From: a virus
Strand: one strand, 5' to 3'
Virus record (IMG/VR): IMGVR_UViG_3300043446_002680
Coordinates: 7,950 to 71,949 of that record
DNA: 64,000 bases
The translations under genes were made by a program, and so were the position numbers. Under the pieces are notes generated by a model that saw only the letters and a program-made list of their open reading frames with translations, was not told the origin of the DNA and did no database searches. This document shows, one piece after another, positions 1 through 64,000 of the stretch. Each line of letters starts with the position of its first letter. Within the stretch, counting starts at the first letter, position 1.

Positions 1-2
1 TT

Positions 3-227
3 GGTGTTAATAGTCTTGGACCGACTACTATCACACTTCCCAACAATCCTCCAGATTGTACAGAAATTATTGTAAAGGCTGAAATGGGCCCACCTCTGGG
101 CAACCGCAAAGTAACTGTGGCTGCTCCAGCAGGATCAAATATTGATGGCTCCTCAACCTATGTCATAGAAGTACCATACCAATCGGTAAATGTCTTATCG
201 CGAGGTGGCACATGGCATATTGTTTAA
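3..227 (+). CDS. 5'-truncated virion/fibre-like protein, C-terminus paralogous to 468..1103
   Basis: Frame 3 reads GVNSLGPTTITLPN...IDGSSTYVIEVPYQSVNVLSRGGTWHIV*, aligning with GVNSAAAVTITLPN...IDGKTTYVIGVPYQAVSVVFRAGSWRMI. Confidence 0.8.
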   Translation, partial: GVNSLGPTTITLPNNPPDCTEIIVKAEMGPPLGNRKVTVAAPAGSNIDGSSTYVIEVPYQSVNVLSRGGTWHIV

Positions 228-236
228 GGAGCATGC

Positions 237-455
237 ATGGATTACTATACATATCGTAAATTTTTAGACAGATATCCAGGACGCCCATATGGTCACTATT
301 ATGAGCCATACTATCCTGGTTACTATCCCTATGCGCCGTACCTAGGCATATACGGTAGCCAAATTGGCTACAACAATCAAAGTATCTACAATGCTGGCTG
401 GATGGCCGGAGTAAATCAAATCTCCAATATTAACAATATTGGGCGCCCCTACTAA
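237..455 (+). CDS. Tyr/Gly/Pro-rich small hypothetical protein
   Basis: AAGGAG RBS upstream; packed between neighbours. Confidence 0.7.
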   Translation: MDYYTYRKFLDRYPGRPYGHYYEPYYPGYYPYAPYLGIYGSQIGYNNQSIYNAGWMAGVNQISNINNIGRPY

Positions 456-467
456 CAGGAGAAATAG

Positions 468-1103
468 ATGAGTTACTTAAGTTCAGCCACCAGTAAACTA
501 GACTATGGTGTAGTTCGTGTAGGTGGCAATATAGATGTCACAGTTGATGGCGTAATCAGCGTACCACAAGACCTCAACACCAATAGTTCGGTTACCTTTG
601 CTGATATCAGCGTTACTGGTAATTTGTCTCTTAATGGTGCCAGTGTCGTAACCAGTATTACTCCTGTAGCAGGCAATGCAGGTATCACATTAGGCAATGT
701 AATTACCTCAGGCCCAGCAGCAGGATTTACTATCTATAATACTGGTGTTACCAAGTTAACAGCCGGTGCTGGCATCAGCTTGACCAGCAACACCGGCGAC
801 ATCGTGATCAGCAGTTATGGTGCTGACCTAATCAACGTCTATGGTACTACTACCAGTTACACAGCATCAATCACAGATGAATACATCGGTGTTAATTCAG
901 CCGCAGCGGTGACAATTACACTGCCTAACGGCATAGCCGGTCGTGTTTATACCATCAAAGATGAGTATGGACAAGGATCTGGCAAGATCACCATAAGTCC
1001 GCAGATTGGAGAACTCATAGATGGCAAGACCACTTATGTCATAGGTGTGCCTTATCAAGCAGTGAGTGTGGTATTTCGCGCCGGTTCATGGCGTATGATT
1101 TAA
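468..1103 (+). CDS. Putative virion structural/fibre protein
   Basis: AGGAG RBS; G/T/S/N-rich beta repeats (VTSITPVAG, GVTKLTAGAGISL). Confidence 0.7.
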   Translation: MSYLSSATSKLDYGVVRVGGNIDVTVDGVISVPQDLNTNSSVTFADISVTGNLSLNGASVVTSITPVAGNAGITLGNVITSGPAAGFTIYNTGVTKLTAGAGISLTSNTGDIVISSYGADLINVYGTTTSYTASITDEYIGVNSAAAVTITLPNGIAGRVYTIKDEYGQGSGKITISPQIGELIDGKTTYVIGVPYQAVSVVFRAGSWRMI

Positions 1104-1510
1104 TGGAGCAGGTCATGCAAGCAAACATAACTTATCCCGAACTTGACTATGGTAATTGGCCCAATGTCAGCCCGGCCTGGTGCAATGTCAATGTCGCAGT
1201 GTCTACTACGGCCATGAACAACTATGATGGCGAATACTGGTACTGGTGGCGTCCTGCAGACAATTTCATATTCTGGTACGACACGCCTTTTGCTGAAGAA
1301 CTCATAGATGGCAATCTCTGCTATCGTGTAAATGGCAATATCTGGATTTGCCCTATCAGTCCCGAAGGTAATCTAACACCAGAACCAAGACCCATGCCAG
1401 TGACATCAGGCAATGTAAAACCTATGTTGACTGTGACATCAGTACGAATGGAAAACCACGCCGAGCATGTAGCAGTAATGTTTGGACAAGTCTTAAACAA
1501 CTTGAAATAA
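1088..1510 (+). CDS. Hypothetical protein (start may be the ATG at 1115)
   Basis: Trp-rich ORF continuing the + strand operon. Confidence 0.6.
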   Translation: MAYDLMEQVMQANITYPELDYGNWPNVSPAWCNVNVAVSTTAMNNYDGEYWYWWRPADNFIFWYDTPFAEELIDGNLCYRVNGNIWICPISPEGNLTPEPRPMPVTSGNVKPMLTVTSVRMENHAEHVAVMFGQVLNNLK

Positions 1511-1512
1511 CA

Positions 1513-1586
1513 TGGTTGCGGGTCTAGGAGTCGAACCTAGAACGAGGGCTTATGAGACCTTCATGATACCTTTTCAACAACCCGCG
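1513..1586 (-). tRNA. tRNA-fMet (CAT)
   Basis: Cloverleaf starting CGCGGG, C1:A72 mismatch, loop CT-CAT-AA, encoded CCA. Confidence 0.85.
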
Positions 1587-1794
1587 ATTGTCTGGGTATG
1601 GACCTGAATTCCCTAAAACCCAGGTCCATAGTCTTCTGTGTCTTGGACGACAGTCCTTAGGCTAGACATCCGTACCTTGCAGCGCCAATTGCAAGTGTAT
1701 TTTAGTTGACGGGGCTCCCACCCGCCTCGCTCTGGGAGCACTGCTAACCACTAGGGATTGTGGCAACAAGTGTAGCGGGACTAATTTTTTAGGA

Positions 1795-1893
1795 ATGGCT
1801 GGTCAATGTTTTTGTTACCTGGCACTCTGCTGAATCAGGATTTGCACCTTTCAGGAGCGGATACTCTGAATACCCACCTTTAACAACGACCAT
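1795..1893 (-). ncRNA. Candidate structured ncRNA with long terminal stem and T-loop-like hairpin
   Basis: TGGTCGTTGTT/AACATTGACCA stem enclosing AGG-TGCAAAT-CCT. Confidence 0.4.
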
Positions 1894-1895
1894 CT

Positions 1896-1982
1896 ACCAT
1901 ATTGAAACACACTCATCACACACCGTACAACAGGCGATCAACTCTGTTGTCTTATAGGCATCAAAATGTGCTTCAATATGGT
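1896..1982 (-). ncRNA. Candidate ncRNA with 16-bp closing stem and internal hairpin
   Basis: ACCATATTGAAGCACA/TGTGTTTCAATATGGT; G-U wobble favours minus strand; inner ACAACAG/CTGTTGT. Confidence 0.55.
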
Positions 1983-2054
1983 GCCAGTGTTGCTGGCCGG
2001 GGAATCCCGGTCCTCGTCGCTTAGAGAACGACTACTTACCACCCCGCTCTAAAC

Positions 2055-2128
2055 CATATTAGAACACACTACTCATCTGCTTTGGACAACCGCTGCAATT
2101 TGTCTGTTCGGTAATGTGTTCTAATATG
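2055..2128 (-). ncRNA. Duplicated structured ncRNA, copy 1
   Basis: 18-bp stem around a core near-identical to 5552..5624. Confidence 0.7.
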
Positions 2129-2149
2129 CTCGTTACTTACTATACCCAT

Positions 2150-2178
2150 ATTATAGCAACTATTGTCGCCGCTGTCAA
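2150..2178 (-). promoter_or_regulatory. Sigma70-type promoter
   Basis: TTGACA-17-TATAAT, perfect consensus. Confidence 0.85.
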
Positions 2179-2199
2179 CCTGTTGTATTAGAACTACAG

Positions 2200-2500
2200 T
2201 GTTGGCTACTAGTTCCCACCAGCCCCAACTTGAGTTGTCACCCTGTCCCGGCCCTTTAGTAGAGGTGGCCAGCCTTTGTTGTACCTTTACCAATGATAAC
2301 CCAATATCAACCTCCCGGAATCGCCCGGGAGGGGAGGCCGTATCAACTAGCCTATGCCAAACCTAACGCGGGCATCTACGCCATACTGAGTAACCGGGGT
2401 ATGGCCCGGGGATTCTGTTCAGGGACGCACTGTTGTTGTCGTTTAAGAGCGAGCGGGTCACGCAGCTCTCCCCGGGGGGTTGGGCCCAATCCTGGCCCTG
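2200..2500 (-). ncRNA. GC-rich multi-hairpin non-coding block (one or more ncRNAs)
   Basis: Many inverted repeats (CCTCCCGG/CCGGGAGG, GCCATAC/GTATGGC, CAGGG/CCCTG); no credible ORF. Confidence 0.45.
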
Positions 2501-2504
2501 TATA

Positions 2505-2579
2505 TGGTGCCCGGTGATGGAATCGAACCACCGCTATTCGCCGTGTAAAGGCGACGTTTTACCATTAAACTAACCGGGC
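2505..2579 (-). tRNA. tRNA-Val (TAC)
   Basis: Cloverleaf, TCGCC-TT-TAC-AC-GGCGA, CCA. Confidence 0.95.
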
Positions 2580-2582
2580 TAG

Positions 2583-2659
2583 TGGAAGTAGGGATCGGAT
2601 TCAAACCGATGAAAAGATGCTTTGCAGGCATCCGCATTAGATCACTCTGCCACCCTACT
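2583..2659 (-). tRNA. tRNA-Cys (GCA)
   Basis: GATGC-CT-GCA-AA-GCATC, U73, CCA. Confidence 0.92.
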
Positions 2660-2665
2660 ATGTTT

Positions 2666-2742
2666 TGGCTCCCCAGCGTGGGCACGATCCACGGACCTTC
2701 TGATTAACAGTCAGACGCTACTACCAACTGAGCTACTGGGGA
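2666..2742 (-). tRNA. tRNA-Asn (GTT)
   Basis: TCTGA-CT-GTT-AA-TCAGA, CCA; T-loop ATCGTGC. Confidence 0.92.
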
Positions 2743-2750
2743 ATAAAATT

Positions 2751-2842
2751 TGGTGGAAGGTGTGGGATTCGAACCCACGGTCCATATTACTACAGACAAC
2801 ACCTTAGCAGGGTGCCGATTTAAGCCGCTCATCCAACCTTCC
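2751..2842 (-). tRNA. tRNA-Ser (GCT)
   Basis: Long variable arm, CT-GCT-AA loop, CCA. Confidence 0.92.
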
Positions 2843-2886
2843 AAATTCAACGCTATTATTAAGGAACGATTACTGCTATTTCAATG

Positions 2887-2915
2887 AGTATAGCAACTAA
2901 TCACCTTGTTGTCAA
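2887..2915 (-). promoter_or_regulatory. Sigma70-type promoter internal to the tRNA array
   Basis: TTGACA-17-TATACT. Confidence 0.8.
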
Positions 2916-2922
2916 CTTGATA

Positions 2923-2999
2923 TGGCACCACTGGCAGGATTCAAACCCACGACCCCCGGGTTCGTAGCCCGGTGCTCTATTCAGCTGAGCTACAGTGGT
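2923..2999 (-). tRNA. tRNA-Arg (ACG)
   Basis: CCGGG-CT-ACG-AA-CCCGG, CCA. Confidence 0.93.
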
Positions 3000-3002
3000 A
3001 AT

Positions 3003-3644
3003 CTAGTAGATTAAACGATCTACAAATTCACTTAACAGTGTATGATGATGGTATTCATGCCAGTAAGGCTGCATGTATGGTTTACTGTACCAGTAGATGT
3101 CACTTTCTGGATGTGGGCCTATTAGTCCAATGCGTCCTTGTATGACAGCAGCACTGTCACCATTGGTATACCGAGCAATGACTCGATGCCGACTGCCATG
3201 ATCTACCAAGGCACAGCCATCATAAAAGTACATGTATTCTCTGTGTTTCTGCCAGTCAACGGCGACCACAGTGCCAAAACTGCGTCTGATGTCTGTGTTT
3301 TCTCTGCGTATATACTGCACAGGCTCAATGCCACGCACAATGTCAAAGTAGTGGTGTCCGGCCCAATACGCACCCATGCAGATGCCTAGATAAGCACCGC
3401 CAGTGGCCACATACTCACGCACAGCATCTGCACCTGATTCGCATATTTTATGCCAACTATCACTGTCGCCGATGCCGCCAGGAAAGCACACAAGATCATA
3501 TCTGCTGAGTGCTAGTGATGTCAGCGATCTGCTGTCAATACAGTGTACTGAGTATTCTGCACTAAGTGCTCGAATTAGGCCGTGTGCGCTTTGTACACTG
3601 CATTCAGGATGATGCACAAACACGGCCACTGTGGGCTTGATCAT
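3003..3644 (-). CDS. BPL-N-like class I glutamine amidotransferase-fold protein
   Basis: FPGG, GGAYLGICMGAY nucleophile elbow, GPHPE. Confidence 0.8.
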   Translation of the reverse strand: MIKPTVAVFVHHPECSVQSAHGLIRALSAEYSVHCIDSRSLTSLALSRYDLVCFPGGIGDSDSWHKICESGADAVREYVATGGAYLGICMGAYWAGHHYFDIVRGIEPVQYIRRENTDIRRSFGTVVAVDWQKHREYMYFYDGCALVDHGSRHRVIARYTNGDSAAVIQGRIGLIGPHPESDIYWYSKPYMQPYWHEYHHHTLLSEFVDRLIY

Positions 3645-3665
3645 AGTGATATTTAGTGGTGTTGT

Positions 3666-3741
3666 TGGGGTAACCTATGAGGATTGAACTCATACTTTCT
3701 CGGTCACAACGAGAGGTGCAGACCACTACACTAAGGTCACC
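3666..3741 (-). tRNA. tRNA-His (GTG)
   Basis: G-1/C73, TT-GTG-AC loop, CCA. Confidence 0.92.
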
Positions 3742-3748
3742 ATTGATC

Positions 3749-3823
3749 TGGCACCACCGGAGGGACTCGAACCCCCATAGGACGCTTTAGAAGAGCGTTG
3801 CCTTTCCATTAGACTACGGTGGT
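3749..3823 (-). tRNA. tRNA-Arg (TCT)
   Basis: ACGCT-CT-TCT-AA-AGCGT, CCA. Confidence 0.92.
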
Positions 3824-3830
3824 ACATGTA

Positions 3831-3909
3831 TGGTGCCGCCTCTTGGAATCGAACCAAGTTCTCGAGTTCTTCAGACTCGTGCTGAAATGACCACACTAGC
3901 TCAAGCGGC
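3831..3909 (-). tRNA. tRNA-Phe (GAA)
   Basis: CGAGT-CT-GAA-GA-ACTCG, CCA. Confidence 0.9.
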
Positions 3910-3913
3910 ATTG

Positions 3914-3988
3914 TGGTGCTGATAGCAGGATTTGAACCTGCGGCCTCTGACTTACCAAGTCAGCGATCTTCCCCTGATCTATATCAGC
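3914..3988 (-). tRNA. tRNA-Thr (GGT)
   Basis: CTGAC-TT-GGT-AA-GTCAG, CCA. Confidence 0.93.
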
Positions 3989-3993
3989 ATGGA

Positions 3994-4068
3994 TGGAAGG
4001 GGGTCTGGGTTACGATCCCAGTCACCTACTTTCAAAGAGTAGTATCTGCTCCAATCGATTTACCCCCA
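3994..4068 (-). tRNA. tRNA-Gln (TTG)
   Basis: CTACT-CT-TTG-AA-AGTAG; U1:U72 mismatch; T-loop ATCGTAA; CCA. Confidence 0.8.
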
Positions 4069-4074
4069 ATTGTT

Positions 4075-4150
4075 TGGCCTGACCGGAGGGACTCGACCCC
4101 CGACCCGCTGGGTAGAAGCCAGCTGCTCTAATCCACTGAGCTACGGTCAG
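4075..4150 (-). tRNA. tRNA-Arg (TCT), second divergent copy
   Basis: GCTGG-CT-TCT-AC-CCAGC; T-loop lacks one T; CCA. Confidence 0.8.
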
Positions 4151-4156
4151 ATTGTT

Positions 4157-4232
4157 TGGTACCTGTTCCTGGGTTCGAACCAGGGACCTTTCGATTATCG
4201 GTCGAATGCTCTACCAACTGAGCTAAACAGGC
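4157..4232 (-). tRNA. tRNA-Ile (GAT)
   Basis: TTCGA-CC-GAT-AA-TCGAA, CCA. Confidence 0.93.
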
Positions 4233-4237
4233 ATGGA

Positions 4238-4332
4238 TGGTGGAGAGCGGAGGAGTCGAACCCCATCCCCTTCTTCAGCGGAACCTAGTTTTCAAGACTA
4301 GTCGGCGAACCATCTCGCCTGCATCACTCTCC
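4238..4332 (-). tRNA. tRNA-Ser (TGA) with 8/4 acceptor/T-stem
   Basis: GGAGAGTG/CGCTCTCC 8 bp; GGGG/CCTC 4 bp; CTAGT-CT-TGA-AA-ACTAG; long V-arm. Confidence 0.85.
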
Positions 4333-4337
4333 ATGAG

Positions 4338-4413
4338 TGGTGGTAATGGTAGGACTCGAACCTACGATAGATACCATATGAAGGTACCGCATTGGCCGCT
4401 ATGCTACATTACC
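4338..4413 (-). tRNA. tRNA-Met or Ile2 (CAT)
   Basis: GTACC-TT-CAT-AT-GGTAT, CCA. Confidence 0.88.
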
Positions 4414-4465
4414 AATAAATGGCGTCGGTGGGGGTTCCAAACCGCTCACCGAGATAAATAACTGT

Positions 4466-4972
4466 ATGCTTAAATGTTTACATTGTCAAACTGATCTACT
4501 AAAAAAAGATCAAAAGAAATTCTGTTCTAGGTCATGTGCTGCGTCACATAATAATACCGGCAGGAGACGCCATTCAAAACCAGAATCAATACATTCAATG
4601 GTCAAATTATGTAAGACCTGCGGCAAAGAAACGCCTAGGCGTGTATTTTGCTCTGACAGTTGTAATCCTAAAAAAAATAGGACTCTTTCAGACGAAGAAA
4701 AATTAAAAAAACACAGAGCTAATCACAATGAAGCATGGGCAAGATATATGGCTAAACGAAAAAATCAAACTCCAAAAGATGTTGACATCAAGAAACTTCA
4801 AGAGTTTTATGCTAATTGTCCAAAAGGATACGAAGTTGACCATATAATCCCGATATCTAAAGGTGGGTTACACACATTAGAAAATCTCCAATATCTTACT
4901 GTAAGTGAAAATAGACGGAAGTCTAATAAAATATTGGCTCCGAGTGAGGGACTCGAACCCCCGAGGGTATGA
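4466..4972 (+). CDS. HNH homing endonuclease with N-terminal Cys4 zinc-finger repeats
   Basis: EVDHIIPISKGGLH...NLQYL...N; CxxC/FCSxxC repeats; TAAATA box just upstream; antisense in tRNA array. Confidence 0.9.
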   Translation: MLKCLHCQTDLLKKDQKKFCSRSCAASHNNTGRRRHSKPESIHSMVKLCKTCGKETPRRVFCSDSCNPKKNRTLSDEEKLKKHRANHNEAWARYMAKRKNQTPKDVDIKKLQEFYANCPKGYEVDHIIPISKGGLHTLENLQYLTVSENRRKSNKILAPSEGLEPPRV

Positions 4973-5019
4973 ACCGGCGGTTTTGGAGACCGCTGCAATC
5001 GCCGCTATGCGAACCCGGA
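4935..5019 (-). tRNA. tRNA-Trp (CCA) with long variable arm
   Basis: GCGGT-CT-CCA-AA-ACCGC; 14-nt V-region with GGT/ACC stem; G73; CCA. Confidence 0.85.
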
Positions 5020-5025
5020 ATTGAT

Positions 5026-5100
5026 TGGTGGAGGATAACGGATTCGAACCGATGACTCCGCGGTGCAAACGCGGTGTTTTCCCAATTATACTAATCCCCC
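5026..5100 (-). tRNA. tRNA-Ala (TGC)
   Basis: G3:U70, TT-TGC-AC loop, CCA. Confidence 0.95.
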
Positions 5101-5105
5101 AATCT

Positions 5106-5180
5106 TGGCGGTCTGTACGGGAGTCGAACCCGTCTCTATGGCGTGACAAGCCATTATTCTTACCGATGAACTAACAGACC
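5106..5180 (-). tRNA. tRNA-Asp (GTC)
   Basis: ATGGC-TT-GTC-AC-GCCAT, CCA. Confidence 0.95.
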
Positions 5181-5184
5181 AATA

Positions 5185-5262
5185 TGGTACGGGCACTTGG
5201 ACTCGAACCAAGAACTTACTGGTTAAAAGCCAGTTACTCTAACCAAATTGAGTTATACCCGC
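5185..5262 (-). tRNA. tRNA-Lys (TTT)
   Basis: ACTGG-CT-TTT-AA-CCAGT, CCA. Confidence 0.95.
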
Positions 5263-5270
5263 ATCGTGTT

Positions 5271-5345
5271 TGGCACACCCAACGGGAATCGAACCCGTCT
5301 TTGCGGATTGAAAGTCCACTGTCCTAACCGATAGACGATGGGTGC
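5271..5345 (-). tRNA. tRNA-Glu (TTC)
   Basis: GTGGA-CT-TTC-AA-TCCGC, CCA. Confidence 0.95.
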
Positions 5346-5350
5346 ATAAC

Positions 5351-5427
5351 TGGTGCCGGTTGTCGGATTCGAACTGACGACCTTTGCTTTACAAGAGCAC
5401 TGCTCTGGCCAACTGAGCTAAACCGGC
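5351..5427 (-). tRNA. tRNA-Thr (TGT)
   Basis: CT-TGT-AA loop, cloverleaf, CCA. Confidence 0.92.
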
Positions 5428-5432
5428 TTATT

Positions 5433-5520
5433 TGGTGGGGACTGAAGGAATCGAACCTAACTGCCGCCACTCTGCATATTATGGCAAGTGATTTACAGTC
5501 ACCCGCAGAGAACAGCCCCC
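5433..5520 (-). tRNA. Non-canonical tRNA-Tyr-like gene (GTA) lacking a D-arm
   Basis: 8-bp acceptor, GGTGA-CT-GTA-AA-TCACT, enlarged V-region, AGG-TTCGATT-CCT, ACCA end. Confidence 0.75.
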
Positions 5521-5551
5521 ATATAAGTTTACAGCACTCTAGTGAATGCTG

Positions 5552-5624
5552 GTAATAAAGCAGACTACTCATCTGCTTTGGACTTGCCGCTGCAATTTGT
5601 CTGTTCGGCAGTCTGCTTTATTAC
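5552..5624 (-). ncRNA. Duplicated structured ncRNA, copy 2
   Basis: 17-bp stem of different sequence around the same core as 2055..2128. Confidence 0.7.
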
Positions 5625-5738
5625 TGACAGTTTTTACACATCCGGGTTACCGCCCCAGACTTATCATCCCTGTCACCGCCCACATTATAGCTGATGTTTA
5701 TAGTGCCAGCAGGCTCGCGTTGCCTTACACTTTACCGC

Positions 5739-5780
5739 ACAAAACAAAAGACCCTAGGTCTTTCGATCCTAGGGTCTTGG
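5739..5780 (-). terminator. Intrinsic terminator (attenuator) upstream of the tRNA array
   Basis: AAGACCCTAGG/CCTAGGGTCTT stem, GAAA loop, followed by TTGTTTT. Confidence 0.85.
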
Positions 5781-5831
5781 AAGTGTTGATGTAAATTACT
5801 TTTACATCTGGATCTCCCGAGACCCCGGACC
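5765..5831 (-). promoter_or_regulatory. Putative antiterminator helix
   Basis: GGTCCGGGGTCTCGGGAG (5814-5831) pairs with CTTCCAAGACCCTAGGATC (5765-5783), the whole 5' arm of the terminator. Confidence 0.7.
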
Positions 5832-5930
5832 TTTGTGCTCATTGGTGCGATCATAACTCGACGACTGCCATGAGCACATGGGTGTGCTATGACTAATCTT
5901 TGCTGTTACTGATCCCACTGTTAGTTGCAT
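5802..5930 (-). CDS. 42-aa leader peptide MQLTVGSVTAKISHSTPMCSWQSSSYDRTNEHKGPGSREIQM (not in ORF track)
   Basis: GAGGA RBS 5 nt before ATG; lies between promoter and terminator. Confidence 0.75.
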   Translation of the reverse strand: MQLTVGSVTAKISHSTPMCSWQSSSYDRTNEHKGPGSREIQM

Positions 5931-5969
5931 TACTGTCCTCGTTGTTTAGTGTTTTGCTGCTATGTTCGT

Positions 5970-5998
5970 ATAATACGACTTATTTTACTTGTTGTCAA
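5970..5998 (-). promoter_or_regulatory. Sigma70-type promoter of leader/tRNA array
   Basis: TTGACA-17-TATTAT. Confidence 0.75.
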
Positions 5999-6000
5999 CC

Positions 6001-6036
6001 TGTTGTATTTATACCACGTGTTGTATTTATGCCGCA
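6001..6036. promoter_or_regulatory. Tandem 18-bp operator-like boxes overlapping a T4-type late TATAAATA box (6006-6013, minus)
   Basis: TGTTG-N8-CCACG and TGTTG-N8-CCGCA. Confidence 0.55.
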
Positions 6037-6266
6037 TAATCTGCATACTTAATTCCAAACCAGGTAGCTAGACTTTCTGTGTAGAAAGTAAACCTAGTTT
6101 TTCGCATGCTGATTATTTCCCCAAAAGAAGCCAAGTTCATGTCTAGGCGCTCTGGTGTATAAGCAAAATCAAAATCTTGGCCCTGTACTAGTCCTTGGTC
6201 TTTTAGTTCACGTACGATTTTAAGTATACTATCAACTCTTAGGTCTGTCAATATGATGTCAATCAT
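6027..6266 (-). CDS. Hypothetical protein
   Basis: ORF in tightly coupled operon. Confidence 0.75.
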   Translation of the reverse strand: MIDIILTDLRVDSILKIVRELKDQGLVQGQDFDFAYTPERLDMNLASFGEIISMRKTRFTFYTESLATWFGIKYADYAA

Positions 6267-6409
6267 GTGGTCAAGGGCTCCGGTAATTCATAAGGTACTA
6301 CAATGATCACCGAGTAATGGTTATCGATGATATAGGCTCCAAGTTCCCAGCCCAAGATCACTGCTACAACTACAGTGATGACAAAATACTGTATGTACCA
6401 GGCTCGCAT
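6263..6409 (-). CDS. 48-aa membrane protein (not in ORF track)
   Basis: MRAWYIQYFVITVVVAVILGWELG...; ATGA overlap with the next gene. Confidence 0.6.
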   Translation of the reverse strand: MRAWYIQYFVITVVVAVILGWELGAYIIDNHYSVIIVVPYELPEPLTT

Positions 6410-6414
6410 GGATG

Positions 6415-6648
6415 CTAGTATTCTTTTACCATGTTGATGGTAATCGAGCCCGAGTGCTCTAACACAAACAAGGTAGCATCATGCGGGTCACGAAAATGAA
6501 ACTCCAAGTAGTCCTGTGTGGGATGTGTGAGATATCTATCACCAGGTAAACCAAATACTTCTAGTGCTCTGGCTGTGACTTGATTCCAAGGGGTAGGGCT
6601 GTTGAGATTCCAGCCTACCCTGACCACAGTTAAATTTCTACTTGACAT
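6415..6648 (-). CDS. Hypothetical protein
   Basis: ORF in operon. Confidence 0.7.
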   Translation of the reverse strand: MSSRNLTVVRVGWNLNSPTPWNQVTARALEVFGLPGDRYLTHPTQDYLEFHFRDPHDATLFVLEHSGSITINMVKEY

Positions 6649-7454
6649 GCAGCATCGAACTCCATGTGTTCATAACCTTGATAGCCACGTGGATTGGCTA
6701 TGACACGGCACTCACCAATTCGGTAGTCTTGGCGCTGATGTATATGGCCATGAATCCAAGCACGAATTTGTGGGTTATCCAAGATTACCGGTTCTAGATT
6801 ACTAGCATATCCACCATTCATCAACTTTTCGTGCACATAGTCTCTGTGAATACTTTGGAAACTAGGAGCATGATGTGTGATGACCACAGTAGGCATATCT
6901 CTGTGTTCACGCAACCTATCCTTCAACCAACCCACAGTGGCACGATGTACTCCGCGAGTGATGTTTGGTGTTAACCTATGCCATGCATCTGTAGCTGGAT
7001 TATGATATTTGACCACACGGTAATCATTCATCAGTCCGCGCAGTGCACTAGCAGTGGCAGGATCGTCGCCATTAAGGTCAGTCCATAAGCTGCAACCCAG
7101 AAATCGCACGCCGTCTATGACAACATCATCTAATTCCATGAGTCTTACATTGTCAGGCATGATGGCTCTAAGTCGTTGCTCAGTGCTGAGAAACTCTGCG
7201 TGATAGTGTTCGTGGTTGCCCATGACATATAAGACTTCGCGATATTTGGCACATTCTTCTACGAAGAATCTGCGAGCACGATCTGGACGACCATACTTGG
7301 TGACGTCTGCGCCCAATGTGGTAAAGGCAGGGTCATAGGTCTGCTCGATGTTCCTAACTTCAGCAACATCGCCGGCCAAGACCAGTATATCCCCGCCCGG
7401 CAACTCCAGGTCACCAAACTCGAGATGCAAATCACTCATGTAGCTAATTTTCAT
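6630..7454 (-). CDS. Calcineurin-like metallophosphoesterase
   Basis: SDLH, AGD, GNHE, THHAP, HGHIH motifs. Confidence 0.92.
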   Translation of the reverse strand: MKISYMSDLHLEFGDLELPGGDILVLAGDVAEVRNIEQTYDPAFTTLGADVTKYGRPDRARRFFVEECAKYREVLYVMGNHEHYHAEFLSTEQRLRAIMPDNVRLMELDDVVIDGVRFLGCSLWTDLNGDDPATASALRGLMNDYRVVKYHNPATDAWHRLTPNITRGVHRATVGWLKDRLREHRDMPTVVITHHAPSFQSIHRDYVHEKLMNGGYASNLEPVILDNPQIRAWIHGHIHQRQDYRIGECRVIANPRGYQGYEHMEFDAACQVEI

Positions 7455-7813
7455 TTAATTAACACTCTTTCCTCAACAACTCTATCTGACCATAACCGAT
7501 GTCCACGCACACGAACAACATCTGCGGTATTTTGTGGATATAAGGTCCACTGTTCACGCCAATAGTTTTCTGTCATACCTTGATCACAGATGACCATGTA
7601 AACTTCATAATGCCTATGTCCATTGTATCTGGCACGTAGTAAAATTGCCTGTACAATACTATTAGCAGGATTACGCTGTACTGGCCTATCCCCTAACATA
7701 TTTAACAATTGTAGTTCATCCCAGCCTGCATAGTCAGTAAGATCCACAATGCTTTCAATGCCAAAACTATCCCAACTGAATAAGAATAAACGTTCGTTAT
7801 CTTGTAGTTGCAT
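7451..7813 (-). CDS. Hypothetical protein
   Basis: RBS AAGGTAG; coupled ORF. Confidence 0.75.
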   Translation of the reverse strand: MQLQDNERLFLFSWDSFGIESIVDLTDYAGWDELQLLNMLGDRPVQRNPANSIVQAILLRARYNGHRHYEVYMVICDQGMTENYWREQWTLYPQNTADVVRVRGHRLWSDRVVEERVLIK

Positions 7814-7833
7814 TTGCTACCTTTATAAACAAT

Positions 7834-7858
7834 AAAAGGCTGTACTAGACAGCCTTTT
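7834..7858 (-). terminator. Intrinsic terminator (possibly bidirectional)
   Basis: AAAAGGCTGT/ACAGCCTTTT inverted repeat. Confidence 0.65.
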
Positions 7859-7877
7859 GTACTGCTTACTGCATCAA

Positions 7878-8123
7878 TTAGACAAAACGGCTAGCACGAC
7901 TGCCGGTTACATCACGTGCACTCACGGAGTAAGTCATACGTCCGTCGGAATTGGGTTTGGTGACAACCTTCAAGCCTGCATGACGAAACTCAGTCATACG
8001 TGCACGAATATTCTTGATACCATACAGTGATTCGGCTTGGCGTGCACTCAGGCTACGACCAGTACCACGCAGATAGTTCTCAAGAAAAACGTTTTGGGTT
8101 GAAGAAATTTTAGTAAATGCCAT
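7878..8123 (-). CDS. Small winged-helix DNA-binding protein
   Basis: Basic; LSARQAESLYGIKNIRARMTEFR HTH-like pattern. Confidence 0.65.
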   Translation of the reverse strand: MAFTKISSTQNVFLENYLRGTGRSLSARQAESLYGIKNIRARMTEFRHAGLKVVTKPNSDGRMTYSVSARDVTGSRASRFV

Positions 8124-8150
8124 ATAAATATCCTTTGTTAAAGTAATACT

Positions 8151-8179
8151 AGTATACAGATTGTGTTAGACATTGTCAA
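8151..8179 (-). promoter_or_regulatory. Sigma70-type promoter
   Basis: TTGACA-17-TATACT. Confidence 0.8.
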
Positions 8180-8187
8180 CAAGCAAT

Positions 8188-8802
8188 TTACTCGAAATTT
8201 TCCCAGTCACCGCCTGGTTTGGGTACCCAACCAATTTGTTGTAAGTCTTGCCTAATTTCCTCAGTGATGCTACCTTCACCTACATAACGCTCGTACTGAT
8301 GCTTGTATTGCCGGCGTTGAGCATCAGTCCACCCTTCTTGCACACTTAGGTCCACAGGGTTGCGTATGCCACTACAGTACCAATCTATGTAGTCTCCTGA
8401 ACCCATCATGTCTGCCACAATACCGCCCGAGTAGCGCCATGAACAGTGCCAACTACGATCCTCAAGAATGGGCATGACATCCAGTTTGACGAAGCTATTG
8501 TTGCACATGGCAGCATAGAGATTCTGTGCGTAGTAGTCATTGCTACGAACCTTTTCACACATGAATTCACTAGTACGTAAGTCATACTCCATGTTATGCT
8601 CACGCCATGCAGGATCCTGCTCTCGCTCGAGTCTGAGAGCTGCTTCGCTTTTAAAGACTTCCATCATGGCGTCTACAGTGTCATCATTTTCCGGAGTTCG
8701 TCCCTGTTCTGCCATTCTTGCCAAATACTTGGTAGGTTGGAAAGTATTACGATCCGGGCTGCGACTCAACATCGCGGGCGAGTGTGACTGTTCCTTCATC
8801 AT
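8188..8802 (-). CDS. Hypothetical phage protein (start uncertain)
   Basis: Long ORF with YAQNLYAAMCN...SWR...DYIDWYCSG. Confidence 0.75.
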   Translation of the reverse strand: MMKEQSHSPAMLSRSPDRNTFQPTKYLARMAEQGRTPENDDTVDAMMEVFKSEAALRLEREQDPAWREHNMEYDLRTSEFMCEKVRSNDYYAQNLYAAMCNNSFVKLDVMPILEDRSWHCSWRYSGGIVADMMGSGDYIDWYCSGIRNPVDLSVQEGWTDAQRRQYKHQYERYVGEGSITEEIRQDLQQIGWVPKPGGDWENFE

Positions 8803-8971
8803 CTATATTCCATATCAGTGTGTCGCCTATGCGCCACCCATTGGCTGCTAGTGCCTCTTCGGGAATAGGCATAACAAGATCACCAGTTTCTGGATCTTGC
8901 TCTAAGGTTACAATCCAGGTTGTTGGTGTTATCTCGGCTGTGGTTGTTGCAGGATCAATCTTTGATTTCAT
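8747..8971 (-). CDS. AbrB/MazE-like swapped-hairpin domain protein
   Basis: GDLVMPIPEEALAANGWRIGDTL pattern. Confidence 0.6.
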   Translation of the reverse strand: MKSKIDPATTTAEITPTTWIVTLEQDPETGDLVMPIPEEALAANGWRIGDTLIWNIDDEGTVTLARDVESQPGS

Positions 8972-9173
8972 GTTCTTGTATCAATCTTTTGGCGAGATCG
9001 AAATCCTCTCTTGTTCTAAATCTAAAGGCCGGAGCTGCCATAGTAGTCTGCACAATGTCGTAACCAATCTGACGATTGCCTAAAAGCCTGACCATGTGAT
9101 CACGGCTCCATCTGTCTAAAGCAAAGACTTCTCGTAGTTCAGGAATGTTAGTAAATTGTATTCGTAGTGTCAT
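8955..9173 (-). CDS. Hypothetical protein
   Basis: Coupled ORF. Confidence 0.65.
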   Translation of the reverse strand: MTLRIQFTNIPELREVFALDRWSRDHMVRLLGNRQIGYDIVQTTMAAPAFRFRTREDFDLAKRLIQEHEIKD

Positions 9174-9454
9174 AATGGTTTAATCTCAACTACATTCATA
9201 ACTCTGAAACTGCGCCACTGTGCAATGTCTGTGGCCCAGGCGCTTATGGTTTCTAATTTTAGCACTTTGGGTTTGGTGTCTGCAACCTGTTCTACTACCA
9301 AACGGGCTGGCAATAGATCAGGTTTTAGCGTACAAGGCATGACTCTAGTACTACCATCTACTTTGGTAAAGGTAACTTCATAAATGCCTTCCCGTAGCAG
9401 ACTTTCTAACCACATGTAACGCTCTAGTTCATTATTGCCCACTAGTTCAATCAT
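9170..9454 (-). CDS. SH3/WYL-like small phage protein
   Basis: VTFTKVDGSTRVMPCTL...WRSFR motif. Confidence 0.7.
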   Translation of the reverse strand: MIELVGNNELERYMWLESLLREGIYEVTFTKVDGSTRVMPCTLKPDLLPARLVVEQVADTKPKVLKLETISAWATDIAQWRSFRVMNVVEIKPL

Positions 9455-9693
9455 GTATGATCCTTACCTAATTCATCTAACAACATTTTCTGACTGGCTG
9501 CTCGTAGGCTATCACGCTCGATCTGATCCACTCTAGCACTGATTAGCTTGATCATCTGAGCTAATTGCTGCTCACCTTCGTCACGCCAATGGCTGTATTC
9601 TACACCCACCGTGCTGCGATAATAATACCGATTATTATCCTGCATTTCGCGTATGGTACCATACAGCATGTCTTTGATCATTTGCTTGTCCAT
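9451..9693 (-). CDS. Hypothetical protein (start MDKQMIK)
   Basis: Start moved to avoid overlap with the ligase. Confidence 0.7.
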   Translation of the reverse strand: MDKQMIKDMLYGTIREMQDNNRYYYRSTVGVEYSHWRDEGEQQLAQMIKLISARVDQIERDSLRAASQKMLLDELGKDHT

Positions 9694-9694
9694 A

Positions 9695-11032
9695 CTACAA
9701 TTTTTCTCCAATCTCGAAACCGCGAAAGCGTAAAAACCTCGGAAACCTGAGCGAATAGCTGCCATCTTGATTTTGAGTAACAGCATCTGCACGAACCTCG
9801 ACGACCTGCCCCTTAACACTATGCCGACTATGCCAAATCCCAGTACGAAGCTCATCGCTGTAGCCGCTGCCCACGTTAACACGAATTCTACGTCCGTCAT
9901 CCTCACCCTCACAAACCAGGGCACCAAGGCGCCCGAGATTTTTACCAGTGCCTGCTTCAACGTCAACAATATTTAAGCTAACTTCAATAAAAGGCTTAAG
10001 TTTCAACCATGACACACTACGCTTACACTCATAAGGCGCCGCTGTGTCCTTGATCATGATACCTTCGTAGCCGCCTGCAATGGCTTCACGATTGATCTCG
10101 CGATAGCGAGCCTGTCCTGCTTGGGTATCTAAGTCTACTAGCTCTTGACCTAGTACACGCACACTTGGCAAAGCTGTCTCATGTTGCTGATAAAATGCCT
10201 GTAGAGCATGACTACGTTCTAGTTGGGTAGCTAGACTGCGACCCTGCTCAAAGTCTGCCAAAGGCAAGCAATCAAACAGGTGTAGTACAGCATCGTTAGC
10301 CCGTACATTACTCTTACGATGTACCTGACGCATCAAGTCTTGGAAACTCTCACTCATGATCTCGCCATCAAACACCATGGCTTCGGTAAGATTGTTGGCA
10401 ATGGCGTGGAACTCAGCCTTGACATGTGCAAAATTCACAAGCTCTTTACCATTCCTACTAAACTGATCAACCCTGCCGTCTGGATGCACAATAGTGATAA
10501 CACGAACTCCATCCAACTTGACTTCGACCAGTTTTTTTCCTGCAACCTTGCCTTCGTGATTAGCACTATCATGAGCAAGTTGACAGCCAAACACAGGCAC
10601 GCTATAGCCAGGATAGCGATGCTCTACCACCTTGTTGATAGTCTTTTCGCTAACACCACAGCGTAGGTCCTTAATAAGGATACGACGGTACCATCTATTC
10701 CACTGCTCAACAGTACTAGCCAGCATCATGTGATTCAGCATGTCACGAGCCATGTTGCCAGTGATCTCTCTGTTGACAAAGCCTGTGATGGCCAAGGCAA
10801 AGGTATCCCAGTTCATACCATGGTCGCTGGTTAGTTGATCAGTTGCCTTCTTTTCTGGCACTTGTTTGATGCCAAAGGTAATCATGGGATCCAGAGCCAA
10901 GCGGCAACCCTCAAAGAATTCAGAGTTGCCGGCTTCTGCTTGAGCCTCAATAATCTGCTCCTTGTTGGTACGCAGATTATGTGTTTCCAATGCTGAGATA
11001 ACTTGCCAGGGCTTATCCACCTTAGCCTCCAA
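9695..11032 (-). CDS. ATP-dependent DNA ligase
   Basis: KLDGVR, DGEI, EGIMIK, WLKLKP, SLRFPRF. Confidence 0.95.
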   Translation of the reverse strand: MEAKVDKPWQVISALETHNLRTNKEQIIEAQAEAGNSEFFEGCRLALDPMITFGIKQVPEKKATDQLTSDHGMNWDTFALAITGFVNREITGNMARDMLNHMMLASTVEQWNRWYRRILIKDLRCGVSEKTINKVVEHRYPGYSVPVFGCQLAHDSANHEGKVAGKKLVEVKLDGVRVITIVHPDGRVDQFSRNGKELVNFAHVKAEFHAIANNLTEAMVFDGEIMSESFQDLMRQVHRKSNVRANDAVLHLFDCLPLADFEQGRSLATQLERSHALQAFYQQHETALPSVRVLGQELVDLDTQAGQARYREINREAIAGGYEGIMIKDTAAPYECKRSVSWLKLKPFIEVSLNIVDVEAGTGKNLGRLGALVCEGEDDGRRIRVNVGSGYSDELRTGIWHSRHSVKGQVVEVRADAVTQNQDGSYSLRFPRFLRFRGFEIGEKL

Positions 11033-11677
11033 TTAATGTACCAAACCAAAACGCCGAGCGCACACTGGGCCATAGCCTAACTCTGTGCTACGACTATCTT
11101 TGAGACCGTGATTGCAAAAACTGCAAGCACCAGTTAGACGTCCATACTTACCAGCAGTAGCTTCAGGCTCTGCGGCAAACTCTTGTACTAATGCTACGAC
11201 ATCAGCACCAGCTTGTCTAGTAGCATGGAAGTCACCATTGACATCAATGCGACCAAAGTACTTATTGGCACCAAAGGGACCACCGTCTGTTACAAGAATT
11301 TGGCCAGCGTACTTGCTAGCGGGACCAGCACGACCAAACGCCACAGGTTGACCCTCAATGCTTTGTAACTTGACCTTGATACGCTTGAGAGTCTGTGCGG
11401 CACGATCAAACATGTCCTGAATACGCTGTACATTAACCTGTACAGCGGCGGGTGCTGGGGCAGGATTGGTTGCACGTTGGACAAGGGTGTCGACCCAGGC
11501 CAACTGCTTGTCGCTGAGACGACCAAAACGATAGAAGTTGCTGACTAAACTACCAGCGAACTCTGCGTCACGCACAGACATTGCGCTCATAGCATCACGT
11601 AGAGCCTGCACTTGGGGTTCCTGACTAGCGTCAGGGCTAACAACACGAGGAGCACGATAAAAACCTTTGTATGCCAT
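11033..11677 (-). CDS. DUF6011-like zinc-finger protein
   Basis: C-terminal CSFC...S...GYGPVCA. Confidence 0.7.
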   Translation of the reverse strand: MAYKGFYRAPRVVSPDASQEPQVQALRDAMSAMSVRDAEFAGSLVSNFYRFGRLSDKQLAWVDTLVQRATNPAPAPAAVQVNVQRIQDMFDRAAQTLKRIKVKLQSIEGQPVAFGRAGPASKYAGQILVTDGGPFGANKYFGRIDVNGDFHATRQAGADVVALVQEFAAEPEATAGKYGRLTGACSFCNHGLKDSRSTELGYGPVCARRFGLVH

Positions 11678-11707
11678 TTTGTATCTCCGTTGTTTCAGTG
11701 TACCGTT

Positions 11708-11736
11708 AGTATAGCAAAAATGATCAACCCTGTCAA
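11708..11736 (-). promoter_or_regulatory. Sigma70-type promoter
   Basis: TTGACA-17-TATACT. Confidence 0.8.
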
Positions 11737-11744
11737 CCTTAGGG

Positions 11745-12065
11745 TTAATGCGTGTTTAGTGCCGGAGCACATGAATTTACAATTTCGCGCTCCACAGCGT
11801 GAGCAGGCTTGCGTCCACGTACAATGTCAACTAACAACATGACGTGAGCGTCTGCGCCGTGAGTACGAATACTGTGGCACAAAGCCCACGACTTGTTCTC
11901 AGTTACAGCACGACGAACATGCTTTTGCCAACGTATTTTGAGAGCACGATTAATTTGGCTACCACATACTGTGATGCCAACATAGTGCTCGTTGGTGACA
12001 ACATTCACTACCATATATAGTGCATGTTTAGTGTCTTGCCTACGTTTACGAGTGCGTTTTTCCAT
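11745..12065 (-). CDS. GIY-YIG nuclease-family protein (start MEKRTRK)
   Basis: ALYM...YVGIT, R, E, LN motifs. Confidence 0.75.
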   Translation of the reverse strand: MEKRTRKRRQDTKHALYMVVNVVTNEHYVGITVCGSQINRALKIRWQKHVRRAVTENKSWALCHSIRTHGADAHVMLLVDIVRGRKPAHAVEREIVNSCAPALNTH

Positions 12066-12071
12066 ACTCTT

Positions 12072-12100
12072 AGTATAGCAAAACGGTGAGATTGTGTCAA
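12072..12100 (-). promoter_or_regulatory. Sigma70-type promoter, leaderless geometry
   Basis: TTGACA-17-TATACT; ATG 6 nt after -10. Confidence 0.8.
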
Positions 12101-12102
12101 CT

Positions 12103-12187
12103 TGTGGCACTAAAACCACACACTAGGTGTTGTTTTTCCACGATTTTCTGGGATTTTTCAGCAGAATTATGTGGTTTTTCAGCCACA
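12103..12187. promoter_or_regulatory. Two palindromic 18-bp operator-like boxes
   Basis: TGTGG-N8-CCACA at 12103-12120 and 12170-12187. Confidence 0.6.
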
Positions 12188-12208
12188 AATCTGCTGAATT
12201 ATTAGACG

Positions 12209-12448
12209 CTAGTGTAGAGTGCGATTTGGTGCAACAAACTCATCAATGCCCAGTATTTCTAAGATTTCGGCCAGCGTTTCACTGGGGTTTTCAAAACCTG
12301 CGGCGGGTCCAAACACAGTCTTAAGATTACCGTCCTTGTCAAGTAGGATACCTACATCAGTGTCGTCAATGTCGAAATTTTCTGTTTCGTCGAGTTCCAG
12401 TACGGTAAGTTCTTCTTCGGGTTGATCTGCAGGATTTGGTTTTGACAT
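12209..12448 (-). CDS. Acidic hypothetical protein
   Basis: AGGAG RBS; D/E-rich. Confidence 0.75.
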   Translation of the reverse strand: MSKPNPADQPEEELTVLELDETENFDIDDTDVGILLDKDGNLKTVFGPAAGFENPSETLAEILEILGIDEFVAPNRTLH

Positions 12449-12501
12449 AGGAACTCCTATTTGTAAATGTATTTACACCACAGCGTGATTTGTATTATCT
12501 A

Positions 12502-12849
12502 CTACTTGAACAAGATCAAGCTCATCAACACAGTCTGACCCACGAACCCTAGACAAATAGTTGCAATGTATAAAAAGTTCTTTTCGAACAAGCTCTTAAA
12601 AAACACAGCAATCAAACCACCCCAGACAAACAACATAATGTCCACTGGCGGCATACGATCACTTTGATTGGTCAACACTGCCAACAAGGTAGGCACACTG
12701 CTGAGATGCAACAGCACTATGGTGACCCATCCTAGTGTATGTGCACTGATATTGGTAAGGTGTTCTCGAAAAAACAATAACACAGCACCAGGAATGTTGA
12801 GTACACTTTCTAATGCGCGAGTCACTGCTGGTAATTCATCATGTTTCAT
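12502..12849 (-). CDS. Membrane protein with about 3 TM segments
   Basis: Hydrophobic segments; next to the cell-wall hydrolase. Confidence 0.75.
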   Translation of the reverse strand: MKHDELPAVTRALESVLNIPGAVLLFFREHLTNISAHTLGWVTIVLLHLSSVPTLLAVLTNQSDRMPPVDIMLFVWGGLIAVFFKSLFEKNFLYIATICLGFVGQTVLMSLILFK

Positions 12850-12858
12850 AGTGCTTCC

Positions 12859-13437
12859 TTATTTGTAAAAGATGTGTCGACCGATTTTGGTAATACGTTC
12901 GCGTTTCCAACCTGGATTGATATATTCCGCGTGGTAATACATAGCCGAGTACAAGCTGGGTAACCTAAACCCTTCTAGCAATACTTTTTTGGCCACTGCC
13001 ATGCTTTCGTCATAGGCTTCTTTGTGTATGGGTCTCATTGATGCCACACGATCACAGTACCAACTGAATTGGCACACTGTTTTCTCATAAAAAACATTTT
13101 TTTGATAAACCACACGACAAATGTCGCTGGGAAACTCGCCACTTTCGGCTCGGTTAAGTGTGACCTGTGCCACGGCTACCTTGCCTTCGAATGGTTCTTG
13201 AGCTGCTTCGAAATAGATATTGCGAGCCAAGCAGGCCAATTGTTTCTCTCGTACTTCAGCAGTGATTTCACTGGGTATAACAGGTTGAATATTGGCAAAT
13301 TTTTTGTCAATGGTCCAAAGTAATAAATTAACGCAGAAATATAAGCCCACGGCCATGAACCCGAGGCCTATGATACGAACCAACCACTTAACTAAGCGAT
13401 TATCTGGCTCTATTTCCTGAACGGCGATGTCTGTCAT
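12859..13437 (-). CDS. SleB-like cell wall hydrolase (Hydrolase_2) with N-terminal TM
   Basis: CLARNIYFEA, VAQVTLNR, CQFSW, IGRHIFY; AGGAG RBS. Confidence 0.9.
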   Translation of the reverse strand: MTDIAVQEIEPDNRLVKWLVRIIGLGFMAVGLYFCVNLLLWTIDKKFANIQPVIPSEITAEVREKQLACLARNIYFEAAQEPFEGKVAVAQVTLNRAESGEFPSDICRVVYQKNVFYEKTVCQFSWYCDRVASMRPIHKEAYDESMAVAKKVLLEGFRLPSLYSAMYYHAEYINPGWKRERITKIGRHIFYK

Positions 13438-13477
13438 AACAGTTCTCCTTTCGGTGTAATGAACGCCATAATACAAA

Positions 13478-13506
13478 ATTATACCCTAAGGGCATGAATT
13501 TTGCAA
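13478..13506 (-). promoter_or_regulatory. Sigma70-type promoter
   Basis: TTGCAA-17-TATAAT. Confidence 0.65.
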
Positions 13507-13517
13507 GAGGTTTTGAA

Positions 13518-15212
13518 TTAACCTAACGGTGGGGGATCACCGGATTGAGCTTTGATTCCAGCCCATTGTACAGCATCGAGCTTGACATCGGGATTAGGAA
13601 CCCCGAAAGATTGAAATATTTTAATATTTTTTCCTTCTGCTATGCCTGCCAGGATAGCTTCTGAATAAATACCACCGTGATTTAGTGCCAGTGACCTGAC
13701 AGCAGTTTCATGTTTGAGCCATGGATTGTAAGTATCTGTGGCCATGTCATGTAAATTCTGAGCAAAACTTATCACAGTTTCTACACCACCCTTTTGATTA
13801 GCCGTACTTATTCCAGCTAACTGTTGATTTTTTCTTTCTTCAATTAGTCCATTATGCAAGGTTAAAAATGCATTATTGCCCGCAGCTAATTGACTAATTA
13901 TGGTAGGATTGGTAGGATTTGTAAAAGCTGTTTTAGCAGAATTTATTGCAGACGCTGCTGCTGCATCCTGTACAGGATCACCGCCGGTACCGGCTGCTGC
14001 GTTAATCGCAGCTATTAGATTTTGACCTTGGGTGCTAGCACTGAGTTGAGCGGCAATGGCAGTCATTGATGTTATAGTATTTGGGTATAATGCATTATAT
14101 GATGTTCCTATTATGTTTTCCATAGTTGGAGTACCAAATATTGTAGAGCCTGTGCCTAAATTAAGATTTGGTACATTAAAAAGTGCCTGATAAACAGCAG
14201 GATTCGCATGTGCCGCCATGACCTGAGTCAGAGTAGGTATACTTATCTGAGCAAGAAATCGCCCAAATTCTTCGCCGGTGGTCGCACTAGCATTAAAACC
14301 TGTTAAATTAAATAATTTGTCGGCTAACAAAGGTAAGGTAGGTACTAAGGCTGCTGCGGCAGGACCTAATAAATTATTAGCATTTAGTAAATCACTAAAC
14401 TTATTGATTGCCGCTCCTGTAACCGCAGTGACACCTATATTGGTGATTATTTCTTGAAAATACTTAGTTGGCATGGTATCCATGACTTTGACGATGTCTG
14501 CGTCTGGGATAGTTCCGGCCTGTAACATTTCGTAGCTGAATCCAGCTGAATCTAATGTGCTTAAGACTTGATCTGTTAAACCTTGGTTAAGCCAGTTTTT
14601 TACTATACCTGTTGGTGTAAACGTTTCTGTGAGTTTACTAAAGTCAAACCCAGTACCAAAGTTATTTTGCATATTACTGGTAAGTTGGGTCCATCCAGTT
14701 TCACTGCTGCCAAATTGGTTTGTAATACCTAATGTAGCTTGATCCAATGGATTACGAACACTAAAACCAAAATCTTCACTGTCAGTTAATTTCATCTGAT
14801 CAAAGTTTCCAGCTATGTCGAATGATTGTTGTATAAAAGTTTTTGCAGTTTGAATAACATCCGTGGCACCTTTAGCCAAGTGAGTAAACAAACTAGATCC
14901 CTGCGACTGGACAGTACCAGGAATAAACGCTTCATTGGTTAGTATAGATCCAGTTCCGGTATTAAGAATACTACCGGCGGCTGCTTGTTGTGTTGGGGTA
15001 CACACACCATTTAAACAAGGTGGTAAATCTCTAATAGCAGCAGTAACCAAGCTACCTATGCCAGCACCTACTGCACCTGTAATTGCACCTCTGACACCTC
15101 CAGTGGCGAATCCACTGACTGCACCAGCCATTAATGGATTAGATGCTAGGCCATATCCTTGCAATAATCCAGCACCAGCTAAGGCCAATATAGGCGTACA
15201 TAATCTACACAT
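13518..15212 (-). CDS. Large hypothetical, probably virion/baseplate-associated
   Basis: A/G/T-rich; follows the PAAR gene; TAAATA box upstream. Confidence 0.7.
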   Translation of the reverse strand: MCRLCTPILALAGAGLLQGYGLASNPLMAGAVSGFATGGVRGAITGAVGAGIGSLVTAAIRDLPPCLNGVCTPTQQAAAGSILNTGTGSILTNEAFIPGTVQSQGSSLFTHLAKGATDVIQTAKTFIQQSFDIAGNFDQMKLTDSEDFGFSVRNPLDQATLGITNQFGSSETGWTQLTSNMQNNFGTGFDFSKLTETFTPTGIVKNWLNQGLTDQVLSTLDSAGFSYEMLQAGTIPDADIVKVMDTMPTKYFQEIITNIGVTAVTGAAINKFSDLLNANNLLGPAAAALVPTLPLLADKLFNLTGFNASATTGEEFGRFLAQISIPTLTQVMAAHANPAVYQALFNVPNLNLGTGSTIFGTPTMENIIGTSYNALYPNTITSMTAIAAQLSASTQGQNLIAAINAAAGTGGDPVQDAAAASAINSAKTAFTNPTNPTIISQLAAGNNAFLTLHNGLIEERKNQQLAGISTANQKGGVETVISFAQNLHDMATDTYNPWLKHETAVRSLALNHGGIYSEAILAGIAEGKNIKIFQSFGVPNPDVKLDAVQWAGIKAQSGDPPPLG

Positions 15213-15222
15213 AGTTTTGTAT

Positions 15223-16188
15223 TTATGCCCTTAGCTCTGGGGGTAAATTAGCGCCAGTGGCACCAGCGGCAATAAGATTAGTACCTGTATAGGTATACAT
15301 TACTTTGGAGTCGCCTTTGGGTTGCCGACCTTGATAGGCAACATGCACCCAATTTCCTTCATAAATTAATTGACTGTAAGAGTAATTGTTTAGCATGTGT
15401 TTGAATACACGTTTACTAAAGTCTTGTTTTTCAGCCTGACTAGGATTACCGGTCGCACTAATATCAACTGCACACCCTATACTATGATCACTGTTATTTG
15501 ATCCGCCTATGTAATTATTGTATGCTGTGGTCCTGAATGCACTGGTAATTCGAAATTTAAATCCATCTTGTACCAATCTATCTAAAATGTTAGTGCATAA
15601 AGCTATCCAGTTACACTCTATTTGTTCTTTAGTAAAACCGTTTTGTGCTTCAATAGGCATTTTGCTGTCTGCTAATTTAAAATAAGCACTATTGGTACAT
15701 CCATTTAACGGTATAGGCAATGGGGTCGGCGCCGATTCGGCACCAGCATCACCAGGCGTATTCTCGTGATAGGTAGGTAACGATGAGCTGACCTGTGACT
15801 CTTCGTTGACCAAACTGGATATTCCTTGATTGGTATTTTCGTAGACGATTCTACCGTCTACTACCTGAGTACCTGGCGATAATAGATTTGGGACTCCTGA
15901 CGCTGTAATATTACCTACTTCTACTTGACAACTGCCGGTTAATACTGCATCGAAACAGCTGGTTATACTACCTACATGAGCCAATGGACGATTGTTTACT
16001 CTGACGTCACAAGCACCATTTAAAATACAACTAGGTGGATGTTTATTACCTCGTAAACTTAGATGAGGCATAGTAGTATCGCCTACACGAGCAGCAGGAG
16101 AATTCTCTATTAGTACATCGCAGGACCCTGTGCAGATTAAACCGCCTAGGCCAACACAGTCTCGTCGTGCTCGTGCAGCTTTGGCCAT
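15223..16188 (-). CDS. PAAR domain fused to peptidase M15A domain
   Basis: PAARVGD/PLAHVGS repeats; ITSAFR...SDH...AVD...WVHV. Confidence 0.85.
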   Translation of the reverse strand: MAKAARARRDCVGLGGLICTGSCDVLIENSPAARVGDTTMPHLSLRGNKHPPSCILNGACDVRVNNRPLAHVGSITSCFDAVLTGSCQVEVGNITASGVPNLLSPGTQVVDGRIVYENTNQGISSLVNEESQVSSSLPTYHENTPGDAGAESAPTPLPIPLNGCTNSAYFKLADSKMPIEAQNGFTKEQIECNWIALCTNILDRLVQDGFKFRITSAFRTTAYNNYIGGSNNSDHSIGCAVDISATGNPSQAEKQDFSKRVFKHMLNNYSYSQLIYEGNWVHVAYQGRQPKGDSKVMYTYTGTNLIAAGATGANLPPELRA

Positions 16189-16476
16189 TTACTCAGCAGT
16201 GGTCACTGCCACATAGTGTTCGCGCATTTTTTCATGTGTGCGACACATGGTAATCACATGCTGATTACGATAAACTAGGTTTTCTTGATCAGGGTCTAGA
16301 CCAAACATGGCCTGAATTAGTCCAATACCGTCGGGACTGGTGACCACAATACAGGGACGACGCAGTTCTATTTGGTCAGAGTCAGCAGTGACCACTTCGC
16401 CACAGACTTCATCACCACTGAGCAATTTGAGATTTACTACATCTCCTTGATTGTACTTTGTTCTTTCAACTAGCAT
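16189..16476 (-). CDS. Sm-like small phage protein
   Basis: VVNLKLLSGDEVCGEV pattern. Confidence 0.65.
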   Translation of the reverse strand: MLVERTKYNQGDVVNLKLLSGDEVCGEVVTADSDQIELRRPCIVVTSPDGIGLIQAMFGLDPDQENLVYRNQHVITMCRTHEKMREHYVAVTTAE

Positions 16477-16726
16477 TGAGTTCTTCCTTGAGTTTATTGA
16501 ATACGCCTTCACTTAACTGGCTAAGCCCGTTGTAACCATTTTCCACAAACAGTTCACCGTTGCGATAGATCTGTGGCACCGTACGGTGTCCTTGACTCAT
16601 GATAAATTCGCGTGCCTCGGGCACTAGATCCACACGAATTTCTTCGTAAGGAATATTTTTCAATTTCAACAAATTCTTTGCACGATCACAGAATGGACAG
16701 TTGTCTTTGCTGTATACAGTTAACAT
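16466..16726 (-). CDS. Glutaredoxin
   Basis: CPFC, RTVPQI. Confidence 0.93.
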   Translation of the reverse strand: MLTVYSKDNCPFCDRAKNLLKLKNIPYEEIRVDLVPEAREFIMSQGHRTVPQIYRNGELFVENGYNGLSQLSEGVFNKLKEELNAS

Positions 16727-16890
16727 TAGGCTGGCTCCACTTCAACTACTACACCGGCACCGGCCAGCTCTTCTGACACACTGGCCAATGCTTCCAACAA
16801 TTCTGCTGTGGCCAATTTGGGATCTTTGGCTGTGTCTTTGACCAAGGTACTTAACTTGATCACTATGACTTCTTCATGTATTTTTGCCAC
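16726..16890 (-). CDS. 54-aa hypothetical protein (not in ORF track)
   Basis: AAGGAG RBS, GTG start, MAKIHEEVIVIKLS...; TAATG overlap with glutaredoxin. Confidence 0.7.
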   Translation of the reverse strand: MAKIHEEVIVIKLSTLVKDTAKDPKLATAELLEALASVSEELAGAGVVVEVEPA

Positions 16891-16899
16891 GGTTGCTCC

Positions 16900-18003
16900 T
16901 TAAATTTCTGGCAGTAACTCACGCTCTACTGTGTCACTCATTACACCAATCACATAATTAGTTGATTCGGATTCCTGTAGAGCAGTTTGTTTTTTGTTGA
17001 TCATCACATGCTTGTTGAACCAAGGTATTGGTGTTGTTTTTGGATGATCTTCAGTGTATTTAATGCCAATGTCTTTGAGTCGTGTAAAAGCGGTGTAGTC
17101 AACAAAGTCCTTGAGTATCTGACTATTCAGACCAATTACTACACCTCGCTTGAACAAATAGTCAGCCCAGGCTTTTTCTTCTTCTACAACTTCCATGTAC
17201 ATTTTATAAACTTCGTCTCGACACTGTTGAGCAGCTCTAGCAAAACGTGGGTCATCGCGCACCACTTGGTTGATAATGTAAGCAGTCCAATCAGCGTGTA
17301 AGATTTCATCTTGCAGAATTAGTGCAATGATATTACCATTGCCAATGAATATGCGATTTTCCACCATGGCAAGACTGGTAGCAAAACTGACCATAAAGCG
17401 TAAGGCTTCTAGTGCGTAACTGGCATTTAGTGCCATCCAAATTGCTCGAACGTGTGCCGTTTCGTCGACGGATTCTGGATTTAATTCCTTGGCACTATTA
17501 ATTCTGTGTAAGTCATCATAGTATCTACCTACACTGGCCGCCATGTCTACTATTTCTCGGGTCTGGTGAATTTTGTTAAATTCCTCTTTGGGTACACCAT
17601 AGATGTTTCTGATGATATGGCTATAGCTTTTGCTATGAATATTTGTCTCGAAGAAACTCCAGTTATTGACCAGAGCTTCTAGCTCAGGTACACTGACCAC
17701 AGGATTAAAAATCTGTGCCGGGGCACGACCTTGTATGCTGTCTAAAGCAGTTTGTCTTAGCAGGTTACTGGTAAAGATATGTCGAACAGCATCCGTGGCT
17801 TCTTTGAAATCGATCTTGTCTTTGGTCAGTGTGACTTCCTCTGGCACCCAAAAGAATCCTCGGGCGGTCTCTTCGAACTTGGCAATTTTAGGATACCTGA
17901 CTTCTTCGAAACGCTGCACTGTAACTGGACCTTCGGGATCCAGAAACATGTTTCTTTGTAGATAGTTTGTCTGTCGCTGTAGGTTATATTGGGCAATACT
18001 CAT
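16900..18003 (-). CDS. nrdB: Ribonucleotide reductase class Ia beta subunit
   Basis: FFWVPEEV, LDSIQGR, ETNIHSKSY, DEILH. Confidence 0.96.
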   Translation of the reverse strand: MSIAQYNLQRQTNYLQRNMFLDPEGPVTVQRFEEVRYPKIAKFEETARGFFWVPEEVTLTKDKIDFKEATDAVRHIFTSNLLRQTALDSIQGRAPAQIFNPVVSVPELEALVNNWSFFETNIHSKSYSHIIRNIYGVPKEEFNKIHQTREIVDMAASVGRYYDDLHRINSAKELNPESVDETAHVRAIWMALNASYALEALRFMVSFATSLAMVENRIFIGNGNIIALILQDEILHADWTAYIINQVVRDDPRFARAAQQCRDEVYKMYMEVVEEEKAWADYLFKRGVVIGLNSQILKDFVDYTAFTRLKDIGIKYTEDHPKTTPIPWFNKHVMINKKQTALQESESTNYVIGVMSDTVERELLPEI

Positions 18004-20336
18004 AAAACACAGGCCTCACAATGTTCTTGGTCTTCTAATTCAACCAAGTTGGTTATGGTAGGTTCAGCCACAGTGTTTGCTGTGTTACTAAGTAAACTCT
18101 TGGCTCCTACTTTGTTGATTAGACTATAATAGATAGTCTTTAAACCCCAACGATGAGCTCGCATTAGGTTGCCAGCAATCACCGTGGCAGGTACTTTGTT
18201 TCCTGCATAGTAAGCAGGATTGTAAAACGTATTAGTACTAATACTTTGATCAATATAAGCTGCCAGAACAGCAGCAGTTTTTAGATAGTCAGTGCAATCA
18301 CGCTGATCCCACATGAGTTGATAACGTGTCTTTAGGCGGCGATATTCAGGCACCACCTGTACAAACGATCCTGCCTTTGATTCTTTTACTGAAATCAACT
18401 CCATGGGCATTTCAATACCATTGGTGCTGTTCAGTACCACCGAACTTGATTCAACAGGTGCAATGGCCATTAGTGTGGCATTGCGTATGCCAGATTTTAG
18501 TAATCTAGCACGTAGTGGTTCCCAGTCAAGACCAGGAGCAAAGTCCGTAAGCTCATTAACTGCCCGGGCGCGACGTTCCCAAGGGAAAATTCCCTTACCG
18601 TAATAGGTCTGCGCCGACTTACTGCAAGCACCGCGCTCTTCGGCCAATTCTACACTCGTTTCGGTTAGGTAATAGGCCTGATGTTCCATCCAACGCCGGA
18701 CTTCCGCCAAAGCTGTTGGTTCGCCGTACTTGAGTCCCTTACGGGCGTGCCAATAGGCAAGGTTAGTGATGCCTACCCCAAGTGGTTCAAAGTCACGGTT
18801 AGCCAGTTCACTTTGTATACTCAGGAAGTCTTGATAATTAAGTAAGTTGCTGAGACTGCGTACCAGTATTCTACAGCACTTACGCATTTCTTGTGGGTTA
18901 CGAAATGATCCCCAGTTTATGCTGCCAAGAGTACAAAGAGCAATTCTTCCTTCAGCATCTTCAATCCTTTGGAAAGGTCTGGTGGGTAGTAGTATCTCCT
19001 GGCATAGGTTTGATTGATATATGGGATCCAACGTTGTATCGAACGGACCTTGACGTTGGACGTTATCGACATTGACAAGATAGATTCTACCAGTGTCAGT
19101 ACGTTCCTTAAGTATTCCGTTCTTGAATACTTCATCTGCTGGTAGCGTCTTTTTCTTCTTAGTCGCATCTTGCTCATATTGAACATAAAGCCTTTCGAAT
19201 TCTGTGGTATCCCTGTAAAATGCTTCGTAAAGATCAGGAACTTCGTGCGGATCAAACAAGGTAATGTTGCCGCCATGCTTGAATCTGCGCCAGAAAAAAG
19301 CATTGACTACCACTGAATAATCCATTTGTCTAACACGAGTTTCTTCTGTGCCTTGATTATTCTTTAGTACAATAAGGTCTTCAAACTGTGCATGCCAGAT
19401 AGGAAAAGTCACTGTGCATGACGCATTACGTATGCCACCTTGGCTGCAACTGCGTAGGTCACTGAACCATTTTTTCATAAATGGTACTAGGCCTGTGTGC
19501 TTGATTTCGCCATTGCGAATGGGAGCACCAAGTGGTCTAATGCGTCCAATCTCTAAGCCAATGCCAGCACGTTTACTGGCATACTTGGCCATCATTTCGC
19601 CAGCAGCGAATATGCTATCAAGGGTATCATCACTGCTGATAAGAACGCAACTGCTGAACTGTTTAGTAGTAGTGCCAAGCCCAGCAAGCACAGGGGTGGC
19701 AAGAGTGAAATGGCCATCTGAAGCGCACTCATAGTAATCCTTGACATATTTTAATCTACGATCCGGGGATTCGGCATGAAAGGCAGTGGCAGCAGCAACA
19801 GCATAACGCACCTGAGGAGTTTCGAATACCCGGCCAGTGGCACGATTTTGTACTAGATATTTTTCACAGAGCTGTGCAATGGCAGCAAAAGTATAATTTT
19901 CATCTTTGGCATGATCAACAAATAAATCTATAATATTCCATTCATCTTGGGTATACCACTCTAGCAATTCCGGGGTATACATTCCGGCATCTACGTTCCG
20001 CTTTACAATTTCATACAAGCGGGGTGGATCGTACTGGCCATAGACTTCTTTACGTAACATGCTAAGGCGCTGACGACCTGCTACATATTGATAATTGACA
20101 TTGTTGATTTCAGGATTCTCGGTTTCATCTATGAGGCCTACCATGGCCTGTAACAGCAAGGCATCTATGGTTTCAGTGGTCATTCCGTCATGGAATTCTA
20201 GCTGTGCCTTGATTTCTATCATGCTTGGGCTGACCCCATCAATGCCTCTGCAAGCATGTAAAACTTGTCTTTGTATTTTGGAGATATCTAGTGGTACTCG
20301 GTGGCCACTGCGCTTTACCACACGTATTTCTGTCAT
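18000..20336 (-). CDS. nrdA: Ribonucleotide reductase class Ia alpha subunit with ATP cone
   Basis: QFSSCVL, SNLCQEI, APVESSS, C-terminal CEAC. Confidence 0.97.
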   Translation of the reverse strand: MTEIRVVKRSGHRVPLDISKIQRQVLHACRGIDGVSPSMIEIKAQLEFHDGMTTETIDALLLQAMVGLIDETENPEINNVNYQYVAGRQRLSMLRKEVYGQYDPPRLYEIVKRNVDAGMYTPELLEWYTQDEWNIIDLFVDHAKDENYTFAAIAQLCEKYLVQNRATGRVFETPQVRYAVAAATAFHAESPDRRLKYVKDYYECASDGHFTLATPVLAGLGTTTKQFSSCVLISSDDTLDSIFAAGEMMAKYASKRAGIGLEIGRIRPLGAPIRNGEIKHTGLVPFMKKWFSDLRSCSQGGIRNASCTVTFPIWHAQFEDLIVLKNNQGTEETRVRQMDYSVVVNAFFWRRFKHGGNITLFDPHEVPDLYEAFYRDTTEFERLYVQYEQDATKKKKTLPADEVFKNGILKERTDTGRIYLVNVDNVQRQGPFDTTLDPIYQSNLCQEILLPTRPFQRIEDAEGRIALCTLGSINWGSFRNPQEMRKCCRILVRSLSNLLNYQDFLSIQSELANRDFEPLGVGITNLAYWHARKGLKYGEPTALAEVRRWMEHQAYYLTETSVELAEERGACSKSAQTYYGKGIFPWERRARAVNELTDFAPGLDWEPLRARLLKSGIRNATLMAIAPVESSSVVLNSTNGIEMPMELISVKESKAGSFVQVVPEYRRLKTRYQLMWDQRDCTDYLKTAAVLAAYIDQSISTNTFYNPAYYAGNKVPATVIAGNLMRAHRWGLKTIYYSLINKVGAKSLLSNTANTVAEPTITNLVELEDQEHCEACVL

Positions 20337-20356
20337 TCTATTGTTCCTTGTTATTC

Positions 20357-20812
20357 TTACTTTAAATCTAAACCTAGATCAGCAACGGAATATCTGTGCT
20401 TAAGTTGTAATTTTTCGTCGACGAGATGTTTATTTACTATCTCATTGAACCTTAAATTAAGTATATATTTCCCCCGATTCACCCATACTGTGTTGAGTAT
20501 GTCACCGGTATCTATATCTTTATATACTCTTATTTCTAAATTATCTATAGTGTTATCCCAATGGTCGCATAGATATAAAGTATACAGCATGCCCAATGCT
20601 TTTGCAAGATCGCAGTAGTAGTTTTCGTGTACCAAAACCCAGGGATCCGGCCATTCTGCGATCAAGTCAGCGGCCAAGTAATGAGCAACATAGGGTGCAT
20701 AGCTCCAGAGTTGACTAGTGTTTTTAACAGCAGTGGCTAGATCTTGAGTGCCAATCTGCTGTCTAAACTCTCGCCATTCATGAAGCCTTTCTTCAGGCTT
20801 CGAGGTCCACAT
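20357..20812 (-). CDS. Hypothetical protein
   Basis: Packed ORF. Confidence 0.75.
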   Translation of the reverse strand: MWTSKPEERLHEWREFRQQIGTQDLATAVKNTSQLWSYAPYVAHYLAADLIAEWPDPWVLVHENYYCDLAKALGMLYTLYLCDHWDNTIDNLEIRVYKDIDTGDILNTVWVNRGKYILNLRFNEIVNKHLVDEKLQLKHRYSVADLGLDLK

Positions 20813-20814
20813 GA

Positions 20815-22401
20815 TTAAACTATAGTGTTATAGGTGTTTGATTTAACGTCATATGTAATAGCACTGGGATTGCCGCTATTATCACTGGTGTATACTAATA
20901 TGGGTCTGGCTGTGCCAAGGCTAGCATTGAAATCTACTTGTACTGTAATACCGGTTGGTGTTTTTTCTGAATAACTGTCACGCCAATCACAGGTATTAGT
21001 GGCAGCGTCGGCGCTAAAATGTATGGTTCCTGATCTATATTTGGTGCCTCTTTGTACACTGTAGTGCACGATACCTGTTCTAAACCTAGGATTTAATGGA
21101 ACATAATTTACTGTATTATTTTGCACGATTATTGATTTACCTAATGTTTGATATGTATAGCCGTATTTAACTGCGTTGGCTGTGTCTGTACTGACTACTT
21201 CAGGATAAGCATGTTCTACTGTGCTTACTGTAGCGTCATTGTCTTGATTGCGTAGGAATACATCACCTAGGCTATAACTAAGGTTACCACCAAACTTAAT
21301 TACATTATTTGTAATTGTGTTACCATAGCTGACACCAACATTGGCAAGAAAAGTATTCATGCCACTGGTAACACCTCTAAAGTTTTCCACTCTAATGGCT
21401 TCAGAATGAATTTTATCAAATACGCTGTTAGTGATTCTAATGGCTGCAATATTAGCGCCAAGGCCATTAGCTGTTATTCCTTGATATAAATTACTAAATG
21501 TACATTTATCAAAAGTTATACCTTGAGTACCTGCTGTTTCTGCTATGTTAGCGCCTAGTGTAAATCCATTAAAATCGCAGTCTTCGAAGTGTACATTACG
21601 AGTAGGCAAATATGTACTAGCAATAAATGCACCAGCACTATTAGTAACTGTGCTTGGACCTAATCTAGGCCCAATAAATTTGCATCCCACAAACTTAACG
21701 TCGTGCACACTTTCTAATCTTGCAATAGTAATATCTGAACTATTTTGAAACGTAATATTTTCAAAAATAATATCACCCGGGGGCACACCTCCTGCAGTTA
21801 ATGTGTTATCTGCATTACCGATGCTGTTGGTAGTCTTAATTGAGCAAGTGGCAACCGGGCTGATATTATATATTATTACACCATCTTTTGTGGTTCCACG
21901 CAGAGTACAATATGGAGGAATTCTTAGTTCTCCGCTGATCACATAAACACCCGGATAAAAATCTATAACACGTCTGGTCACATAATCTGTATAACTGGCT
22001 AACCGATCATATATTTGATCAATGGCACGTTGAATAGCTGCTATGTCATTGGTGGCCCCATCGCCTTTGGCGCCAAAGTCTTTGACATTTACTATGTCGT
22101 CTAATTTGTCTTGTAAAGTGCGTACAACTGGTACCAATATATCTGCCCCAGTTTGCGCTTCATAGCCACCTAATATACCCTTAAAAGTATATGGAAAGAG
22201 AGTACCAATTAGAGTTTTCAGTGAATGCTGTGTGAGGATTTCTGTATTGCCCTCATAAGGAGCCCCTTCGCCAACGGTACCATTTCCAATGAATAATCTT
22301 AGCTGATCATGAGCCCATCCAAATTCACCGCCGGCCAATTGGCCAATGTCTTCAAAAAAACCTCTGCGGACTTGAATCTGACTGATCTGTACTACTGCCA
22401 T
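20815..22401 (-). CDS. Tail spike-like protein with pectate-lyase-type beta helix
   Basis: N-terminal QIQVRRG...GEFGW; VNVKDFGAKGDG. Confidence 0.85.
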   Translation of the reverse strand: MAVVQISQIQVRRGFFEDIGQLAGGEFGWAHDQLRLFIGNGTVGEGAPYEGNTEILTQHSLKTLIGTLFPYTFKGILGGYEAQTGADILVPVVRTLQDKLDDIVNVKDFGAKGDGATNDIAAIQRAIDQIYDRLASYTDYVTRRVIDFYPGVYVISGELRIPPYCTLRGTTKDGVIIYNISPVATCSIKTTNSIGNADNTLTAGGVPPGDIIFENITFQNSSDITIARLESVHDVKFVGCKFIGPRLGPSTVTNSAGAFIASTYLPTRNVHFEDCDFNGFTLGANIAETAGTQGITFDKCTFSNLYQGITANGLGANIAAIRITNSVFDKIHSEAIRVENFRGVTSGMNTFLANVGVSYGNTITNNVIKFGGNLSYSLGDVFLRNQDNDATVSTVEHAYPEVVSTDTANAVKYGYTYQTLGKSIIVQNNTVNYVPLNPRFRTGIVHYSVQRGTKYRSGTIHFSADAATNTCDWRDSYSEKTPTGITVQVDFNASLGTARPILVYTSDNSGNPSAITYDVKSNTYNTIV

Positions 22402-22425
22402 GGTGTGCCCTCGTTGTATAAGTAT

Positions 22426-23121
22426 TTACCGAAGCCGATAATACTCGCTAACGCGATCGCACCAACGTTGTGTCCACATATCAAAATCACTGGGTTCTAA
22501 TACAAACTCTTGATACTCGGGTTCACTGTCAGCCGCGGGCCTTACAGACATCATGATCACACCTTTGCGTATGTTGGTACCATGAACTTCGTTATGTGCC
22601 AAGGCATAGGCAGTGAGTTGCAGAAAGTAATCGTCAATCCATTCTCTGCGCTTGGGTTTGTTGCTTTGCTTGAAATCAAGTATGGCTTCATCGCCTGCAT
22701 GGACGCCCACACAGTCTGTGGTACCAGCATAGAGTTCAGGAAAGTATAGTGGCACTTCATTGCCCCATACTTCCAAAACATTTTTAAAACCCGACTCAAT
22801 GATTTTCATGGCCATGCGATGGCTGCGTTGGCTTTCAGGATGTGTACCAGGATTGCCTGGATCACCAGTCTGCACGTAGTTTTCTAACCATTTGTGCATT
22901 CTAGTGCCTCGGTTGGCGGCTTCAGTGGTAATCTGTTGTGCCCGATCTTCACCTACACGCTTTCGCCATTCAGCTAGAGCCTGACGTGCTTCGGCAGGTT
23001 TAGTAGCGTCTAAGATTGTGGTTACTGAAGGTACACGCTGACCGGATGGAGTTACATAGTAACGTCGTCCGTTGAGACTTTCTCTTTTGATTGCGTAATA
23101 ATCGTATTTTTGAATTAGCAT
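22426..23121 (-). CDS. PD-(D/E)XK exonuclease
   Basis: PSVTTIL, RGTRMH, AGTTD, DFK, QLTAY. Confidence 0.9.
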   Translation of the reverse strand: MLIQKYDYYAIKRESLNGRRYYVTPSGQRVPSVTTILDATKPAEARQALAEWRKRVGEDRAQQITTEAANRGTRMHKWLENYVQTGDPGNPGTHPESQRSHRMAMKIIESGFKNVLEVWGNEVPLYFPELYAGTTDCVGVHAGDEAILDFKQSNKPKRREWIDDYFLQLTAYALAHNEVHGTNIRKGVIMMSVRPAADSEPEYQEFVLEPSDFDMWTQRWCDRVSEYYRLR

Positions 23122-23159
23122 TTCACTAGCTTAACATACTAGCTGAGCAAATGCAACTG

Positions 23160-23543
23160 TTAGCTGCGTTTTTTCGCTGCTCGCTTTGCCATAGATGACA
23201 CTGTTTGCTCAGGATTCCTGCCACTGCCAAAGTCATCGTTGCTTGGTTCATCGGAAGGTAATTGGTCCTCACTACCTTCTAAACTCTTAAGATACACATA
23301 CTTAACACCCGAGTCATCATCACCGATGTTTCTGATCATGTTTTTGATTGTGTCGTTGTTTTCATAGGCATTCTTAAGTAGGTCCACATTAAACATTTCT
23401 GATCCTGGTATACGCCTAACCAAATTGATTAAACCGTCAACTCGTATTTGATCTGTTCTACTACGCAGATCATCTAACACACTGACTAAATTAGCAATTG
23501 AGGGGGTCATTGCCCCCTCAAATGCAAACTCTTTGGCTCTCAT
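23160..23543 (-). CDS. Hypothetical, probable virion protein
   Basis: Propeptide-like N-terminus MRAKEFAFE. Confidence 0.7.
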   Translation of the reverse strand: MRAKEFAFEGAMTPSIANLVSVLDDLRSRTDQIRVDGLINLVRRIPGSEMFNVDLLKNAYENNDTIKNMIRNIGDDDSGVKYVYLKSLEGSEDQLPSDEPSNDDFGSGRNPEQTVSSMAKRAAKKRS

Positions 23544-24236
23544 TTAGCGTTTTTCTCTACCTACAGGAGCTTCTCCGCCGGCAGCGGCATCTGTGGCTGC
23601 AAATTCGTCTGAGTCCATGTCAAGATCGCTAGGTGCTCCTAGATCGACTGCTGCTCCAGCTGGCTCAGCACCAATGGTATCTCCCATGCCTGGCATGCCC
23701 ATACCACCGCCCATGTCCTCGCCAGCTAGACTGCGTGCCGAGGAATCAGCAGTTTCTCTAGCTTGGCTCAGGCTTTGGCTAATATTTTGCAGCAGATCGC
23801 CCATGGCTGACTTGAACTGATCAGCTTCAGCCATGCCAATTTGGTCACGAATGGTGTCAATTAAGGCAGGCAATTGCTCGACCTGCATCTTGCTGACCTT
23901 TTCTACCATGTCTTGAATACTGTCTACCATGTCCTTGGCTGCTAGTATGGCTTCGCTTTTGCCCATTTCGCTTTCCATGAGATTTTGATTCTCACGCATC
24001 CAGCGGTTAAGACTTTCACGTACCATGAGCAATTCCATGTACTTGGGATTACGCTCAGCGGTGTGCACACCATAACTATGGCGAATACGCTTGATGTTTT
24101 CGCCAATCATGTGCTCAAGATGTTGTGCCTTGGCATAGGTTAACTTGTTATAGTCTAAACTGAATCCGAAACGGCTTTTCATAAGAGTGTTCATCCTTTG
24201 TGAATTTGCTACAGGACTGAAATCAGAAATGTTCAT
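23544..24236 (-). CDS. Coiled-coil protein with acidic tail (scaffold/core-like)
   Basis: GGAAC leader, TAAATA box; helical with low-complexity tail. Confidence 0.7.
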   Translation of the reverse strand: MNISDFSPVANSQRMNTLMKSRFGFSLDYNKLTYAKAQHLEHMIGENIKRIRHSYGVHTAERNPKYMELLMVRESLNRWMRENQNLMESEMGKSEAILAAKDMVDSIQDMVEKVSKMQVEQLPALIDTIRDQIGMAEADQFKSAMGDLLQNISQSLSQARETADSSARSLAGEDMGGGMGMPGMGDTIGAEPAGAAVDLGAPSDLDMDSDEFAATDAAAGGEAPVGREKR

Positions 24237-24248
24237 AGTGGGAGGTTC

Positions 24249-24764
24249 CTACAATTTAATGTATTTAGCCATCTTTAAACTTTTTTCTAATAACTGTCGC
24301 TGATGGTTTAGTCTGGCACGACTTTCTAGATATCTGCTGCGAAATAATTCTGTGTTGCCTTTGTTTTTGTGGTGTTCGAGTTTGGTTTGATAAAATTCCA
24401 CATCATGATTAATACGCAGACAGGCTTGGTCATATCTATAGATTTCGTCAGCTAGTTGTCCGCGGCCATTTTGTTGACAGATAGCATAAAATATAGCAGC
24501 ATGACGATTTAAGAAAATGAGTTCTTGATCATTGTACCTGTAGATCATGGCCCATGTATGATTAATCGATCTTAGAGCGTAGTTACCTATTAGATAACAG
24601 TTTCGTCCCAGTGGTACTATAAGTGGCTGTGGTTGATTTTTCTGGTCTAGTAGGTGTTCTAATTCTTTTCTGGACCAGTGCTTGACCTGTGTAACTACTT
24701 GTTTAAGTGCTCTATCTATGGTTTGTTCAATGGTTAACTTGTCTACGGTATTGTATTTGTCCAT
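24249..24764 (-). CDS. Hypothetical protein
   Basis: Packed ORF. Confidence 0.7.
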   Translation of the reverse strand: MDKYNTVDKLTIEQTIDRALKQVVTQVKHWSRKELEHLLDQKNQPQPLIVPLGRNCYLIGNYALRSINHTWAMIYRYNDQELIFLNRHAAIFYAICQQNGRGQLADEIYRYDQACLRINHDVEFYQTKLEHHKNKGNTELFRSRYLESRARLNHQRQLLEKSLKMAKYIKL

Positions 24765-24942
24765 CTTGATTGCGTCTATACAGCACGCCCTTATTGACTA
24801 ATTGGTTGGCTAGGACTTGTTCACGTTCAGTTAGAGTGTTCTTGATTACTACAGTGTCTGCACTGTCGAATCTAGCTAATACATCGGATTCTTCGTTGGT
24901 AATAGGCATTTGTATGCCATTGGTAAATTCTACTATTTTCAT
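24727..24942 (-). CDS. Small hypothetical protein (wHTH-like)
   Basis: ANQLVNKGVL pattern. Confidence 0.65.
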   Translation of the reverse strand: MKIVEFTNGIQMPITNEESDVLARFDSADTVVIKNTLTEREQVLANQLVNKGVLYRRNQDGQIQYRRQVNH

Positions 24943-25193
24943 TTTAGTGCTACTAACAGTGTGACTATGGCACCAATCAAGGTTAAAATCAAGCCCGAGC
25001 CAATGGTTATCAACTGCCTATTGTGTTTGTCATTGGCTTCAGACAAACTTTCACGTATATCAGATACCATTTTTTCCATGGCAGATACCTTGTCATCGAG
25101 ATTATCCAGTTTCATGTTAAGTTGTCTATAACGTTCGGCACAAAGTTCCACATGAGCCTCCAGGTTTTCTCGTTCAATATCACTAGCAGACAT
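24939..25193 (-). CDS. Coiled-coil protein with C-terminal TM
   Basis: Heptads followed by hydrophobic tail. Confidence 0.75.
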   Translation of the reverse strand: MSASDIERENLEAHVELCAERYRQLNMKLDNLDDKVSAMEKMVSDIRESLSEANDKHNRQLITIGSGLILTLIGAIVTLLVALK

Positions 25194-25247
25194 ATATTTA
25201 GGACCACATAAAAAAATTGATCTACACTATAGTAGATCATAGTGTAT

Positions 25248-25670
25248 TTAATCCTTTTCTGGCAAAATCTTAAAGTACGTGTTTTTCAACGGTCCAGTTG
25301 TCCTAAACACAGGATCTGGTAACGTAATAGTTTCATCTAGACCTGTTATCACAGGAACTCGATTAAAATCAGCAGTAAGTGTTCGAAAAACTTCTGTTTC
25401 TGTACTAACCTTGTGAGGAAATTGAAATTGGAATATAAACTTCCAGCATCGATGCTGCTCAGAATAAAATTCTCCAAAATCGTGATGATCCACAATAACC
25501 ATTTTTGGATTTAGTGGACTTACAATGATATTAACTTCGTTATGTAGTCCTACTATCTGATAAGCTGTTTCCCAATTTCGCTGCTGATTTCTTAATTTAA
25601 TTTTGTCAGCATAATCTGTTCTTATGCCGGTATCAGTGATATCTATTAGACTGTATACTGCTAGTTTCAT
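25248..25670 (-). CDS. Hypothetical late protein
   Basis: TATAAATA at 25676-25683, 5 nt before ATG. Confidence 0.75.
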   Translation of the reverse strand: MKLAVYSLIDITDTGIRTDYADKIKLRNQQRNWETAYQIVGLHNEVNIIVSPLNPKMVIVDHHDFGEFYSEQHRCWKFIFQFQFPHKVSTETEVFRTLTADFNRVPVITGLDETITLPDPVFRTTGPLKNTYFKILPEKD

Positions 25671-25700
25671 TAAAATATTTATAGATCACTAACACAACCC

Positions 25701-25729
25701 AATAAAAAAGCCCTAGCTAGCTAGGGCTT
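25701..25729 (-). terminator. Intrinsic terminator
   Basis: AAGCCCTAG/CTAGGGCTT plus T-run. Confidence 0.8.
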
Positions 25730-25751
25730 GGTAAACAGATTAAACTGCTAA

Positions 25752-26090
25752 TTAGGCAAATGTATTGCCACTCAAACCGTTATAAACTGTCCATGTGGTG
25801 CTGCCACTTGTAGCTGCGTCGGCATCGGTTGCTAGTACGCTGGCAATAGCTGTACCACCAACATCTGTAGGAAGACCTTCTACTACAAACATTGCATTGT
25901 TGCTGGCAGGTGTGCCTACTACTGTGATTGTGCAAAACTTGCTTAGTACACGCACACATTTTTCAAAGTTGCTATTCACTGCTGAGTAGCTGGTATGAAT
26001 ACCAGTTAATGCACACAGTACAAATTTAATGTCACGTCCAATGAATTCGCCTGGAAGAGCACCACCGTTGGTTCTTGTAAATTCAGCCAT
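25752..26090 (-). CDS. Small probable virion (decoration-like) protein
   Basis: AAGGA RBS, TAAATA box, own terminator; A/T/G-rich. Confidence 0.7.
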   Translation of the reverse strand: MAEFTRTNGGALPGEFIGRDIKFVLCALTGIHTSYSAVNSNFEKCVRVLSKFCTITVVGTPASNNAMFVVEGLPTDVGGTAIASVLATDADAATSGSTTWTVYNGLSGNTFA

Positions 26091-26146
26091 TTTTTTTCCT
26101 TTCTTGTTTAATCACGCTTTCGCGTATAAGTTTATTTATGATACTG

Positions 26147-27223
26147 CTATTTTTTCTGTGCCGCAAATCCCGAAAAATGTGCAGCACCAAAATTACCTTT
26201 GCTGACCAACTTGATCATGCCCACACTAGTAGGAAACACAAAACCTTCGCCGCCGGGTCTGCCGTTAATGGTCTGTGATATACCTTTAATCTGCGACTCT
26301 AGTTGCTGAATCAGTGCTTCTTTGAGTGCGGCTATGCTTTGCCAAGCCTTGGCTAGGGCCTGATAACCCGCTGCATTAGACTGCATGTAGCCATCCGGCG
26401 CTAGTAAATTTGCTGATTGTTTGGCACTGACATTGGCCTTGAGCCATTCTGTAATATCTAAACTGGTCTGTCCTGTGGCTCTATGATTAAAATACTTCTT
26501 AATGCTTTCCTGCACCGTCTTGGGCAGTCCTGACAAAAACTGATCTATGGCCTGAGCTGCTGCACCGGACACGGTTTTCTGTGCTTGCACCACTAGACTG
26601 CCAGGCACACGTAGTGTAAATTTGATGCCCATACTAGGTGGAATCACAGTGACTTGGTCATTACCAAAAGATTTACCAGTGAATGGTGCATCTTGAAACT
26701 GATGAGCCACAATCAGTGCACGACGACCAGCGATTAATTTGCCTAGTTCTGAATTGACATCTACTGCATAGCGCACAGTAACCGGTTGAAACACATAAGC
26801 ACCGTTAACAGGCTCAAGAGGCCCCACAAACATGAGATCGCCTTTGAATACCCCCGGTGTGTTGCCAACTGCGGCTTCTAGCCCTGGCCATATGGCTGCA
26901 ATTTTTTTGTATAGGTCTGGCCTGGCTGTGCGTGATCGCTTGATTTCAGTATCATAGCGTTGCCAATCTAAAGGTGAATAAGCATGAAAAGTTTCCGGCA
27001 TGTATTTGTCGTTGATAAAAAACTTGCCACTGGTGTCTCTACCAAAGTATAAAGCTATCATGCCATCCCATTTGATACTGCCCGAGCCTGGATTCTTTGC
27101 AATTTCTTGTAATGCCGTGACATATCGCTGTGCCTGTGCAGTGCCTTGGAACACACTGTCCTCAGGATGTGGTATTCTAGGATCTTGTTCGGCTTCGGTT
27201 AAAAATTCTCGGTAGGTTTTCAT
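26147..27223 (-). CDS. Ligase-like covalent nucleotidyltransferase (DUF6267-like)
   Basis: Motif I SIKWDG, KGDLMF, EGFV, IKLV. Confidence 0.7.
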   Translation of the reverse strand: MKTYREFLTEAEQDPRIPHPEDSVFQGTAQAQRYVTALQEIAKNPGSGSIKWDGMIALYFGRDTSGKFFINDKYMPETFHAYSPLDWQRYDTEIKRSRTARPDLYKKIAAIWPGLEAAVGNTPGVFKGDLMFVGPLEPVNGAYVFQPVTVRYAVDVNSELGKLIAGRRALIVAHQFQDAPFTGKSFGNDQVTVIPPSMGIKFTLRVPGSLVVQAQKTVSGAAAQAIDQFLSGLPKTVQESIKKYFNHRATGQTSLDITEWLKANVSAKQSANLLAPDGYMQSNAAGYQALAKAWQSIAALKEALIQQLESQIKGISQTINGRPGGEGFVFPTSVGMIKLVSKGNFGAAHFSGFAAQKK

Positions 27224-28005
27224 TTAATACGATCGCTAATATCTCTGAACCAGGCTGCTGATCCAATCTGTGCTGTTTCAGGCAATTTGTACAGTCCACG
27301 TGCAGCGTCCTGACGTGCCTGTGCTAGTTTGCCTTCGCGATCTGGATCATTTTTGAGTGCTGCTAATATAGATTCTTTGCTGTCGAGATCCTGTTCTCTA
27401 GCCCCAGGACCTAGTAATATTTTGGCTACTTGCTTTCTGGTGCGCCCAACAACTTCTCCAGTATCACGATTCATTAGCTTGGCCGAAAACGCATCAAATT
27501 TAAGATTATAAAATTTAGCCAAACTACTGAGCAGCATGAAAATTTCAGATCCTTTGAAATCAGGCATATCGTACATGCCACGCAGTCCGTGTTGATGCCA
27601 AGGGGCTACAACGGCAGCTTCATGAATAACCATGACATCAACTTGGGCCAGTTTTTGGTCACCAACTTGGGCAGTATATGGTAGACCGATGTGCACATTG
27701 CGTCCACTGACCTTGCTTTCTAGTCCACGTTCTTGAAAATAGGACTTGAACATTTGTTTAGCCGCACTCACCGGATCTCGTTGCGATTCTGTATTAAAGT
27801 ACTTGATGACATCATCTGCTTCGACCATGATGTCTATGTCACCAGATTCTACCTTGTAGCCAGCACTGCCTATGTCAACCTGTACTCCACGATTAATAGC
27901 GGGTGGCAAATGACCGCGAGCAATTTTAACCACAGCAGGCACATCGTCCCGTGCCACTGGCTGGGAATTTGGTATAGCCGCGCCGCCTTCATATATATAC
28001 ATCAT
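27220..28005 (-). CDS. Pol-beta superfamily nucleotidyltransferase
   Basis: IGSAG-x5-GDIDIMV and QVDVM. Confidence 0.75.
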   Translation of the reverse strand: MMYIYEGGAAIPNSQPVARDDVPAVVKIARGHLPPAINRGVQVDIGSAGYKVESGDIDIMVEADDVIKYFNTESQRDPVSAAKQMFKSYFQERGLESKVSGRNVHIGLPYTAQVGDQKLAQVDVMVIHEAAVVAPWHQHGLRGMYDMPDFKGSEIFMLLSSLAKFYNLKFDAFSAKLMNRDTGEVVGRTRKQVAKILLGPGAREQDLDSKESILAALKNDPDREGKLAQARQDAARGLYKLPETAQIGSAAWFRDISDRIK

Positions 28006-28826
28006 TTGGTTTTGACACCTAAGATATTCAAAAAAGCATCAACTTGTGGGACACCTGTGCTACGCACTGTGTTACCACTTTGTTGTATATAAGGTGCAAG
28101 ATATGTATTCACAGCCTTGAGTTGACTTTGTCCTATAAATTGCTGAACATCAGCCAGTACCTGTGTTCTTAATTTAGTAGGTACACGAGCAGACTGCGTG
28201 GGTTGTGTTGTGGTAGTTTGAGCAGCAGTTGGAGTACCACTGGGACTGAGTGCACTATAAGCAGTTTGGTTTAATAATTCTATGTCTCCGGGTATAACTA
28301 CTTCTTTGCCCTGTGCGTCAGTCCATTTGCCTGTGCGTTTATTAAATATGTAGTTATTCCCACGTATGTTCACAGATGTGTTACGTTTGGGCGCAGCGTA
28401 GCCGGTGGGAATTTGGCTTTGTGATAAAGGCCCACGTATGCCAGTACTGTTCCCGTGTTGAGGTCCTTGCCCTGCACGAGCACTCCAATATTCTTCACTA
28501 CGAGCTCGAATGTATTTGTACATATTAGTGTAGTCTTTGGCATTTTGCAATCCCGGCGGTGGTATTTGACTCGGGCCCGGAACTTTGTCTTTAAATGCAT
28601 TATTACTCCATGTCACTAATTGCTGCTCAATCTGGTCTGAACTAGTATTAGGATTTATAGTACTAAGCACACCGGCCCAATCACTGTAAGCATCTTTAGC
28701 TACTGCATCGACATCTTTTTGAAACTTATTAGCAGCTTGTCTGGCTGTCCATCCAGCAGCAGCACCTTGAAGTGCTTGGCGAACACCGTCGAATGGTGCT
28801 TCTTTAACAATTTCATTAGTTTTCAT
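28002..28826 (-). CDS. Hypothetical, probable virion protein
   Basis: Propeptide-like MKTNEIVKE. Confidence 0.7.
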   Translation of the reverse strand: MKTNEIVKEAPFDGVRQALQGAAAGWTARQAANKFQKDVDAVAKDAYSDWAGVLSTINPNTSSDQIEQQLVTWSNNAFKDKVPGPSQIPPPGLQNAKDYTNMYKYIRARSEEYWSARAGQGPQHGNSTGIRGPLSQSQIPTGYAAPKRNTSVNIRGNNYIFNKRTGKWTDAQGKEVVIPGDIELLNQTAYSALSPSGTPTAAQTTTTQPTQSARVPTKLRTQVLADVQQFIGQSQLKAVNTYLAPYIQQSGNTVRSTGVPQVDAFLNILGVKTK

Positions 28827-29064
28827 CTTTAAGACGCCTTATTCCACGACTAAATTTAGAGGCGTCGCCACTGCGTATGCTGTTGATCAGTCTACGCTCT
28901 AGTTCGCCGGCTGTTTCATGATCATAGTTTTCCCTGATATACTGTAATAAATTTACAGCACCTGAAATCACATTAGCTGCTCGTGTCTCAACAAAATTTT
29001 CACGATCGCGATTCAGTGTCAAGGAATCTAATTCAGCTAATATACTACGAGTACGCTTTTGCAA
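28816..29064 (-). CDS. Hypothetical protein
   Basis: GGAGG RBS, TTG start, TATAAATA at 29083-29090. Confidence 0.75.
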   Translation of the reverse strand: MQKRTRSILAELDSLTLNRDRENFVETRAANVISGAVNLLQYIRENYDHETAGELERRLINSIRSGDASKFSRGIRRLKDEN

Positions 29065-29085
29065 AATTGCCTCCAGATAACTTAT

Positions 29086-30489
29086 TTATAAATTACTTGG
29101 AGAACTTTTCAGACCAGCCAACATTTGCTTGAGTTTATTGGTTTCTACACCCACTGCTCGCGGCGCTGCTCGCACTGGTTCTTCTGTGACCTGTGATGTG
29201 GTCTTAATACGATCCATAACAGAATTAGCCACACTGCGATAGCCACCTTCAGTGTTTTCTGTGGTGCCAGAATCACTAATACGCATGGTTTCTATGTTGT
29301 AGTCTAGATCAATTTTCTGACCTACACCTGTGCTACTGCGTGACTTCATACACTGTATCTGATATTTTCCACGTTCACGCATGGCTCTGCTGGTAAAAAT
29401 ACCAAACACATTATCTGCTGTGTTAATCTTACTGATACCACCTGAAATATGGCTATGGTCGAATTCGACTTCTTCTACTGCTGATCTATTCAGCTGCGAA
29501 GCTGTGACCATGAGTACACCAAGTTCCTTGGCCAAGTTACGCAGTTCTTCGCTGACATACTTGTCTTTGACAAACAAGTCGTTGGGCGAGACCTTGGCTG
29601 ACACCGGCATCAGCAGGTCCAAATAGTCTACCATGACAAAATCCACTCTATGACCAGTCTGAATTTGATATTCCTTGAGAAAACTGCGTATGTCATTGAT
29701 AGTGCTTTGTGCTGGCATGTACTTGATGCGATATGCGCCAGATTTTTTACCCACAATTTTGACCTTGAGCCCGGTATTGTCAATGTCTTTTCTGATGTCT
29801 CTGGTGCTTTGATCTGTGAGCATGGCATCTGTGCGTAGCCCAGTGAGTTCTTCACTGAGTTCCAAGGTAAGATACACACCACTGAGTCCCTGCTGTAACC
29901 AACTTAGAGCTATGTTCATCATAACCAAGCTCTTGCCTGATCCAGACCCACCGGCAAAGATATTGAGTTCGCCACGACTGAATCCACCATAGAGTATCTT
30001 GTCCAACTGTGGCCAACCTGTGCTGACTTGTCCACCAGAGTTAAAATAACGATTGATACGATCTCCGGGATTGGCCCAGTAGTCAGTGCCCATGTCTCTG
30101 GTCAAGCTGATTTGCACAGCTTCTTTGATCAGCTTTTCCACGGGATTGTACTCACCTTTTTCCAACAAGTCAGCACTTTTGAGAATAGCACGCTCTAGTT
30201 CTTGACGCCGAGTAAAACTTTCGAACTCGGTCATGAACCAGTCTAGGTGACCTTGGTCTAGCTCGGGCACAATCTTGATGTCTACACCAGCCACAGCCTG
30301 TACCTGTTCTACTTTGGGCAGTACACCATGTCGATGTGTGTGCTCGGCAATAAACTTGGCAGCTTCGCGCAGACTACGATCGAAGTTTTCTGGATTGTAG
30401 ATGTTTTGCACACGAATAAAACTCTGTGCATCAGTTAACATGATCTCTAAAAACAATCTCTGCAGATCCACTGAGTAATTTTTTTCCAT
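29086..30489 (-). CDS. DnaB/gp41-like replicative helicase
   Basis: GGSGSGKS, VDYLDL, TASQLNR. Confidence 0.93.
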   Translation of the reverse strand: MEKNYSVDLQRLFLEIMLTDAQSFIRVQNIYNPENFDRSLREAAKFIAEHTHRHGVLPKVEQVQAVAGVDIKIVPELDQGHLDWFMTEFESFTRRQELERAILKSADLLEKGEYNPVEKLIKEAVQISLTRDMGTDYWANPGDRINRYFNSGGQVSTGWPQLDKILYGGFSRGELNIFAGGSGSGKSLVMMNIALSWLQQGLSGVYLTLELSEELTGLRTDAMLTDQSTRDIRKDIDNTGLKVKIVGKKSGAYRIKYMPAQSTINDIRSFLKEYQIQTGHRVDFVMVDYLDLLMPVSAKVSPNDLFVKDKYVSEELRNLAKELGVLMVTASQLNRSAVEEVEFDHSHISGGISKINTADNVFGIFTSRAMRERGKYQIQCMKSRSSTGVGQKIDLDYNIETMRISDSGTTENTEGGYRSVANSVMDRIKTTSQVTEEPVRAAPRAVGVETNKLKQMLAGLKSSPSNL

Positions 30490-30490
30490 A

Positions 30491-31468
30491 CTAGTTATAT
30501 AGTCTCTTGCGTTTGAGTATGATCTTTAATTTGCTGGTTTGTGTTTCGGCCAAGATTGATTTTAACACAAACACAGCACCATAGCGTACCACAGCTTCGT
30601 TGACATCCTTGCAGGTTTCTTGCCATACAGGAAAGCTCACTGACCACCCATAATCCAAGGCTGCGCCGATTAATTGCTGCCCGGCACGATCTCGATCTGG
30701 TACCACTATGATTTCTTTGTTCAGCTGTTCTATGAGTTCGGCCTGTGCTTCTGAGCAGTTGTTACTGAGTATGGCCACACCATTGATACTCATGGCATCA
30801 AATGGTCCTTCGGTGACTATGACAAATTTAGCTGCGGGAAGTTGCTGATCTAAATTGTACACATAACCGGCGTCGTAGTTGCTGTGATATTTTGGACGCA
30901 CAGCAGGATCCCAAGCTCGTGCTGAGTAGCCGATTAGTTGATCCTGCCAGGTAAAAGGTATAATGATTCTACGGTTGAGATTATACTCAGCTTGACTGCT
31001 GGTCATTAGACCATAGCGTTGCCAATCAATCTTGCGTTGTTGAACATAGGCCAAGGCTGCAGGATCATGATCCAAAGGCGCAAGATTTGCAGGCATGTTG
31101 CGTGGCGTAATTACGGTAGCAGCGGGTTCTGGTTCTAGTTCGGGTATACCTTGTAGTTCTCGAACACGAACTGCTTCGATGACTAGTCTACTTATGGTGT
31201 TTTCGTCGGCGCCCAACCAAGATAAAAATCTACGAAATTTATAGCCTAGGGCCCATCCCGGTCTGTGTGATACCTTGAACTGGCAGTTAAAACAGTGATA
31301 CGACACTGTACCGTCTGTGTTGGCAATCAAGCCACCACGTGATCTACTGTCGGGATTGTGCCCGCGATGCACACAGCACACAGCATTGAAACTGATCCAA
31401 CCACTGCCAGAGTTACGGCGTCGAGCTGGTAGTAGTTGTAATACAGCATCTTGAACAGCAGTCGTCAT
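30491..31468 (-). CDS. DNA primase (gp61-like; Zn finger plus TOPRIM)
   Basis: YHCFNC, EGPFDAM, PDRD, KDVNE. Confidence 0.9.
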   Translation of the reverse strand: MTTAVQDAVLQLLPARRRNSGSGWISFNAVCCVHRGHNPDSRSRGGLIANTDGTVSYHCFNCQFKVSHRPGWALGYKFRRFLSWLGADENTISRLVIEAVRVRELQGIPELEPEPAATVITPRNMPANLAPLDHDPAALAYVQQRKIDWQRYGLMTSSQAEYNLNRRIIIPFTWQDQLIGYSARAWDPAVRPKYHSNYDAGYVYNLDQQLPAAKFVIVTEGPFDAMSINGVAILSNNCSEAQAELIEQLNKEIIVVPDRDRAGQQLIGAALDYGWSVSFPVWQETCKDVNEAVVRYGAVFVLKSILAETQTSKLKIILKRKRLYN

Positions 31469-31511
31469 CTTTAATATTATACATGATGTTGACTACAAAC
31501 ACAATCAGCAA

Positions 31512-32357
31512 CTATACCATTCTTTCCATAATTATGGTGTTCTTTTTATACCCACCGCCAATGCTGAGTGTGATTCTGTAAAATCTACGATTGGTAACGT
31601 CTTGCACATTGTAAATGGCTACGTCACCTTGCCAGGGAAAACTCCATGAAAACGGTTGTTGCCATGTAGTGTTTAAGGAATTACCATTCCAATATCTTGC
31701 CTCCCAGTTTCCGGTGTAGTCACCTTTGGCCCAGTAGATCTGTCCTGTGATGTTTACCGTTAGTGTACCTGTGGTTACTCTAAACTGTAGACTACGACTA
31801 CCACTAGGGGCTAATTGTACAGCTAGTGTGTCTAATGATAGTTCTACGCCGTCATCAATGTTAGCAGCCTTGTAACCCGGAGGCGCTGAGACTATGATAG
31901 GAGCAAATGGATTAGGAGCACCTCCTACCATACGCACACCAGCAGAAGCAGTACTAGTATTAGCAGCAGTAGCGGAAACTGGTCCAGCGTTAATGGTTGA
32001 TCCGTCTGATCGCGTAATAATTAAATTACCATTGGTTACCACCGCCGAGGTTATGCTGACACCAGCTGGTCCTGTTGCACCCGGTTCGCCGCTATCACCC
32101 TTGGGACCTTGTGGGCCGGTAGCTCCAGCCATACCTGTTGCTCCTGTACTACCCGCTGGTCCAGGTTGCCCTGCTATACCAGTAGCTCCCATTTCACCAG
32201 AGAGCCCCTGTATACCTTGCGGTCCTGTAACTATAGTGGGTTCAGGTGGAGGAGGAACTGTACCACGCCATTTGACTCCGTCAAATGTGTATTGTGTACC
32301 TTTATGTGTGGTAAACACGTCGCCATTTTCGGCATTGAGTGGTAGATTATCAAGCAT
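31512..32357 (-). CDS. Collagen-repeat tail fibre-like protein
   Basis: Gly-X-Y run. Confidence 0.8.
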   Translation of the reverse strand: MLDNLPLNAENGDVFTTHKGTQYTFDGVKWRGTVPPPPEPTIVTGPQGIQGLSGEMGATGIAGQPGPAGSTGATGMAGATGPQGPKGDSGEPGATGPAGVSITSAVVTNGNLIITRSDGSTINAGPVSATAANTSTASAGVRMVGGAPNPFAPIIVSAPPGYKAANIDDGVELSLDTLAVQLAPSGSRSLQFRVTTGTLTVNITGQIYWAKGDYTGNWEARYWNGNSLNTTWQQPFSWSFPWQGDVAIYNVQDVTNRRFYRITLSIGGGYKKNTIIMERMV

Positions 32358-32368
32358 AATTTATCCTA

Positions 32369-33685
32369 TTATGGTACAAGTAAAAGTCGTGTAAGTCCAG
32401 CTGTGATAGCGGAGGTATTAGAACCACCGTAGGGATTCGCACTAGCAGTAGTAGTCAAAGCAGATGTTGGTACTGTGAAACTACCGCTATACACTGCCCA
32501 GCCCTTGATCCAGCGAAAGTTAGTAATATAACCCACAAAAGCAGCATTAGTAGCAGGTGTGTTGGTGTTGCCTATATATAAATCACGCACAAGGTTGTTA
32601 TAATCTGTAGTATCGGTGATATTGCTGCCAAATTGTACACCATTACGATAAATTCTTGTAACACTACTGCTGCGTACTATAGCCCAATGGACCCAGGCAT
32701 TACCGTTGTTAGCTGCACCAACATTGGTAGCCGAACCGTTACGCCAATAATAAAATGTGCCACTTTCTATACTAACACCAATAGTGATAGGACTGAGACC
32801 ACCACTGTAGTCGCCTACTGTGAATACACGCTGGAATTGTGTAGTATCTGTTTGATACCCAAACCACTCTATGGTAAAATTACCTGTGCCTAAGGCCCAG
32901 TCATCGCTGGCAGGTCGCGCCAAGTAACTGTTGACATTTGATGAGAAACTGTAGCTGTTGCCACCACCTGCGAATGGTGACTGGGCTACCACTGATACAG
33001 CAGATCCGGTGATTTCATACAATCTAAACTTCATGCTCATCACATGGCTGTAACCTTGCCAGGTTCTAATAACTCGTCCGTAACCACCTAACTGTAGCGG
33101 ACTACGTGATTCACTTTGACTGGCATATTCGTAGATGGTAGGAAATGCTGTTATGACATCGGATCCACTGATTTGTGCTGTTCTTGGTGCAGCCAGTGTT
33201 CTAGCTGCTCTAAAAGGAATAATACTATGACCTACAATAAACCAAGTATTAGCCGGCACAGTCATACTAGCACCGGCCGGGTGCTGAACAAATGCACCCG
33301 AACTAGATGTTAAATTACTGGTACTGTCACTGGACAGCCCGCTATGACTGGTGCCTACCCGTTGTACATAAGGGGCTATGCCAACAGCATAATACCAACG
33401 CTTAGGGCTAGCAACTTGAGTAGAGTAAGTACCTACTGCTAGTCTATTAACACTGTCATTTGATATGATTACAGCTTGGTGTGCAAAACACAGTTGAAAA
33501 CAGCGATTCTGAATTGATCCTAAAATATCTGTTGTAGTAGAAGTATTACTTGTCCAAAAGTCAAAGTAAGTATTATCTGTCCAGGCAATGTTGGTGGTGC
33601 CGGAAATGTCAGGCACTGTTTCTGTATATGGTGTTGTTACGCCACGACGACCATAACTGAATGATTTACTAAATCCACCAAACAC
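32369..33685 (-). CDS. LamG/concanavalin A-like domain virion protein
   Basis: NFTIEWF, WVHWAIVR, GYITNFRW. Confidence 0.8.
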   Translation of the reverse strand: MFGGFSKSFSYGRRGVTTPYTETVPDISGTTNIAWTDNTYFDFWTSNTSTTTDILGSIQNRCFQLCFAHQAVIISNDSVNRLAVGTYSTQVASPKRWYYAVGIAPYVQRVGTSHSGLSSDSTSNLTSSSGAFVQHPAGASMTVPANTWFIVGHSIIPFRAARTLAAPRTAQISGSDVITAFPTIYEYASQSESRSPLQLGGYGRVIRTWQGYSHVMSMKFRLYEITGSAVSVVAQSPFAGGGNSYSFSSNVNSYLARPASDDWALGTGNFTIEWFGYQTDTTQFQRVFTVGDYSGGLSPITIGVSIESGTFYYWRNGSATNVGAANNGNAWVHWAIVRSSSVTRIYRNGVQFGSNITDTTDYNNLVRDLYIGNTNTPATNAAFVGYITNFRWIKGWAVYSGSFTVPTSALTTTASANPYGGSNTSAITAGLTRLLLVP

Positions 33686-33687
33686 GA

Positions 33688-36642
33688 TTATAGACCACCA
33701 AATGATGTCATCATACCCAGTACTGTATAAGTGCCCCCGACATTAAGTATACTAAATGTCACTGCATCTGTTCTATTAGCATTACCAGCTGGCGCACTTG
33801 CTGATCCTTGCCAAGTAATAGTTTGAGCCACTCCCCCGATCTGTACTGCTGTGACCATTCTAGCAGTGCCACTTTGAACTAGTACAAGACTAATACTAGT
33901 AGATCTACCTGCTGATAGATTTAAGTTAGTAAAGTTGGCAGTGAAGTTAGCAGACATTGAGGTATGATAAAACAGTCTGTTAGTGGTACAGTCATGTGTA
34001 ACAACACCAGTGGCTGCTGTGAGATTACCAAATGCTTCATCTAGTGCAGCACTGCCTCCGCCACCAGCTGGGTTGGAGTCAATCCAGGCTGAACCTGTGT
34101 AGATATAAGTTCTACCATCATCTGTGTCGTAATAGAGTTGACCAGTGACTGGACTTGATGGGGGTGTTGATTGTACCTGAGCAGCGGATTTCGTCCAAGC
34201 TGTGCTTTGTATGGTACTATCAGGAAAAACTATATTACCACCAGTGGTAAAATTCCAAACCTTGTTTCCTCCGCCATAGCTTAGAGCAGAAATCTTAACA
34301 TTACCACTATTCATCATGATGTTGAATGCATTATTGAAGTCAGTGGCACTGGTGTCAGTGCCTTGTATATAAATGTATCCAGTATTGCCGTTCAGGTGCG
34401 GGAAGCCCAAAGTCACTGCTTTATCGATTTCAGCCAAGGGCATTTCCATAGTAGAACGCAGGTAAGTGCCCGCAGCAGAATCTACAGTGAATAAAAACCG
34501 TTTATCTATATCAATGTCGGGTCTAAGTTGAATGGCATCACTAATACCACCGAGATAGGATCCATAGATGTTTGTCCCAACTTGAATATTGCCTGACCGT
34601 AACAAATTAGTATCTGTGCGATAGGTCAAGTCAACATCGGCTCGCATGTACTGCCCACTGGTTCTACTTTCCACAAAGGTCGGGTAGTAGGTAGTACTAA
34701 GACCATTGGTGTTGGTTACGTCAACTGTGCCGGCAGCTCCGCCACCACCACCACCGCCCGTGTAGGCAGTACTTTGTATGGTTCCATCAGGGAATGTTAT
34801 GTTGCCAGTGTTAGCAAATTGCCAACCCTGCTCACCGAAACTAATATTAAATGTTTCACCGGGTTCGAATTGAATCAAGCGGGCACCACTGAATATGGCC
34901 CAATCATTTATAGTACTACCAAAATTAATCTGGAAACCGTGATTGCCTAGTTCTAAACCACTGGTGTTGCTACCAATGCTGCCAATATCTCTAATGCGTG
35001 TGCCATTGGGCAACTCAATGTTGCCATCGGGGAGAAATCCCCATTCAGCAGGATCAACCGCCCAGTTGGACACAATGGTTACGCCACCAACATTACTCTT
35101 GATTGTTACATCAGGGCCGTTTGCCAAATCTATTTCATTATTGCCAGTGGCTTGTATGGTATAACCGCCGATGGTTAATTGATTATCGGGTGTGCGTAAG
35201 CTGCCGTCAGTACCAAATGTCCAAAATTTACTAGTGTAGAAGTTATTTCCAGTTCTTATCAATAAGGGATTAGCAACATTGCTCCAGAAGTTTATTGCGC
35301 TACCGTCATAGAAAACCTGTAACTTTCCATTTAAGGCGCGAAGTTGCCCGGGTAAGTTTAGACCGCCGGTTGGAGTCATTTCAACAGTTGATAGACCAGC
35401 TTCGCCATCTTCAAGGTTGATACGGAGGCCTTGCTCAAAACCAATGTTGATTTCGGCATTACCACTGGCACCGGCTGGTAATGTTACGTTACCAGTTCTA
35501 TCAAATCGCCAAAGTTTTGCACCGCCGGCAATGGATCCATCACCGTTAGCAAGTAGGTAAGCATCTTTCATTGACGTCAAAGCAAGATTACCCGATAGAG
35601 TTGCTACCTCTGCTTCTGATATAATTATTTGCCCTGCAGGACCAGCCGGGAATGTAACCGAAGGCTGAGATCCCATACCATTGATGATTAACTGGGCAGT
35701 ATTACTTTTGATTCTATCAGGATAGGCCGAAGTCAAGCTGGTTCCATCGGCAAAACTCACGTTGGCAAATGTCACCGAGCTTGTGGTCTTCACTGCCTGA
35801 TTTAGGTAGTCTGCAAATTGATTACCATCCCAAAGGTCAGCATCTAGACCTGTGCCTGTGCCGTCGTTGCCCGCATGCCATACAGTGTTGTTATTCATCA
35901 ACAACCCTGTGTTAGTGGGTGCCACGAAGTTAAACTTGTCGTCGGCATCATTGGTCATGGTAAATGTCATGCGAGTGGCTTCACCACCGGCTGTGGTCAA
36001 GGTAATTGTGGCTGTGTCGCCCGATCCACCAAAGGCATCTGTGGGGAATCTTATACCGCTGGTACTTACGTAGACTGTGCCTGTACTGGTTATGTTATTA
36101 AATGTTACATTGTTATTGGTATTAAGGCTTTGGTTGTAAGCACTGACACCAGCCGGACCAGTGGCACCTGTACTACCCTGTGTGCCTTGTGGGCCTGTGT
36201 TACCCTGTATGCCTTGTATACCCTGGATGCCCTGTGGGCCAACAGGTCCAACGTTACCAGTGGCACCAGTTAGGCCTATAACTCCTTGTATGCCTTGAAT
36301 GCCCTGTGGGCCAACAGGTCCAACGTTACCAGTGGCACCAGTTAGGCCTATAACTCCTTGTATGCCTTGAATGCCCTGTGGGCCAACAGGTCCAACGTTA
36401 CCAGTGGCACCAGTTAGGCCGATAACTCCTTGTGGACCGGTTGCACCTGTGGCACCCACTGCCACAGCAATATTGCCATTGAGTCCTAGTATGTGTCCAC
36501 CTTGGGTAACACCATCATGCACACGTATGGTCTTGAGTGTGGTGTCCATGGTAATTTCACCAATTGGACCTACATATGCGCTGCTGACTGTGGTGTTACC
36601 GCGTTTGAGCAGTATTTGTTTGAGTATGACGTTGCCTGACAT
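33688..36642 (-). CDS. Long tail fibre with collagen repeats
   Basis: ILLKRG...GEITMDT...[10 protein letters not shown]-terminus; Gly-X-Y; WHAGNDG..GLDAD; [10 protein letters not shown] repeats. Confidence 0.85.
36228..36432. repeat. 72-bp tandem repeat (about 3 copies) within the tail fibre
   Basis: Units start at 36228, 36300 and 36372; encodes [24 protein letters not shown]. Confidence 0.9.
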
Positions 36643-37154
36643 TATATGGTACCGCCGTCGATGGTGATTTCTGTGCCGGGTGTGGCCAATACCGCAGCTT
36701 CGTTATAGTAAGCAGGTTGTACCTGTAGATCCAAAGGCACACCAAAATTATCGTCTATGTACAAGGGCGTGTCTAGATTGTCTGCGGTGCGTATGGTCTT
36801 AAATGTCAACTTGTACAAGCGTTGATCCAGGCTGTTCACAGTAGCAGTGTTAATGGTAAACGATCCACGACCTATGGCAATATTGCCACCAATGTTGGCT
36901 GCAAAACTCACAGGCATGGTGTGCACAGTGACTTGTTCTGCAGGATCCTGAATTTCTGCCTGTACGCTGTAGCCAGTTAGATTCACTGGCTTCTGATCTT
37001 GGTTCTTGATTACCACTTGAATTGGGTTGTTGGTACCTTGGTACACAGTTACTGGCCTGGCATACACGACTCTATTCCTTGTAGTAAAATGTGCTGTGTC
37101 CATAATTTGAACCTGCACAATATTGGGATATAAATATGTTTGGATCGTTGTCAT
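36642..37154 (-). CDS. Ig-like/baseplate-associated structural protein
   Basis: [25 protein letters not shown] pattern. Confidence 0.7.
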
Positions 37155-37176
37155 TATTTTACTATTTACCGTTAAC

Positions 37177-37548
37177 GTGGAAGAAATTAAACTGCTGCTC
37201 AGCCAATACCCATTTATTACCTATCTTGTCTATGGAGGCAACGAATACATAGGAATCATACAGAATTCCGATGAACAGATCACCACGATCTATGATTTCG
37301 GCAGTTTAAAAAGCGCAGATCAAAAGCGTAGATTCTTGGATCTAGGCGAACAGTGGTGGTGGGAAAGCAATCGCATGATTCCCATTAATGTGTTTCTTAA
37401 AACAGACTGGGCCGAATTTCGTTACTGTGTAAAAACCATGAACAGCAAAGATGTCAAGGTCAAGATGGGTCCACAACTTAACCTAAAAGAAATGGCAGCT
37501 AAGAGATCAAAGCGTCGTAGTATTACCTTGGTTCGCAAGGTCCAGTAA
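37177..37548 (+). CDS. Hypothetical protein (GTG start)
   Basis: + strand TATAAATA at 37129-37136; WWWESNRMIPI motif. Confidence 0.75.
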   Translation: MEEIKLLLSQYPFITYLVYGGNEYIGIIQNSDEQITTIYDFGSLKSADQKRRFLDLGEQWWWESNRMIPINVFLKTDWAEFRYCVKTMNSKDVKVKMGPQLNLKEMAAKRSKRRSITLVRKVQ

Positions 37549-38106
37549 GTTCATGTGCACTGCTACTAGATGTGCATAGGCCACAGAATGGCTCTTTTTA
37601 AAGTAATATTGATCATTGTCGGGACGTTGCCATACTGATTTGGCCACCGAAGACCAAGGCTGACCTATTAGGTGCCGCTTGCCGGGTCTGATCACAGCTA
37701 GAAACATGGCTAATCGTGCTATGGTATTCACAGCTTCTGGCATGGCTACTAAATTATCATAGTGATTGCCGATGTGTATTAACTGCGTACAGAATTCTGG
37801 TTCGTAGAGTTTATGCCATGGTGGCTCACGCTGCAATAATTGATCAAGATGTTTGGGTCCATTAACCTGTGTATAAACATGTACGTTTAAAAAATCTAGC
37901 TTGATATATCCTCTATCTTCGGCTATTCGATAATCCAATGAACTAGATTTTGTAACAGGGTCCACTGGAATATCTGTTACATACACACCAGTATTATGTC
38001 TGATACGTTTTGAATCTGATATTATACTAGCAGGTACATGCCTGATAATGTTTAGAATCTGATTACGATCGGCAAAATCTAGATCTATATCACTGGTAAA
38101 TTTCAT
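37507..38106 (-). CDS. Miniature DNA polymerase III alpha (DnaE)-like catalytic core
   Basis: DIDLDF, HNTGV, KLDFL, AVIRPG, FKKSHSVAY. Confidence 0.85.
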   Translation of the reverse strand: MKFTSDIDLDFADRNQILNIIRHVPASIISDSKRIRHNTGVYVTDIPVDPVTKSSSLDYRIAEDRGYIKLDFLNVHVYTQVNGPKHLDQLLQREPPWHKLYEPEFCTQLIHIGNHYDNLVAMPEAVNTIARLAMFLAVIRPGKRHLIGQPWSSVAKSVWQRPDNDQYYFKKSHSVAYAHLVAVHMNLLDLANQGNTTTL

Positions 38107-38783
38107 AGTCCAGCCACTGCTAATATACGTCGAGCAAATTCAACATCGTCGGCACGATCTCTAAATACACTTTGCCAATAGTCAGGATCAATAAATTTCA
38201 TTATCATAGTGATTTGGTCTGTGTTTAGTCTTTCTAAAAAGGCCCGACCCGACTCAGCATGATACACAATCCAAACACTGATTCTGCCAGTGGTGATATG
38301 ATAACAAACACGATTTTCATTGACTAATCTAAAATAATCACGATAGCCATTGAGATATTCTGGATGTTCTACCATGTAGTCTGCGATGCTTTGTATACTG
38401 CGTTCTAGAGCATCTTTTACAGATTCTCTACGTAGATAATCAAATAACCATTCAGCATATAGTTTTTCTTGGCACCAATGATCTAATTTGCGATTGTTTT
38501 TTAACAACCAACGCAAAAAATTCTCGAAGTTTACACAATGTACGCTGTGACAGTGTCTGCCAAAGCGCACAAAAGCAGTATAGTAGTTACTGATAACAAA
38601 ATCTTCATAGGTCAGCGATTTGCTACGCTGTGTGGTATTATAAAAAATTTGATATGCTCTAAAACCCCACTGTACTCCAAGTTCGTGTTGCTGTTGAAAT
38701 CGGCGTTTTCGTTCACACGCATGATGCGCTAGTGTGGTTTCTTTGACAAATTTTTTATCACAGTACTTACATTGATAACTCAT
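38103..38783 (-). CDS. C2H2-like zinc-finger replication-associated protein
   Basis: YQCKYCDKKF...HHAC. Confidence 0.7.
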   Translation of the reverse strand: MSYQCKYCDKKFVKETTLAHHACERKRRFQQQHELGVQWGFRAYQIFYNTTQRSKSLTYEDFVISNYYTAFVRFGRHCHSVHCVNFENFLRWLLKNNRKLDHWCQEKLYAEWLFDYLRRESVKDALERSIQSIADYMVEHPEYLNGYRDYFRLVNENRVCYHITTGRISVWIVYHAESGRAFLERLNTDQITMIMKFIDPDYWQSVFRDRADDVEFARRILAVAGL

Positions 38784-39234
38784 CTTTTATTCTTCGGTCA
38801 TCCCATCCTGACTCAACTGCATACTTTCTTATGTCTGTGTCAGACAACTGTTTAGACAATAATTCTAGTTCGTCTTGTTTAAGATGCGGAAATTGACTGT
38901 GTAAAAAGTTCAATACAGGGCTAGTCCGAGTAGTTTTGGCCTTCAGCCAGTAGTGTCTTTGTGCGCCCATTTTTGGACTTACAGTGGTACACACCAACCA
39001 TTGTAATTTTGGATGTCGGGCTAGATCAAAAAAGTTTAGGTTCACACGCTCATTGTGTGCTCTTATGTACCATTCCTGTAAATCAGGGATGCCCTGTACG
39101 CTAGCACCCCATTTCAACATCATGTAAGTACTAAATTTTTTTCGTTCTTCGTCGGTAAGACTGTCATAAAATCCACGATCTTTGGTATCAAAGGCACGCA
39201 TTTCCACAGCGATATCTAATTTACTCATTACCAA
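38767..39234 (-). CDS. Clamp loader small subunit (gp62-like)
   Basis: FSTYMMLKW...HPKLQW...HYW pattern and context. Confidence 0.6.
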   Translation of the reverse strand: MVMSKLDIAVEMRAFDTKDRGFYDSLTDEERKKFSTYMMLKWGASVQGIPDLQEWYIRAHNERVNLNFFDLARHPKLQWLVCTTVSPKMGAQRHYWLKAKTTRTSPVLNFLHSQFPHLKQDELELLSKQLSDTDIRKYAVESGWDDRRIKDELSM

Positions 39235-39737
39235 GCCTTGCCAAAATCCACTACTTCGCTGACACGACTAATATCTTTAACAAAGTAAATGCACAAGGGA
39301 TTGTCTAGATCACTTTCTATGGGCACAGCCAACATCTGACCTGGCTTGAGTTTGGGAAAGTACCACTTGACATCTTGATAGATATCTACAATCTCCACTG
39401 GTTGAAATTCGGGTCTATAACTGCGTATGGGATTAAAACAAAATGCCGAAAATCCACGATCGTTTATACTAGTTAATGGTATGACTTCTAGGTCGCCAAG
39501 ATCAGGCTCGCCGATCAGCAACTGCCAATCCACTGGCATTTTCACTGTGTGCTCACCTATGCGTAGTACCAGTGCAGGTGAGTTAAAACTTTCTAAAAAG
39601 ATCAGGGGTATAAAATGATAGTCGGGATTCTTGGGATCTGAGTTATCCAGTACACAGAATCTCAGATCTTCGACCTCGTCGGGAATTTCGTTAAGGTCAT
39701 AGGCTCGGTTGGTATCTAGGTTTAGTATTCTGCTCAT
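39228..39737 (-). CDS. Hypothetical protein (start MSRIL)
   Basis: Start 6 nt after TATAAT of TTGACA-18-TATAAT (39744-39773). Confidence 0.75.
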   Translation of the reverse strand: MSRILNLDTNRAYDLNEIPDEVEDLRFCVLDNSDPKNPDYHFIPLIFLESFNSPALVLRIGEHTVKMPVDWQLLIGEPDLGDLEVIPLTSINDRGFSAFCFNPIRSYRPEFQPVEIVDIYQDVKWYFPKLKPGQMLAVPIESDLDNPLCIYFVKDISRVSEVVDFGKAW

Positions 39738-39744
39738 GTTGTTA

Positions 39745-41202
39745 TTATATGTAATTGACACGTTCAATGTCAAATGGATAGTTTGCCTCTCGATAAAAAT
39801 TCTTGCGCTGTGTTAGATGCCGCTTGGCAAACTTGCAGGAACTTGTTATGTCCCAGATTTGTACGAAGTCTTTGTCCTGCGCCTTTCTAATGCCGCGCCC
39901 AATGCTTTGTATGACACGTACAAAACTCTTACCAGGCTCAATAAGCACAAGATTAAAAATCCTAGGCAGATTGATGCCAACTGCTGCCACACCGTAGGTT
40001 GCGACAATGACTTTATCTGCTGCCGTTGCCACTTCGTCATATTCTTCCTGCCTATCGCTACCTTTGGTAGCTCCGCTAACAAACACTGCATCGCGTATTC
40101 TTGACACCAAGGCCTGTCCAGCAGCCACTCGGTCAATCAAGATCAAGGTATTGCCCGACTCACGTACACGCTCAACCAAGCTGCTGACATAGTCTAAGCG
40201 TTGAGCATTTTCCAACAAGTATTTAAGTTCACTTTGATAGTTAGTAAACTCTTTGTGATCCTGTAACTGTATGACGTTGACATGGCACTGTGCCAACACG
40301 CCCTGTTCTTGCAGCTCAGCAGCACTGAGTTGGCCCACCACTGGTCCTAGGCTACAGGTCAAGGCCAAGCGTTCATAGTCAGCCTTGGGTACAGTGCCGG
40401 TCAAGCCCCAGCGTATGGGCACATGACTCATTACACCAGTCAACAATGTCTTTAGTGCATCGGCCTTGGCCATGTGCACTTCATCAACTATGACACAGAC
40501 CACGTCTTCAATGAAGTCGCCCATGGTGACATCTGTGATACCCGACCGAGTATTTTTCAACAAGACATTGAGACTTTGCCAGGTGCATATGGTATGCTGA
40601 TGTCCAGGTTCTTTACGGTCACCGTAGTATACACCAACGTCCAGGCCTAGGATACGATAGTCAGATTCAGTCTGTGTGACCAAACTCTTGTTGGGCACTA
40701 TGACAATGCTGCGCCCATGGTCTTGCACACTTCGGCTCAGTGCCGCGGTCATCACAGTTTTGCCAGCACCAGTGGCAACTTCTTGAATGCACTGTGGTGT
40801 AGTTAAAAACCTATTGATGATATCGCACTGATAATCGCGCAGCAAGATGGGCTGGCCTTGCGCTGTGTGTCCTTCAGGCCAAACATGGTCACTGAAACTG
40901 TTTTCATTGACTGCACTGAATTTATAGCTGGTTGTGTAATTTCTAGTATCTGCAATGTCAATGTCATAGCCTAGATCTTCTAGGATAGGAATAATGTCTG
41001 GTAACAGATTAATATAAGTAGCACCAGCCAAACTAAAATAACTGACCTTGCCGTCCCAACGTCCTAGGCGTACTGCTGGCAAATAACGTGCACCTGGGAT
41101 CTCATACTTAAAACGATTGGTCAATGTACGACGTGTGTTAACATCAAGTCCTTCGATCTTGACATTGACTTCGTCATTGATGATAAGTCTACACTGTGTC
41201 AT
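39745..41202 (-). CDS. uvsW: UvsW-like SF2 DNA helicase
   Basis: LRDYQ, ATGAGKT, DEVH, LTGT, QSIGRGIR. Confidence 0.9.
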   Translation of the reverse strand: MTQCRLIINDEVNVKIEGLDVNTRRTLTNRFKYEIPGARYLPAVRLGRWDGKVSYFSLAGATYINLLPDIIPILEDLGYDIDIADTRNYTTSYKFSAVNENSFSDHVWPEGHTAQGQPILLRDYQCDIINRFLTTPQCIQEVATGAGKTVMTAALSRSVQDHGRSIVIVPNKSLVTQTESDYRILGLDVGVYYGDRKEPGHQHTICTWQSLNVLLKNTRSGITDVTMGDFIEDVVCVIVDEVHMAKADALKTLLTGVMSHVPIRWGLTGTVPKADYERLALTCSLGPVVGQLSAAELQEQGVLAQCHVNVIQLQDHKEFTNYQSELKYLLENAQRLDYVSSLVERVRESGNTLILIDRVAAGQALVSRIRDAVFVSGATKGSDRQEEYDEVATAADKVIVATYGVAAVGINLPRIFNLVLIEPGKSFVRVIQSIGRGIRKAQDKDFVQIWDITSSCKFAKRHLTQRKNFYREANYPFDIERVNYI

Positions 41203-42295
41203 CGTCTTGGATCCGTTGAGAAAAATACACTATCTTGTCAGCTGATTGTAGCATTTGTTGACGCCGATTTCCTATCATCAAGGTATGACTGGTTACCAAC
41301 AGTGGCATGTGTGCATCGGCTAATTTCCAATGGTTAAAATATATCACGCGACCTTGTTGCTGACTGCGTGAACTGGCTCGCCGGTCTGCTATGTGCTCGG
41401 GTGCAAAATACCTACTGAGTTGTTCATGCAATTGCGTATGACCACTTTCATACACATACATGGGCCAACGATTGGTCAACTCAGCATAGCGAATTACTGG
41501 CGCTAGATCTATGTGTGTGTCATATATCAAGTTGGTGTCACGTTGTGTCAACAACTGAACTAACACTGTGTCAATTTCGGTGTCGACCGACTCATAGACT
41601 TTGGGATCTACGCTGAAACCCAGCACACCAGACAAGTCAATAAGCCCAAGTAAATTGTCTTGACCAAATCCGCCATGCTGCATGACATAGTCACACAGGC
41701 TGTCTGCGGCATTGGTTATACTGAATCCTTCCGCTGCTGGCTGTAGACAAATAGCATAATCCGTCTGTGCCAACATGGCCGCAACGGCTGCTTGAAATTC
41801 TGCGCCAAACTCGAATCCATGTTCGCTGCCAAATTGTTTTGCCCAGATTAATCTTGGTTCTATCAAGGCTGCGACCCAGGCTCGACGTTCTTGATCGAAA
41901 CGCAAGCTACCCGGTATGGTATTGATCACCGCACGAACCTTGGCAATAAGTTCTTGGTCATAAGGAAAGCGTATTTCTATGCCAGTGTCACCGATGTCAA
42001 TGACTCGTCGACGGTCAATGGCTCGTATGGGAATACGATACTCTGGCTGCTGTACTAAATGATCTACGCAATACTGTTTGGCATTCCATTGTTTTCGATA
42101 CTTGGTCACAATCTTGTGTGCCAGTACTGCTTGACGATCACTGAAGCCGACTCCGCGCTGTATCTGATCACTCATGCTGCTGACAATGGGTTCATCATAT
42201 CTGGCCAAATTAACCACAGGATCTTGTACGGGCCATGACAGCACATGACGAGCCATGAGCTCGATATAGTCTTCGATGTACTTGAGACGTTTCAT
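41189..42295 (-). CDS. Hypothetical protein with HARP-like segment
   Basis: IRFPYDQELIAKVR...IPGSLRFDQERRAW. Confidence 0.7.
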   Translation of the reverse strand: MKRLKYIEDYIELMARHVLSWPVQDPVVNLARYDEPIVSSMSDQIQRGVGFSDRQAVLAHKIVTKYRKQWNAKQYCVDHLVQQPEYRIPIRAIDRRRVIDIGDTGIEIRFPYDQELIAKVRAVINTIPGSLRFDQERRAWVAALIEPRLIWAKQFGSEHGFEFGAEFQAAVAAMLAQTDYAICLQPAAEGFSITNAADSLCDYVMQHGGFGQDNLLGLIDLSGVLGFSVDPKVYESVDTEIDTVLVQLLTQRDTNLIYDTHIDLAPVIRYAELTNRWPMYVYESGHTQLHEQLSRYFAPEHIADRRASSRSQQQGRVIYFNHWKLADAHMPLLVTSHTLMIGNRRQQMLQSADKIVYFSQRIQDDDTV

Positions 42296-42301
42296 AGATA
42301 A

Positions 42302-42330
42302 ATTATAGCACAGTGCATGTACTTAGTCAA
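42302..42330 (-). promoter_or_regulatory. Sigma70-type promoter, leaderless geometry
   Basis: TTGACT-17-TATAAT; ATG 6 nt later. Confidence 0.75.
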
Positions 42331-42353
42331 AAAAAAGTGCCCCCGAGGGCACT
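42329..42353 (-). terminator. Intrinsic terminator
   Basis: AGTGCCC/GGGCACT plus T8. Confidence 0.8.
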
Positions 42354-42382
42354 GAAGGCCAGTAATGGCCGGAGCGCGATAA

Positions 42383-42907
42383 TTACAAGGCCGGTTCTTG
42401 TCGAGCACGATCAATCTGTTCACGCAGAATATGCTCTACCATCTGGTTAAAGGTGATGTCACGATCATGTGCCATGCGAGCAATGCTAGCAAAGTCCGCG
42501 TCAGAGATATCAATGGGCATGGTAACTCGCTCATCATAGTCCCGACCATCACGAATGGCTTCAGCCTTGGCAATGAAGTCATCTAAGACATCTAGTTCAA
42601 CAAAATCAACATCATCCCAGGCTTGGCGATAGTTCTCACAATGAGCCGGTGCTGCCTTGATATAGGCTTCACGAGCACCAGTGTTGGGGTTGAACCAACG
42701 ATAAGCACGATTGCCGGCATAATCGCAGACTTCAACAACTTCAACGATCATACCGTCAAGACGCACAATGGTATTGATACTGAACCCATCATGGTCCTCA
42801 TTCCAGTAACTGAAGTTATGAGCGTTCTCACCATAGCAAGGCCACAGAAAGCGGCTGACTTCAGTTAAGTTATGACCAGTCAATTCGCAAAATCTAGCAA
42901 AGTTCAT
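42383..42907 (-). CDS. Hypothetical protein with C-terminal ribbon-helix-helix-like segment
   Basis: AGGAG RBS; MAHDRDITFNQMVEHIL. Confidence 0.75.
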   Translation of the reverse strand: MNFARFCELTGHNLTEVSRFLWPCYGENAHNFSYWNEDHDGFSINTIVRLDGMIVEVVEVCDYAGNRAYRWFNPNTGAREAYIKAAPAHCENYRQAWDDVDFVELDVLDDFIAKAEAIRDGRDYDERVTMPIDISDADFASIARMAHDRDITFNQMVEHILREQIDRARQEPAL

Positions 42908-42915
42908 ACGGACTC

Positions 42916-43356
42916 CTAAGCAATAATAAAACCAAGTTGTTGAAACGTATATGTGCTGACTTCAGCACCACCCTGTAATTCTAACACAACCTCACCACCG
43001 TGAGCAAGCTGGTCGACTGTGTTGATAGCATCTTTGAGCCCACAACCAGTAAGGCGTCGTATTTCTCGCACACAACCAAGTCGGTCATGAGAATCAGCTA
43101 AACCACGCACAGTGACTCTACCTCGTGAGTGCCCTTGGAGCATTTTGAAGAACACTCTTTGGCCAAGCTCGGGGCAGACATTACGACAGAGATCAGTAAA
43201 CATCTCTATGCCTTTCTCTGCACCATAAACTTCGGTAATGCTCACATAGAAGTTCATGGCGTCACGCAGTAAGAGTTCTTCGGCTTGGGTTGACACCGCG
43301 CTAGGCTCCGTTGGGACTACCGAATTTGACGCTTGGCTCCAATTTGCCAGTTTCAA
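42916..43356 (-). CDS. Protein with ribosomal L7/L12 C-terminal-like domain (start uncertain)
   Basis: VREIRRLTGCGLKDA. Confidence 0.65.
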   Translation of the reverse strand: MKLANWSQASNSVVPTEPSAVSTQAEELLLRDAMNFYVSITEVYGAEKGIEMFTDLCRNVCPELGQRVFFKMLQGHSRGRVTVRGLADSHDRLGCVREIRRLTGCGLKDAINTVDQLAHGGEVVLELQGGAEVSTYTFQQLGFIIA

Positions 43357-43672
43357 TCTGTTTCAGCAATCGCTCATTCCTAATGTCTTGCTCCCTACGA
43401 TCTCTACGAGCATCGTGTGCCTTGCCCATAACCATGCTGTCGTACTTGCGAGCGAATTGGAAACCCTGTATCCAACGCTCTAGTTCTTCAAGAGTGCCCA
43501 CAAACAATTCAGCATCCCTGTTGTAGATGGGCAGGCAGTCCGCCCTAGCCTTGAGTGCTACGATATCGCCAAAATCATTCATATGGTATTGAGCAGGGCA
43601 AATCTGGAAACCTAGTTTGTTACATTCTTCTTCGAGGTATCGTATCTTGCGTATAAGGTTATACCCGCTCAT
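43301..43672 (-). CDS. Hypothetical protein
   Basis: Coupled ORF. Confidence 0.7.
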   Translation of the reverse strand: MSGYNLIRKIRYLEEECNKLGFQICPAQYHMNDFGDIVALKARADCLPIYNRDAELFVGTLEELERWIQGFQFARKYDSMVMGKAHDARRDRREQDIRNERLLKQIETGKLEPSVKFGSPNGA

Positions 43673-44132
43673 TGTAGTCCCCCACTAGTTTAGATACAGT
43701 GATAAAATGTTCATATGCTGAACGCACCGAGGGATGAGTCAATAAGCGTTCTGCTTCTGCTATCATGGCATCAACACCAGCTTGAGTGACTTCAGCAATG
43801 CTAGGCCATGTGAGTTGGCGAGCTGCTGGCCCAAATACTGCTATCAAGTTCTCCCATGCATCACGCTGTTCCTTAGTCATGGGCCGACGATCACCACTCA
43901 CTCTTACTTCGCTGGCCGAAATCATTACTTCGGCCATGGCTTCACGAGCCACAATGCCAGCCGCAATCATAGGAGCGTATGCCGGGTCAATGGCCCACCT
44001 TTGCACACTTGCGCCAGGACGTACTACAGTGACATAACTGCCATGTGGTAGTGCATTTTGCAACATGGCATCATACTCACGTACCGGAACGTAGCGACGG
44101 CCGCGTTTGATATAAAAGGTTTCGGTTACCAT
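43659..44132 (-). CDS. Hypothetical protein
   Basis: Coupled ORF. Confidence 0.7.
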   Translation of the reverse strand: MVTETFYIKRGRRYVPVREYDAMLQNALPHGSYVTVVRPGASVQRWAIDPAYAPMIAAGIVAREAMAEVMISASEVRVSGDRRPMTKEQRDAWENLIAVFGPAARQLTWPSIAEVTQAGVDAMIAEAERLLTHPSVRSAYEHFITVSKLVGDYNERV

Positions 44133-44551
44133 GATGAGTTATAAAATACTTTAAGGCCCATGAACAATTCTGCTTTGGCACGACGGCAAAATTCTAGATC
44201 TTGTTGTCTATAGTACTCGTCACTGTTGTTGCCAAAGAAGAAACCTTGTGTAGGAGGCAAACGCCCGGCTACAACATCCTGTTCAAGTTGATCTATGTCC
44301 GCCCAAGTGAGTTCAACTTCAACACCATTAAAGGTGTCACACACTCCGCCTTTGTTGGCAAATAACTGCTCCATCCAGCCCTGGAGATTCGGGTGCTTTC
44401 GCCAGTATGCGATTTCTACAGGTTCTGGCACACCGGGGTTCTCATAGTGCAGTTCACCCAAGCCGGTGTTTTTGCGTGGCACAACACTGTCCCAATAGTC
44501 GGCACGTTGATTCTTACGAGCTGCAATATAAGCGTATTGATCTAGTCCCAT
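44126..44551 (-). CDS. Conserved phage hypothetical (start MGLDQY)
   Basis: GAGGA RBS; YWRKHP.LQGWM, GFFFG, YNSSW. Confidence 0.8.
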   Translation of the reverse strand: MGLDQYAYIAARKNQRADYWDSVVPRKNTGLGELHYENPGVPEPVEIAYWRKHPNLQGWMEQLFANKGGVCDTFNGVEVELTWADIDQLEQDVVAGRLPPTQGFFFGNNSDEYYRQQDLEFCRRAKAELFMGLKVFYNSSW

Positions 44552-44555
44552 GTCC

Positions 44556-44768
44556 TCATCCCAAAAACCGTTTTTTAATGTCCGCCTGAATAGCTTTGAC
44601 TGCTTGATTCCACCCATCGTCATCACCAACCCATTTCAACTTGCTTAATTCTAACACATAGTCTTCAACAAGTCTACGAATGATGGCACTTGGGTAAGCA
44701 TCCCCGGGATATGTTAAGTCCACATCCCGGGCTGCTTGTTGAGCAATGCGTCTTGCTAAGTCGTTCAT
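44556..44768 (-). CDS. Hypothetical protein
   Basis: ATGA overlap with the ATPase. Confidence 0.65.
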   Translation of the reverse strand: MNDLARRIAQQAARDVDLTYPGDAYPSAIIRRLVEDYVLELSKLKWVGDDDGWNQAVKAIQADIKKRFLG

Positions 44769-45799
44769 GCTGCCTTCATACAAGTTGACTGAGCTAGAGC
44801 CTGCCACTTAGCAGGAAAGCTCTTACGCAAGTCGGCAATCTTAGTTGCCATACGCAAGCTCATCTCACGCAAGCGTGTTTGGTGACGCTCCATAAACGCT
44901 ACAACTTCTTGGTCCTCGCCTGCTTCAAAATCATAGTCCGCAAACAAGTCACCAGTGGCAGCAATTTGCCTAATACGTAACAGCTTGTCACGCATGGTGT
45001 CAAGTGTTAAGTCTAAGTAGTGGCAACGACTTTGCAGTGCGTCTAAGTGATCACGCAGTTTCTGAGACTTCATGGCATCAAACTTCAAATTAGTAATAAA
45101 AATTACCGAGCCATGAAAGTTAAAACTGTCAGGAATACCCTCACGCCTGAGAGCTGCACTCTCACTGAGCCAGGAAATCTTACGCTTCTTGCCAGAGTCA
45201 AGGGCACCCTTAAGTAAGTTGAGACTGACATCGTCAAGCAAGATGCTGTCGCAGTCATCAAACACTAGCACACAGTTCTTGTCTGAGTACTTGTATAAGG
45301 TCTGATACAAGCCAATTGGAGTAGCCGAGCCTTTAACAACTTCTGCGCGAAGCCTCTTGCCTGCAATTTGGTCCAAGAGTTGAGCTTTCTCAACTTCACA
45401 CTCAACTGTAAAGCTCTTACCTACCCCCGGAGGGCCCGACACAATCATAGCACGAATGTCGCCAGCAATACAGGCCTTGGCCATGTCGTTGAGTATGTCG
45501 AAGCGTTCTGCAATTTCTGCCATACGCTCGTTGTCAGTTTGGGTAAGAGCTTGAGCTTGTGCTACTACCTCGCTCGCAGCAGGAGCAGCGTCCTCGCCCA
45601 CAAACTCGTAGTCAGTGAATGCTGAGACCTTGATACGAATGATCTCGGGCATGCCTGCAAAGGTGCCACCGTTCTTAACAGTAACATAACCACCAACATT
45701 GGGGTTGCCACTGGGCTGAAACTGCTTGACCAATTCAAACACCTTGCCATCAGCCACAAAGTTACGATAGCTGCCTGATCGAATACGTACTTGACTCAT
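44765..45799 (-). CDS. AAA+ ATPase (start MSQVR)
   Basis: GPPGVGKS, VLVFDDCD, FITN, SR. Confidence 0.88.
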   Translation of the reverse strand: MSQVRIRSGSYRNFVADGKVFELVKQFQPSGNPNVGGYVTVKNGGTFAGMPEIIRIKVSAFTDYEFVGEDAAPAASEVVAQAQALTQTDNERMAEIAERFDILNDMAKACIAGDIRAMIVSGPPGVGKSFTVECEVEKAQLLDQIAGKRLRAEVVKGSATPIGLYQTLYKYSDKNCVLVFDDCDSILLDDVSLNLLKGALDSGKKRKISWLSESAALRREGIPDSFNFHGSVIFITNLKFDAMKSQKLRDHLDALQSRCHYLDLTLDTMRDKLLRIRQIAATGDLFADYDFEAGEDQEVVAFMERHQTRLREMSLRMATKIADLRKSFPAKWQALAQSTCMKAA

Positions 45800-45832
45800 T
45801 GTGTGTCGCTCCGTGTTGTTTACTGTACCACT

Positions 45833-45861
45833 ATTATAGAGGAAAACAAAAACCCAGTCAA
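45833..45861 (-). promoter_or_regulatory. Sigma70-type promoter
   Basis: TTGACT-17-TATAAT. Confidence 0.75.
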
Positions 45862-45880
45862 CTGGCGGGTTATTCGCCAG

Positions 45881-45958
45881 TGTTGCCGAAATACAACTGC
45901 TTACTTTTTCAGCATTTTCCTGACTAAACTGCGGATTCTCTGTTGTATTTCGGCAACA
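45881..45958. promoter_or_regulatory. Inverted pair of 18-bp operator-like boxes
   Basis: TGTTGCCGAAATACAAC and its reverse complement, 60 bp apart. Confidence 0.6.
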
Positions 45959-46033
45959 TCCAGCAAAGGCGCATGATGTGGACAGCGCCCTTGTTGGAAA
46001 TCGCACCGGGGATCATAGGGTTTTCTGCAGATT

Positions 46034-46360
46034 TTACACTTGTTCTGTGACATGCTTGCACTGTCCACGGAATGCGTATCCCGGGCAAGTACAGGTCCAT
46101 GTGCCGTTGTTACGGGTTAATGAATACACTTGCCCTTTACTACCCGTAATTCTGCGAGTATTGGAGTCTTTTTCTACTATGTCTTTGAGAACCTTAAACT
46201 GGCGACCACGTGGATCCCAACGTATTGGCTTACGGAACCGTTGGCTCTTGGTGCTGCCTTCTGGCACGTAGGCTATGATATACTCCATGTTGTCAGTGAC
46301 AAGATAGAGGCTATTGGCTGTAGCATGCTGCCACTGCGTGGTTTCTTGTATGATCTTCAT
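46034..46360 (-). CDS. SWIM zinc-finger protein
   Basis: CTCPG..FRGQCKH. Confidence 0.8.
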   Translation of the reverse strand: MKIIQETTQWQHATANSLYLVTDNMEYIIAYVPEGSTKSQRFRKPIRWDPRGRQFKVLKDIVEKDSNTRRITGSKGQVYSLTRNNGTWTCTCPGYAFRGQCKHVTEQV

Positions 46361-46366
46361 GTGTAG

Positions 46367-46395
46367 AGTATAGCAAGCTACAGTGATGCTGTCAA
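46367..46395 (-). promoter_or_regulatory. Sigma70-type promoter, leaderless geometry
   Basis: TTGACA-17-TATACT; ATG 6 nt later. Confidence 0.8.
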
Positions 46396-46405
46396 CCTGT
46401 GGTAT

Positions 46406-46864
46406 TTAGGCAACAACCTCAAACAATGGGTTATCGTTGAGATATTTCTTTTTCCCGAAACTATAATCATAAGTGAGTGCATCGTGGCAAACAATATTTT
46501 GTTCTACAATATGCCTAAGATCCTCACGTCCACACAGTAAACGTTCACGACACAGCATGACATTGTCCAGCATAAGGTCTACACCAAATATGGTACTGAG
46601 TGCTGTTTCAAAATCATGTCCATTTTCTAGCTTACGTATCAAAACTTCTCCTAAAAATTGGCCATCACCACAACTGTTATCCAGAAAAGTTTTAGTAGGG
46701 TCTGTAAACACTTCCACGGGTAGTTGATCTAGTAGTTCCTGCACAAGAGGAGTCGGAGTGAAGACTTCGCCGGTGGCCTTTACCCTGGACCTCTCCCGCT
46801 CTACACCGCTCATATAAGCACGGTTGCGAATGTGATCAATTATGTTAGGCAGATCCTGTGACAA
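46406..46864 (-). CDS. Short DNA methyltransferase-like protein (SAM-binding half only)
   Basis: GEVFTP, LDNSCGDGQF; no NPPY motif. Confidence 0.8.
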   Translation of the reverse strand: MSQDLPNIIDHIRNRAYMSGVERERSRVKATGEVFTPTPLVQELLDQLPVEVFTDPTKTFLDNSCGDGQFLGEVLIRKLENGHDFETALSTIFGVDLMLDNVMLCRERLLCGREDLRHIVEQNIVCHDALTYDYSFGKKKYLNDNPLFEVVA

Positions 46865-48017
46865 GATTTACCTCTCCTTCAGTTAGACCAAAATGATTAA
46901 ATAATTCTTTATCTGTCCAAGTACGAGTCAAATCCATTTTAGGCAATTCATAAAAACTTTTTCCTCGCATACCACCTGAACTCATTTGAGATTGAATATA
47001 ACGGTACAACGCAGACTCATACAACTTAATAAGATTTTCGCCTTCTTTTTTGTTTTTAACCAAAATATGTCCTGATTGAAACTTGATAGTCCCAATAGGA
47101 TCATCTTTACCGTGATATTTGTAATGTGGATTGCCGCTGAACGTCATAACAACCTTAGGTGAGTCGTAATCGGTTGGCTTCACTGCTCCATACATATGGT
47201 AATTATTGCCTGATGTACGGCGAATAATATAAGGGTGCTTTTCGGTAGGTTGGCTAAACAAATGATCGTCATCTTTGCCATCAGCAACTGATGTATGAAG
47301 ATACTCCGGTGAACTCTTACATTCAAATTTGGTATTAGCAAGTACCTTTTGAAAGATCGGAATACTGCGTAGATCGTTTGGCAATGCTGCTGAGGTAACA
47401 TCTAAACGAATATTGTCATTGATAAACAATGTATCGGTTACCTTTGGAGTTTTTGTAACAGACCAGGCAAAGAAAGAAGAACCAACACCAGGAAAGTAGT
47501 GAGATATTTTTGTCCAAACAGTGTTAGTTTGATTCTTAGTAAAGATGTGACCGAGATCGGCGGCAGCATTAGGGAATTGTGGGGCTACCATAACAAGTAT
47601 TCCATTATCTTTCACCATAGTCCAAGCCTTGGCAACAATCTTCCGCCACAACGAACTTTTACCACCTGTTTCATTTCCATTCTTAAAAGGTGGGTTACCT
47701 ACAATAACATCAAATTTCATACCTTTAAAGTCCTGTGTTAAAAAATCGCAGACTGCATAATTACCTGCAAGCCTGTACTTATTTAACGCAAATTGTACAT
47801 TAAGGCGACTGGCTTCGCAACCATACACTCGCTCTTTAATGTTGACACTGTTATGCCCATTAGCACGAAGCCTGCGTTCAATTTCTCGAACAAACTGGCC
47901 GCCACCAATGGCGGGATCAAAAAAGGTCGTAGTAGAGCTAGTCCACACTTCTGCAGGAAGTTGATCTAGCATTTCATTTACCAAACCTTCGATTTCGAAT
48001 TTAATTCGAGAAAGCAT
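46845..48017 (-). CDS. N6-adenine DNA methyltransferase (gamma/Eco57I-like)
   Basis: FDPAIGGGQF, FDVIVGNPPF. Confidence 0.88.
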   Translation of the reverse strand: MLSRIKFEIEGLVNEMLDQLPAEVWTSSTTTFFDPAIGGGQFVREIERRLRANGHNSVNIKERVYGCEASRLNVQFALNKYRLAGNYAVCDFLTQDFKGMKFDVIVGNPPFKNGNETGGKSSLWRKIVAKAWTMVKDNGILVMVAPQFPNAAADLGHIFTKNQTNTVWTKISHYFPGVGSSFFAWSVTKTPKVTDTLFINDNIRLDVTSAALPNDLRSIPIFQKVLANTKFECKSSPEYLHTSVADGKDDDHLFSQPTEKHPYIIRRTSGNNYHMYGAVKPTDYDSPKVVMTFSGNPHYKYHGKDDPIGTIKFQSGHILVKNKKEGENLIKLYESALYRYIQSQMSSGGMRGKSFYELPKMDLTRTWTDKELFNHFGLTEGEVNLVTGSA

Positions 48018-48045
48018 AGTGCCCCGTATGTCTTACAATACAGTT

Positions 48046-48074
48046 ATGATACCACAAAAACCGATTTATGTCAA
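48046..48074 (-). promoter_or_regulatory. Sigma70-type promoter
   Basis: TTGACA-17-TATCAT. Confidence 0.7.
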
Positions 48075-48075
48075 T

Positions 48076-49332
48076 TTATGCGAATTTGAGATCCAGCAAG
48101 TCGCGATTAATAAAGTTAGTGAGCACCAACTCTTTGATGAGACTGTAGTCCACACCAAACTGATCTGTGACGTCATCTTGGATACCCGTGCCTTCAGCAT
48201 CCATTATAGCAAAGGCTTCTTCGATTGTAGAACCGCCGTAGTAGCGAATGATGTCGATATTTTGGGCAATGGTCACAATCATTTCTCGAGCACGAGCTAG
48301 TTCTTTCTCGCTGGCATCTGTGCGATCTTTGCCCTTGCTTTTCTTAACAGTATTGAGTCTAGTCTTGCCACGTGCAGCAGCTTCTTGTCGTGCGGCTCTA
48401 AACACTTCTACATTACCGCTGGCCAATGCTGTGATTTCCTCACGGCTAAGATCGTTGATCGGAGCGACCTTACCAATCACTCGATCAATACTTTTACGAG
48501 CCAAGGCCTCTTCCAGGTACTCGTCAATCTCTACCTTAACTGCACCGTTGGGTTGACACTTAAAGATGTCAACGGTACGCAACACATCGCGCAAGGCTTG
48601 TTTGAGATCTTTAATGCCGTGATTCTTCTTGTAGTTTTGTGCTGTTTCAATCATCATTGCGTCAAACTTGTCATCACGATTGGGGTCGAAACTCAGACTG
48701 ATAACACGCCCAATCTTACCTGCTTTGTGTGGTGTTAGTGTGCGTGACATCTTTTGAATAGTAGCACCATTGTCACCTGTGTCGTATGCAAGATACAACT
48801 CTGTGATCTGCGGAATGCTGAAGCTACGCTGAGCCATGCCTGCACTCAAGATCAAAACGTGCTGGTTATTCTTTTCTGCCTTTTCAATCGCTTCGCGAAC
48901 TTCACGTTCAGCAGTGGCATTGGTCATGTCTTCCGATCCACTGACCAACACAATTTGGAATCCGCGAAGAGCTTGCTCGGCAATGGGTTTAATTTCCTGC
49001 AAGTTAGCATTGGTAGTAGAACCCGGCAAAAACATCATGGCAACTTTGATGCCTTCTTTGGCCTTGCGTCCAGTTTGATAGTCGACATTTAGGCCGTCGT
49101 CGCCGCCTTTGCCTTCAAAAACTGCCTGTAGCATATTGGTAAAAAATCCTTTGGCTTTAACAGGATTTGCCGCAAACTTTGACCAGCTAGGCAAAAATAC
49201 CCCATCATCGATGAATGCATCGGGCTCTGCGGTGCGAGCAAGTTCAACTACCGAAGCAAGATTCATTTGATAGAACTCAACATCAACATATAGTTGATGA
49301 CGAGCGGGATCTACTTTAAAATACTTCAGCAT
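48076..49332 (-). CDS. Probable C-terminal half of a split SF2 helicase
   Basis: MAQRSFSIP (motif V-like), IQKMSRTLTP (motif VI-like). Confidence 0.7.
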   Translation of the reverse strand: MLKYFKVDPARHQLYVDVEFYQMNLASVVELARTAEPDAFIDDGVFLPSWSKFAANPVKAKGFFTNMLQAVFEGKGGDDGLNVDYQTGRKAKEGIKVAMMFLPGSTTNANLQEIKPIAEQALRGFQIVLVSGSEDMTNATAEREVREAIEKAEKNNQHVLILSAGMAQRSFSIPQITELYLAYDTGDNGATIQKMSRTLTPHKAGKIGRVISLSFDPNRDDKFDAMMIETAQNYKKNHGIKDLKQALRDVLRTVDIFKCQPNGAVKVEIDEYLEEALARKSIDRVIGKVAPINDLSREEITALASGNVEVFRAARQEAAARGKTRLNTVKKSKGKDRTDASEKELARAREMIVTIAQNIDIIRYYGGSTIEEAFAIMDAEGTGIQDDVTDQFGVDYSLIKELVLTNFINRDLLDLKFA

Positions 49333-49364
49333 AACTGTTCCAATTAATATTATAACACACAAAA

Positions 49365-50330
49365 TCAATTTGCATCAATTAAACGAGTTCTATGCTTTTC
49401 GATAAGCAATTCAGGATATGTAACACTAAGGTAGTGGTCTACTGGCCACACGCTTGCGGCTTTGTCTCCGTTAGTGCCTGTCATTAGAATGACAACATCA
49501 TGTTCGCCGCGAGCTTTAATAAGCGGTTGGCTTTGCTTGACTTGATGTACGCCAAAATCTGCTTCATCTATCAATACCAACTTGTTTGGTGTTTGTGCAA
49601 ACAAGAAGTCGATCTTATCTTGACGGCGGCCGCCTGCACACATAGACAGAAATACCACAGTCTGCAACCCTGCTTTAAGCGAGTGCTGTACCTTTTCTTC
49701 CCAATCTTCTTCGCCTGCTTCAATCAGTTCGAGATCTTTAAACTGCTCAAAACTGGTAAGATCGTTCTTAAAACTTGCAAACGATGTCAAGACGTAACTT
49801 GCAACAATTGTCAATTGTGCACGAGTTTCTCGAACTAGCGCACCGCTCCAGATAGTCTTGCCGAAACGAGCACACAGTTCTGCAACAATAGTTCGCTTGC
49901 CTTCTGCGATAGATGCCAAGACATTTTCTGCGGCATCACATTGATTTTGACTGAGCCCTGCTTCAGGCAACTTTTGTCCGTGCTTGATAAGTTCTTTATT
50001 GACACGTTGGATCAAGGTGTCTGCATCAACGCGATGCACGTCAGCACGAACGTGGTAACCAATTTCAGGACGGATAACGTCATCAACTTTTTGGTGTTTG
50101 CCGAAACGTCCTTTTAATTGGGCATAATCTGTTGCATCCCAGAGTTTGTGGATAACAACTCGACCTTCGTCAAACTTGTGTTTTTGTCTGCCCAGTGAAC
50201 CTCGAATATACTTGCGAGTTTCTTCAAATGCTGCTTCGAGCGAGTCTGCCTGGGAAAAGTGGTCACCGAACTTTTGTTCGGCTTCGGGTGCGTCAAGATC
50301 TTCCCAAACATAAACAATTGTATGGCTCAT
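49365..50330 (-). CDS. N-terminal half of a restriction-type SF2 helicase
   Basis: ARFGKT, IDEAD, MTGT. Confidence 0.8.
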   Translation of the reverse strand: MSHTIVYVWEDLDAPEAEQKFGDHFSQADSLEAAFEETRKYIRGSLGRQKHKFDEGRVVIHKLWDATDYAQLKGRFGKHQKVDDVIRPEIGYHVRADVHRVDADTLIQRVNKELIKHGQKLPEAGLSQNQCDAAENVLASIAEGKRTIVAELCARFGKTIWSGALVRETRAQLTIVASYVLTSFASFKNDLTSFEQFKDLELIEAGEEDWEEKVQHSLKAGLQTVVFLSMCAGGRRQDKIDFLFAQTPNKLVLIDEADFGVHQVKQSQPLIKARGEHDVVILMTGTNGDKAASVWPVDHYLSVTYPELLIEKHRTRLIDAN

Positions 50331-50500
50331 TCTTCATCCCCAAAATCTGCGTCAGCGATTTCCTTGGCCCAAAAGGTTCGTGCATCTGCTTCGTTATCAA
50401 AAGATTCTAGTACATTCATACCGCCGAGGGGATGAGCAAACCAAACATGCCATAATTCATCGTCGGCGTCGTAGGTACACAATAATTCAACTGGGTCCAT
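50327..50500 (-). CDS. 57-aa acidic protein (not in ORF track)
   Basis: MDPVELLCTYDADDELW...DADFGDEE; ATGA overlap with the helicase. Confidence 0.7.
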   Translation of the reverse strand: MDPVELLCTYDADDELWHVWFAHPLGGMNVLESFDNEADARTFWAKEIADADFGDEE

Positions 50501-50768
50501 GATGTTTTAGAATATACAGGGTTATTAAGGTATCGTCAAGTCGCACACAGTCATTTGGGTAGCGAGTAGTAATTTTGGCTTCATATACGCTACGCCGTAG
50601 CATATGTACAACTTTGACCATTTTAGGTGTTAGATCAACAATCTTGCCAACTTTAAGTTGGTTACGGCCTAGACCAGAACTACTGGGATAGGCTACAAAA
50701 TCATTGACTTTGAGTTCCTGCCCGAGCACGTCGTAGTGAATGGTGTCGGCTTTGCGCTTTGAGGTCAT
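50487..50768 (-). CDS. Small SH3/KOW-like hypothetical protein
   Basis: DVLGQELKVNDFVAY...GKIVDLTPKMVKV. Confidence 0.7.
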   Translation of the reverse strand: MTSKRKADTIHYDVLGQELKVNDFVAYPSSSGLGRNQLKVGKIVDLTPKMVKVVHMLRRSVYEAKITTRYPNDCVRLDDTLITLYILKHHGPS

Positions 50769-50901
50769 AGTAAAATTTCGGTAGTTCAGATCTGGTTAAT
50801 AAAAATGACCTAGTGTTTCTAACATCAGTGGGCACAGTGGGATACTGAGGCAGCACACCGCCCATGGCACCCGACACTGAGAAATCATCGAAGTTGGCCA
50901 T
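50701..50901 (-). CDS. Hypothetical protein
   Basis: TAATG coupling, but 68-bp overlap with the next gene. Confidence 0.4.
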   Translation of the reverse strand: MANFDDFSVSGAMGGVLPQYPTVPTDVRNTRSFLLTRSELPKFYYDLKAQSRHHSLRRARAGTQSQ

Positions 50902-51116
50902 TATTCGGGTTTCTGCAGAGCTGTTAGTATAGCCAAGGCTTGTGGGCTGAGCCGTAGTTTGGCCGCAGGTTCCACATGAATTGGACTGCTGATGTCTCTA
51001 TAGCTACGGTTGGTGGGGCGCCCACCAACACTGTTAACCAAAATGTCAGTGGCACGTACAGGATAAACATGACCCAGACTGGGAAAGTCTACATGGAGTG
51101 GGCGTGGTATTAGCAT
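50901..51116 (-). CDS. Hypothetical protein
   Basis: TAAATA box just upstream of ATG. Confidence 0.55.
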   Translation of the reverse strand: MLIPRPLHVDFPSLGHVYPVRATDILVNSVGGRPTNRSYRDISSPIHVEPAAKLRLSPQALAILTALQKPE

Positions 51117-51142
51117 ACAAATATTTATGAAACTACAGGCAG

Positions 51143-51316
51143 TCAGATGTTGTAAAACTGCAACATCTCGCTTTGCTCTGCAAGTTGATCTAGGTAAATC
51201 TCGCGCAGAATGCGGTTAATTTCGTCGAATTCCATGCTGGGATCCAGATCAAATCTAGCCATGTCCAACTCGAATTCGGCAATATCTTCAAGAGTCATAT
51301 AGTCAGGATAGATCAT
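51143..51316 (-). CDS. 57-aa acidic protein (not in ORF track)
   Basis: MIYPDYMTLEDIAEFELD...; AAGG RBS; downstream of promoter 51430-51458. Confidence 0.65.
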   Translation of the reverse strand: MIYPDYMTLEDIAEFELDMARFDLDPSMEFDEINRILREIYLDQLAEQSEMLQFYNI

Positions 51317-51478
51317 TTATAGTGCCTTAAGTAGGGTTACAAGAGTGACTAGAGCAGCAGAACCAGTAATACCAATAACAAAATCACGTAAATCCTGCAC
51401 GACTGCTCCTAGTTATTTACTGTACCGCTAGTATAGCACAGATCAACAACCTGAGCAACCGTAGGGTCAATATTTAAA

Positions 51479-51988
51479 TTAGTGCATAGCCGTTGCCAAA
51501 GTTGTGAAATCCTTAACCAAATAGCAATTTAATTTATTATAATCATTATAACTTTCGCTATAATATCCGCGAATACGTTCTTTTTGTTTGTTTGCGGTCC
51601 CTTTAGTTCCATCGTTTTCTTTTAATCGGTATACATCATGTTTAGGTATGTACATATAATCAATGCGATTAGCATAGGGGTTAAAAATGGTAACTCTTAA
51701 TGACCCAATTTTATTTTCTACACTACCGATAATCAAAACCCGTTGATTATTACCATTATTAGTAACTGTGACTGTTTTACTGTCACTATTCTGCAAATCA
51801 TCAAAATCTCTAAATGGTTCATCAACAAAATTATACCCACCGATACTGGCTAAACAGTGCTCTACTAATTTCTCTACATAAAACATGTCCGAATGAGCCA
51901 TACCATATGCTGCTAATTCGGAGTTTTTGTTAAACAAGGGATGATAAGGAATAATGATGTCACGCATAAACATTTGATTCTTGGTCAC
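51479..51988 (-). CDS. AT-rich hypothetical protein, possible PD-(D/E)XK nuclease
   Basis: AGGAG RBS; E...RDF...SDSK. Confidence 0.65.
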   Translation of the reverse strand: MTKNQMFMRDIIIPYHPLFNKNSELAAYGMAHSDMFYVEKLVEHCLASIGGYNFVDEPFRDFDDLQNSDSKTVTVTNNGNNQRVLIIGSVENKIGSLRVTIFNPYANRIDYMYIPKHDVYRLKENDGTKGTANKQKERIRGYYSESYNDYNKLNCYLVKDFTTLATAMH

Positions 51989-52044
51989 AATAAAACTCCT
52001 AGGGGTTGGTTGAACTCATATACTATGACACTACTGCAAAATTG

Positions 52045-53184
52045 TCAACCAATTGGAAAAGTTTTGGTCATGTAGTCAAGGTTCACCCGCTCTGGATGTG
52101 GCTGATACCACCCGTTGCCTTGATAAACATCCAGAACACTCTGAAAGTATTCTTCATACATGCCAGCCACGTGATCTAGTCCAAAGTTGTTGATGGCCCA
52201 GTCTCTACAGGCCTGCGGGCTGATACGATCAATGTTACGTGCAGCCCAGACAAACTGTTCAAAGGTTCTGCAACGATAACCAGTGACACCATGTATGTTG
52301 TTTTCAGTAAAACTGCCCCAGTCAGTGCTGATAGTGGGCGTACCCGACATCAGCATTTCGATCTGTACTCCACCAAATGGTTCCACATACATACTGGGCA
52401 CAAAGGCAGCACGAGCTCGACTCATTAATTGTCTACGTGTTTCTATGTCGGCGTAGCCCACAAACTCCACATGATCGGGCACAGTCTTGTAGCCCATTTC
52501 TTCTAAACTGCCTTGTCCGGCTATCTTGAGTCGGGCGCCGATAGCTTCGGTGGTTTGTATGGCCACATTGACACCTTTGCCTTCGTAGACACGACCCACA
52601 AACAAGAAGTAGTCTTCCTTGGTTTCTGGAGCATAGGTAAAATCTGCAGGATCGAAGTAGTTGGGTATGACCACGTCATACCAATCTTGTTTACATGAAC
52701 CCACTGCTGTGAGTCCATAGTAGGCATGATAGATCGCATAGCTTTCGAAAATCTTAAAACGTGCAAAGTGTCCACCGGCGTAGCCGATACCGGGCTCAAC
52801 CACAATCATGTCGGCATGTGCGTCACAGATGGGTTTGTGACCATAACCCCAGAATGGCAGCAAGAAATCATGTGTGCGTTTGCGCTGGCCAATCTCACGT
52901 ATGGCATTGGCATAAAAAGTCTGGTAAGCATGGTCGTTGACATCAAACTTAAAAAAGTTACGACGCCAATCATAGTTACCATAGGCACGTTCTAGATCCT
53001 CATTGGCAATGACCGTAACATGTTCGTCACAGTCAACATCTGAGTCAGGATGACCATAGTGTATGATCTCATGACCACGTGCTCGCATCATACGACCAAA
53101 TTTCCAGACCTTTTGTGTGTAAGCACAGGCATTGTAGGCCCGGTTGGTAACTGTATGAGGTAATCCTAGTATATGAAATCTCAT
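52045..53184 (-). CDS. GT4 (GT-B) glycosyltransferase
   Basis: [18 protein letters not shown]. Confidence 0.9.
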
Positions 53185-54033
53185 TTATTCCTCATTTCCT
53201 AGAGTTTTGGTTACAACTTTCGTTACCATATTTAGATTTTCCTTTTTTTTCTTATTCCACCATGACACGCACTGCTGTCGTTTACGTTCTAGTTGGCTTG
53301 GGTTTAGCATTAATGCAATTAGTTTTTCTGCTAATTCTTGCCAACTGTGAATTATTACCGCCGGAAAGTCATCACCATATTGTATTTTCCAATGATCGTT
53401 AACTTGAACTACAGGAATAGCACCTGCTTCCATAGCTTCAGTTATTCTAAAACTATCTGGTATTAGAGCACCATCGGGACATAAAACAAATATGCTGTCC
53501 CTGAAAATTCTACTGTATTCTTCCACACTAAGTCTAGGACCGTGACGGTTAACTACGTATAAAAAACCATTAGGGATCGGATCTGCCTGCTGCACCATGA
53601 TTTGTCTATTATGATCCCAACGATGGATTATGGTGCTCCACATATATTTTCTATCTAGTATGCTCGGATTGTGCGTATGGACTGTAAATTTTGTGTTATA
53701 ACCTAATAGTATATTATAGCAATTATCCGGGGTACCTGGTCTTATATAATTTCTTAAAACGAATTGACACCCGGCATAACTAGAAATATCATCTGATCTT
53801 GACTCGTCACTTAAGTGTATAAGTCCGTATTTAAGCCCTCGACGATGCATTTCATCCATATAAACATTATGGTAAGGTGCCCATGGTAGGCTATCGATTA
53901 TAACACTACGATCTATAAACTCTAAATGGTCGATGTTGTCTATGGTTTTGTGAGGAATATTCTGGAATAGATATTCAATCCAATCTTCCTCCCAACAACG
54001 ATCTCTATTCCAAACTAAGGTAATGGGTTTCAT
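53185..54033 (-). CDS. Exostosin/GT47-like glycosyltransferase
   Basis: SIFVLCPDG...DSFRITEAMEAGAIPV. Confidence 0.75.
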   Translation of the reverse strand: MKPITLVWNRDRCWEEDWIEYLFQNIPHKTIDNIDHLEFIDRSVIIDSLPWAPYHNVYMDEMHRRGLKYGLIHLSDESRSDDISSYAGCQFVLRNYIRPGTPDNCYNILLGYNTKFTVHTHNPSILDRKYMWSTIIHRWDHNRQIMVQQADPIPNGFLYVVNRHGPRLSVEEYSRIFRDSIFVLCPDGALIPDSFRITEAMEAGAIPVVQVNDHWKIQYGDDFPAVIIHSWQELAEKLIALMLNPSQLERKRQQCVSWWNKKKKENLNMVTKVVTKTLGNEE

Positions 54034-54036
54034 AAA

Positions 54037-54780
54037 TCAAATTCCTAAATTAAAGTAATCTTCTACTATATTGTATGAGTACCCATGCACAAAGTCTGTG
54101 CCATTAAAATCATGACTAAATTCTTTTTCGATAAGCGAACGCCAATCTCGATCATTTTTGTGTCCCCATGACGCAGTTTTAATCAGCATTTCTTGTTTGG
54201 TTCTAGCCCAACTGAAATGATGAAAGAATGCACCGTGTGGCCCAGTAACTGCTTCAATATAGTTGGGATTATTCCAAGCAAATCCCCACCGTTCACCATC
54301 CGTAAAATAATGCTGTTTGCTGAATCGTGTTTTGTTGATTAGCATTGGTGACGACTCAGTGGTTGTAGCTTGATATCGAGCACTTCTAAAATACCAATAA
54401 CAACTAAAACTCATGGCATGAATATCTGGCATGTCAGGATGACGCAAAATGTCTTTAACAATTGCGCCCTCGGCAATTTCGTCAGCATCTAAGAATAATA
54501 TGGTATTGTGTTTAGTATATTTTTGCGCTTGCCACCGAGCTGTGTTATGATGGTGCCGAGGGCCTTGTCTGCTGTCATAAGGTAATACCATTATGCGAAC
54601 TCTGGTTGGATCAACAGCTCTAATGGCATCTAGTGCTGCTAGGTCTTCAATGTCCCCGTTGAGCAACCGATCAAAACTAACTACTATGATATCATCAGAA
54701 AACTTTAAACATTCTTTTATATTAACTACTATAAATCGTTGATCCAAACTGCAATAACTAATCAATGTACTGATATTCAT
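54037..54780 (-). CDS. GT2-like (GT-A) glycosyltransferase
   Basis: LFLDADE, HHFSW. Confidence 0.75.
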   Translation of the reverse strand: MNISTLISYCSLDQRFIVVNIKECLKFSDDIIVVSFDRLLNGDIEDLAALDAIRAVDPTRVRIMVLPYDSRQGPRHHHNTARWQAQKYTKHNTILFLDADEIAEGAIVKDILRHPDMPDIHAMSFSCYWYFRSARYQATTTESSPMLINKTRFSKQHYFTDGERWGFAWNNPNYIEAVTGPHGAFFHHFSWARTKQEMLIKTASWGHKNDRDWRSLIEKEFSHDFNGTDFVHGYSYNIVEDYFNLGI

Positions 54781-54782
54781 GC

Positions 54783-55421
54783 TTACCGAGTCCAGAATAA
54801 CTGTACATAGGCTTGTTGGCTGGTCTGTGCCGGGAAACAATTGATGTCTTTTTGCACATAAAATGCATTTACACCATTTTGATCGCAGTAAACAAGATCA
54901 TAACCTAAATTATTGGCTTGCTTGGTCATCGACAGTAAGCTAGCACCAAATAGTCTATCACCTCTCCATCGATAGCTATCATTTCGTGGCATAATATATT
55001 CTGTGTCCCCATCGTAGCTGCCATTGTATTCCATAATAACTACTCTAGGACGATAATCTTTTAATGATTGTCTAAGATGATAATCATTGCCATCGACGTC
55101 AATGGATAACAAATCAAATTCATTCGGAACTTCGAGTTCTTTAAAAACTGAACAAATATTGTCGGGGGTGAGTAGAACTTGCCGAAATATACAATTTGTG
55201 GGTGTTTGAACAATTGGTTCACTGTCTAGCCAAAAAGTTTTCCATCCTTGCATGGCCAAATTTAGTGTATTACTTTCGGCCCCAGCTAAACCACTTTGAC
55301 TATTCGCAGATACACCGAATTCCACTGCAACTCGATTAGTAGTGCCAATTTTTTCAAATATGTGGTCGACGATTCCATCTTCCCCCTGCTGCGAATATAT
55401 CTTTTTTTCAAATTCTTTCAT
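54783..55421 (-). CDS. FkbM-like SAM-dependent methyltransferase
   Basis: SQQGEDG, VEFG, DLLSIDVDGND. Confidence 0.75.
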   Translation of the reverse strand: MKEFEKKIYSQQGEDGIVDHIFEKIGTTNRVAVEFGVSANSQSGLAGAESNTLNLAMQGWKTFWLDSEPIVQTPTNCIFRQVLLTPDNICSVFKELEVPNEFDLLSIDVDGNDYHLRQSLKDYRPRVVIMEYNGSYDGDTEYIMPRNDSYRWRGDRLFGASLLSMTKQANNLGYDLVYCDQNGVNAFYVQKDINCFPAQTSQQAYVQLFWTR

Positions 55422-55427
55422 GTCAGT

Positions 55428-56414
55428 TTACTCATTTTGTAATAATTTTTGTACTCTATTAAGGTCAGCTTTAATCATTGAATCAACTAATTGAGTAAAA
55501 CTGGTTTTTGGGGACCATCCAAGGACCAGTCTGGCCTTAGAATTATCACCAAATAAACTGCTGATTTCCGCAGGACGTTTAAATCTAGGATCAATATTGA
55601 TGTACTTTTCCCAATCATCGATACCCACTGCGGCAAAGCTAAGGTTTAAAAATTCTTTAATAGTATGTTTTTCTCCTGAGGAAATCACAAATTCTTCAGG
55701 AACAGCATGTTGTAGCATCATCCACATGGCCTCGACATAGTCACCTGCGAATCCCCAATCCCTAGACACATCAAGATTGCCTAATGTGATCTTATCTTTT
55801 AAACCTAATTTAATTCTAGCGACTCCGTCGGTAATTTTACGAGTTACAAATTCAATACCTCTCAATGGACTTTCGTGATTAAATAGTATTCCATTGGAAG
55901 CATGAAGTCCATAACTTTCTCTAAAATTAATAGTAATCCAATGAGAGTATAATTTAGAAACCCCATAAGGACTTCTAGGTTTAAACGGTGTAGTTTCATT
56001 TTGAATTGGTGTGTCGCTGTTGCCGTACATTTCACTGGTACTGGCTTGATAAAACCTGGTGACAGGACTATGCACTTTGATTGCATTTAAGATATTTAAA
56101 ACACCAATGGCATTAACCTCGGTGGTTAACTTGTTTAATTCCCAACTAACACCTACGAAACTCTGAGCCGCTAAATTATAAAACTCATCGGGTCGCATTG
56201 ATTTGATCACATGATTGATCGAATTTTCGTCAGTGATGTCCCCAGTGATCAGTTCAACTTGATCGTGTATGTTTAAAAATTTAAGATTCTCTAAGTTTAG
56301 ATTTGAGTATCTTTTAACCAAACCGATCACTCGATAATTTTTTGATAACAAAAACTGAGCAAGGTACGGTCCATCTTGACCAGTGATGCCAGTGATAAAT
56401 GCAGTTTTTTTCAT
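55428..56414 (-). CDS. gmd: GDP-mannose 4,6-dehydratase
   Basis: GITGQDG, NLAAQSFV, QASTSE, SPYGVSK, FNHESP. Confidence 0.95.
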   Translation of the reverse strand: MKKTAFITGITGQDGPYLAQFLLSKNYRVIGLVKRYSNLNLENLKFLNIHDQVELITGDITDENSINHVIKSMRPDEFYNLAAQSFVGVSWELNKLTTEVNAIGVLNILNAIKVHSPVTRFYQASTSEMYGNSDTPIQNETTPFKPRSPYGVSKLYSHWITINFRESYGLHASNGILFNHESPLRGIEFVTRKITDGVARIKLGLKDKITLGNLDVSRDWGFAGDYVEAMWMMLQHAVPEEFVISSGEKHTIKEFLNLSFAAVGIDDWEKYINIDPRFKRPAEISSLFGDNSKARLVLGWSPKTSFTQLVDSMIKADLNRVQKLLQNE

Positions 56415-56875
56415 AATTGTTTTATGGTCTCTAATATATAGGAAATGTTACATTCAGGATGGTGTCTATCCCTATCCAATTGATATCGCACATTAAATTC
56501 TTGATCTAGTCCGTATATTTTACCTAACTTTCGTAATTGATGTGTTGGATCGAAATAACCGAAACTTTCTTCAGTCATGAAATTTTTATGCGTGAAATCG
56601 GTAAAAGCATTCCTGCTTAAATAGTAAGGCGCTGATATGTAAATTTTTCCACCAGGAATTGATATTCGATGTAACTCGGCTACCAATTTAGGGAAGTTCT
56701 CTCTAGAAATATGCTCAATGCAGTGTTGCATTAGAATTTCATCGAATTGATTGTTATCAAAAGGATATGGAAAAATTTCTAGATCATGTTCTAGATCTTT
56801 TTTACATTGACCTATATCAACATTAATGTAACCATCTTTGTAGTCATTTCCGCTGCCAAGATTTAATTTATTCAT
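56411..56875 (-). CDS. Class I SAM-dependent methyltransferase (type 11-like)
   Basis: LNLGSG, INVD, HCIEH. Confidence 0.8.
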   Translation of the reverse strand: MNKLNLGSGNDYKDGYINVDIGQCKKDLEHDLEIFPYPFDNNQFDEILMQHCIEHISRENFPKLVAELHRISIPGGKIYISAPYYLSRNAFTDFTHKNFMTEESFGYFDPTHQLRKLGKIYGLDQEFNVRYQLDRDRHHPECNISYILETIKQL

Positions 56876-57794
56876 TGATTGCCTGTAGCAGTTGCGATTC
56901 GGTATTATCTATATTATACACAGAAGCCTTTTTTCTGAGTTCCATCGGTGATAAATTTGGAGTGCTGATTTCTCTAAAAGTTTGGTAAACCATAACACCA
57001 TCAAGATCTTTACATCCCCCCGAATCGTGTACATAAGGTTGACACCCACTGAGTAATGCTTCCACTGCAACCAACCCAAAATGTTCTGTTTGAGCTGGAT
57101 TAGTCCTTCCGTAACCAATGGCGTGAACCATAATCAAGGATTCAGCTAAATCGAGTTTGATTTCATCGCTGGATTTATTTCCCTTAAGAATAATCCTTGG
57201 ATCATTCTGTGTTAAAGTTTTTAAATAACTATAGTAATTATCACTAACTATTTTACCATGTAAAATTAAGGTTTCAAATTGGGATTGATTTTTAAACCAT
57301 TCAATAACAAGATGTTGATTTTTTGAATGCCCATCTTGTTCATAAAAATATTGCCCAACATTGATAACTTGATTTTTCTTAGGGAGGATATAAAACTTGT
57401 TTTGATTGAAGTAGGGAGAGATAATAGACGATTTCCCTTGGTATAGGTTTTGTGTTTGAGTTAAACAAAACTGATTCAAACAAAAAAAATTATTCCACCC
57501 GGTAACATTTTTCTCAATAGGATAGTAAATCAATTGAATATTAGTATTGCCCAATGGCTGAGTCCAACCACGGTAGTCAGCATATAAATGCAAATCAAAA
57601 TCCATTGAGCTATTTGCTAGTTCGATGTCATCGGCAGCTAGAGCAAAAGGAGTCTGCGGATTGACGTAATAGGTTGTATGATCAAACGTAACAATTCTAT
57701 AGTGCTTTTTTAAAATGTTCAGCACCATCATTACATAACTTCCGCCGCCGGTATAGTCTTTGTGTTGATTTGAAATAAGTAGTGTTTTTGTCAT
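56868..57794 (-). CDS. GT4-like glycosyltransferase
   Basis: EHFGLVAVEALLSG. Confidence 0.8.
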   Translation of the reverse strand: MTKTLLISNQHKDYTGGGSYVMMVLNILKKHYRIVTFDHTTYYVNPQTPFALAADDIELANSSMDFDLHLYADYRGWTQPLGNTNIQLIYYPIEKNVTGWNNFFCLNQFCLTQTQNLYQGKSSIISPYFNQNKFYILPKKNQVINVGQYFYEQDGHSKNQHLVIEWFKNQSQFETLILHGKIVSDNYYSYLKTLTQNDPRIILKGNKSSDEIKLDLAESLIMVHAIGYGRTNPAQTEHFGLVAVEALLSGCQPYVHDSGGCKDLDGVMVYQTFREISTPNLSPMELRKKASVYNIDNTESQLLQAINE

Positions 57795-58531
57795 GTTTGT
57801 TGTATTTGCTGATAGCAGTGTTCTAATAAATCTATATAATTTTTTTCTGCTAATAGTTCAAAAAAACGTTGATATTTACAAGAAGTTTTCCATACATGAT
57901 CGGGCATGTGTTCAATAATGTATTCTAATTGTGTTTTATTTAAAAATCTTACAGTGTTCCAAATTCCATGAAATCCAAAGGGGTTTTCAGCATCAATGTT
58001 TTCTACAGAAAATTGTTTAGCCAATGATGTTGGAGCAAATTTTATATTGTAGTTGGTTTCCAAATAAGGCCTAAATTCACGACAGATAGCAATGTCTTCT
58101 AATTCCCCTGACTTGCCGCCCAATTGAATACGCTGATCACGCAATGCAGATATTAGCCGATGAGATCTCAAGCTGAAACCGCCATTGCCTACTTGTGAAC
58201 CAGCAGGAAACCATGGCCATGGCGCTCCAATATAATCATAATTATAAAACTCATCAGTCCAAGCAGCACCATTAACCGCCATACCGTCAAATTGTATTAT
58301 TAATGCAAAATCGGTGTTGAGATGTAATCTTAGATGTTTTAAGATCAGTTCACTGTAGTCATAAACTGTGATCGATTTTTTAATCGACACAAAACGAGAT
58401 CCTGAATAAAAATCTTTGTCACTGAATACTATGATTTCATCAGGTGTGATATGTTGACAGGTTTGATCTATGGAAAATTTAGCTAAGTCGTGCTGTATAT
58501 TATCAACTATAACTAGACTTAATGAGGGCAT
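57791..58531 (-). CDS. DUF5672-like putative glycosyltransferase
   Basis: QFDG, YDYIGAPW, VGNGGFSLRS, ED. Confidence 0.75.
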   Translation of the reverse strand: MPSLSLVIVDNIQHDLAKFSIDQTCQHITPDEIIVFSDKDFYSGSRFVSIKKSITVYDYSELILKHLRLHLNTDFALIIQFDGMAVNGAAWTDEFYNYDYIGAPWPWFPAGSQVGNGGFSLRSHRLISALRDQRIQLGGKSGELEDIAICREFRPYLETNYNIKFAPTSLAKQFSVENIDAENPFGFHGIWNTVRFLNKTQLEYIIEHMPDHVWKTSCKYQRFFELLAEKNYIDLLEHCYQQIQQT

Positions 58532-59436
58532 TACATATCCTTTAAGGCCGCGGCAATATAGTCTTTGAGTTGATGCTTTGGTTCCCAACCAAACACTCTA
58601 CGCATTTTGGTATTGTCGGCCAATGTAATTCTACCTTCGCCAATTCTAGGAGGTATATGTTCTACCCGATCGGTAATCATTGCTGCAATTTGGTTGATTG
58701 AATAATTGTTACCTGTGCCCACATTATAAACTTGTCCTAGTTTATTTCGATCGACAGGTGTTACAGCAGCTAGTATGTTAGCTGCAACCACATCGGCAAT
58801 GTTAGTAAAGTCTCGGCGTTGTTCACCGTCGCCTACGATAGTCAATGGCAATCCTGCTTGATTTTGTTTTAAAAATAATCCTATTACAGGTGCGTACTTT
58901 CCCTTTAAGGGCTGACGATTTCCGTATACATTGAAATAACGCAGTGTCACAGTTTCTAGACCAAATATCTCGGTGTATAAATGGCAGAATTTTTCACCAC
59001 TGACCTTAGACACAGAATACACAGTCATGCAGTGGTCTGGTTGCGATTCTTCGTTGGGCGGCGTGTTCATACCATATGCCGACGATGTTGATGAATAAAC
59101 CACACGCCGAACACCTGCTTCTTTACTGCACTGTAAAACCGTACAAGTACCTAATGTATTATTTTTTACTGCTTGTAGTGGATTGTGAATACTGGGCTGT
59201 ATTCTAGCATCTGCTGCGACGTGAAACACATAATCAACGCCGTTATACAGCGACTTAGTACTTTCATAATCACAAATATCTAATTTATAATTTTTGGCTG
59301 CTGGATTCCAATAAAATTCTTCATTGGTTTCAGCTGATTCGTTGTCAACTACTGTTACTTCATGACCACTATGTATTAATTCATCAACTAAATTAGATCC
59401 TATGAATCCTGCGCCACCGGTAACCAAACATTTCAT
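58531..59436 (-). CDS. NAD-dependent sugar epimerase/dehydratase
   Basis: GGAGFIG, YSVSK, RYFNVYG, GDGEQRRDF. Confidence 0.92.
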   Translation of the reverse strand: MKCLVTGGAGFIGSNLVDELIHSGHEVTVVDNESAETNEEFYWNPAAKNYKLDICDYESTKSLYNGVDYVFHVAADARIQPSIHNPLQAVKNNTLGTCTVLQCSKEAGVRRVVYSSTSSAYGMNTPPNEESQPDHCMTVYSVSKVSGEKFCHLYTEIFGLETVTLRYFNVYGNRQPLKGKYAPVIGLFLKQNQAGLPLTIVGDGEQRRDFTNIADVVAANILAAVTPVDRNKLGQVYNVGTGNNYSINQIAAMITDRVEHIPPRIGEGRITLADNTKMRRVFGWEPKHQLKDYIAAALKDM

Positions 59437-59447
59437 TGAATGAGCCT

Positions 59448-60215
59448 TTAAGATTTCCAAAGTTCTGGAACGCTGTTCCATAGTGCATCGAAATCAATGT
59501 AAGGATCTTTGCCACTAAGTTCCATGATATGCAAAGCCAGACTGGGGATCGGGCTCAATAACATGACATCAGGTTTGTTCCATACCATATTTATAGTTTC
59601 ATTTTCGTCACGACGCAAAATCCATTCCGCTGCATCATCAAAGTGATTACGATACTTGTCGAAAATTTGTCTACTAGCCAAGCAGGTATAGGTGGTATGG
59701 TGAACAGTTCGATAATGTCTGTAAGGTCCTAATAATAGAAAACTTTGGTATATTTGTCTAGTGTACCGCCAAATATCATCGTGTGGATTAATAGCAATCA
59801 TTCGGTCAGGATTAGTATATCTATCCACCGTGTCAATCATGTCTTGTATGGCTGCAGGAAAATGCAAGTAATCATCTTCGACATGGTACCATAAATCAGT
59901 AGCTTTCTGTTCAACCAGCTGGTAAACTCGTTTACAAGTATGGCTAGCACCAGTACCAGCTTCTACAGAGATAAGCTCTGTGGGTACTGTGCAATAACCG
60001 AGGATACGTTGTATGTCTGCCAGACACTCGGGTGCGCTGTGGTCATCTAATACAAACAATTCAATGTTGTGATCAGAAACTTGGTTGATACTGTTAACAA
60101 GACTGCTTAAACAGCGATTAATAATATCAGGTTTGGTAGCTTGTACATAGCGTCCACCATTTAAAGCATAAACACGCCCACAGGTTCTAGCAATAATTGT
60201 TAGTTTTCTTTTCAT
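59448..60215 (-). CDS. GT2-like glycosyltransferase
   Basis: VLDDHS, HVEDDY. Confidence 0.75.
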   Translation of the reverse strand: MKRKLTIIARTCGRVYALNGGRYVQATKPDIINRCLSSLVNSINQVSDHNIELFVLDDHSAPECLADIQRILGYCTVPTELISVEAGTGASHTCKRVYQLVEQKATDLWYHVEDDYLHFPAAIQDMIDTVDRYTNPDRMIAINPHDDIWRYTRQIYQSFLLLGPYRHYRTVHHTTYTCLASRQIFDKYRNHFDDAAEWILRRDENETINMVWNKPDVMLLSPIPSLALHIMELSGKDPYIDFDALWNSVPELWKS

Positions 60216-60220
60216 GTTGG

Positions 60221-60994
60221 TTAAAAATATAAACTGTTCGGTTGATTCGGAAAGTAGCACTCGTTACGCTCTTTGGGCAAATCGCGTCGTTGTTCACACC
60301 CATAGGGAATACCCAAGCCAATAGCAATACTTAATGCCACGCTTTGATTTCCTAAGAACATTTTTGCTCCTGCAATAAGTTCAGCCAATTCTAACATGTC
60401 ATTCACTGGATAATAATCAATTTTCCAGCCTAAGTTTTTTTGAAATTGCTCATGCTCGTCGGGCAAACCTACAAAAATAGCTTGCTCAGGCACACCGTCG
60501 TCGGCTAGTGCGTCCCAGGATGGGTTATGTTCCATTGGAATCCAACGACTAGTACGATTAATCACATACTGTTTTCCTGGCAGCGCTCTCGGAGTTGATA
60601 CAGTTAACCACGGTCTAGTACGAATCTGGTTTTGTAGTTCAGGATCAGTGATTCCGTGTGCTTGACAATTAATGTCAACATAGTTTCCAGGATGCCTAAC
60701 AAACTCTTTTCTGAAAGCATCTAGATCATTGGTTATTTCAATCTCAGGTTGGTATCTATCAAATCGAGTAATGTATTCTTGACTTTCGAAAAAACTTTTC
60801 ATAAAACTAAAATCCTGCTCATTCATCCTACCTCGATGGAAAGGTATTGGTGATCTTCCATAATAATGGTTACTGATATGATCGATATTGTTCATGTGCA
60901 AATAAAATTCCCCACCGCCTTGATATTTCATCACTGCCAGTGAATAAATTATATCACCCAAAGTACCTGAATGTTTAAATGTTTTAGTTTTCAT
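60221..60994 (-). CDS. GT9-like (heptosyltransferase-fold) protein
   Basis: GTLGDII, FLGNQS. Confidence 0.65.
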   Translation of the reverse strand: MKTKTFKHSGTLGDIIYSLAVMKYQGGGEFYLHMNNIDHISNHYYGRSPIPFHRGRMNEQDFSFMKSFFESQEYITRFDRYQPEIEITNDLDAFRKEFVRHPGNYVDINCQAHGITDPELQNQIRTRPWLTVSTPRALPGKQYVINRTSRWIPMEHNPSWDALADDGVPEQAIFVGLPDEHEQFQKNLGWKIDYYPVNDMLELAELIAGAKMFLGNQSVALSIAIGLGIPYGCEQRRDLPKERNECYFPNQPNSLYF

Positions 60995-60999
60995 ATAAG

Positions 61000-61491
61000 T
61001 TAACTTCTTTGTCCTACCACAGTGAAACTATGGTTTAAATCTCTACCGCTGCTAAAAATATTACAGTAGCCACGGTCTGCCATATAGTCGCTGACTATGT
61101 CAGCTGTTAACACATGCTGATGCTTACGATTGTTCCATGGGCGCCAGTATTCTTGATCATAGTGTGGCAAATATAAAAATAAAATTCCTCCAGGCTTGAT
61201 ATGTTCAGTCCAATAATCTAATGCCTGAACCCAGTCTGCTAAATGTTCTAGACAATGACTGCTGAATATGTAGTCAACTTGCCCCACAGGCAAGTTATAG
61301 GCATCGTAGCTGTCAGAAATCAAAGGATCAATGGGTATTGCGCCAGGATAAGCCCATTCGATTCTGTTACACCCGATGTCATAACCATACCCTTGACAAA
61401 AATACTTGGCAAAGGGAATAGCAAATTGACTGGCATGGCCAATGGTTTGAAACCATGGATATTTCTTATTCTTGTATTCAACTAAATCCAT
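61000..61491 (-). CDS. Class I SAM-dependent methyltransferase
   Basis: DIGC, SSHCLEH, KPGG. Confidence 0.8.
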   Translation of the reverse strand: MDLVEYKNKKYPWFQTIGHASQFAIPFAKYFCQGYGYDIGCNRIEWAYPGAIPIDPLISDSYDAYNLPVGQVDYIFSSHCLEHLADWVQALDYWTEHIKPGGILFLYLPHYDQEYWRPWNNRKHQHVLTADIVSDYMADRGYCNIFSSGRDLNHSFTVVGQRS

Positions 61492-61494
61492 GAA

Positions 61495-62322
61495 CTATAT
61501 CTTTTTATAACTGAATGTCAACGCTATGTCGTGCTGATATCTATTAAAATAGGTATGAGTAGGATCTAGCCAACTAAACAACCAATGATTGATATCACCT
61601 GGCTGTAAAGTCTTTAGTGTGCTTTCTGGATACTGTACCAGTACTACTCGAATATCAACTCCAGGATAACAACTGGCCATATGCCTAGGACCCGAATCAA
61701 CACCGATGAATCTACTGGCTGTGGCAATTTCTTTGATACTGTCCCAGTAGTCAATACCACGCAAGTCCACACTGTGACCACCCACTGGGCGATCAGTGAT
61801 ACTTCCAACTTGGTAAATCCTATAATTTTTATAGTTTTTAAGTATTTGATCAAGAATTTCTTGATCTAGAATCCTGACACAATCCTCGCCAAAGTTAAAA
61901 CGCACAGCTGGTTCTTTATCACGAGTACGATCACTACCAGCGGTGTTGACAATAATTTTGTCAGGCTCACGTTCAAGATCTTCATAGATATACAACCTCG
62001 GATGTCTGAGTACAGGATTATCTATGCCAATGTTAGTTGCCATATAGTGTGTTTGTCCGGCACTGACATTGGTTTTGTGTATGTTAAGATAATGCTGACG
62101 CTGGTCGGCAACACGATTATCAGGAATAACATCAATCGTTAATGCGTTAGATGGGCATTGACTTTCGTCCATATGAATCACATAAGGATTGTGCTTAAAT
62201 GCCCAAATTGCAGGATCAGTAATTATGCATTTTTCACCAGTGGCATGAAATATGTTTTCTGGTAATGCTGTAGTGCAGATTTGATCACCAATGTGTTTAA
62301 AGTAAAATTTTAACTTGAACAT
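61495..62322 (-). CDS. GT9-like glycosyltransferase
   Basis: HIGDQI, FIGVDSGPRHMA. Confidence 0.75.
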   Translation of the reverse strand: MFKLKFYFKHIGDQICTTALPENIFHATGEKCIITDPAIWAFKHNPYVIHMDESQCPSNALTIDVIPDNRVADQRQHYLNIHKTNVSAGQTHYMATNIGIDNPVLRHPRLYIYEDLEREPDKIIVNTAGSDRTRDKEPAVRFNFGEDCVRILDQEILDQILKNYKNYRIYQVGSITDRPVGGHSVDLRGIDYWDSIKEIATASRFIGVDSGPRHMASCYPGVDIRVVLVQYPESTLKTLQPGDINHWLFSWLDPTHTYFNRYQHDIALTFSYKKI

Positions 62323-62334
62323 GGATCCTGGTTC

Positions 62335-62484
62335 TTAGTTAGAATTTTTACTTTCTAAATATTCCTTGAGGACTTTAAGTGCTTTACGACTGGTATCGTA
62401 TACAAATTCTCGAGTTTCATCTTCAGTGGTAATAACCAAGATGAATCCATTAGCAGCACGACGGATTTCGATCGATTCGAACAT
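62335..62484 (-). CDS. 49-aa hypothetical protein (not in ORF track)
   Basis: AAGGA RBS; MFESIEIRRAANGFILV... Confidence 0.7.
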   Translation of the reverse strand: MFESIEIRRAANGFILVITTEDETREFVYDTSRKALKVLKEYLESKNSN

Positions 62485-62567
62485 GATTGATAGTCCTTAT
62501 AGAGTTGAGCTAGTGAACAAGTATAACAAATTGCAATACTTGACGTCAACCTAGATTTGGTACCTGA

Positions 62568-63722
62568 TTATCTTTTCTCTCGTGGTGCAGAAACTGCGTT
62601 GGGTTGGGCTGCGGTGCCAGGTGGACGAATTTTGGTTCTTTGACCGGTTACCACATTAGGCGCTGCCACTGGTGCAGCTGGTGCTGTGTCGGTTCCGGCT
62701 CTAGCAGCTCGACTGCCGGTGGGAGTGGCTACCCCACCTTTTGGTATGAGCATGACCTGTGGCATGGCTTCAGACTCTGGAGCATATACATAACCTTGTC
62801 CGGCTTTGGCATGACCACGCATGTCGCTGTAACTGCGAAAATACTGTGCTGTCTCGCTGGGGACATCTACCAACAATATACCATCAAAATCACTGTAGGC
62901 TTTGTAATTGTCGAACCCAACATCAAGTAAGGCATCTTGAATCCTGGCCACGTCGCCGTCTACCAAGGCACTGCTGTAATTGTTGTTGTTGACATGATTG
63001 AACAGGCCGTCGGCCATTTGTTTGGCTAGTTTTGGCAGTAGCTTTGGATCAATTTTGGGCCTAATATTCTGAACCCAATAGGTAAAATTCACACGAGCCG
63101 GTAGCTCTAATGGTTCTGAGTTTTTGCTTTTGGTCCAAGCGTTTTCTATAGCTTTGCGTATTCCAGCCATGTCGATAGTGGCTTTTCTGGCATTGATCCA
63201 ACGGCCGCCATTGACCACACGGGCTTTGACTTCAACCGCTAGTTTATTGACCTGGATATCGCCTCCGCCGCCGGCACGACCACTCCAGCGTATTTTAGGA
63301 CTTAGCACTGCAAAGGCCACTTCGCAAGGTCCCACACCTTGGCTAACAAGTTGAGTGCTTAGTATTTTAAACAAGTCCAATGCCAATGGACTATTAATGA
63401 ATTCTTTATAATTATGCTGTTGCCCATCCAATAACAGATCAGTGTTGATAAATCCTGTGCTGTAATTTTCTAAAAAAGCCATTTTTTCGCTGTTGCTATT
63501 GTCCATATTCATGATTACTCTGGCAATAGATTCGGCAAATTTACTAGCATCAGCATCCTTACGCAGTATTTCACGTAAACGAACAGGCAGATCACCTACT
63601 GTAAGAGTGTTTAAGATTTTTTGCAATAGTTGAGTATCATCGGTTTTCTTAACCGCATCAATTATTTCTTTTTTAAGTGCAGGATCCTCAAATATATCTA
63701 TGAATTTACGTAAGTTGGTCAT
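62568..63722 (-). CDS. Putative PD-(D/E)XK nuclease-fold protein, probable virion component
   Basis: GPCE...GDI...VEVK; TAAATA box upstream. Confidence 0.7.
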   Translation of the reverse strand: MTNLRKFIDIFEDPALKKEIIDAVKKTDDTQLLQKILNTLTVGDLPVRLREILRKDADASKFAESIARVIMNMDNSNSEKMAFLENYSTGFINTDLLLDGQQHNYKEFINSPLALDLFKILSTQLVSQGVGPCEVAFAVLSPKIRWSGRAGGGGDIQVNKLAVEVKARVVNGGRWINARKATIDMAGIRKAIENAWTKSKNSEPLELPARVNFTYWVQNIRPKIDPKLLPKLAKQMADGLFNHVNNNNYSSALVDGDVARIQDALLDVGFDNYKAYSDFDGILLVDVPSETAQYFRSYSDMRGHAKAGQGYVYAPESEAMPQVMLIPKGGVATPTGSRAARAGTDTAPAAPVAAPNVVTGQRTKIRPPGTAAQPNAVSAPREKR

Positions 63723-63728
63723 GATATA

Positions 63729-63989
63729 TTATTTAGTGCGTAAACCGTCAATTAGGTCAGTGTGCAGTAAATGCTTGATCTTACGATAAGCCAGTTCGAA
63801 TTCATTGCAGGCCTGATCTAGTTCGCTATAATCACTATCAGCATATAGACCCAAGCGTATGCTGTTGGCCAAGCCATTCAGATTGTCTTTGTGTTCCTGA
63901 ATATCAACCACATGACGACAACTGCGACTGCTTTTTATAGCGTCCCAGAGGTCTAATAGCCGTTGTGCTCGGTGTTCAGTTCGGGTCAC
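63729..63989 (-). CDS. Hypothetical protein
   Basis: GTG-start ORF at the window edge. Confidence 0.55.
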   Translation of the reverse strand: MTRTEHRAQRLLDLWDAIKSSRSCRHVVDIQEHKDNLNGLANSIRLGLYADSDYSELDQACNEFELAYRKIKHLLHTDLIDGLRTK

Positions 63990-64000
63990 ACTGAATAGTC

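Follow-up and report, generated by a model that had tools for sequence, protein, structure and literature searches.

The window, a stretch of 64,000 nucleotides of viral DNA, represents part of the genome of an uncultured jumbo phage from fresh water and carries an array of at least 20 tRNA genes on its minus strand, which is bracketed by two copies of one hairpin, referred to here as copies A and B (Table 1). The open reading frames near these copies specify an HNH endonuclease, a glutamine-amidotransferase-like protein, a phosphoesterase and a ligase, and no tmRNA was found in the window. An earlier note on this DNA had proposed that each copy heads a transcription segment. This was confirmed, as a promoter ends 21 nt before copy A and a terminator-like hairpin is located upstream of copy B. 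The promoter preceding copy A is kept in three relatives (L003, L004 and L006), and a perfect TATAAT with a weak -35, positioned 58 nt upstream of copy B (~5683-5688), is kept in relatives as well. Neither window copy has a tRNA directly upstream. Between copy A and the next called tRNA there are 468 nt of other structured RNA. The probable tRNA at 5437-5520, which is the positional counterpart of the tRNA-Tyr of the relatives, starts 31 nt after copy B, and the small hairpin that directly follows copy B is retained in relatives, with a compensatory change in one of them (L008; flanks read by eye).

Table 1. Features of the tRNA region, with positions in the window (P1, closing helix; P2, apical helix)
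Feature	Position	Strand	Description
Hairpin C	1896..1982	-	copy-A-class stem (ACCAUAUUGAAGCACA / UGUGUUUCAAUAUGGU) closing a different conserved core ('beta'); CM R2 29.6 bits
Copy A	2055..2128	-	CM R2 81 bits; row in alignments A4 and A5
Copy A, P1 3' arm	2055-2072	-	
Copy A, 3' loop strand	2073-2076	-	AUGA
Copy A, P2 and its loop	2077-2098	-	
Copy A, 5' loop strand	2099-2110	-	CGAACAGACAAA
Copy A, P1 5' arm	2111-2128	-	
Sigma-70-type promoter	2150..2178	-	TTGACA, 17 nt, TATAAT; 12/12; end 21 nt upstream of copy A
tRNA array	2505..5520	-	19 tRNAs by ARAGORN
Two further probable long-arm tRNAs	4241-4333 and 5437-5520	-	
Small 8-bp hairpin	5532..5551	-	directly after copy B; CAGCAUUC, loop, GAGUGCUG; flanks read by eye
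Copy B	5552..5624	-	CM R2 80.4 bits
Copy B, P1 3' arm	5552-5568	-	
Copy B, 3' loop strand	5569-5572	-	AUGA
Copy B, P2	5573-5595	-	
Copy B, 5' loop strand	5596-5607	-	
Copy B, P1 5' arm	5608-5624	-	
Terminator-like hairpin and U run	5745..5765	-	between the promoter-like site at 5970-5998 and copy B; 'attenuator' of the earlier note
Promoter-like site	5970..5998	-	11/12; ~345 nt upstream of copy B

On the minus strand, copies A and B share the order CCGAACAGACAAATTGCAGCGG, then TT or CAA, then GTCCAAAGCAGATGAGTAG. The 22-nt half is located at 2090-2111 and 5587-5608 and the 19-nt half at 2069-2087 and 5565-5583, which together gives the 41 identical nucleotides that had been reported previously. 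Even with three mismatches allowed, the 64-kb window contains just two matches to each half (shuffle expectation 0.00 and 0.01), and the whole viral record of 71,949 bp contains copies A and B only. Both copies follow the same plan, in which a long P1 of 18 or 17 bp closes an asymmetric internal loop (5' CGAACAGACAAA, 3' AUGA) that is topped by the apical helix P2. The closing arms of copy A (2055-2072 and 2111-2128) are 94% complementary as DNA over 18 nt, which corresponds to one G-T, while those of copy B (5552-5566 and 5610-5624) are perfectly complementary over 15 nt and are extended in the RNA fold to 17 pairs with one G-U. Stems of 18 and 17 bp with one G-U each had indeed been described for the minus strand. 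The minus-strand RNAs fold with -27.4 (A) and -28.8 kcal/mol (B), at z = -4.9 and -5.1 relative to dinucleotide shuffles. Furthermore, contigs from RNA libraries of three studies, which may contain DNA and reveal neither strand nor RNA ends or cleavage sites, span both copies. Copy A is covered by a contig that spans 1969-2186 with zero differences (X15 record 1) and by one that spans 1965-2111 (X16 record 9), whereas a 180-nt contig (X19 record 29) fits only copy B, at 5552-5625.

Pattern scans of viral contigs recovered 43 distinct copies of this element, with a length of ~62-81 nt, and metagenomes yielded at least 85 more, while GenBank phages and bacterial genomes gave no match. Genomes of 340-400 kb carry one or two copies each (5 of 5 records), and in these records the copies scored 77-91 bits and the next matches at most 32 bits with the CM. 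All members share a long P1, an invariant internal loop with the strands 5' CGAACAG[A/U]CAAA and 3' AUGA, and a short, capped and freely varying P2. Among the 43 distinct copies, 93.0% of the cells were paired, against 25-51% when the partners were slid, and changes on both sides were observed at 17 of 25 pairs, such that both helices covary. An earlier set of 31 copies had given the same picture. P1 comprises 17-23 uninterrupted pairs in 37 of the 43 copies, with a mode of 17. G-U pairs are common, being found for example in 33, 28 and 42 of 43 copies at three pairs, so that the fold is viable on the tRNA strand alone. The loop strands are identical even among genomes of which the DNA ligase is 50-68% identical to that of the window. 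When the 3' strand was omitted from the search pattern, all 18 new stemmed matches still contained (G/U)AUGAG, while the P1 bases beside the loop differed with compensation. Specifically, GUAG was changed to GCAG, GCGG, GUGG, GUAU or GUGU in 17 of these 18 copies and the 5' arm compensated, showing that these bases belong to P1. The covariation, the restriction of G-U pairs to the tRNA strand, the invariant loop strands and the large number of copies strongly support the earlier suggestion of a selected functional RNA. We conclude that copies A and B are members of an uncatalogued family of hairpin RNAs that one clade of uncultured freshwater jumbo phages encodes in its tRNA operons.

A comparison with the covariance models of Rfam 15, a check that the earlier note had recommended, matched the element to no known family. 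For positions 1-12000 of the window, with E up to 10, the sole overlap was mir-142 on the opposite strand (20.7 bits, E 2.9; gathering score 57), and eight further loci gave zero matches on the element with E up to 5. Individual motifs were rejected as well. The element has only two of the three helices that a hammerhead requires, does not match a hammerhead model, and varies between C and A in the base before GAUGA. A sarcin-ricin or loop E motif (bulged-G, with AGUA opposite GAA and Watson-Crick flanks) needs a fixed U and A in GUAG, and these are not fixed. G-A and A-G pairs are possible beside P1, as read from the alignment, but a kink-turn of the box C/D type (a three-nucleotide bulge and tandem sheared G-A pairs) is probably not formed, as judged from the sequence, since the bulge would be a single C and the other strand would have eight more unpaired bases. 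A fragment or mimic of 5S rRNA was dismissed because RF00001 finds nothing in the record, because two short colinear matches to E. coli rrfB were each reached by 16-274 of 2000 shuffles, and because the longer of the two falls in P1 bases that vary in other copies. Likewise, an 'antitoxin mimic', as once suggested for this RNA, is without support: a type III antitoxin RNA (ToxI-like) would be expected in a tandem array, no tandem repeats are present, and the neighbouring open reading frames do not encode a toxin.

Every tRNA is encoded on the strand of the element at all 42 viral loci and at all 96 loci from metagenomes. Usually the element is promoter-proximal, either as a leader, like both window copies, or as a spacer after a tRNA. 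A promoter of at least 10/12 was present within 200 nt upstream in 14 of 29 loci, compared with 2 of 29 on the reverse complement, and in a second set in 26 of 71 compared with 0 of 71. The placement at the head of a segment therefore extends from the window to other loci. This promoter-proximal place is equally compatible with antitermination and with an early small RNA. In two locus sets, the 3' end of an upstream tRNA was located inside P1 in 15 of 43 and 18 of 77 cases, and the next tRNA started at most 15 nt away in 10 of 43 and 21 of 71. As a spacer, the element begins its P1 with the discriminator and CCA of the upstream tRNA and leaves 0-15 nt between the end of P1 and the following tRNA. 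In one locus (L156), the element fills the tRNA-tRNA spacer exactly. The end of the tRNA lies 16 pairs below the loop in 11 of 12 cases with a tRNA end inside P1, compared with 17 pairs in leader-type copies. That the element is part of a tRNA operon had been overlooked previously.

The stem itself is not confined to this loop, as the same stem class closes at least six other conserved cores. One of these is hairpin C, of which the 5' arm begins with ..CACCA and of which the loop is replaced by 539 nt in one relative (joint 1913 to 1965). A related stem (L047) encloses a promoter-like sequence. Locus L154 contains a permuted tmRNA whose intervening segment is made by a stem of this class, bounded by ..CCACCA on one side and by the 5' end of the coding piece on the other. 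The element itself is found ~340 nt downstream of that tmRNA. The intervening segment of a permuted tmRNA is the piece removed by processing. The element was rejected as such a segment, since that position is held by the sister hairpin. The shared use of one stem for several cores was also missed in the earlier note.

Among the functions that had been listed for this RNA, 'processing element' fits the context best, as P1 often starts with the CCA of a tRNA and ends near the 5' end of the next one. The evidence is neutral towards 'protein decoy'. We therefore tentatively favour, with a probability of roughly 0.45, that the element is an RNA module of phage tRNA operons, placed as leader or spacer, which is removed at tRNA maturation and of which the loop is a putative protein-docking site. 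The hairpin would be transcribed within the tRNA precursor and cut away as the flanking tRNAs mature, with RNase P presumably cutting at its 3' side and a double-strand-specific or 3'-end nuclease of the host acting in or at P1. The length of P1 corresponds to the geometry of an RNase III substrate, which is ~1.5-2 turns of uninterrupted double-stranded RNA. No gene for RNase III was found in the five phage records, three of which are complete, and any such nuclease must therefore be that of the host. The window copies themselves count against this reading, as neither directly follows a tRNA and 468 nt of other structured RNA come after copy A. Since the same stem closes at least six other cores, excision alone does not explain the invariance of this loop. 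Conceivably, the loop, lying 16-17 pairs up from the base of P1, docks a protein that acts on the nascent transcript of the tRNA operon.

The least unlikely alternative is a small RNA that acts in trans, where tRNA-processing enzymes free a hairpin of ~65 nt and the loop serves as a decoy, binding and titrating a protein of the host, for instance a nuclease, a defence factor directed at tRNAs or a regulator that binds RNA. The enzymes that mature the neighbouring tRNAs could release such a hairpin precisely, the invariant loop and the early place in strongly promoted operons would suit it, and there are precedents in the stable RNAs of the T4 tRNA cluster, the tRNA-spacer sRNAs of E. coli and the tRNA-hairpin transcripts of a herpesvirus. 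However, complementarity of the loop strands to nearby RNA was not in excess in 43 loci, the longest run being 8.14 nt compared with 8.15 nt for shuffled sequences. Next, and unlikely as well, is processive antitermination or anti-Rho activity, in which the nascent hairpin binds RNA polymerase, directly or via a factor, and blocks termination in a long untranslated tRNA operon. The put RNA of HK022, lambda nut and the boxes in rrn leaders and spacers are known to prevent termination by elongating RNA polymerase. Like put and nut, the element is a promoter-proximal cis RNA, as the promoter counts given above indicate. The operons comprise several kb of untranslated RNA, the invariant loop would suit recognition by a conserved machine, and with one or two copies per genome the window has one behind each of two promoter regions, comparable to putL and putR or to an rrn leader and spacer. 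On the other hand, the only clear terminator-like site near copy B is upstream of that copy and none was found inside the tRNA array, the single long helix with an internal loop is unlike the two stem-loops of put and unlike nut, and antitermination does not need the exact abutment to tRNA ends. The narrower proposal that tRNA-maturing enzymes of the host free a small RNA of the phage, which then uses its invariant loop to capture a nuclease, a tRNA-directed defence factor or some other protein of the host, is more doubtful still.

A small self-cleaving ribozyme, with the internal loop as the core that cuts the tRNA precursor, seems very improbable. The loop that separates the two covarying helices does contain some 17 invariant nucleotides, its 3' strand has a partial likeness to the conserved purine-rich strand of the hammerhead, and the element is phage-borne and adjoins RNA ends that need to be made. 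Nevertheless, no Rfam ribozyme family matched at E up to 10 or 5, the sites that need cleavage are 16-22 pairs away from the loop, and there are only two helices, with no possible pseudoknot partner because the P2 loops vary freely. An element acting at the DNA level, be it a mobile miniature inverted repeat, a site of recombination or a hairpin of single-stranded DNA as in an origin, would account for conserved inverted repeats that close variable inserts, for the 539-nt swap in hairpin C and for the promoter-like sequence in the L047 stem, but it is the most improbable of all, since there are merely one or two copies per genome of 340-400 kb, the stem arms (at most two mismatches) are confined to the tRNA region, the strand is always that of the tRNAs, the G-U pairs become A-C mismatches on the other strand, inversion would require loops longer than the 30-40 nt present here, and inspection by eye showed no target-site duplications; MITEs and integron attC sites were rejected on the same copy number, fixed strand and confinement of the arms.

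A phage tRNA array is commonly treated as a list of tRNA genes, and here a strongly constrained RNA that is not a tRNA occupies a fixed place in such arrays, in hundreds of sequences from uncultured freshwater jumbo phages. The sister hairpins that share its stem, even in the spacer of a two-piece tmRNA, point to a shared way of punctuating and processing multi-RNA transcripts in these phages. As a defined object of 65 nt with an invariant 12 x 4 loop, the element is suited to the biochemistry of cleavage, protein binding and antitermination. If it were a protein-capturing small RNA, phage tRNA arrays would carry an RNA counter-measure besides spare tRNAs.

Several known systems resemble the element in part. 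The put RNA of HK022, lambda nut and the rrn leader and spacer boxes are likewise cis RNAs transcribed directly downstream of a promoter, precede long transcripts and occur twice per genome or operon, whereas the fold of the element differs and no terminators lie downstream of it here. Small RNAs from the 3' external and internal transcribed spacers of E. coli tRNA precursors, and the tRNA-hairpin transcripts of a murid herpesvirus, are cut from tRNA precursors by tRNA-maturing enzymes, and the element could likewise act in trans. Those RNAs, however, act by base pairing or as pre-miRNAs, while no target complementarity of the element was found in nearby RNA and its conserved part is an internal loop. 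T4 rnaC and rnaD (species 1 and 2) are also small non-tRNA RNAs from the same precursor as a phage tRNA cluster, but they are longer (~120-140 nt), and no GenBank phage matches the element. RNase III acts in the T4 tRNA cluster, and the RNase III stalks of rRNA operons, the sites in T7 early RNA and the T4 tRNA cluster are likewise long stems in untranslated polycistronic leaders or spacers. RNase III sites can also share sequence within a genome and have an internal loop in the stem, although the 12 x 4 loop of the element exceeds the known needs of RNase III in size and, by far, in conservation, and its helix often starts with the CCA of a tRNA. The segment of the permuted, two-piece tmRNA (RF04321 / RF01849) is likewise a long hairpin between the CCA end of one RNA and the 5' end of the following one, and it is lost when the RNA matures. 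Its stem in L154, L189 and L190 is of the class used by the element. The element differs in residing in the leaders and spacers of tRNA operons and in carrying the invariant internal loop that is absent from the tmRNA segment.

Copies A and B of the hairpin element have two stretches in common, 22 and 19 nt long and separated by UU or CAA, which together amount to 41 nt. With up to three mismatches allowed, each stretch is found exactly twice in the 64-kb window, the expectation from shuffled sequences being 0.00 and 0.01. The closing arms differ in sequence between the copies while pairing is kept, and the fold energies of A and B are −27.4 and −28.8 kcal/mol, respectively, with z near −5. 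The duplicated core of 41 identical nt on two differing but pairing stems, as described in an earlier note, was thus borne out, and so was the proposal that each copy stands at the head of a transcription segment: A lies 21 nt past a perfect sigma-70-type promoter, and B is located downstream of a terminator-like hairpin and a conserved TATAAT. A small conserved hairpin adjoins copy B on its 3′ side, and the tRNA-Tyr counterpart comes 31 nt after the copy. Between the two copies, 19 ARAGORN tRNA genes and two further probable ones were found, all on the minus strand. Two protein-coding genes break this array; in the related locus L003 at least the glutamine-amidotransferase-like one is missing from this place, and tRNA-Arg and tRNA-His adjoin there. 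As side observations, the first acceptor position of the tRNA-Met at 1513-1586 is unpaired (C opposite A, judged by eye), which is characteristic of bacterial initiator tRNAs. Upstream of copy B, the stretch 5745-5998 carries an 11/12 promoter-like site with a terminator-like hairpin ~200 nt downstream, RNA-library contigs lie over 5696-5825 and 5802-5892, and 5745-5998 may be a separate short transcript.

Coordinates of the element copies, same-stem hairpins, permuted tmRNAs and genes interrupting the tRNA array
Feature	Sequence	Position	Strand	Remarks
Copy A hairpin	window	2055-2128	minus	18-pair closing arms, one G-U on the minus strand
Copy B hairpin	window	5552-5624	minus	17-pair closing arms, one G-U on the minus strand
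Same-stem hairpin cassette (hairpin C)	window	1896-1982	minus	
Same-stem hairpin cassette	L006	10062-10604		
Same-stem hairpin cassette	L021	15475-15970		
Same-stem hairpin cassette	L098	4491-4804		
Permuted (two-piece) tmRNA	L154	1116-1504	minus	tag ANDSQFALAA
Permuted (two-piece) tmRNA	L189	9232-9610		tag ANDSQFALAA
Permuted (two-piece) tmRNA	L190	2595-2973		tag ANDSQFALAA
BPL_N glutamine-amidotransferase-like ORF	window	3003-3644	tRNA strand	51.6 bits; breaks tRNA array
HNH endonuclease gene	window	4466-4972	opposite	breaks tRNA array

The source is a 71,949-bp IMG/VR virus record with a CheckV completeness of 21%, which implies a full genome of several hundred kb. In GenBank phages, nothing reaches 40% identity to the DNA ligase or to a metallophosphoesterase of the window; megablast with 4.4 kb of window DNA gave no match to these phages, and blastn with the element gave a chance match only (E = 3). 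The window stretch is present in public runs of freshwater, lake, estuary and aquaculture metagenomes. Exact IMG/VR scans with each half of the core yielded close relatives in which both copies are kept in place. The apical part was shortened in one relative, L020, which suggested an architecture of a long closing helix (P1), an internal loop and a variable apical helix (P2), the loop strands being C-CGAACAGACAAA on the 5′ side and AUGA on the 3′ side. A gapped pattern of these strands matched 33 viral stretches with 38 matches and 31 distinct copies, several viral copies being located in contigs of 340-400 kb. When the 3′ strand was left unspecified, 52 new stretches were obtained, 18 with the stem and 34 of unrelated sequence. 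The metagenome scan returned at least 120 stretches; among the 121 matches listed, 111 had the stem or were cut by a contig end, and these matches comprised at least 53 different cores and at least 85 distinct elements. In all five records searched (three complete), a covariance model detected one or two copies per genome, with scores of 77-91 bits, and nothing between 77 and 32 bits. The model was also applied to 73 loci that carry a related phosphoesterase gene (37-74% identity); it did not find the core there, and the same-stem hairpins present had other cores only. Occurrence in bacteria or archaea was rejected: across 185,579 species, each represented by a single genome, the gapped pattern matched two stretches, which were judged to be chance because they have neither stem nor tRNA.

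The fold is selected, and it is selected on the tRNA strand. In a MAFFT alignment of 43 distinct viral copies (31 in the first set), 93.0% of the paired cells can pair, compared with 25-51% when the partners are slid by one to three columns. Two-sided changes occur in 17 of the 25 pairs (15/21 in P1 and 2/4 in P2), and the observed covariation score was reached by none of 500 shuffles. P2 alternates between GGC/GCC, UGC/GCA and GGU/ACC and is capped by tetraloops or pentaloops, with an extended arm in the window's lineage. The loop strands are invariant save for one position at which both A and U occur and a single G-to-U change; the 3′ strand is unchanged even where the search pattern had left it free, and both strands are unchanged in genomes that share 50-68% ligase identity with the window. 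Covariation and loop constancy over this distance strongly support the view that this is a selected RNA.

Every tRNA of a locus lies on the strand of the element in 42/42 viral loci and, among the metagenome matches listed, in 96/96 loci. Copies of a leader type have a 17-pair stem like that of copy B and stand at the array head with no upstream tRNA, and in a spacer type (15/43 viral copies; 18/77 metagenome copies among the matches listed) P1 opens with a tRNA's discriminator and CCA. The tRNA end lies 16 pairs below the loop in 11 of the 12 spacer cases examined, and in L156 the element makes up the whole tRNA-tRNA spacer. The distance to the start of the following tRNA is at most 15 nt in 10/43 viral copies and at most 200 nt in 31/43, the corresponding figures for metagenome copies among the matches listed being 21/71 and 59/71.

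The common stem, ACCAUAUUGAAGCACA.. / ..UGUGUUUCAAUAUGGU, closes at least six differing cores, each conserved between phages. Such cassettes often form tandem series in which conserved spacers of 100-130 nt separate them, and in L006 and L021 up to four same-stem hairpins follow copy A on its 3′ side. More distant phages (L035, L047 and L076) keep the stem at the array head with differing cores. Furthermore, the intervening segment of all three permuted tmRNAs in the table is a long hairpin of this stem class, bridging ..CCACCA and the coding piece's 5′ end. Stem arms, with up to two mismatches, are confined to the tRNA regions in three complete genomes. The stem is thus a general connector, linking the 3′ CCA of one RNA with the 5′ end of the RNA that follows, and the core studied here is its most widespread cargo. 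Separately, the long hairpin at the tRNA-array head of L047 (15598-15687) holds in its loop a near-perfect promoter-like TTGACT, 17 nt, TATAAT; if this promoter is used, its RNA could not form the stem. A DNA-inversion switch, prompted by this locus, was ruled out as the loops are too short. The window also has, at 45881-45958, an inverted repeat of 17 bp without mismatches around a 44-nt loop (fold z = −7.0, minus), which lies within a 413-aa ORF (44765-46006, minus) and is unrelated in sequence to the tRNA-region hairpins.

Beyond the fold, strand, constraint and position, which are shown, we infer, with a probability of about 0.45, that the element is an excised tRNA-precursor hairpin with a protein-docking loop. 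The hairpin would be part of the precursor and be removed as the neighbouring tRNAs mature, as suggested by the CCA overlap, by the short distance to the 5′ end of the tRNA that follows and by the parallel with the tmRNA. The helix of 16-23 uninterrupted pairs would suit cutting by a host enzyme of the RNase III type; none of five phage records has an RNase III gene. Excision alone would not account for the invariant loop, because hairpins of this stem class that bear other cores should be cut out just as readily. The invariant 12 × 4 loop could dock a protein that acts on the operon transcript as it is being made. The loop strand showed no excess of pairing with RNA nearby.

Alternatively, the element might be released as a small RNA and titrate a protein of the host, which we consider doubtful. 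Whichever reading is preferred, copy A is covered by metatranscriptome contigs from libraries X15 (218 nt, no differences) and X16, and copy B by one from X19, from a different study, of which the fit is limited to the 74-nt hairpin while the flanks differ. This shows that the elements are present in RNA libraries, the contigs being without strand, ends or levels and DNA carry-over being possible. Depth is given per contig and cannot rank parts, the hairpin figures, lower than those of the neighbouring tRNAs, being left uninterpreted; uncovered stretches, such as 3040-3531, carry no meaning. Two non-coding regions nearby, presumably on the minus strand, are covered as well, and neither has an Rfam match. 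The region 2209-2405, between tRNA-Val and the 2178 promoter, has contigs at 2220-2338 (X16) and 2269-2389 (X18), and adapter-like loose ends of X16 at 2209, 2397 and 2405 suggest a discrete small RNA of ~190 nt. The conserved region of ~330 nt at 1587-1913, from hairpin C to the initiator-type tRNA-Met, has X16 and X19 contigs over 1707-1826 and 1835-1913, and an extra inserted arm in relatives such as L006.

An antitermination element of the put/nut/rrn kind is slightly less probable still. A strong promoter lies within 200 nt upstream in 14/29 copies versus 2/29 on the reverse complement, and in 26/71 versus 0/71 metagenome copies among the matches listed; many of the upstream promoters are ~113-147 nt away, the length of one leader plus one tRNA. 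A ribozyme is very improbable. Readings of the fold as a hammerhead, a sarcin-ricin module or a kink-turn were rejected. Least credible is an element acting at the DNA level: with G-U pairs as frequent as they are in the 43-copy alignment, the opposite strand would not form the fold.

No family of Rfam 15 matches the element. A likeness to 5S rRNA was rejected after comparison with E. coli rrfB; a putative resemblance to 4.5S/SRP RNA was also noted, and the SRP models of Rfam gave no match. Full-text literature searches listed no paper on such an element. In PMC10690425, 8,495 candidate structured RNAs without names are reported from IMG/VR, and the element may be among them. The nearest known systems are the intervening segments of permuted tmRNAs, the RNase III stalks of rRNA operons together with the T7 early sites, the stable RNAs of the T4 tRNA cluster, the put RNAs and the small RNAs of tRNA spacers. 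The element itself is a member of none of these; we group it with the structured RNAs that form leaders and spacers in stable-RNA operons.

Follow-up and report, generated by a model that had tools for sequence, protein, structure and literature searches.

Cytosolic and bacterial tRNAs are taken to fold universally as a cloverleaf. According to a 2024 paper this holds for every bacterial tRNA known (PMC11551756), and the accessible part of a review of non-canonical natural tRNAs (PMC7609411) holds no topology such as the one described here. A full-text literature search, with subscription journals and the supplements of PMC5389517 lying outside it, found no prior description. The gene is encoded in a 64,000-nucleotide stretch of viral DNA (the window; positions 7,950 to 71,949 of IMG/VR record IMGVR_UViG_3300043446_002680).

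The 8/4 allo-tRNAs and tRNA-Sec-like molecules (available text of PMC5389517) share with this gene an 8-bp acceptor stem, a shortened T-stem and a 12-layer branch, as well as a long D-stem with a tetraloop, a long variable arm and an occurrence in phage tRNA clusters. The 8/4 branch is present as an 8-bp acceptor and a 4-layer T-stem, the first layer being U.U in the window gene. The allo-tRNAs, as far as that text goes, form their D-arm as a normal hairpin that follows the acceptor stem and precedes the anticodon stem, whereas in this gene the variable loop contains the D-arm's 5' strand and loop; the 6-bp helix and a UGGC sequence are present, but the strands are not linked as a hairpin. The allo-tRNAs are described there as mostly of Ser identity (G73 or U73), whereas this gene has A73 and GUA, and for 8/4 tRNAs in phages the same portion of the paper reports Ser and His, with Tyr only in its reference list. 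What is new is the chain topology of the tRNA; the 8/4 plan itself has already been described.

Other systems share fewer or different features. Canonical bacterial class II tRNA-Tyr has the same GUA, A73, G1:C72, variable stem and standard T-loop, but its branch is 7/5, it has a D hairpin and its variable hairpin is free, whereas the rewired gene is 8/4 with no D hairpin. The D-armless mitochondrial tRNAs (mt tRNA-Ser(AGY) and the nematode mt tRNAs) and the evolved E. coli 'mini HisT' (PMC11551756, available text) likewise have no D hairpin after the acceptor stem, but in these the D helix is gone and the molecule is shortened, whereas here a covarying 6-bp equivalent of the D helix and a GG loop are found in a full-length RNA of 88 nt. 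The tRNA-Tyr genes of phages T5 and T6 (PMC11555353 and PMC13096335, in the portions available) are also phage-encoded and have a variable region unlike that of the host; they are ordinary cloverleaves, which this gene is not. Circularly permuted tRNA genes (PMC3978253) have a non-canonical order of segments too, but, according to the accessible part of that source, their halves are swapped and processing restores a cloverleaf, whereas this gene has normal termini and the displacement affects an internal segment.

Organization of the gene

The tRNA-like gene occupies window positions 5433-5520 (-), is 88 nt long with its encoded ACCA included, and has no D hairpin. The minus-strand RNA, read from 5520 to 5433, is GGGGGCUG UU CUCUGC G GGUGA-CUGUAAA-UCACU UGCC AUAAUAU GCAGAG UGGC GGCA GU U-AGG-UUCGAUU-CCU-U CAGUCCCC ACCA. 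Members of the family described below are 85-96 nt long. A preliminary description made from the sequence alone had listed most of these elements, and as an observation it stands, with everything where it was placed except for the register of the variable stem and an 'attenuator'.

The acceptor stem pairs GGGGGCUG (RNA positions 1-8; 5513-5520) with CAGUCCCC (positions 77-84; 5437-5444). Its length of 8 bp had been noted from the start and is upheld by the eighth pair, which covaries (GC 69, AU 10, UG 10 and other 1 in the 90 matches listed). Only 9 nt separate this stem from a normal GUA anticodon arm, as first described, and they form no D hairpin. They comprise a UU linker (positions 9-10; 5511-5512; UU 75, AU 9, UC 3, CU 2 and UUC 1 in the 90 matches listed), strand a, CUCUGC (positions 11-16; 5505-5510; partner 5470-5475), and a G at the place of nucleotide 26 (position 17; 5504; G 80, A 9 and C 1 in the 90 matches listed). 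Strand a occupies the place of the 3' strand of the D-stem, immediately 5' of the 26-equivalent G and the anticodon stem. The anticodon arm, GGUGA-CUGUAAA-UCACU (positions 18-34; 5487-5503), has a 7-nt loop with U33 and with the anticodon GUA at 5494-5496.

The stretch from the anticodon stem to the three Watson-Crick pairs of the T-stem is 28 nt long, as initially reported. It opens with the 5' strand of the variable stem, UGCC (positions 35-38; 5483-5486; partner 5462-5465), and a linker, AUAAUAU (positions 39-45; 5476-5482), which measures 4-11 nt in the family, mostly 7-8, and is made up of A or U at 632 of 678 letters (93%) in the 90 sequences among the matches listed. Strand b, GCAGAG (positions 46-51; 5470-5475), follows inside the variable loop and is the exact complement of strand a (5505-5510); this complementarity, and the UGG behind it, had been pointed out before and both hold. 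Strands a and b are separated by 29 nt, which include the anticodon arm, and the a:b helix is not a hairpin. Judged from the alignment, strand b is the equivalent of the D-stem 5' strand, placed within the variable loop. Next comes UGGC (positions 52-55; 5466-5469), a putative D-loop mimic, and NGG stands directly 3' of strand b in all 90 of the listed sequences (UGG 79, CGG 10, AGG 1). The 3' strand of the variable stem, GGCA (positions 56-59; 5462-5465), covaries with UGCC and ends 1 or 2 nt 5' of the T-stem.

The T-arm, U-AGG-UUCGAUU-CCU-U (positions 62-76; 5445-5459), has three invariant or covarying pairs and a first layer that is U.U in this gene. The T-stem had been given as 3 bp, which is correct for its Watson-Crick pairs, but it is better read as four layers (U.U plus 3 bp), giving 8/4. 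Of the 90 listed sequences, 37 form a standard pair in this first layer (GU 15, GC 14, AU 6, UA 2) and 53 have U.U. T-loops are canonical throughout the family, with UUCGAUU in 57 of the 90 listed. The gene closes with the discriminator A73 and an encoded CCA (5433-5436), the ACCA end of the preliminary description; CCA is encoded in 71 of the 90 matches listed.

Standard tools pass over the gene. ARAGORN does not call it in the window, as had been predicted, and its calls overlap just one of the 122 family members among the matches listed. The Rfam tRNA model RF00005 (gathering threshold 29 bits) gives no match to it even at E up to 10, nor any match at the position of the rewired gene in G001 or G002, and the tRNA-Sec model RF01852 gives a sub-threshold match of 19.7-24.5 bits, its gathering score being 47. 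By the family covariance model R1 the whole gene (5433-5520, -) scores 98.5 bits (E 3.4e-32), and the next best match in the window scores 29.6 bits.

Homologues and covariation

An exact 25-mer from the 3' end of the gene is present in 14 viral contigs, whose upstream parts include CUCUAC/GUAGAG and CCCUGC/GCAGGG in place of CUCUGC/GCAGAG. Three wider pattern scans were then run. The last of them fixed only the anticodon and T-loops and the unusually long distance that separates them; matches that formed at least 7 of the 8 acceptor pairs, read at a fixed offset, were kept, giving at least 124 loci. Two of these (L103 and L104), in which the family features are absent and which score 35.5 bits with the family model, were removed; the final set is at least 122 loci from viral contigs, representing 90 distinct sequences. 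The acceptor filter excluded 18 pattern matches, mostly canonical, intron-bearing or unrelated, among which L108, with its 5' end cut off, and L144, with 6 of 8 acceptor pairs, score as family members (74.8 and 73.2 bits, respectively). About ten false positives of an earlier pattern scan were discarded. The search patterns left both strands not jointly constrained, the filter judged acceptor pairing alone, and the 90 sequences were aligned with MAFFT without structural information.

The proposed helices are kept throughout the family. In a set of 27 close homologues every cell of the proposed structure, 702 in all, is paired. Among the 90 listed sequences, the acceptor stem is paired in 99.3% of cells with both-side changes at 8/8 pairs, the 5-bp anticodon stem in 100% with both-side changes at 3/5, and the a:b helix in 99.6%. 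Covariation in homologues had been proposed as the check on the CUCUGC/GCAGAG pairing, and the pairing is kept, with compensatory changes on both sides at 6/6 pairs; strand a takes 30 distinct sequences, and six a:b pairs form in 88 of the 90 matches listed and five in the other 2. Over the whole structure 96.6% of cells are paired, compared to 74.3% in shuffles, with none of 500 shuffles equalling the observed pairing or covariation, and sliding the registers makes pairing collapse to 38-60% in all of them. RNAalifold, given the alignment as its sole input, recovers the a:b helix, and also pairs the 26-equivalent G with an invariant U 3' of the anticodon stem (GU 80, AU 9).

The chance of an exact 6-mer complement in 28 nt is estimated at about 0.02 with four 6-mers allowed, which is only mildly unlikely, and the pairing is significant because of the comparative data, not because of the 6-mer match in one sequence. 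A point against the rewired fold is that the nearest-neighbour minimum free energy fold of the single sequence is a different, rod-like one (-32.4 kcal/mol), whereas the nested rewired structure without the variable stem comes to -24.2 kcal/mol. This non-tRNA rod was rejected, as it is neither conserved nor the consensus of the alignment by RNAalifold.

The variable stem had been drawn as TGCCA/TGGCG, which is the wrong register: it is not kept in relatives (e.g. UGAC...GUCA), and covariation backs only UGCC (35-38) with GGCA (56-59). The UGCC/GGCA stem is fully paired in 87 of the 90 listed sequences, with the matched variants UGAC/GUCA, UGGC/GCCA, UGUC/GACA, UACC/GGUA and UGCU/AGCA, and all four Watson-Crick types occur at its third position. 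The stem was scored as the best of four registers, for which chance agreement is estimated at about 8% for random 4-mers; judged by these sequences, pairing in 87 of 90 is far beyond that chance. Since covariation backs UGCC/GGCA alone, the UGG would be left unpaired. The variable stem crosses the a:b helix, and the fold is therefore a pseudoknot. The comparison of homologues shows both crossing helices to be maintained through compensatory change, and a rewired, pseudoknotted tRNA topology is, as a claim about structure, very secure on sequence grounds. The interpretation offered in the preliminary description is thus borne out in its topology; its variable-stem register and its attenuator are not.

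Tyrosine identity and genomic setting

Several features expected of a tyrosine tRNA are found in the family. GUA is found in 46/46 loci recovered by the pattern in which the whole anticodon arm was left free, and of the 90 matches listed all have A73 and 87 have G1:C72, both being present in the window gene. Bacterial TyrRS recognises G1-C72 and the V-arm (PMC5370408, available text); the 4-bp variable stem, which covaries, may stand for the V-arm, although its 17-nt 'loop' is engaged in the a:b helix.

A dense array of 20 ARAGORN tRNAs lies at window positions 1513-5427 (-), and the rewired gene is just upstream. It had been called the first tRNA after an attenuator; it is indeed the 5'-most gene of the array, but some 225 nt upstream, at about 5745-5780 (-), there is no more than a terminator-like hairpin in place of the 'attenuator', and nothing indicates attenuation. 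An 8/4 tRNA-Ser(UGA) at 4238-4332, also missed by ARAGORN, has a D-arm hairpin of normal topology, in which an AUGG tetraloop closes a D-stem of 6 bp. Each T-loop-like motif between 1500 and 5600 is assigned to an ARAGORN tRNA, the Ser(UGA) gene or the rewired gene, and further hidden tRNAs in the gaps of the array were rejected, there being no unassigned motif of this kind in that interval. A search with the model for other anticodons on the same scaffold, covering 171 loci (about 1.55 Mb), returned two intermediate matches only (L099:724-826 and L143:7970-8057).

The rewired gene is the sole Tyr tRNA of the window, as the preliminary description had said, and this extends to the whole 71,949-base record, in which 25 ARAGORN tRNAs cover 19 amino acids with Tyr alone absent. 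With a CheckV completeness estimate of 21%, this record probably represents a fragment of a jumbo phage. Two near-complete jumbo phages, of 344 kb (99% complete) and 316 kb (91%), have 32 and 26 ARAGORN tRNAs, respectively, again for 19 amino acids with Tyr alone absent; all of their Rfam tRNA matches fall within 20 kb, and the rewired gene heads the dense block. Among the 22 listed loci with large arrays (at least 17 amino acids covered), Tyr is absent in 21; the next is Asn, absent in 4.

The family was also sought elsewhere. Four members compared by blastn with 50,697 GenBank phage records gave no match; a wider blastn query matched the neighbouring tRNA-Thr only. The structural pattern applied to bacterial genomes found 19 loci, 18 of them true members (L161 was dropped), mostly in Planctomycetota but also in Bacteroidota and Proteobacteria MAGs. 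Isolates with the rewired gene are Neorhodopirellula pilleata Pla100, which has two copies, and Bythopirellula polymerisocia Pla144. Several bacterial members are inside dense arrays of 13-32 tRNAs that are otherwise without Tyr. All four Planctomycetota genomes checked have a canonical tRNA-Tyr in a housekeeping cluster, and with the canonical gene retained elsewhere the rewired form is a trait of phage and array sets, not of the host core set. Nor is it always the only Tyr tRNA, since a second, ARAGORN-called one is present in 11 of the 122 listed loci and another in these four genomes.

The TyrRS domain PF00579 was not found in the gene's own record or in 5 large phage records, so charging would be left to the host TyrRS, and for these six records a phage synthetase evolving along with the tRNA is ruled out. 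Among the runs listed, six metatranscriptomes contain part of window 4900-5900, and in the contigs of four of them nearly all pieces are conserved tRNA parts from other organisms. One contig of run X19, 295 nt long and of depth 18.4, spans 5466-5524, where it shows 5 differences, and its overhang matches the T-arm of a relative. The RNA libraries may contain DNA and the contigs show no ends, so they do not count as evidence of transcription.

Proposed architecture and alternative readings

We consider the gene most probably a functional elongator tRNA-Tyr(GUA) of the phage, built on the 8/4 plan with the connectivity of its D-arm changed; that it is, more broadly, a functional non-cloverleaf tRNA is equally well favoured. 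The sequences themselves show the 8/4 acceptor/T branch, the 6-bp a:b helix beside the 26-equivalent G and the anticodon stem, a short variable stem and, following strand b, four nucleotides of the form NGGN. Read as the 8/4 plan, these would be an 8-bp acceptor with four layers of T-stem, a D-stem of 6 bp whose GG loop has 4 nt, and the variable stem, with the D-stem 5' strand and the GG loop moved from the gap between the acceptor and the D-stem 3' strand into the variable loop. The a:b helix would play the part of the 6-bp D-stem of the tRNA-Sec and allo-tRNA type, with UGGC as its tetraloop, and would stack on the anticodon stem through the G26.U pair, such that 5 bp of anticodon stem, the G.U and 6 bp of a:b make 12 layers, equal to the 12-layer acceptor/T branch. 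The tRNA-Ser(UGA) of the same array, which has the same design with normal connectivity, supports this reading of a displaced D-arm half.

In a normal tRNA, the strand 39-43-44 would continue helically into 10-13, which would make it geometrically natural for a D-stem 5' strand to be attached on the 3' side of the anticodon stem. The UGG after strand b may stand in for G18/G19 and meet the T-loop at the elbow, in which case the L shape would be kept. The single nucleotide C55 between the GG and the variable-stem 3' strand may be too tight for the canonical elbow contact. The host TyrRS would presumably charge the rewired tRNA through A73, G1:C72, GUA and the retained variable stem, and the charged tRNA would decode UAY during infection; the one piece of indirect evidence for this is that the gene alone supplies Tyr in sets that otherwise cover 19 amino acids. 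As to origin, we speculate that the 5' half of the D-arm was inserted by duplication into the tolerant variable loop, and the original copy then lost.

The available portions of two reports describe Septu and retron-Eco7 PtuAB as cleaving the variable arm of tRNA-Tyr (PMC13096335), phage tRNA-Tyr genes as counteracting these systems (PMC13096335; PMC11555353), and the tRNA-Tyr of T5 as said to resist through a distinctive variable loop (PMC13096335); tRNA arrays are discussed as putative anti-defence units (PMC12803027, in the part available). A variable region locked in a pseudoknot could remove the target of such a nuclease, and resistance is plausible because Septu and retron-Eco7 PtuAB cut the tRNA-Tyr variable arm. 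By analogy with these systems, escape from host nucleases that cut this arm is a possible selective reason, which we put forward tentatively. The joint reading, of a translationally active non-cloverleaf class in phages and mobile arrays that evolved to hide its variable arm from Septu/PtuAB-type nucleases and stayed invisible because tRNA finders demand a cloverleaf, is likewise somewhat doubtful when taken as a whole.

The same defence systems allow for a tRNA-shaped decoy or anti-defence RNA, which would take no part in translation but bind or distract a tRNA-Tyr nuclease or TyrRS, decoding being left to the host tRNA-Tyr. Septu and retron-Eco7 PtuAB are known to target tRNA-Tyr, certain irregular tRNAs are charged yet unused in translation (PMC5389517, available text), and array-bearing bacteria retain a canonical tRNA-Tyr. 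All of the features that translation requires are nonetheless kept: the anticodon loop is invariant, A73, CCA and the T-loop are present, as is the 12-layer acceptor/T branch, and the gene fills the sole empty slot in otherwise complete 20-amino-acid sets. A decoy would have no need to be the single missing isoacceptor, and a pure decoy is less likely because of this filling of an otherwise empty Tyr slot; we regard it as unlikely.

Its place as the first gene of the window's array could instead suggest a processing or regulatory element of a polycistronic tRNA transcript, such as an RNase P or RNase E entry site, and not an adaptor. Among the 122 listed loci the gene is first (a downstream tRNA and none upstream within 300 nt) in 51, but it is internal in 34, last in 17 and has no tRNA neighbour within 300 nt in 20. 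In such an element the invariant GUA (46/46) and the Tyr identity set would serve no role, and we find this explanation improbable.

Moving the two displaced segments would rebuild a normal D-arm, and permuted tRNA genes exist in some algae (PMC3978253, available text), such that cleavage and ligation after transcription, as in permuted or split tRNA genes, might restore a normal cloverleaf. The acceptor ends are already in normal order, however, neither a bulge-helix-bulge nor an intron-like motif is seen, and the rearrangement needs an internal 10-nt segment to be cut and pasted. We know of no enzyme for this. Moreover, the variable stem that encloses strand b covaries, which argues that the displaced arrangement is itself under selection, and restoration of a cloverleaf is highly improbable. 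A decayed tRNA-Tyr pseudogene with a chance 6-mer complementarity, a reading to which the failure of ARAGORN and the Rfam tRNA model and the U.U in the T-stem might lend themselves, has a negligible probability and is already refuted by the comparative data: at least 122 loci with 90 distinct sequences, compensatory changes in every helix including both crossing ones, and retention of functional positions (A73, G1:C72, GUA and a normal T-loop), in agreement with the original view that the gene is not the product of decay.

A functional rewired tRNA-Tyr would mean that the tRNA core tolerates a changed chain topology, and could serve the design of orthogonal tRNAs as a natural scaffold. Experiments are possible because the gene is present in two cultured isolates of Planctomycetota. 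If the reading is correct, phage and array tRNA sets annotated as being without tRNA-Tyr are actually complete, and the family would be a concrete, testable example of structural escape from tRNA-targeting immunity.

Other possible rewired-scaffold RNAs

The rewired tRNA-Tyr(GUA) scaffold also occurs in a tandem paralogue that lies 7 nt downstream of the rewired Tyr gene in the same viral locus, L099 (L099:724-826, minus strand). It scores 48 bits with R1, the covariance model of the rewired Tyr family, and carries the D-stem-equivalent helix a:b (CCAUGU/ACAUGG), an AGG, and a variable stem (UGGC/GCCG). In the anticodon arm, a 6-bp stem is closed by a loop of ~17 nt where a 7-nt anticodon loop would be expected. 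Another possible rewired-scaffold RNA lies at L143:7970-8057 (plus strand; 47 bits with R1), with an 8-bp acceptor stem and a loop CUUCUAA giving an Arg-like UCU anticodon. Its discriminator base is G, its T-loop has the unusual sequence UUCGAUG, and only five of the six a:b positions are paired.

The tRNA array and its surroundings

The minus-strand tRNA array of the window includes a tRNA-Ser(UGA) at 4238-4332 (minus strand), uncalled by ARAGORN, with an 8-bp acceptor stem, a 4-bp T-stem, a long variable arm, and a 6-bp D-stem capped by an AUGG tetraloop. It is of the known (8/4) allo-tRNA/tRNA-Sec-like type; its 41.6 bits with the tRNA-Sec model of Rfam fall short of that model's gathering score, 47. 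Further array tRNAs besides the rewired Tyr may be structurally irregular: the tRNA-Phe at 3831-3909 (minus strand) is 79 nt long with its anticodon at position 38 and is matched only in part by the Rfam tRNA model (26.4 bits), and the tRNA-Trp at 4935-5019 (minus strand) has a length of 85 nt and a score of 44.8 bits. Within the array, a 213-aa ORF (3003-3644, minus strand) codes for a glutamine-amidotransferase-like/BPL_N domain (Pfam E 8.5e-14).

Upstream, a long inverted repeat, UAAUAAAGCAGACU ... AGUCUGCUUUAUUA (5545-5625, minus strand), sits between a terminator-like hairpin (~5745-5780) and the rewired Tyr gene. The stretch from that hairpin to the gene showed no strong sigma-70-like promoter.

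One of the ARAGORN calls in a near-complete 344-kb phage (G002), at the margin of its tRNA region (L173:60-134), is a tRNA labelled 'Pyl' whose CUA anticodon reads amber; this may be a suppressor tRNA.

Rewired Tyr genes with a C1:G72 first pair

The rewired Tyr genes of four loci (L045, L052, L072 and L138) have C1:G72, the archaeal/eukaryotic-type first pair, and do not encode CCA. This is a hint that their hosts follow a different TyrRS identity rule.

What the first reader, a model, noticed from the sequence alone, without database searches (positions are those of the whole stretch)
5739..5998. Candidate all-amino-acid leader-peptide attenuator gating the phage tRNA array
SEEN (minus strand, in order): promoter TTGACA-17-TATTAT (5970-5998); GAGGA RBS; a 42-codon ORF (5802-5930) absent from the ORF track; an intrinsic terminator (5739-5780); then the tRNA array. 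The first 31 codons encode 19 of the 20 amino acids (only Phe absent) and use varied synonyms (Ser TCA/TCG/AGT/AGC, Gln CAA/CAG, Val GTG/GTA, Thr ACA/ACC). Codons 34-39 (GGTCCGGGGTCTCGGGAG) can form about 17 bp with the whole 5' arm of the terminator (CTTCCAAGACCCTAGGATC), so the two structures exclude each other. A GATGTAAA/TTTACATC hairpin over the stop codon nests inside, and a TGTGCTCAT/ATGAGCACA hairpin precedes it. KNOWN: trp/his-type attenuators use this logic but sense one amino acid through codon runs; hosts use anticodon nucleases (PrrC, VapC, AriB) against phages. INFERENCE: a ribosome reaching the stop masks the antiterminator and transcription ends; stalling on any depleted tRNA, or no translation, allows read-through. 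That would be a general tRNA-damage sensor inducing replacement tRNAs. I know of no description of this, but could not search.
Basis: partly seen in the sequence, partly recalled or inferred. Interest (0 to 1): 0.95.

Follow-up and report, generated by a model that had tools for sequence, protein, structure and literature searches.

The report
All-amino-acid leader attenuator before phage tRNAs
A large uncultured phage places a tiny gene that spells nearly all 20 amino acids, joined to a switchable transcription stop, in front of its tRNA genes, so it probably makes its own tRNAs mainly when the cell's ribosomes are stalling.

Summary
On the minus strand there is a near-consensus promoter, a Shine-Dalgarno sequence, a 42-codon ORF, an intrinsic terminator and then the tRNA array. 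The last nine codons can pair over 17 bp with the terminator's 5' arm.

I collected 38 distinct homologous leaders from about 40 uncultured phage contigs.
- All 38 keep the frame open: 0 in-frame stops, against 1-7 per sequence in the other frames in all but three.
- They keep an ORF-end antiterminator and a terminator (38 of 39 folded).
- They lie upstream of tRNA arrays.
- 24 encode all 20 amino acids, 12 encode 19 and 2 encode 18. The combined p is about 1e-4 to 2e-3 under a conservative null.

The two RNA conformations are nearly iso-energetic. A ribosome-mask model gives read-through while the ribosome sits in roughly the first 30 codons, and termination once it enters the last 11-13.

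The TATAAT after the terminator lies inside a conserved structured RNA and is not a conserved promoter.

Limits: nothing here shows translation or regulation directly. 7 of 21 distant relatives, and this window, have further promoters inside or before the array.

I found no published precedent. This scan has noted the same kind of element on other genomes.

The parts
6001..6031 (-). Two direct copies of (C/T)ATAAATACAACA just upstream of the -35 hexamer; role unknown
   Evidence: 0 and 1 mismatch. Conserved in the close relatives aligned.
5970..5998 (-). Sigma-70-type promoter TTGACA-17-TATTAT
   Evidence: 11 of 12. Both hexamers are invariant in the nine sequences. 18 of 21 distant relatives have an 11-12 of 12 promoter before their leader.
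5931..5962 (-). 5' untranslated leader with Shine-Dalgarno GAGGA (5940-5936)
   Evidence: In alignment A1 the AGG core and the ATG are invariant while the rest of the 5' UTR varies.
5802..5930 (-). Leader ORF, 42 codons plus TAA, encoding 19 of the 20 amino acids (no Phe)
   Evidence: The frame is open in 19 of 19 close and 20 of 20 distant homologues, while the other two frames hold 0-3 and 3-7 stops (close set) or 63 and 78 stops in all (distant set).
5845..5918 (-). Structured 5' domain inside the ORF (codons 5-29): outer helix GAUCA.UAAC / GUUA.UGAUC around an inner hairpin. It is a possible pause or timing hairpin that a translating ribosome must open.
   Evidence: The inner hairpin covaries (GC<->CG and GC<->AU in 7 of 17 sequences).
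5814..5831 (-). Antiterminator 5' strand (codons 34-39). Its core can instead form a small local hairpin, 5825-5820 with 5815-5810.
5788..5808 (-). Hairpin that carries the stop codon (TAA 5804-5802) in its 5' arm, nested inside the antiterminator
   Evidence: Paired in 100% of cells of A1. A stop-bearing nested hairpin recurs in the distant relatives.
5765..5783 (-). Antiterminator 3' strand: 5' flank plus 5' arm of the terminator
   Evidence: CG<->UA exchange at A1 columns 152:198.
5739..5778 (-). Intrinsic terminator: 11+2 bp stem, GAAA loop, U-rich tail
   Evidence: Three stem pairs changed on both sides in 5 of 17 sequences; 99.5% of cells paired; 0 of 500 shuffles reach the covariation score.
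5525..5735 (-). Conserved structured RNA between the terminator and the first tRNA (several covarying hairpins). It is the first thing transcribed after read-through, and it holds the TATAAT at 5684-5689.
   Evidence: No Rfam family at E <= 1.
5433..5520 (-). Unusual tRNA-Tyr-like gene (GTA anticodon), first tRNA of the array; missed by ARAGORN and Rfam
   Evidence: It aligns with the tRNA-Tyr of relatives. The same odd form is visible in L031, L055, L056 and L062.
4935..5427 (-). First uninterrupted run of tRNA genes after the leader (Thr, Glu, Lys, Asp, Ala, Trp). The array continues to 1513 and into the 7.9 kb before the window, behind further promoters.

Best explanation
This is a ribosome-dependent (leader-peptide) transcription attenuator at the head of the phage's tRNA array.

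Host RNA polymerase starts at the consensus promoter and transcribes a 42-codon ORF. The last nine codons, together with a nested hairpin that carries the stop codon, pair with the 5' flank and 5' arm of an intrinsic terminator.

Read-through case: no ribosome has reached about codon 30 when the polymerase makes the terminator. This happens if translation is absent, or if the ribosome is held at any codon whose charged tRNA is short. The antiterminator then forms first. Transcription continues into a conserved structured RNA and the tRNA genes.

Termination case: the ribosome runs smoothly into the last 11-13 codons. It opens or blocks the antiterminator, the terminator forms and transcription ends.

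The sensing part of the ORF spells (nearly) all 20 amino acids, and the phage encodes tRNAs for all 20. The device would therefore act as a supply-on-demand gauge of overall decoding capacity.

Shown: the anatomy, its conservation, the alternative pairing, the maintained reading frame and the amino-acid completeness.

Inferred: translation of the ORF, the direction of the switch, and the physiological trigger.
For: (1) Anatomy in the window.

(2) Relatives. 19 distinct leaders came from contigs that share the upstream gene or the downstream block. 22 more loci were found with a distant leader peptide.

(3) Coding constraint.
- 0 in-frame stops in 19 of 19 and 20 of 20 ORFs, against 0-3 and 3-7 per sequence in the other frames of the close set, and 63 and 78 in total in the distant set.
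- Lengths of 43-51 codons differ only by in-frame indels.
- Up to 56 of 126 nt differ within the 42-codon family without a stop. Random substitution keeps the frame open in only 8-31% of trials.
- The SD core and the ATG are the invariant points of the 5' UTR.

(4) Switch.
- In transcripts cut before the terminator's 3' arm, the MFE pairs the ORF's 3' end with the terminator's 5' arm in 19 of 19 and 19 of 20 leaders. The one miss was my script picking the wrong T run.
- Antiterminator domain: dG -23 to -36 kcal/mol and z about -4 to -7 in the 15 of 19 leaders where the script isolated it.
- The antiterminated and terminated conformations differ by -6.0 to +5.4 kcal/mol, and by less than 2 in 12 of 19.
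- Pairing is kept with different letters, read: GGGUCU/AGACCC, GGGUCC/GGACCC, GGGUUC/GAACCC, GAGGUCC/GGACCUC, GGGUCUAGUCU/AGACUAGACCC.

(5) Ribosome-mask folding. The antiterminator is predicted for P-site codons 1-29 in the window and is lost for the last 11-13 codons in 20 of 20 leaders.

(6) Amino-acid completeness.
- Of 38 distinct leaders, 24 encode all 20 amino acids, 12 encode 19 and 2 encode 18. Null means are about 17-18.
- Fisher over 13 sequence groups, conditional on conserved columns: p = 1e-4 (median member) or 2e-3 (worst member).
- Neutral substitution would pull diversity back to about 17.

(7) Cargo.
- tRNA arrays follow the leader in every close relative with enough sequence and in 18 of 21 distant loci.
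- This phage, a complete 364-kb genome (G001) and G003 each encode tRNAs for all 20 amino acids behind the leader.

(8) The TATAAT after the terminator is not conserved in distant relatives, and the block around it forms covarying hairpins. That RNA must therefore be transcribed from upstream.
Against: - No direct evidence of translation, of stalling, or of regulated termination.
- The RNA-library data are assembled contigs only. Three of them cross the terminator. That could be read-through or DNA carry-over, and it shows no transcript ends.
- The window's own amino-acid count is unremarkable alone (P = 0.10).
- The combined statistic rests on treating 13 sequence groups as independent and on a uniform-codon null.
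- Completeness is not strict. The window's leader lacks Phe although the array has tRNA-Phe. L034 lacks Cys although it has tRNA-Cys.
- In several leaders one to four amino acids occur only in the last codons, outside the modelled sensing window.
- Much of the conserved peptide core (His; Ser-Asn-Asp-Arg) coincides with the two strands of an RNA helix, so the peptide pattern is partly an RNA constraint.
- Fixed-column covariation of the antiterminator's outer helix in A1 is only modest: 17 and 37 of 500 shuffles reach the observed values.
- Gating is partial: consensus promoters lie inside the window's array, and 7 of 21 distant loci have a promoter-like site between leader and first tRNA.
- In 16 of 21 distant loci a 51-58-aa ORF sits between the terminator and the tRNAs, so tRNAs are not the only cargo.
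- With the ribosome at the stop codon, the antiterminator's core strand lies just 5' of the expected footprint. Termination then depends on steric or helix-weakening arguments that I could not test.
Confidence: 0.65

Rival explanations
1. It is a ribosome-dependent attenuator, but it reports only whether translation is running at all (a timing or host-shutoff signal). The all-20 composition would then be a by-product of a balanced, structured RNA and shared ancestry, not a selected feature.
For: - Any 42-codon ORF already samples about 17 amino acids.
- Single-sequence P values are only 0.02-0.4.
- Some leaders miss 1-2 amino acids whose tRNAs the phage encodes.
- Part of the conserved peptide is explained by RNA helices.
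Against: - 24 of 38 leaders encode all 20 amino acids and none encodes fewer than 18. This holds across groups that differ at most variable positions (combined p 1e-4 to 2e-3).
- The sequence-unrelated 31-codon leader of L042 still has 19 (P = 0.007).
- Simulated neutral change returns diversity to about 17.
Confidence: 0.15
2. The unit is a self-contained small gene or small RNA. Promoter to terminator would make a stable ~230-nt structured RNA and/or a 42-aa peptide that acts in trans. The terminator simply ends it, and read-through is incidental.
For: - Strong own promoter and terminator, and a very stable fold (z = -7.0).
- Conserved peptide core (S-N-D-R-T-P-E-I in 22 of 22 distant loci), with the few nucleotide changes seen there falling on third codon positions (my reading).
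- Attenuator leaders with trans functions are in print: the peTrpL/rnTrpL papers appeared in the listing. I saw only the listing and the starts of the abstracts.
Against: - It does not explain why an ORF-end strand complementary to the terminator's 5' arm is rebuilt with different letters in three sequence families.
- It does not explain why the stop codon always lies inside that domain.
- It does not explain why the two conformations are balanced.
- It does not explain why the unit is always at the head of a tRNA array.
- The peptide matches no Pfam family at E <= 0.1; only two leader peptides were scanned, and only against Pfam.
Confidence: 0.1
3. It is a conditional terminator set by something other than the ribosome. 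A protein, a tRNA or a small molecule would bind the structured 5' domain, riboswitch- or T-box-like, and the open frame would be tolerated rather than used.
For: - The 5' domain (5918-5845) is conserved and covaries.
- The conserved nucleotides of the core could be a binding site.
Against: - No Rfam riboswitch, T-box or leader family matches at E <= 1.
- The 5' domain does not overlap the antiterminator strand.
- This reading leaves several things unexplained: the open frame, in-frame indels only, the conserved SD/ATG or a promoter placed 6-7 nt before the ATG, and the amino-acid completeness.
Confidence: 0.07

Closest known systems
Leader-peptide attenuators of amino-acid biosynthetic operons (trpL, hisL, leuL, pheL; multivalent thrL and ilvL). 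From established knowledge; one pheL paper (PMC3082878) seen in the listing.
   Same: Promoter-proximal short ORF with a ribosome-binding site; an intrinsic terminator before the regulated genes; a mutually exclusive antiterminator that forms when the ribosome lags; an antiterminator weaker than or equal to the terminator but made first.
   Different: - No run of one regulatory codon: the ORF spells 18-20 different amino acids.
- The cargo is RNA genes (a structured RNA and tRNAs) on a phage, not biosynthetic enzymes.
- The antiterminator's 5' strand lies inside the ORF's last nine codons.
- The untranslated default is predicted to be read-through, not super-attenuation.
- No Rfam leader family matches.
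Ribosome-mediated attenuators that sense translation inhibitors (for example the vmlR and msrD leaders). PMC9226507 and bioRxiv 10.1101/2021.11.29.470318: listing and abstract starts only.
   Same: A uORF plus a terminator/antiterminator turns a general problem of the ribosome into transcription of a rescue factor for translation.
   Different: By established knowledge, those respond to drug-dependent arrest at specific peptide contexts and control ABC-F or similar proteins. Here there is no known arrest motif, and the cargo is a full tRNA set.
The silent long tRNA array (trn operon) of Anabaena sp. PCC 7120, induced by translational stress. PMC8421152: passages read. PMC10272220: abstract read.
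   Same: The physiological logic is the same: an accessory, near-complete tRNA array is kept low and switched on when translation is impaired.
   Different: Regulation there is at initiation. Direct repeats over the -10 box and start site are bound by the repressor TrcR. The main text of PMC8421152 contains no occurrence of 'attenuat', 'leader' or 'terminator'. That array is cellular, not phage-borne.
T-box riboswitches (established knowledge)
   Same: Terminator/antiterminator control that reads the state of tRNA.
   Different: T-boxes bind uncharged tRNA directly, need no ORF, and control aminoacyl-tRNA synthetase and related genes. There is no T-box match here.
Earlier notes of this scan: 'leader-peptide attenuators gating phage tRNA arrays' on other genomes (e1-5618024, e1-5381190, e1-6032651 and others). 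These are AI notes that I did not check.
   Same: A tiny ORF plus a switchable terminator before phage tRNA blocks. The ORF's amino acids are said to mirror the block's tRNAs.
   Different: Those notes describe several leaders, each matched to a partial block. Here one leader with (nearly) all 20 amino acids heads an array that covers all 20.

Membership tests
Ribosome-dependent (leader-peptide) transcription attenuators | Short ORF with translation start signals directly behind a promoter | tested here: met
   - TTGACA-17-TATTAT, GAGGA 5 nt before the ATG, 42 codons.
- The SD core and ATG are invariant in A1.
- 18 of 21 distant loci have an 11-12 of 12 promoter before the ORF.
Ribosome-dependent (leader-peptide) transcription attenuators | Intrinsic terminator between the ORF and the regulated genes | tested here: met
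   13-bp stem, GAAA loop and U tract. The stem covaries, and 0 of 500 shuffles reach its score. Present in 19 of 19 and 20 of 20 folded relatives (L059's read by eye, the script having picked the wrong T run there).
Ribosome-dependent (leader-peptide) transcription attenuators | Antiterminator mutually exclusive with the terminator and placed so that ribosome position decides between them | tested here: met
   - 17-bp helix 5831-5814 with 5783-5765.
- Predicted in 38 of 39 truncated leaders.
- ddG between the two states is -6.0 to +5.4 kcal/mol.
- Mask model.
This is prediction only.
Ribosome-dependent (leader-peptide) transcription attenuators | Regulatory codons: a run or enrichment of codons for the end-product amino acid | tested here: not met
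   There is no run. Instead the leaders spell 18-20 different amino acids. This is the feature that makes it a variant.
Ribosome-dependent (leader-peptide) transcription attenuators | Read-through depends on translation of the leader and on the supply of charged tRNA | not testable with these tools
   The only RNA data were Logan contigs from RNA libraries, which show no transcript ends or expression levels.
Rfam leader, riboswitch and T-box families | Match to a curated covariance model | tested here: not met
   cmscan of window 1-8000 at E <= 1 found nothing in 5739-5998 except a 31-nt chance-level match (E 0.14) on the terminator.
TrcR-type repression of tRNA arrays (Anabaena trn operon) | [quoted passage not shown] | tested here: not met
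   The only direct repeat here (6001-6031) lies upstream of the -35 hexamer. The criterion comes from PMC8421152 (passages).

The most novel reading that the evidence does not exclude
A widespread family of large aquatic phages carries a 'decoding gauge'. It is one leader ORF, kept by selection to contain every amino acid, that turns a stall at any codon into transcription of a complete replacement tRNA set and an associated structured RNA. The stall could come from starvation, from decay of host tRNA after shutoff, or from cleavage by anticodon-nuclease defences. The gauge switches itself off again once decoding recovers. That would be a general, self-correcting counter-measure to tRNA-targeting immunity, built from attenuation logic that so far is known only for single amino acids.
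Probability: 0.45. Interest if true: 0.9.

Novelty: new variant of a known kind. Interest (0 to 1): 0.82.

Why it matters
Phage tRNA genes are usually discussed as codon-usage helpers or as decoys against tRNA-cleaving defences. How their expression is controlled is largely unknown.

If this reading holds, it has four consequences.
- Phages regulate a whole tRNA set by measuring the ribosome's progress.
- It extends leader-peptide attenuation from 'one amino acid, one pathway' to 'all amino acids, the decoding machinery itself'.
- It gives a compact natural sensor of global translation status, about 230 nt long and probably portable because its promoter and terminator are of the sigma-70 and intrinsic types.
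- It makes a testable prediction for phage-defence biology: anticodon nucleases should induce the very tRNAs that replace their targets.

The conserved structured RNA and the small ORF that share the regulated transcript are further unknowns tied to the same control.

Tried and rejected
- Named phage genomes. blastn of 5400-6300 found only two short matches, at the query's 3' end where the first ARAGORN-called tRNA begins, and no relative of the leader.
- The exact 31-nt terminator pattern found nothing in viral contigs.
- The 32-nt pattern from the invariant block found only the eight contigs already in hand.
- L026, a metagenome hit to the 22-mer anchor, lies inside a long ORF with no tRNA. 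I dropped it as a chance match.
- RNA evidence. Four RNA-library runs were laid, and all are assembled contigs.
  - X15 and X16 (identical rows, possibly one data set) cover 5722-6014.
  - X17 covers 5712-5902.
  - Both cross the terminator without mismatches.
  - They show no starts, ends, strand or level, and DNA carry-over cannot be excluded. I use them neither for nor against.
- Promoter in the block after the terminator. I first took the invariant 50 nt with TATAAT (5684-5689) for a promoter. It has no -35 hexamer (not listed).
  - In distant relatives the TATAAT is absent, while the flanking hairpins covary.
  - I rejected it as a conserved promoter. A weak local promoter in the window's own clade is not excluded.
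- A T4-late-like TATAAATA reading of the repeat at 6001-6031: the motif count in the window is not above chance (7 found, 13 of 100 shuffles reach that).
- Fixed-column covariation of the antiterminator in A1 is weak, because the inner helix shifts register between clades. I relied instead on per-sequence folding.
- RNAalifold's consensus added a long-range helix between ORF columns 54-60 and the U tract. I do not trust that helix.
- Strict 'roster matching' fails at the level of single losses. The window's leader lacks Phe and L034's lacks Cys, yet those tRNAs are encoded.
- Codon-level match to the phage's anticodons was checked by eye only and is uninformative, because the phage tRNAs cover most codon boxes.
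- Pfam (two leader peptides and five copies of the small downstream ORF) and PHROGs (the five downstream ORFs only) gave nothing above threshold.
- The protein search with the peptide alignment returned only 5 clusters; gene callers rarely call these ORFs.
- Rows dropped before the count: L056 (a natural deletion fuses the ORF to the terminator's 3' arm; 52 aa, all 20 amino acids), L057 and L063 (cut by contig ends), P0005 (protein only, 19 amino acids) and L026.
- L008 and L009 give the same peptide but differ in DNA, and both were counted.
- Supplementary files of the papers were not opened. The 5'-RACE supplement of PMC8421152 might refine the comparison.
Full report
**What is there.** The window is part of a 71.9-kb IMG/VR virus record estimated at 21% complete, so it comes from a large phage. 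It encodes ribonucleotide reductase, DnaB-like and other helicases and a tail fibre.

On the minus strand the finding's features are all present.
- A TTGACA-17-TATTAT promoter at 5998-5970 (11 of 12).
- GAGGA 5 nt before an ATG.
- A 42-codon ORF at 5930-5802.
- An intrinsic terminator with an 11+2-bp stem, a GAAA loop and a U-rich tail ending near 5739.
- Then about 210 nt of non-coding sequence, and then tRNA genes.

ARAGORN finds 20 tRNAs in the window and 5 more in the 7.9 kb before it.

I read two more tRNA genes by eye. One is a tRNA-Tyr-like gene at 5433-5520, which aligns with the tRNA-Tyr of relatives. The other is a long-arm tRNA with a UGA anticodon at 4241-4333. Together the phage covers all 20 amino acids.

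**The RNA.** The leader folds far better than shuffled controls: -80.2 kcal/mol, z = -7.0. In the full-length window sequence the MFE shows the terminator, a small hairpin just before it, a hairpin over the stop codon and a large 5' domain inside the ORF.

When the transcript is cut before the terminator's 3' arm, codons 34-39 pair with the terminator's 5' flank and arm as 5+7+5 bp, with the stop-codon hairpin nested inside. That is the state at the moment of decision.

**Relatives, first set.** The 79-aa gene upstream (6027-6266) led to 15 viral contigs, 8 of which carry the leader.

A 22-mer from the invariant block after the terminator found 22 metagenome contigs. One of them (L026) is a chance hit inside a gene.

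That gave 19 distinct leaders: 17 of 42 codons in three clades that differ at up to 56 of 126 nt, one of 51 codons (L035), and one of 31-32 codons with no obvious sequence similarity (L042).

Their ORFs are 43-60 codons and share the core S-N-D-R-T-P-E-I and a Trp about 8-11 residues before it.

**Is the ORF a real reading frame?**
- The frame has 0 stops in 19 of 19 and 20 of 20 leaders. The other frames hold 0-3 and 3-7 stops per sequence in the first set, and 63 and 78 in total in the second.
- Lengths from 43 to 51 codons differ only by in-frame indels.
- Random substitution at the observed number of sites keeps the frame open in only 8-31% of trials per deep split.
- In alignment A1 the invariant points of the 5' UTR are the AGG of the Shine-Dalgarno sequence and the ATG.
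- In about half of the distant loci the -10 hexamer ends 6-7 nt before the ATG. This suggests leaderless mRNAs whose first codon is the start.

Amino-acid changes are mostly non-synonymous and often follow compensatory changes in RNA helices. So the peptide as such is weakly constrained, as expected of a leader peptide.

The conserved His and Ser-Asn-Asp-Arg coincide with the two strands of the outer helix of the 5' domain.

**Is the terminator conditional?**
- In truncated transcripts the ORF's 3' end pairs with the terminator's 5' arm in 19 of 19 and 19 of 20 leaders. The miss, L059, was my script choosing the wrong T run. By eye its strands are complementary over 9 bp.
- The domain has dG -23 to -36 kcal/mol and z about -4 to -7 in the 15 of 19 leaders where my script isolated it.
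- With everything free, the antiterminated and terminated conformations of the 3' domain differ by -6.0 to +5.4 kcal/mol, and by less than 2 in 12 of 19.
- The terminator stem covaries strongly: three pairs changed on both sides in 5 of 17 sequences, and 0 of 500 shuffles reach the score.
- For the antiterminator, fixed-column counts are modest: 88.6% of cells paired against 26-54% when slid, and 17 and 37 of 500 shuffles reach the observed values. The inner helix shifts register between clades.
- The stronger argument is that the same arrangement is rebuilt with different letters in different lineages, always with the stop codon inside the nested hairpin or at its base.

**Which way does it switch?** I masked the ribosome's footprint and folded only the RNA ahead of it.
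- The antiterminator is predicted for P-site codons 1-29 in the window, and up to 11-13 codons before the stop in all 20 leaders tested. It is lost for the last codons.
- One leader (L036) also loses it for codons 2-13.

So no ribosome, or a ribosome held early, gives read-through. A ribosome that runs to the end gives termination. It remains a model: with the ribosome on the stop codon, the core of the 5' strand lies just outside the expected footprint.

**The amino-acid claim.**
- Alone, the window is not remarkable: 19 of 20 in 42 codons, P = 0.10.
- Across the family the pattern is clear. Of 38 distinct leaders, 24 encode all 20 amino acids, 12 encode 19 and 2 encode 18.
- Expected means are 16.7-17.9 unconditionally, and about 18 once the amino acids fixed by conserved columns are granted.
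- Neutral substitution between clades would bring a complete leader back to about 17.
- Treating 13 sequence groups as independent and conditioning on conserved columns, Fisher's method gives p = 1e-4 with the median member of each group and 2e-3 with the worst.
- Within the modelled sensing window the counts are 16-19.

Against a strict design:
- single amino acids are missing here and there although their tRNAs are encoded;
- Val or Gly, Ile and Gln often occur only in the last codons.

**What is regulated?**
- Every close relative with enough sequence has a tRNA array after the leader, and so do 18 of 21 distant loci. Two of the three exceptions have under 250 nt of downstream sequence.
- In L003 the 15 tRNAs from Tyr to Arg(acg) have no consensus promoter other than the leader's own.
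- In a complete 364-kb genome (G001) 28 tRNAs for all 20 amino acids follow the leader. G003's array also covers all 20.
- Between the terminator and the first tRNA lies a conserved structured RNA. Its first hairpins covary even in distant relatives, and the window's TATAAT falls in a linker that is not conserved there. So this RNA is most simply transcribed by read-through.
- In 16 of 21 distant loci a 51-58-aa ORF of no known family sits in front of that RNA.
- Control is not exclusive. Consensus promoters lie inside the window's array, and 7 of 21 distant loci have a promoter-like site between leader and first tRNA.

**What is known?**
- Eight full-text searches were for leader peptides or attenuators at phage or cellular tRNA genes, all-amino-acid leaders, the expression of viral tRNAs, and ribosome-mediated attenuation. 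None found a description of such an element.
- The library lacks most subscription journals, so this is not proof of absence.
- The nearest functional parallel is the Anabaena trn operon. It is silent and is induced by translational stress, but it is controlled at the promoter by the repressor TrcR (PMC8421152, passages; PMC10272220, abstract).
- This scan has noted leader-peptide attenuators before phage tRNA blocks on other genomes. Those are unchecked AI notes. One gave me the lead to the Anabaena papers and the idea of comparing leader content with array content.
- I tested that idea only to the extent that complete leaders go with complete arrays in three genomes.

**Verdict.**
- I put 0.65 on a ribosome-dependent attenuator whose all-amino-acid leader lets any decoding shortage raise transcription of the tRNA array.
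- The remainder is split between a generic translation sensor, a self-contained small gene or RNA, and a non-ribosomal switch.
- It is a new variant of a known mechanism, widespread in large aquatic phages, and directly testable.

Noticed in passing
window 5525-5735 (minus strand): A conserved non-coding RNA of roughly 210 nt lies between the terminator and the first tRNA.
- It begins with a 50-nt block that is invariant in close relatives.
- Then come a hairpin with conserved internal loops (GAUGAGAAG / GUAAAA), a long hairpin with a conserved closing stem and variable cargo, and a short hairpin.
- The stems covary even in distant phages.
- No Rfam family matches at E <= 1.
   Followed up: partly
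window 5433-5520 (minus strand); also L031, L055, L056, L062: A tRNA-Tyr-like gene (GTA anticodon, long variable region, aberrant D region) sits where relatives have a normal tRNA-Tyr. ARAGORN and Rfam both miss it. The same odd form recurs in distant relatives, so it is probably functional rather than decayed.
   Followed up: partly
window 4241-4333 (minus strand): A 93-nt long-arm tRNA with a UGA anticodon (Ser, read by eye). ARAGORN does not call it, and Rfam scores it as tRNA-Sec below threshold (41.6 against 47 bits).
   Followed up: partly
L049-L052, L055, L057, L058, L060-L062, L064-L069, about 70-90 nt after the leader's stop: A conserved 51-58-aa ORF (motif H-T-L-T-x-E-Q ... L-I ... 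K-x-E-R-A) lies between the attenuator and the structured RNA in 16 of 21 distant loci. It is absent from the window's clade. Pfam and PHROGs give no family.
   Followed up: partly
L056 733-1205, L058 820-1215, L061 536-1024, L068 770-1215 (also L071 16606-17051): ARAGORN calls permuted tmRNA genes a few hundred bases upstream of the leader in four distant relatives. In those phages tmRNA, the leader and the tRNA array form one translation-related region. No tmRNA was found in the window.
   Followed up: no
L058-L060, L064, L066-L069: The consensus -10 hexamer ends 6-7 nt before the leader's ATG. These leaders would be leaderless mRNAs, while the other relatives have a UTR of about 30-50 nt with a Shine-Dalgarno sequence.
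   Followed up: partly
L003, L005, L007 (about 80 nt upstream of the leader ORF): A tandem duplication of the promoter and the first 20 nt of the transcript gives two consensus promoters in series before the leader.
   Followed up: no
L056 1501-1659: A natural deletion joins the antiterminator's 5' strand directly to the terminator's 3' arm and U tract. The stop codon, the nested hairpin and the terminator's 5' arm are removed, and the ORF runs on to 52 codons. It is a ready-made attenuator-less variant for comparison.
   Followed up: no
window 6001-6031 (minus strand): Two direct copies of (C/T)ATAAATACAACA lie just upstream of the -35 hexamer and are conserved in close relatives. The motif is not enriched elsewhere in the window.
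   Followed up: partly
window 4466-4972 (plus strand): An HNH endonuclease gene on the opposite strand interrupts the array. Its 3' end overlaps tRNA-Trp (4935-5019). A consensus promoter (4489-4461, minus strand) restarts the array behind it. Relatives such as L003 have an uninterrupted array here.
   Followed up: no
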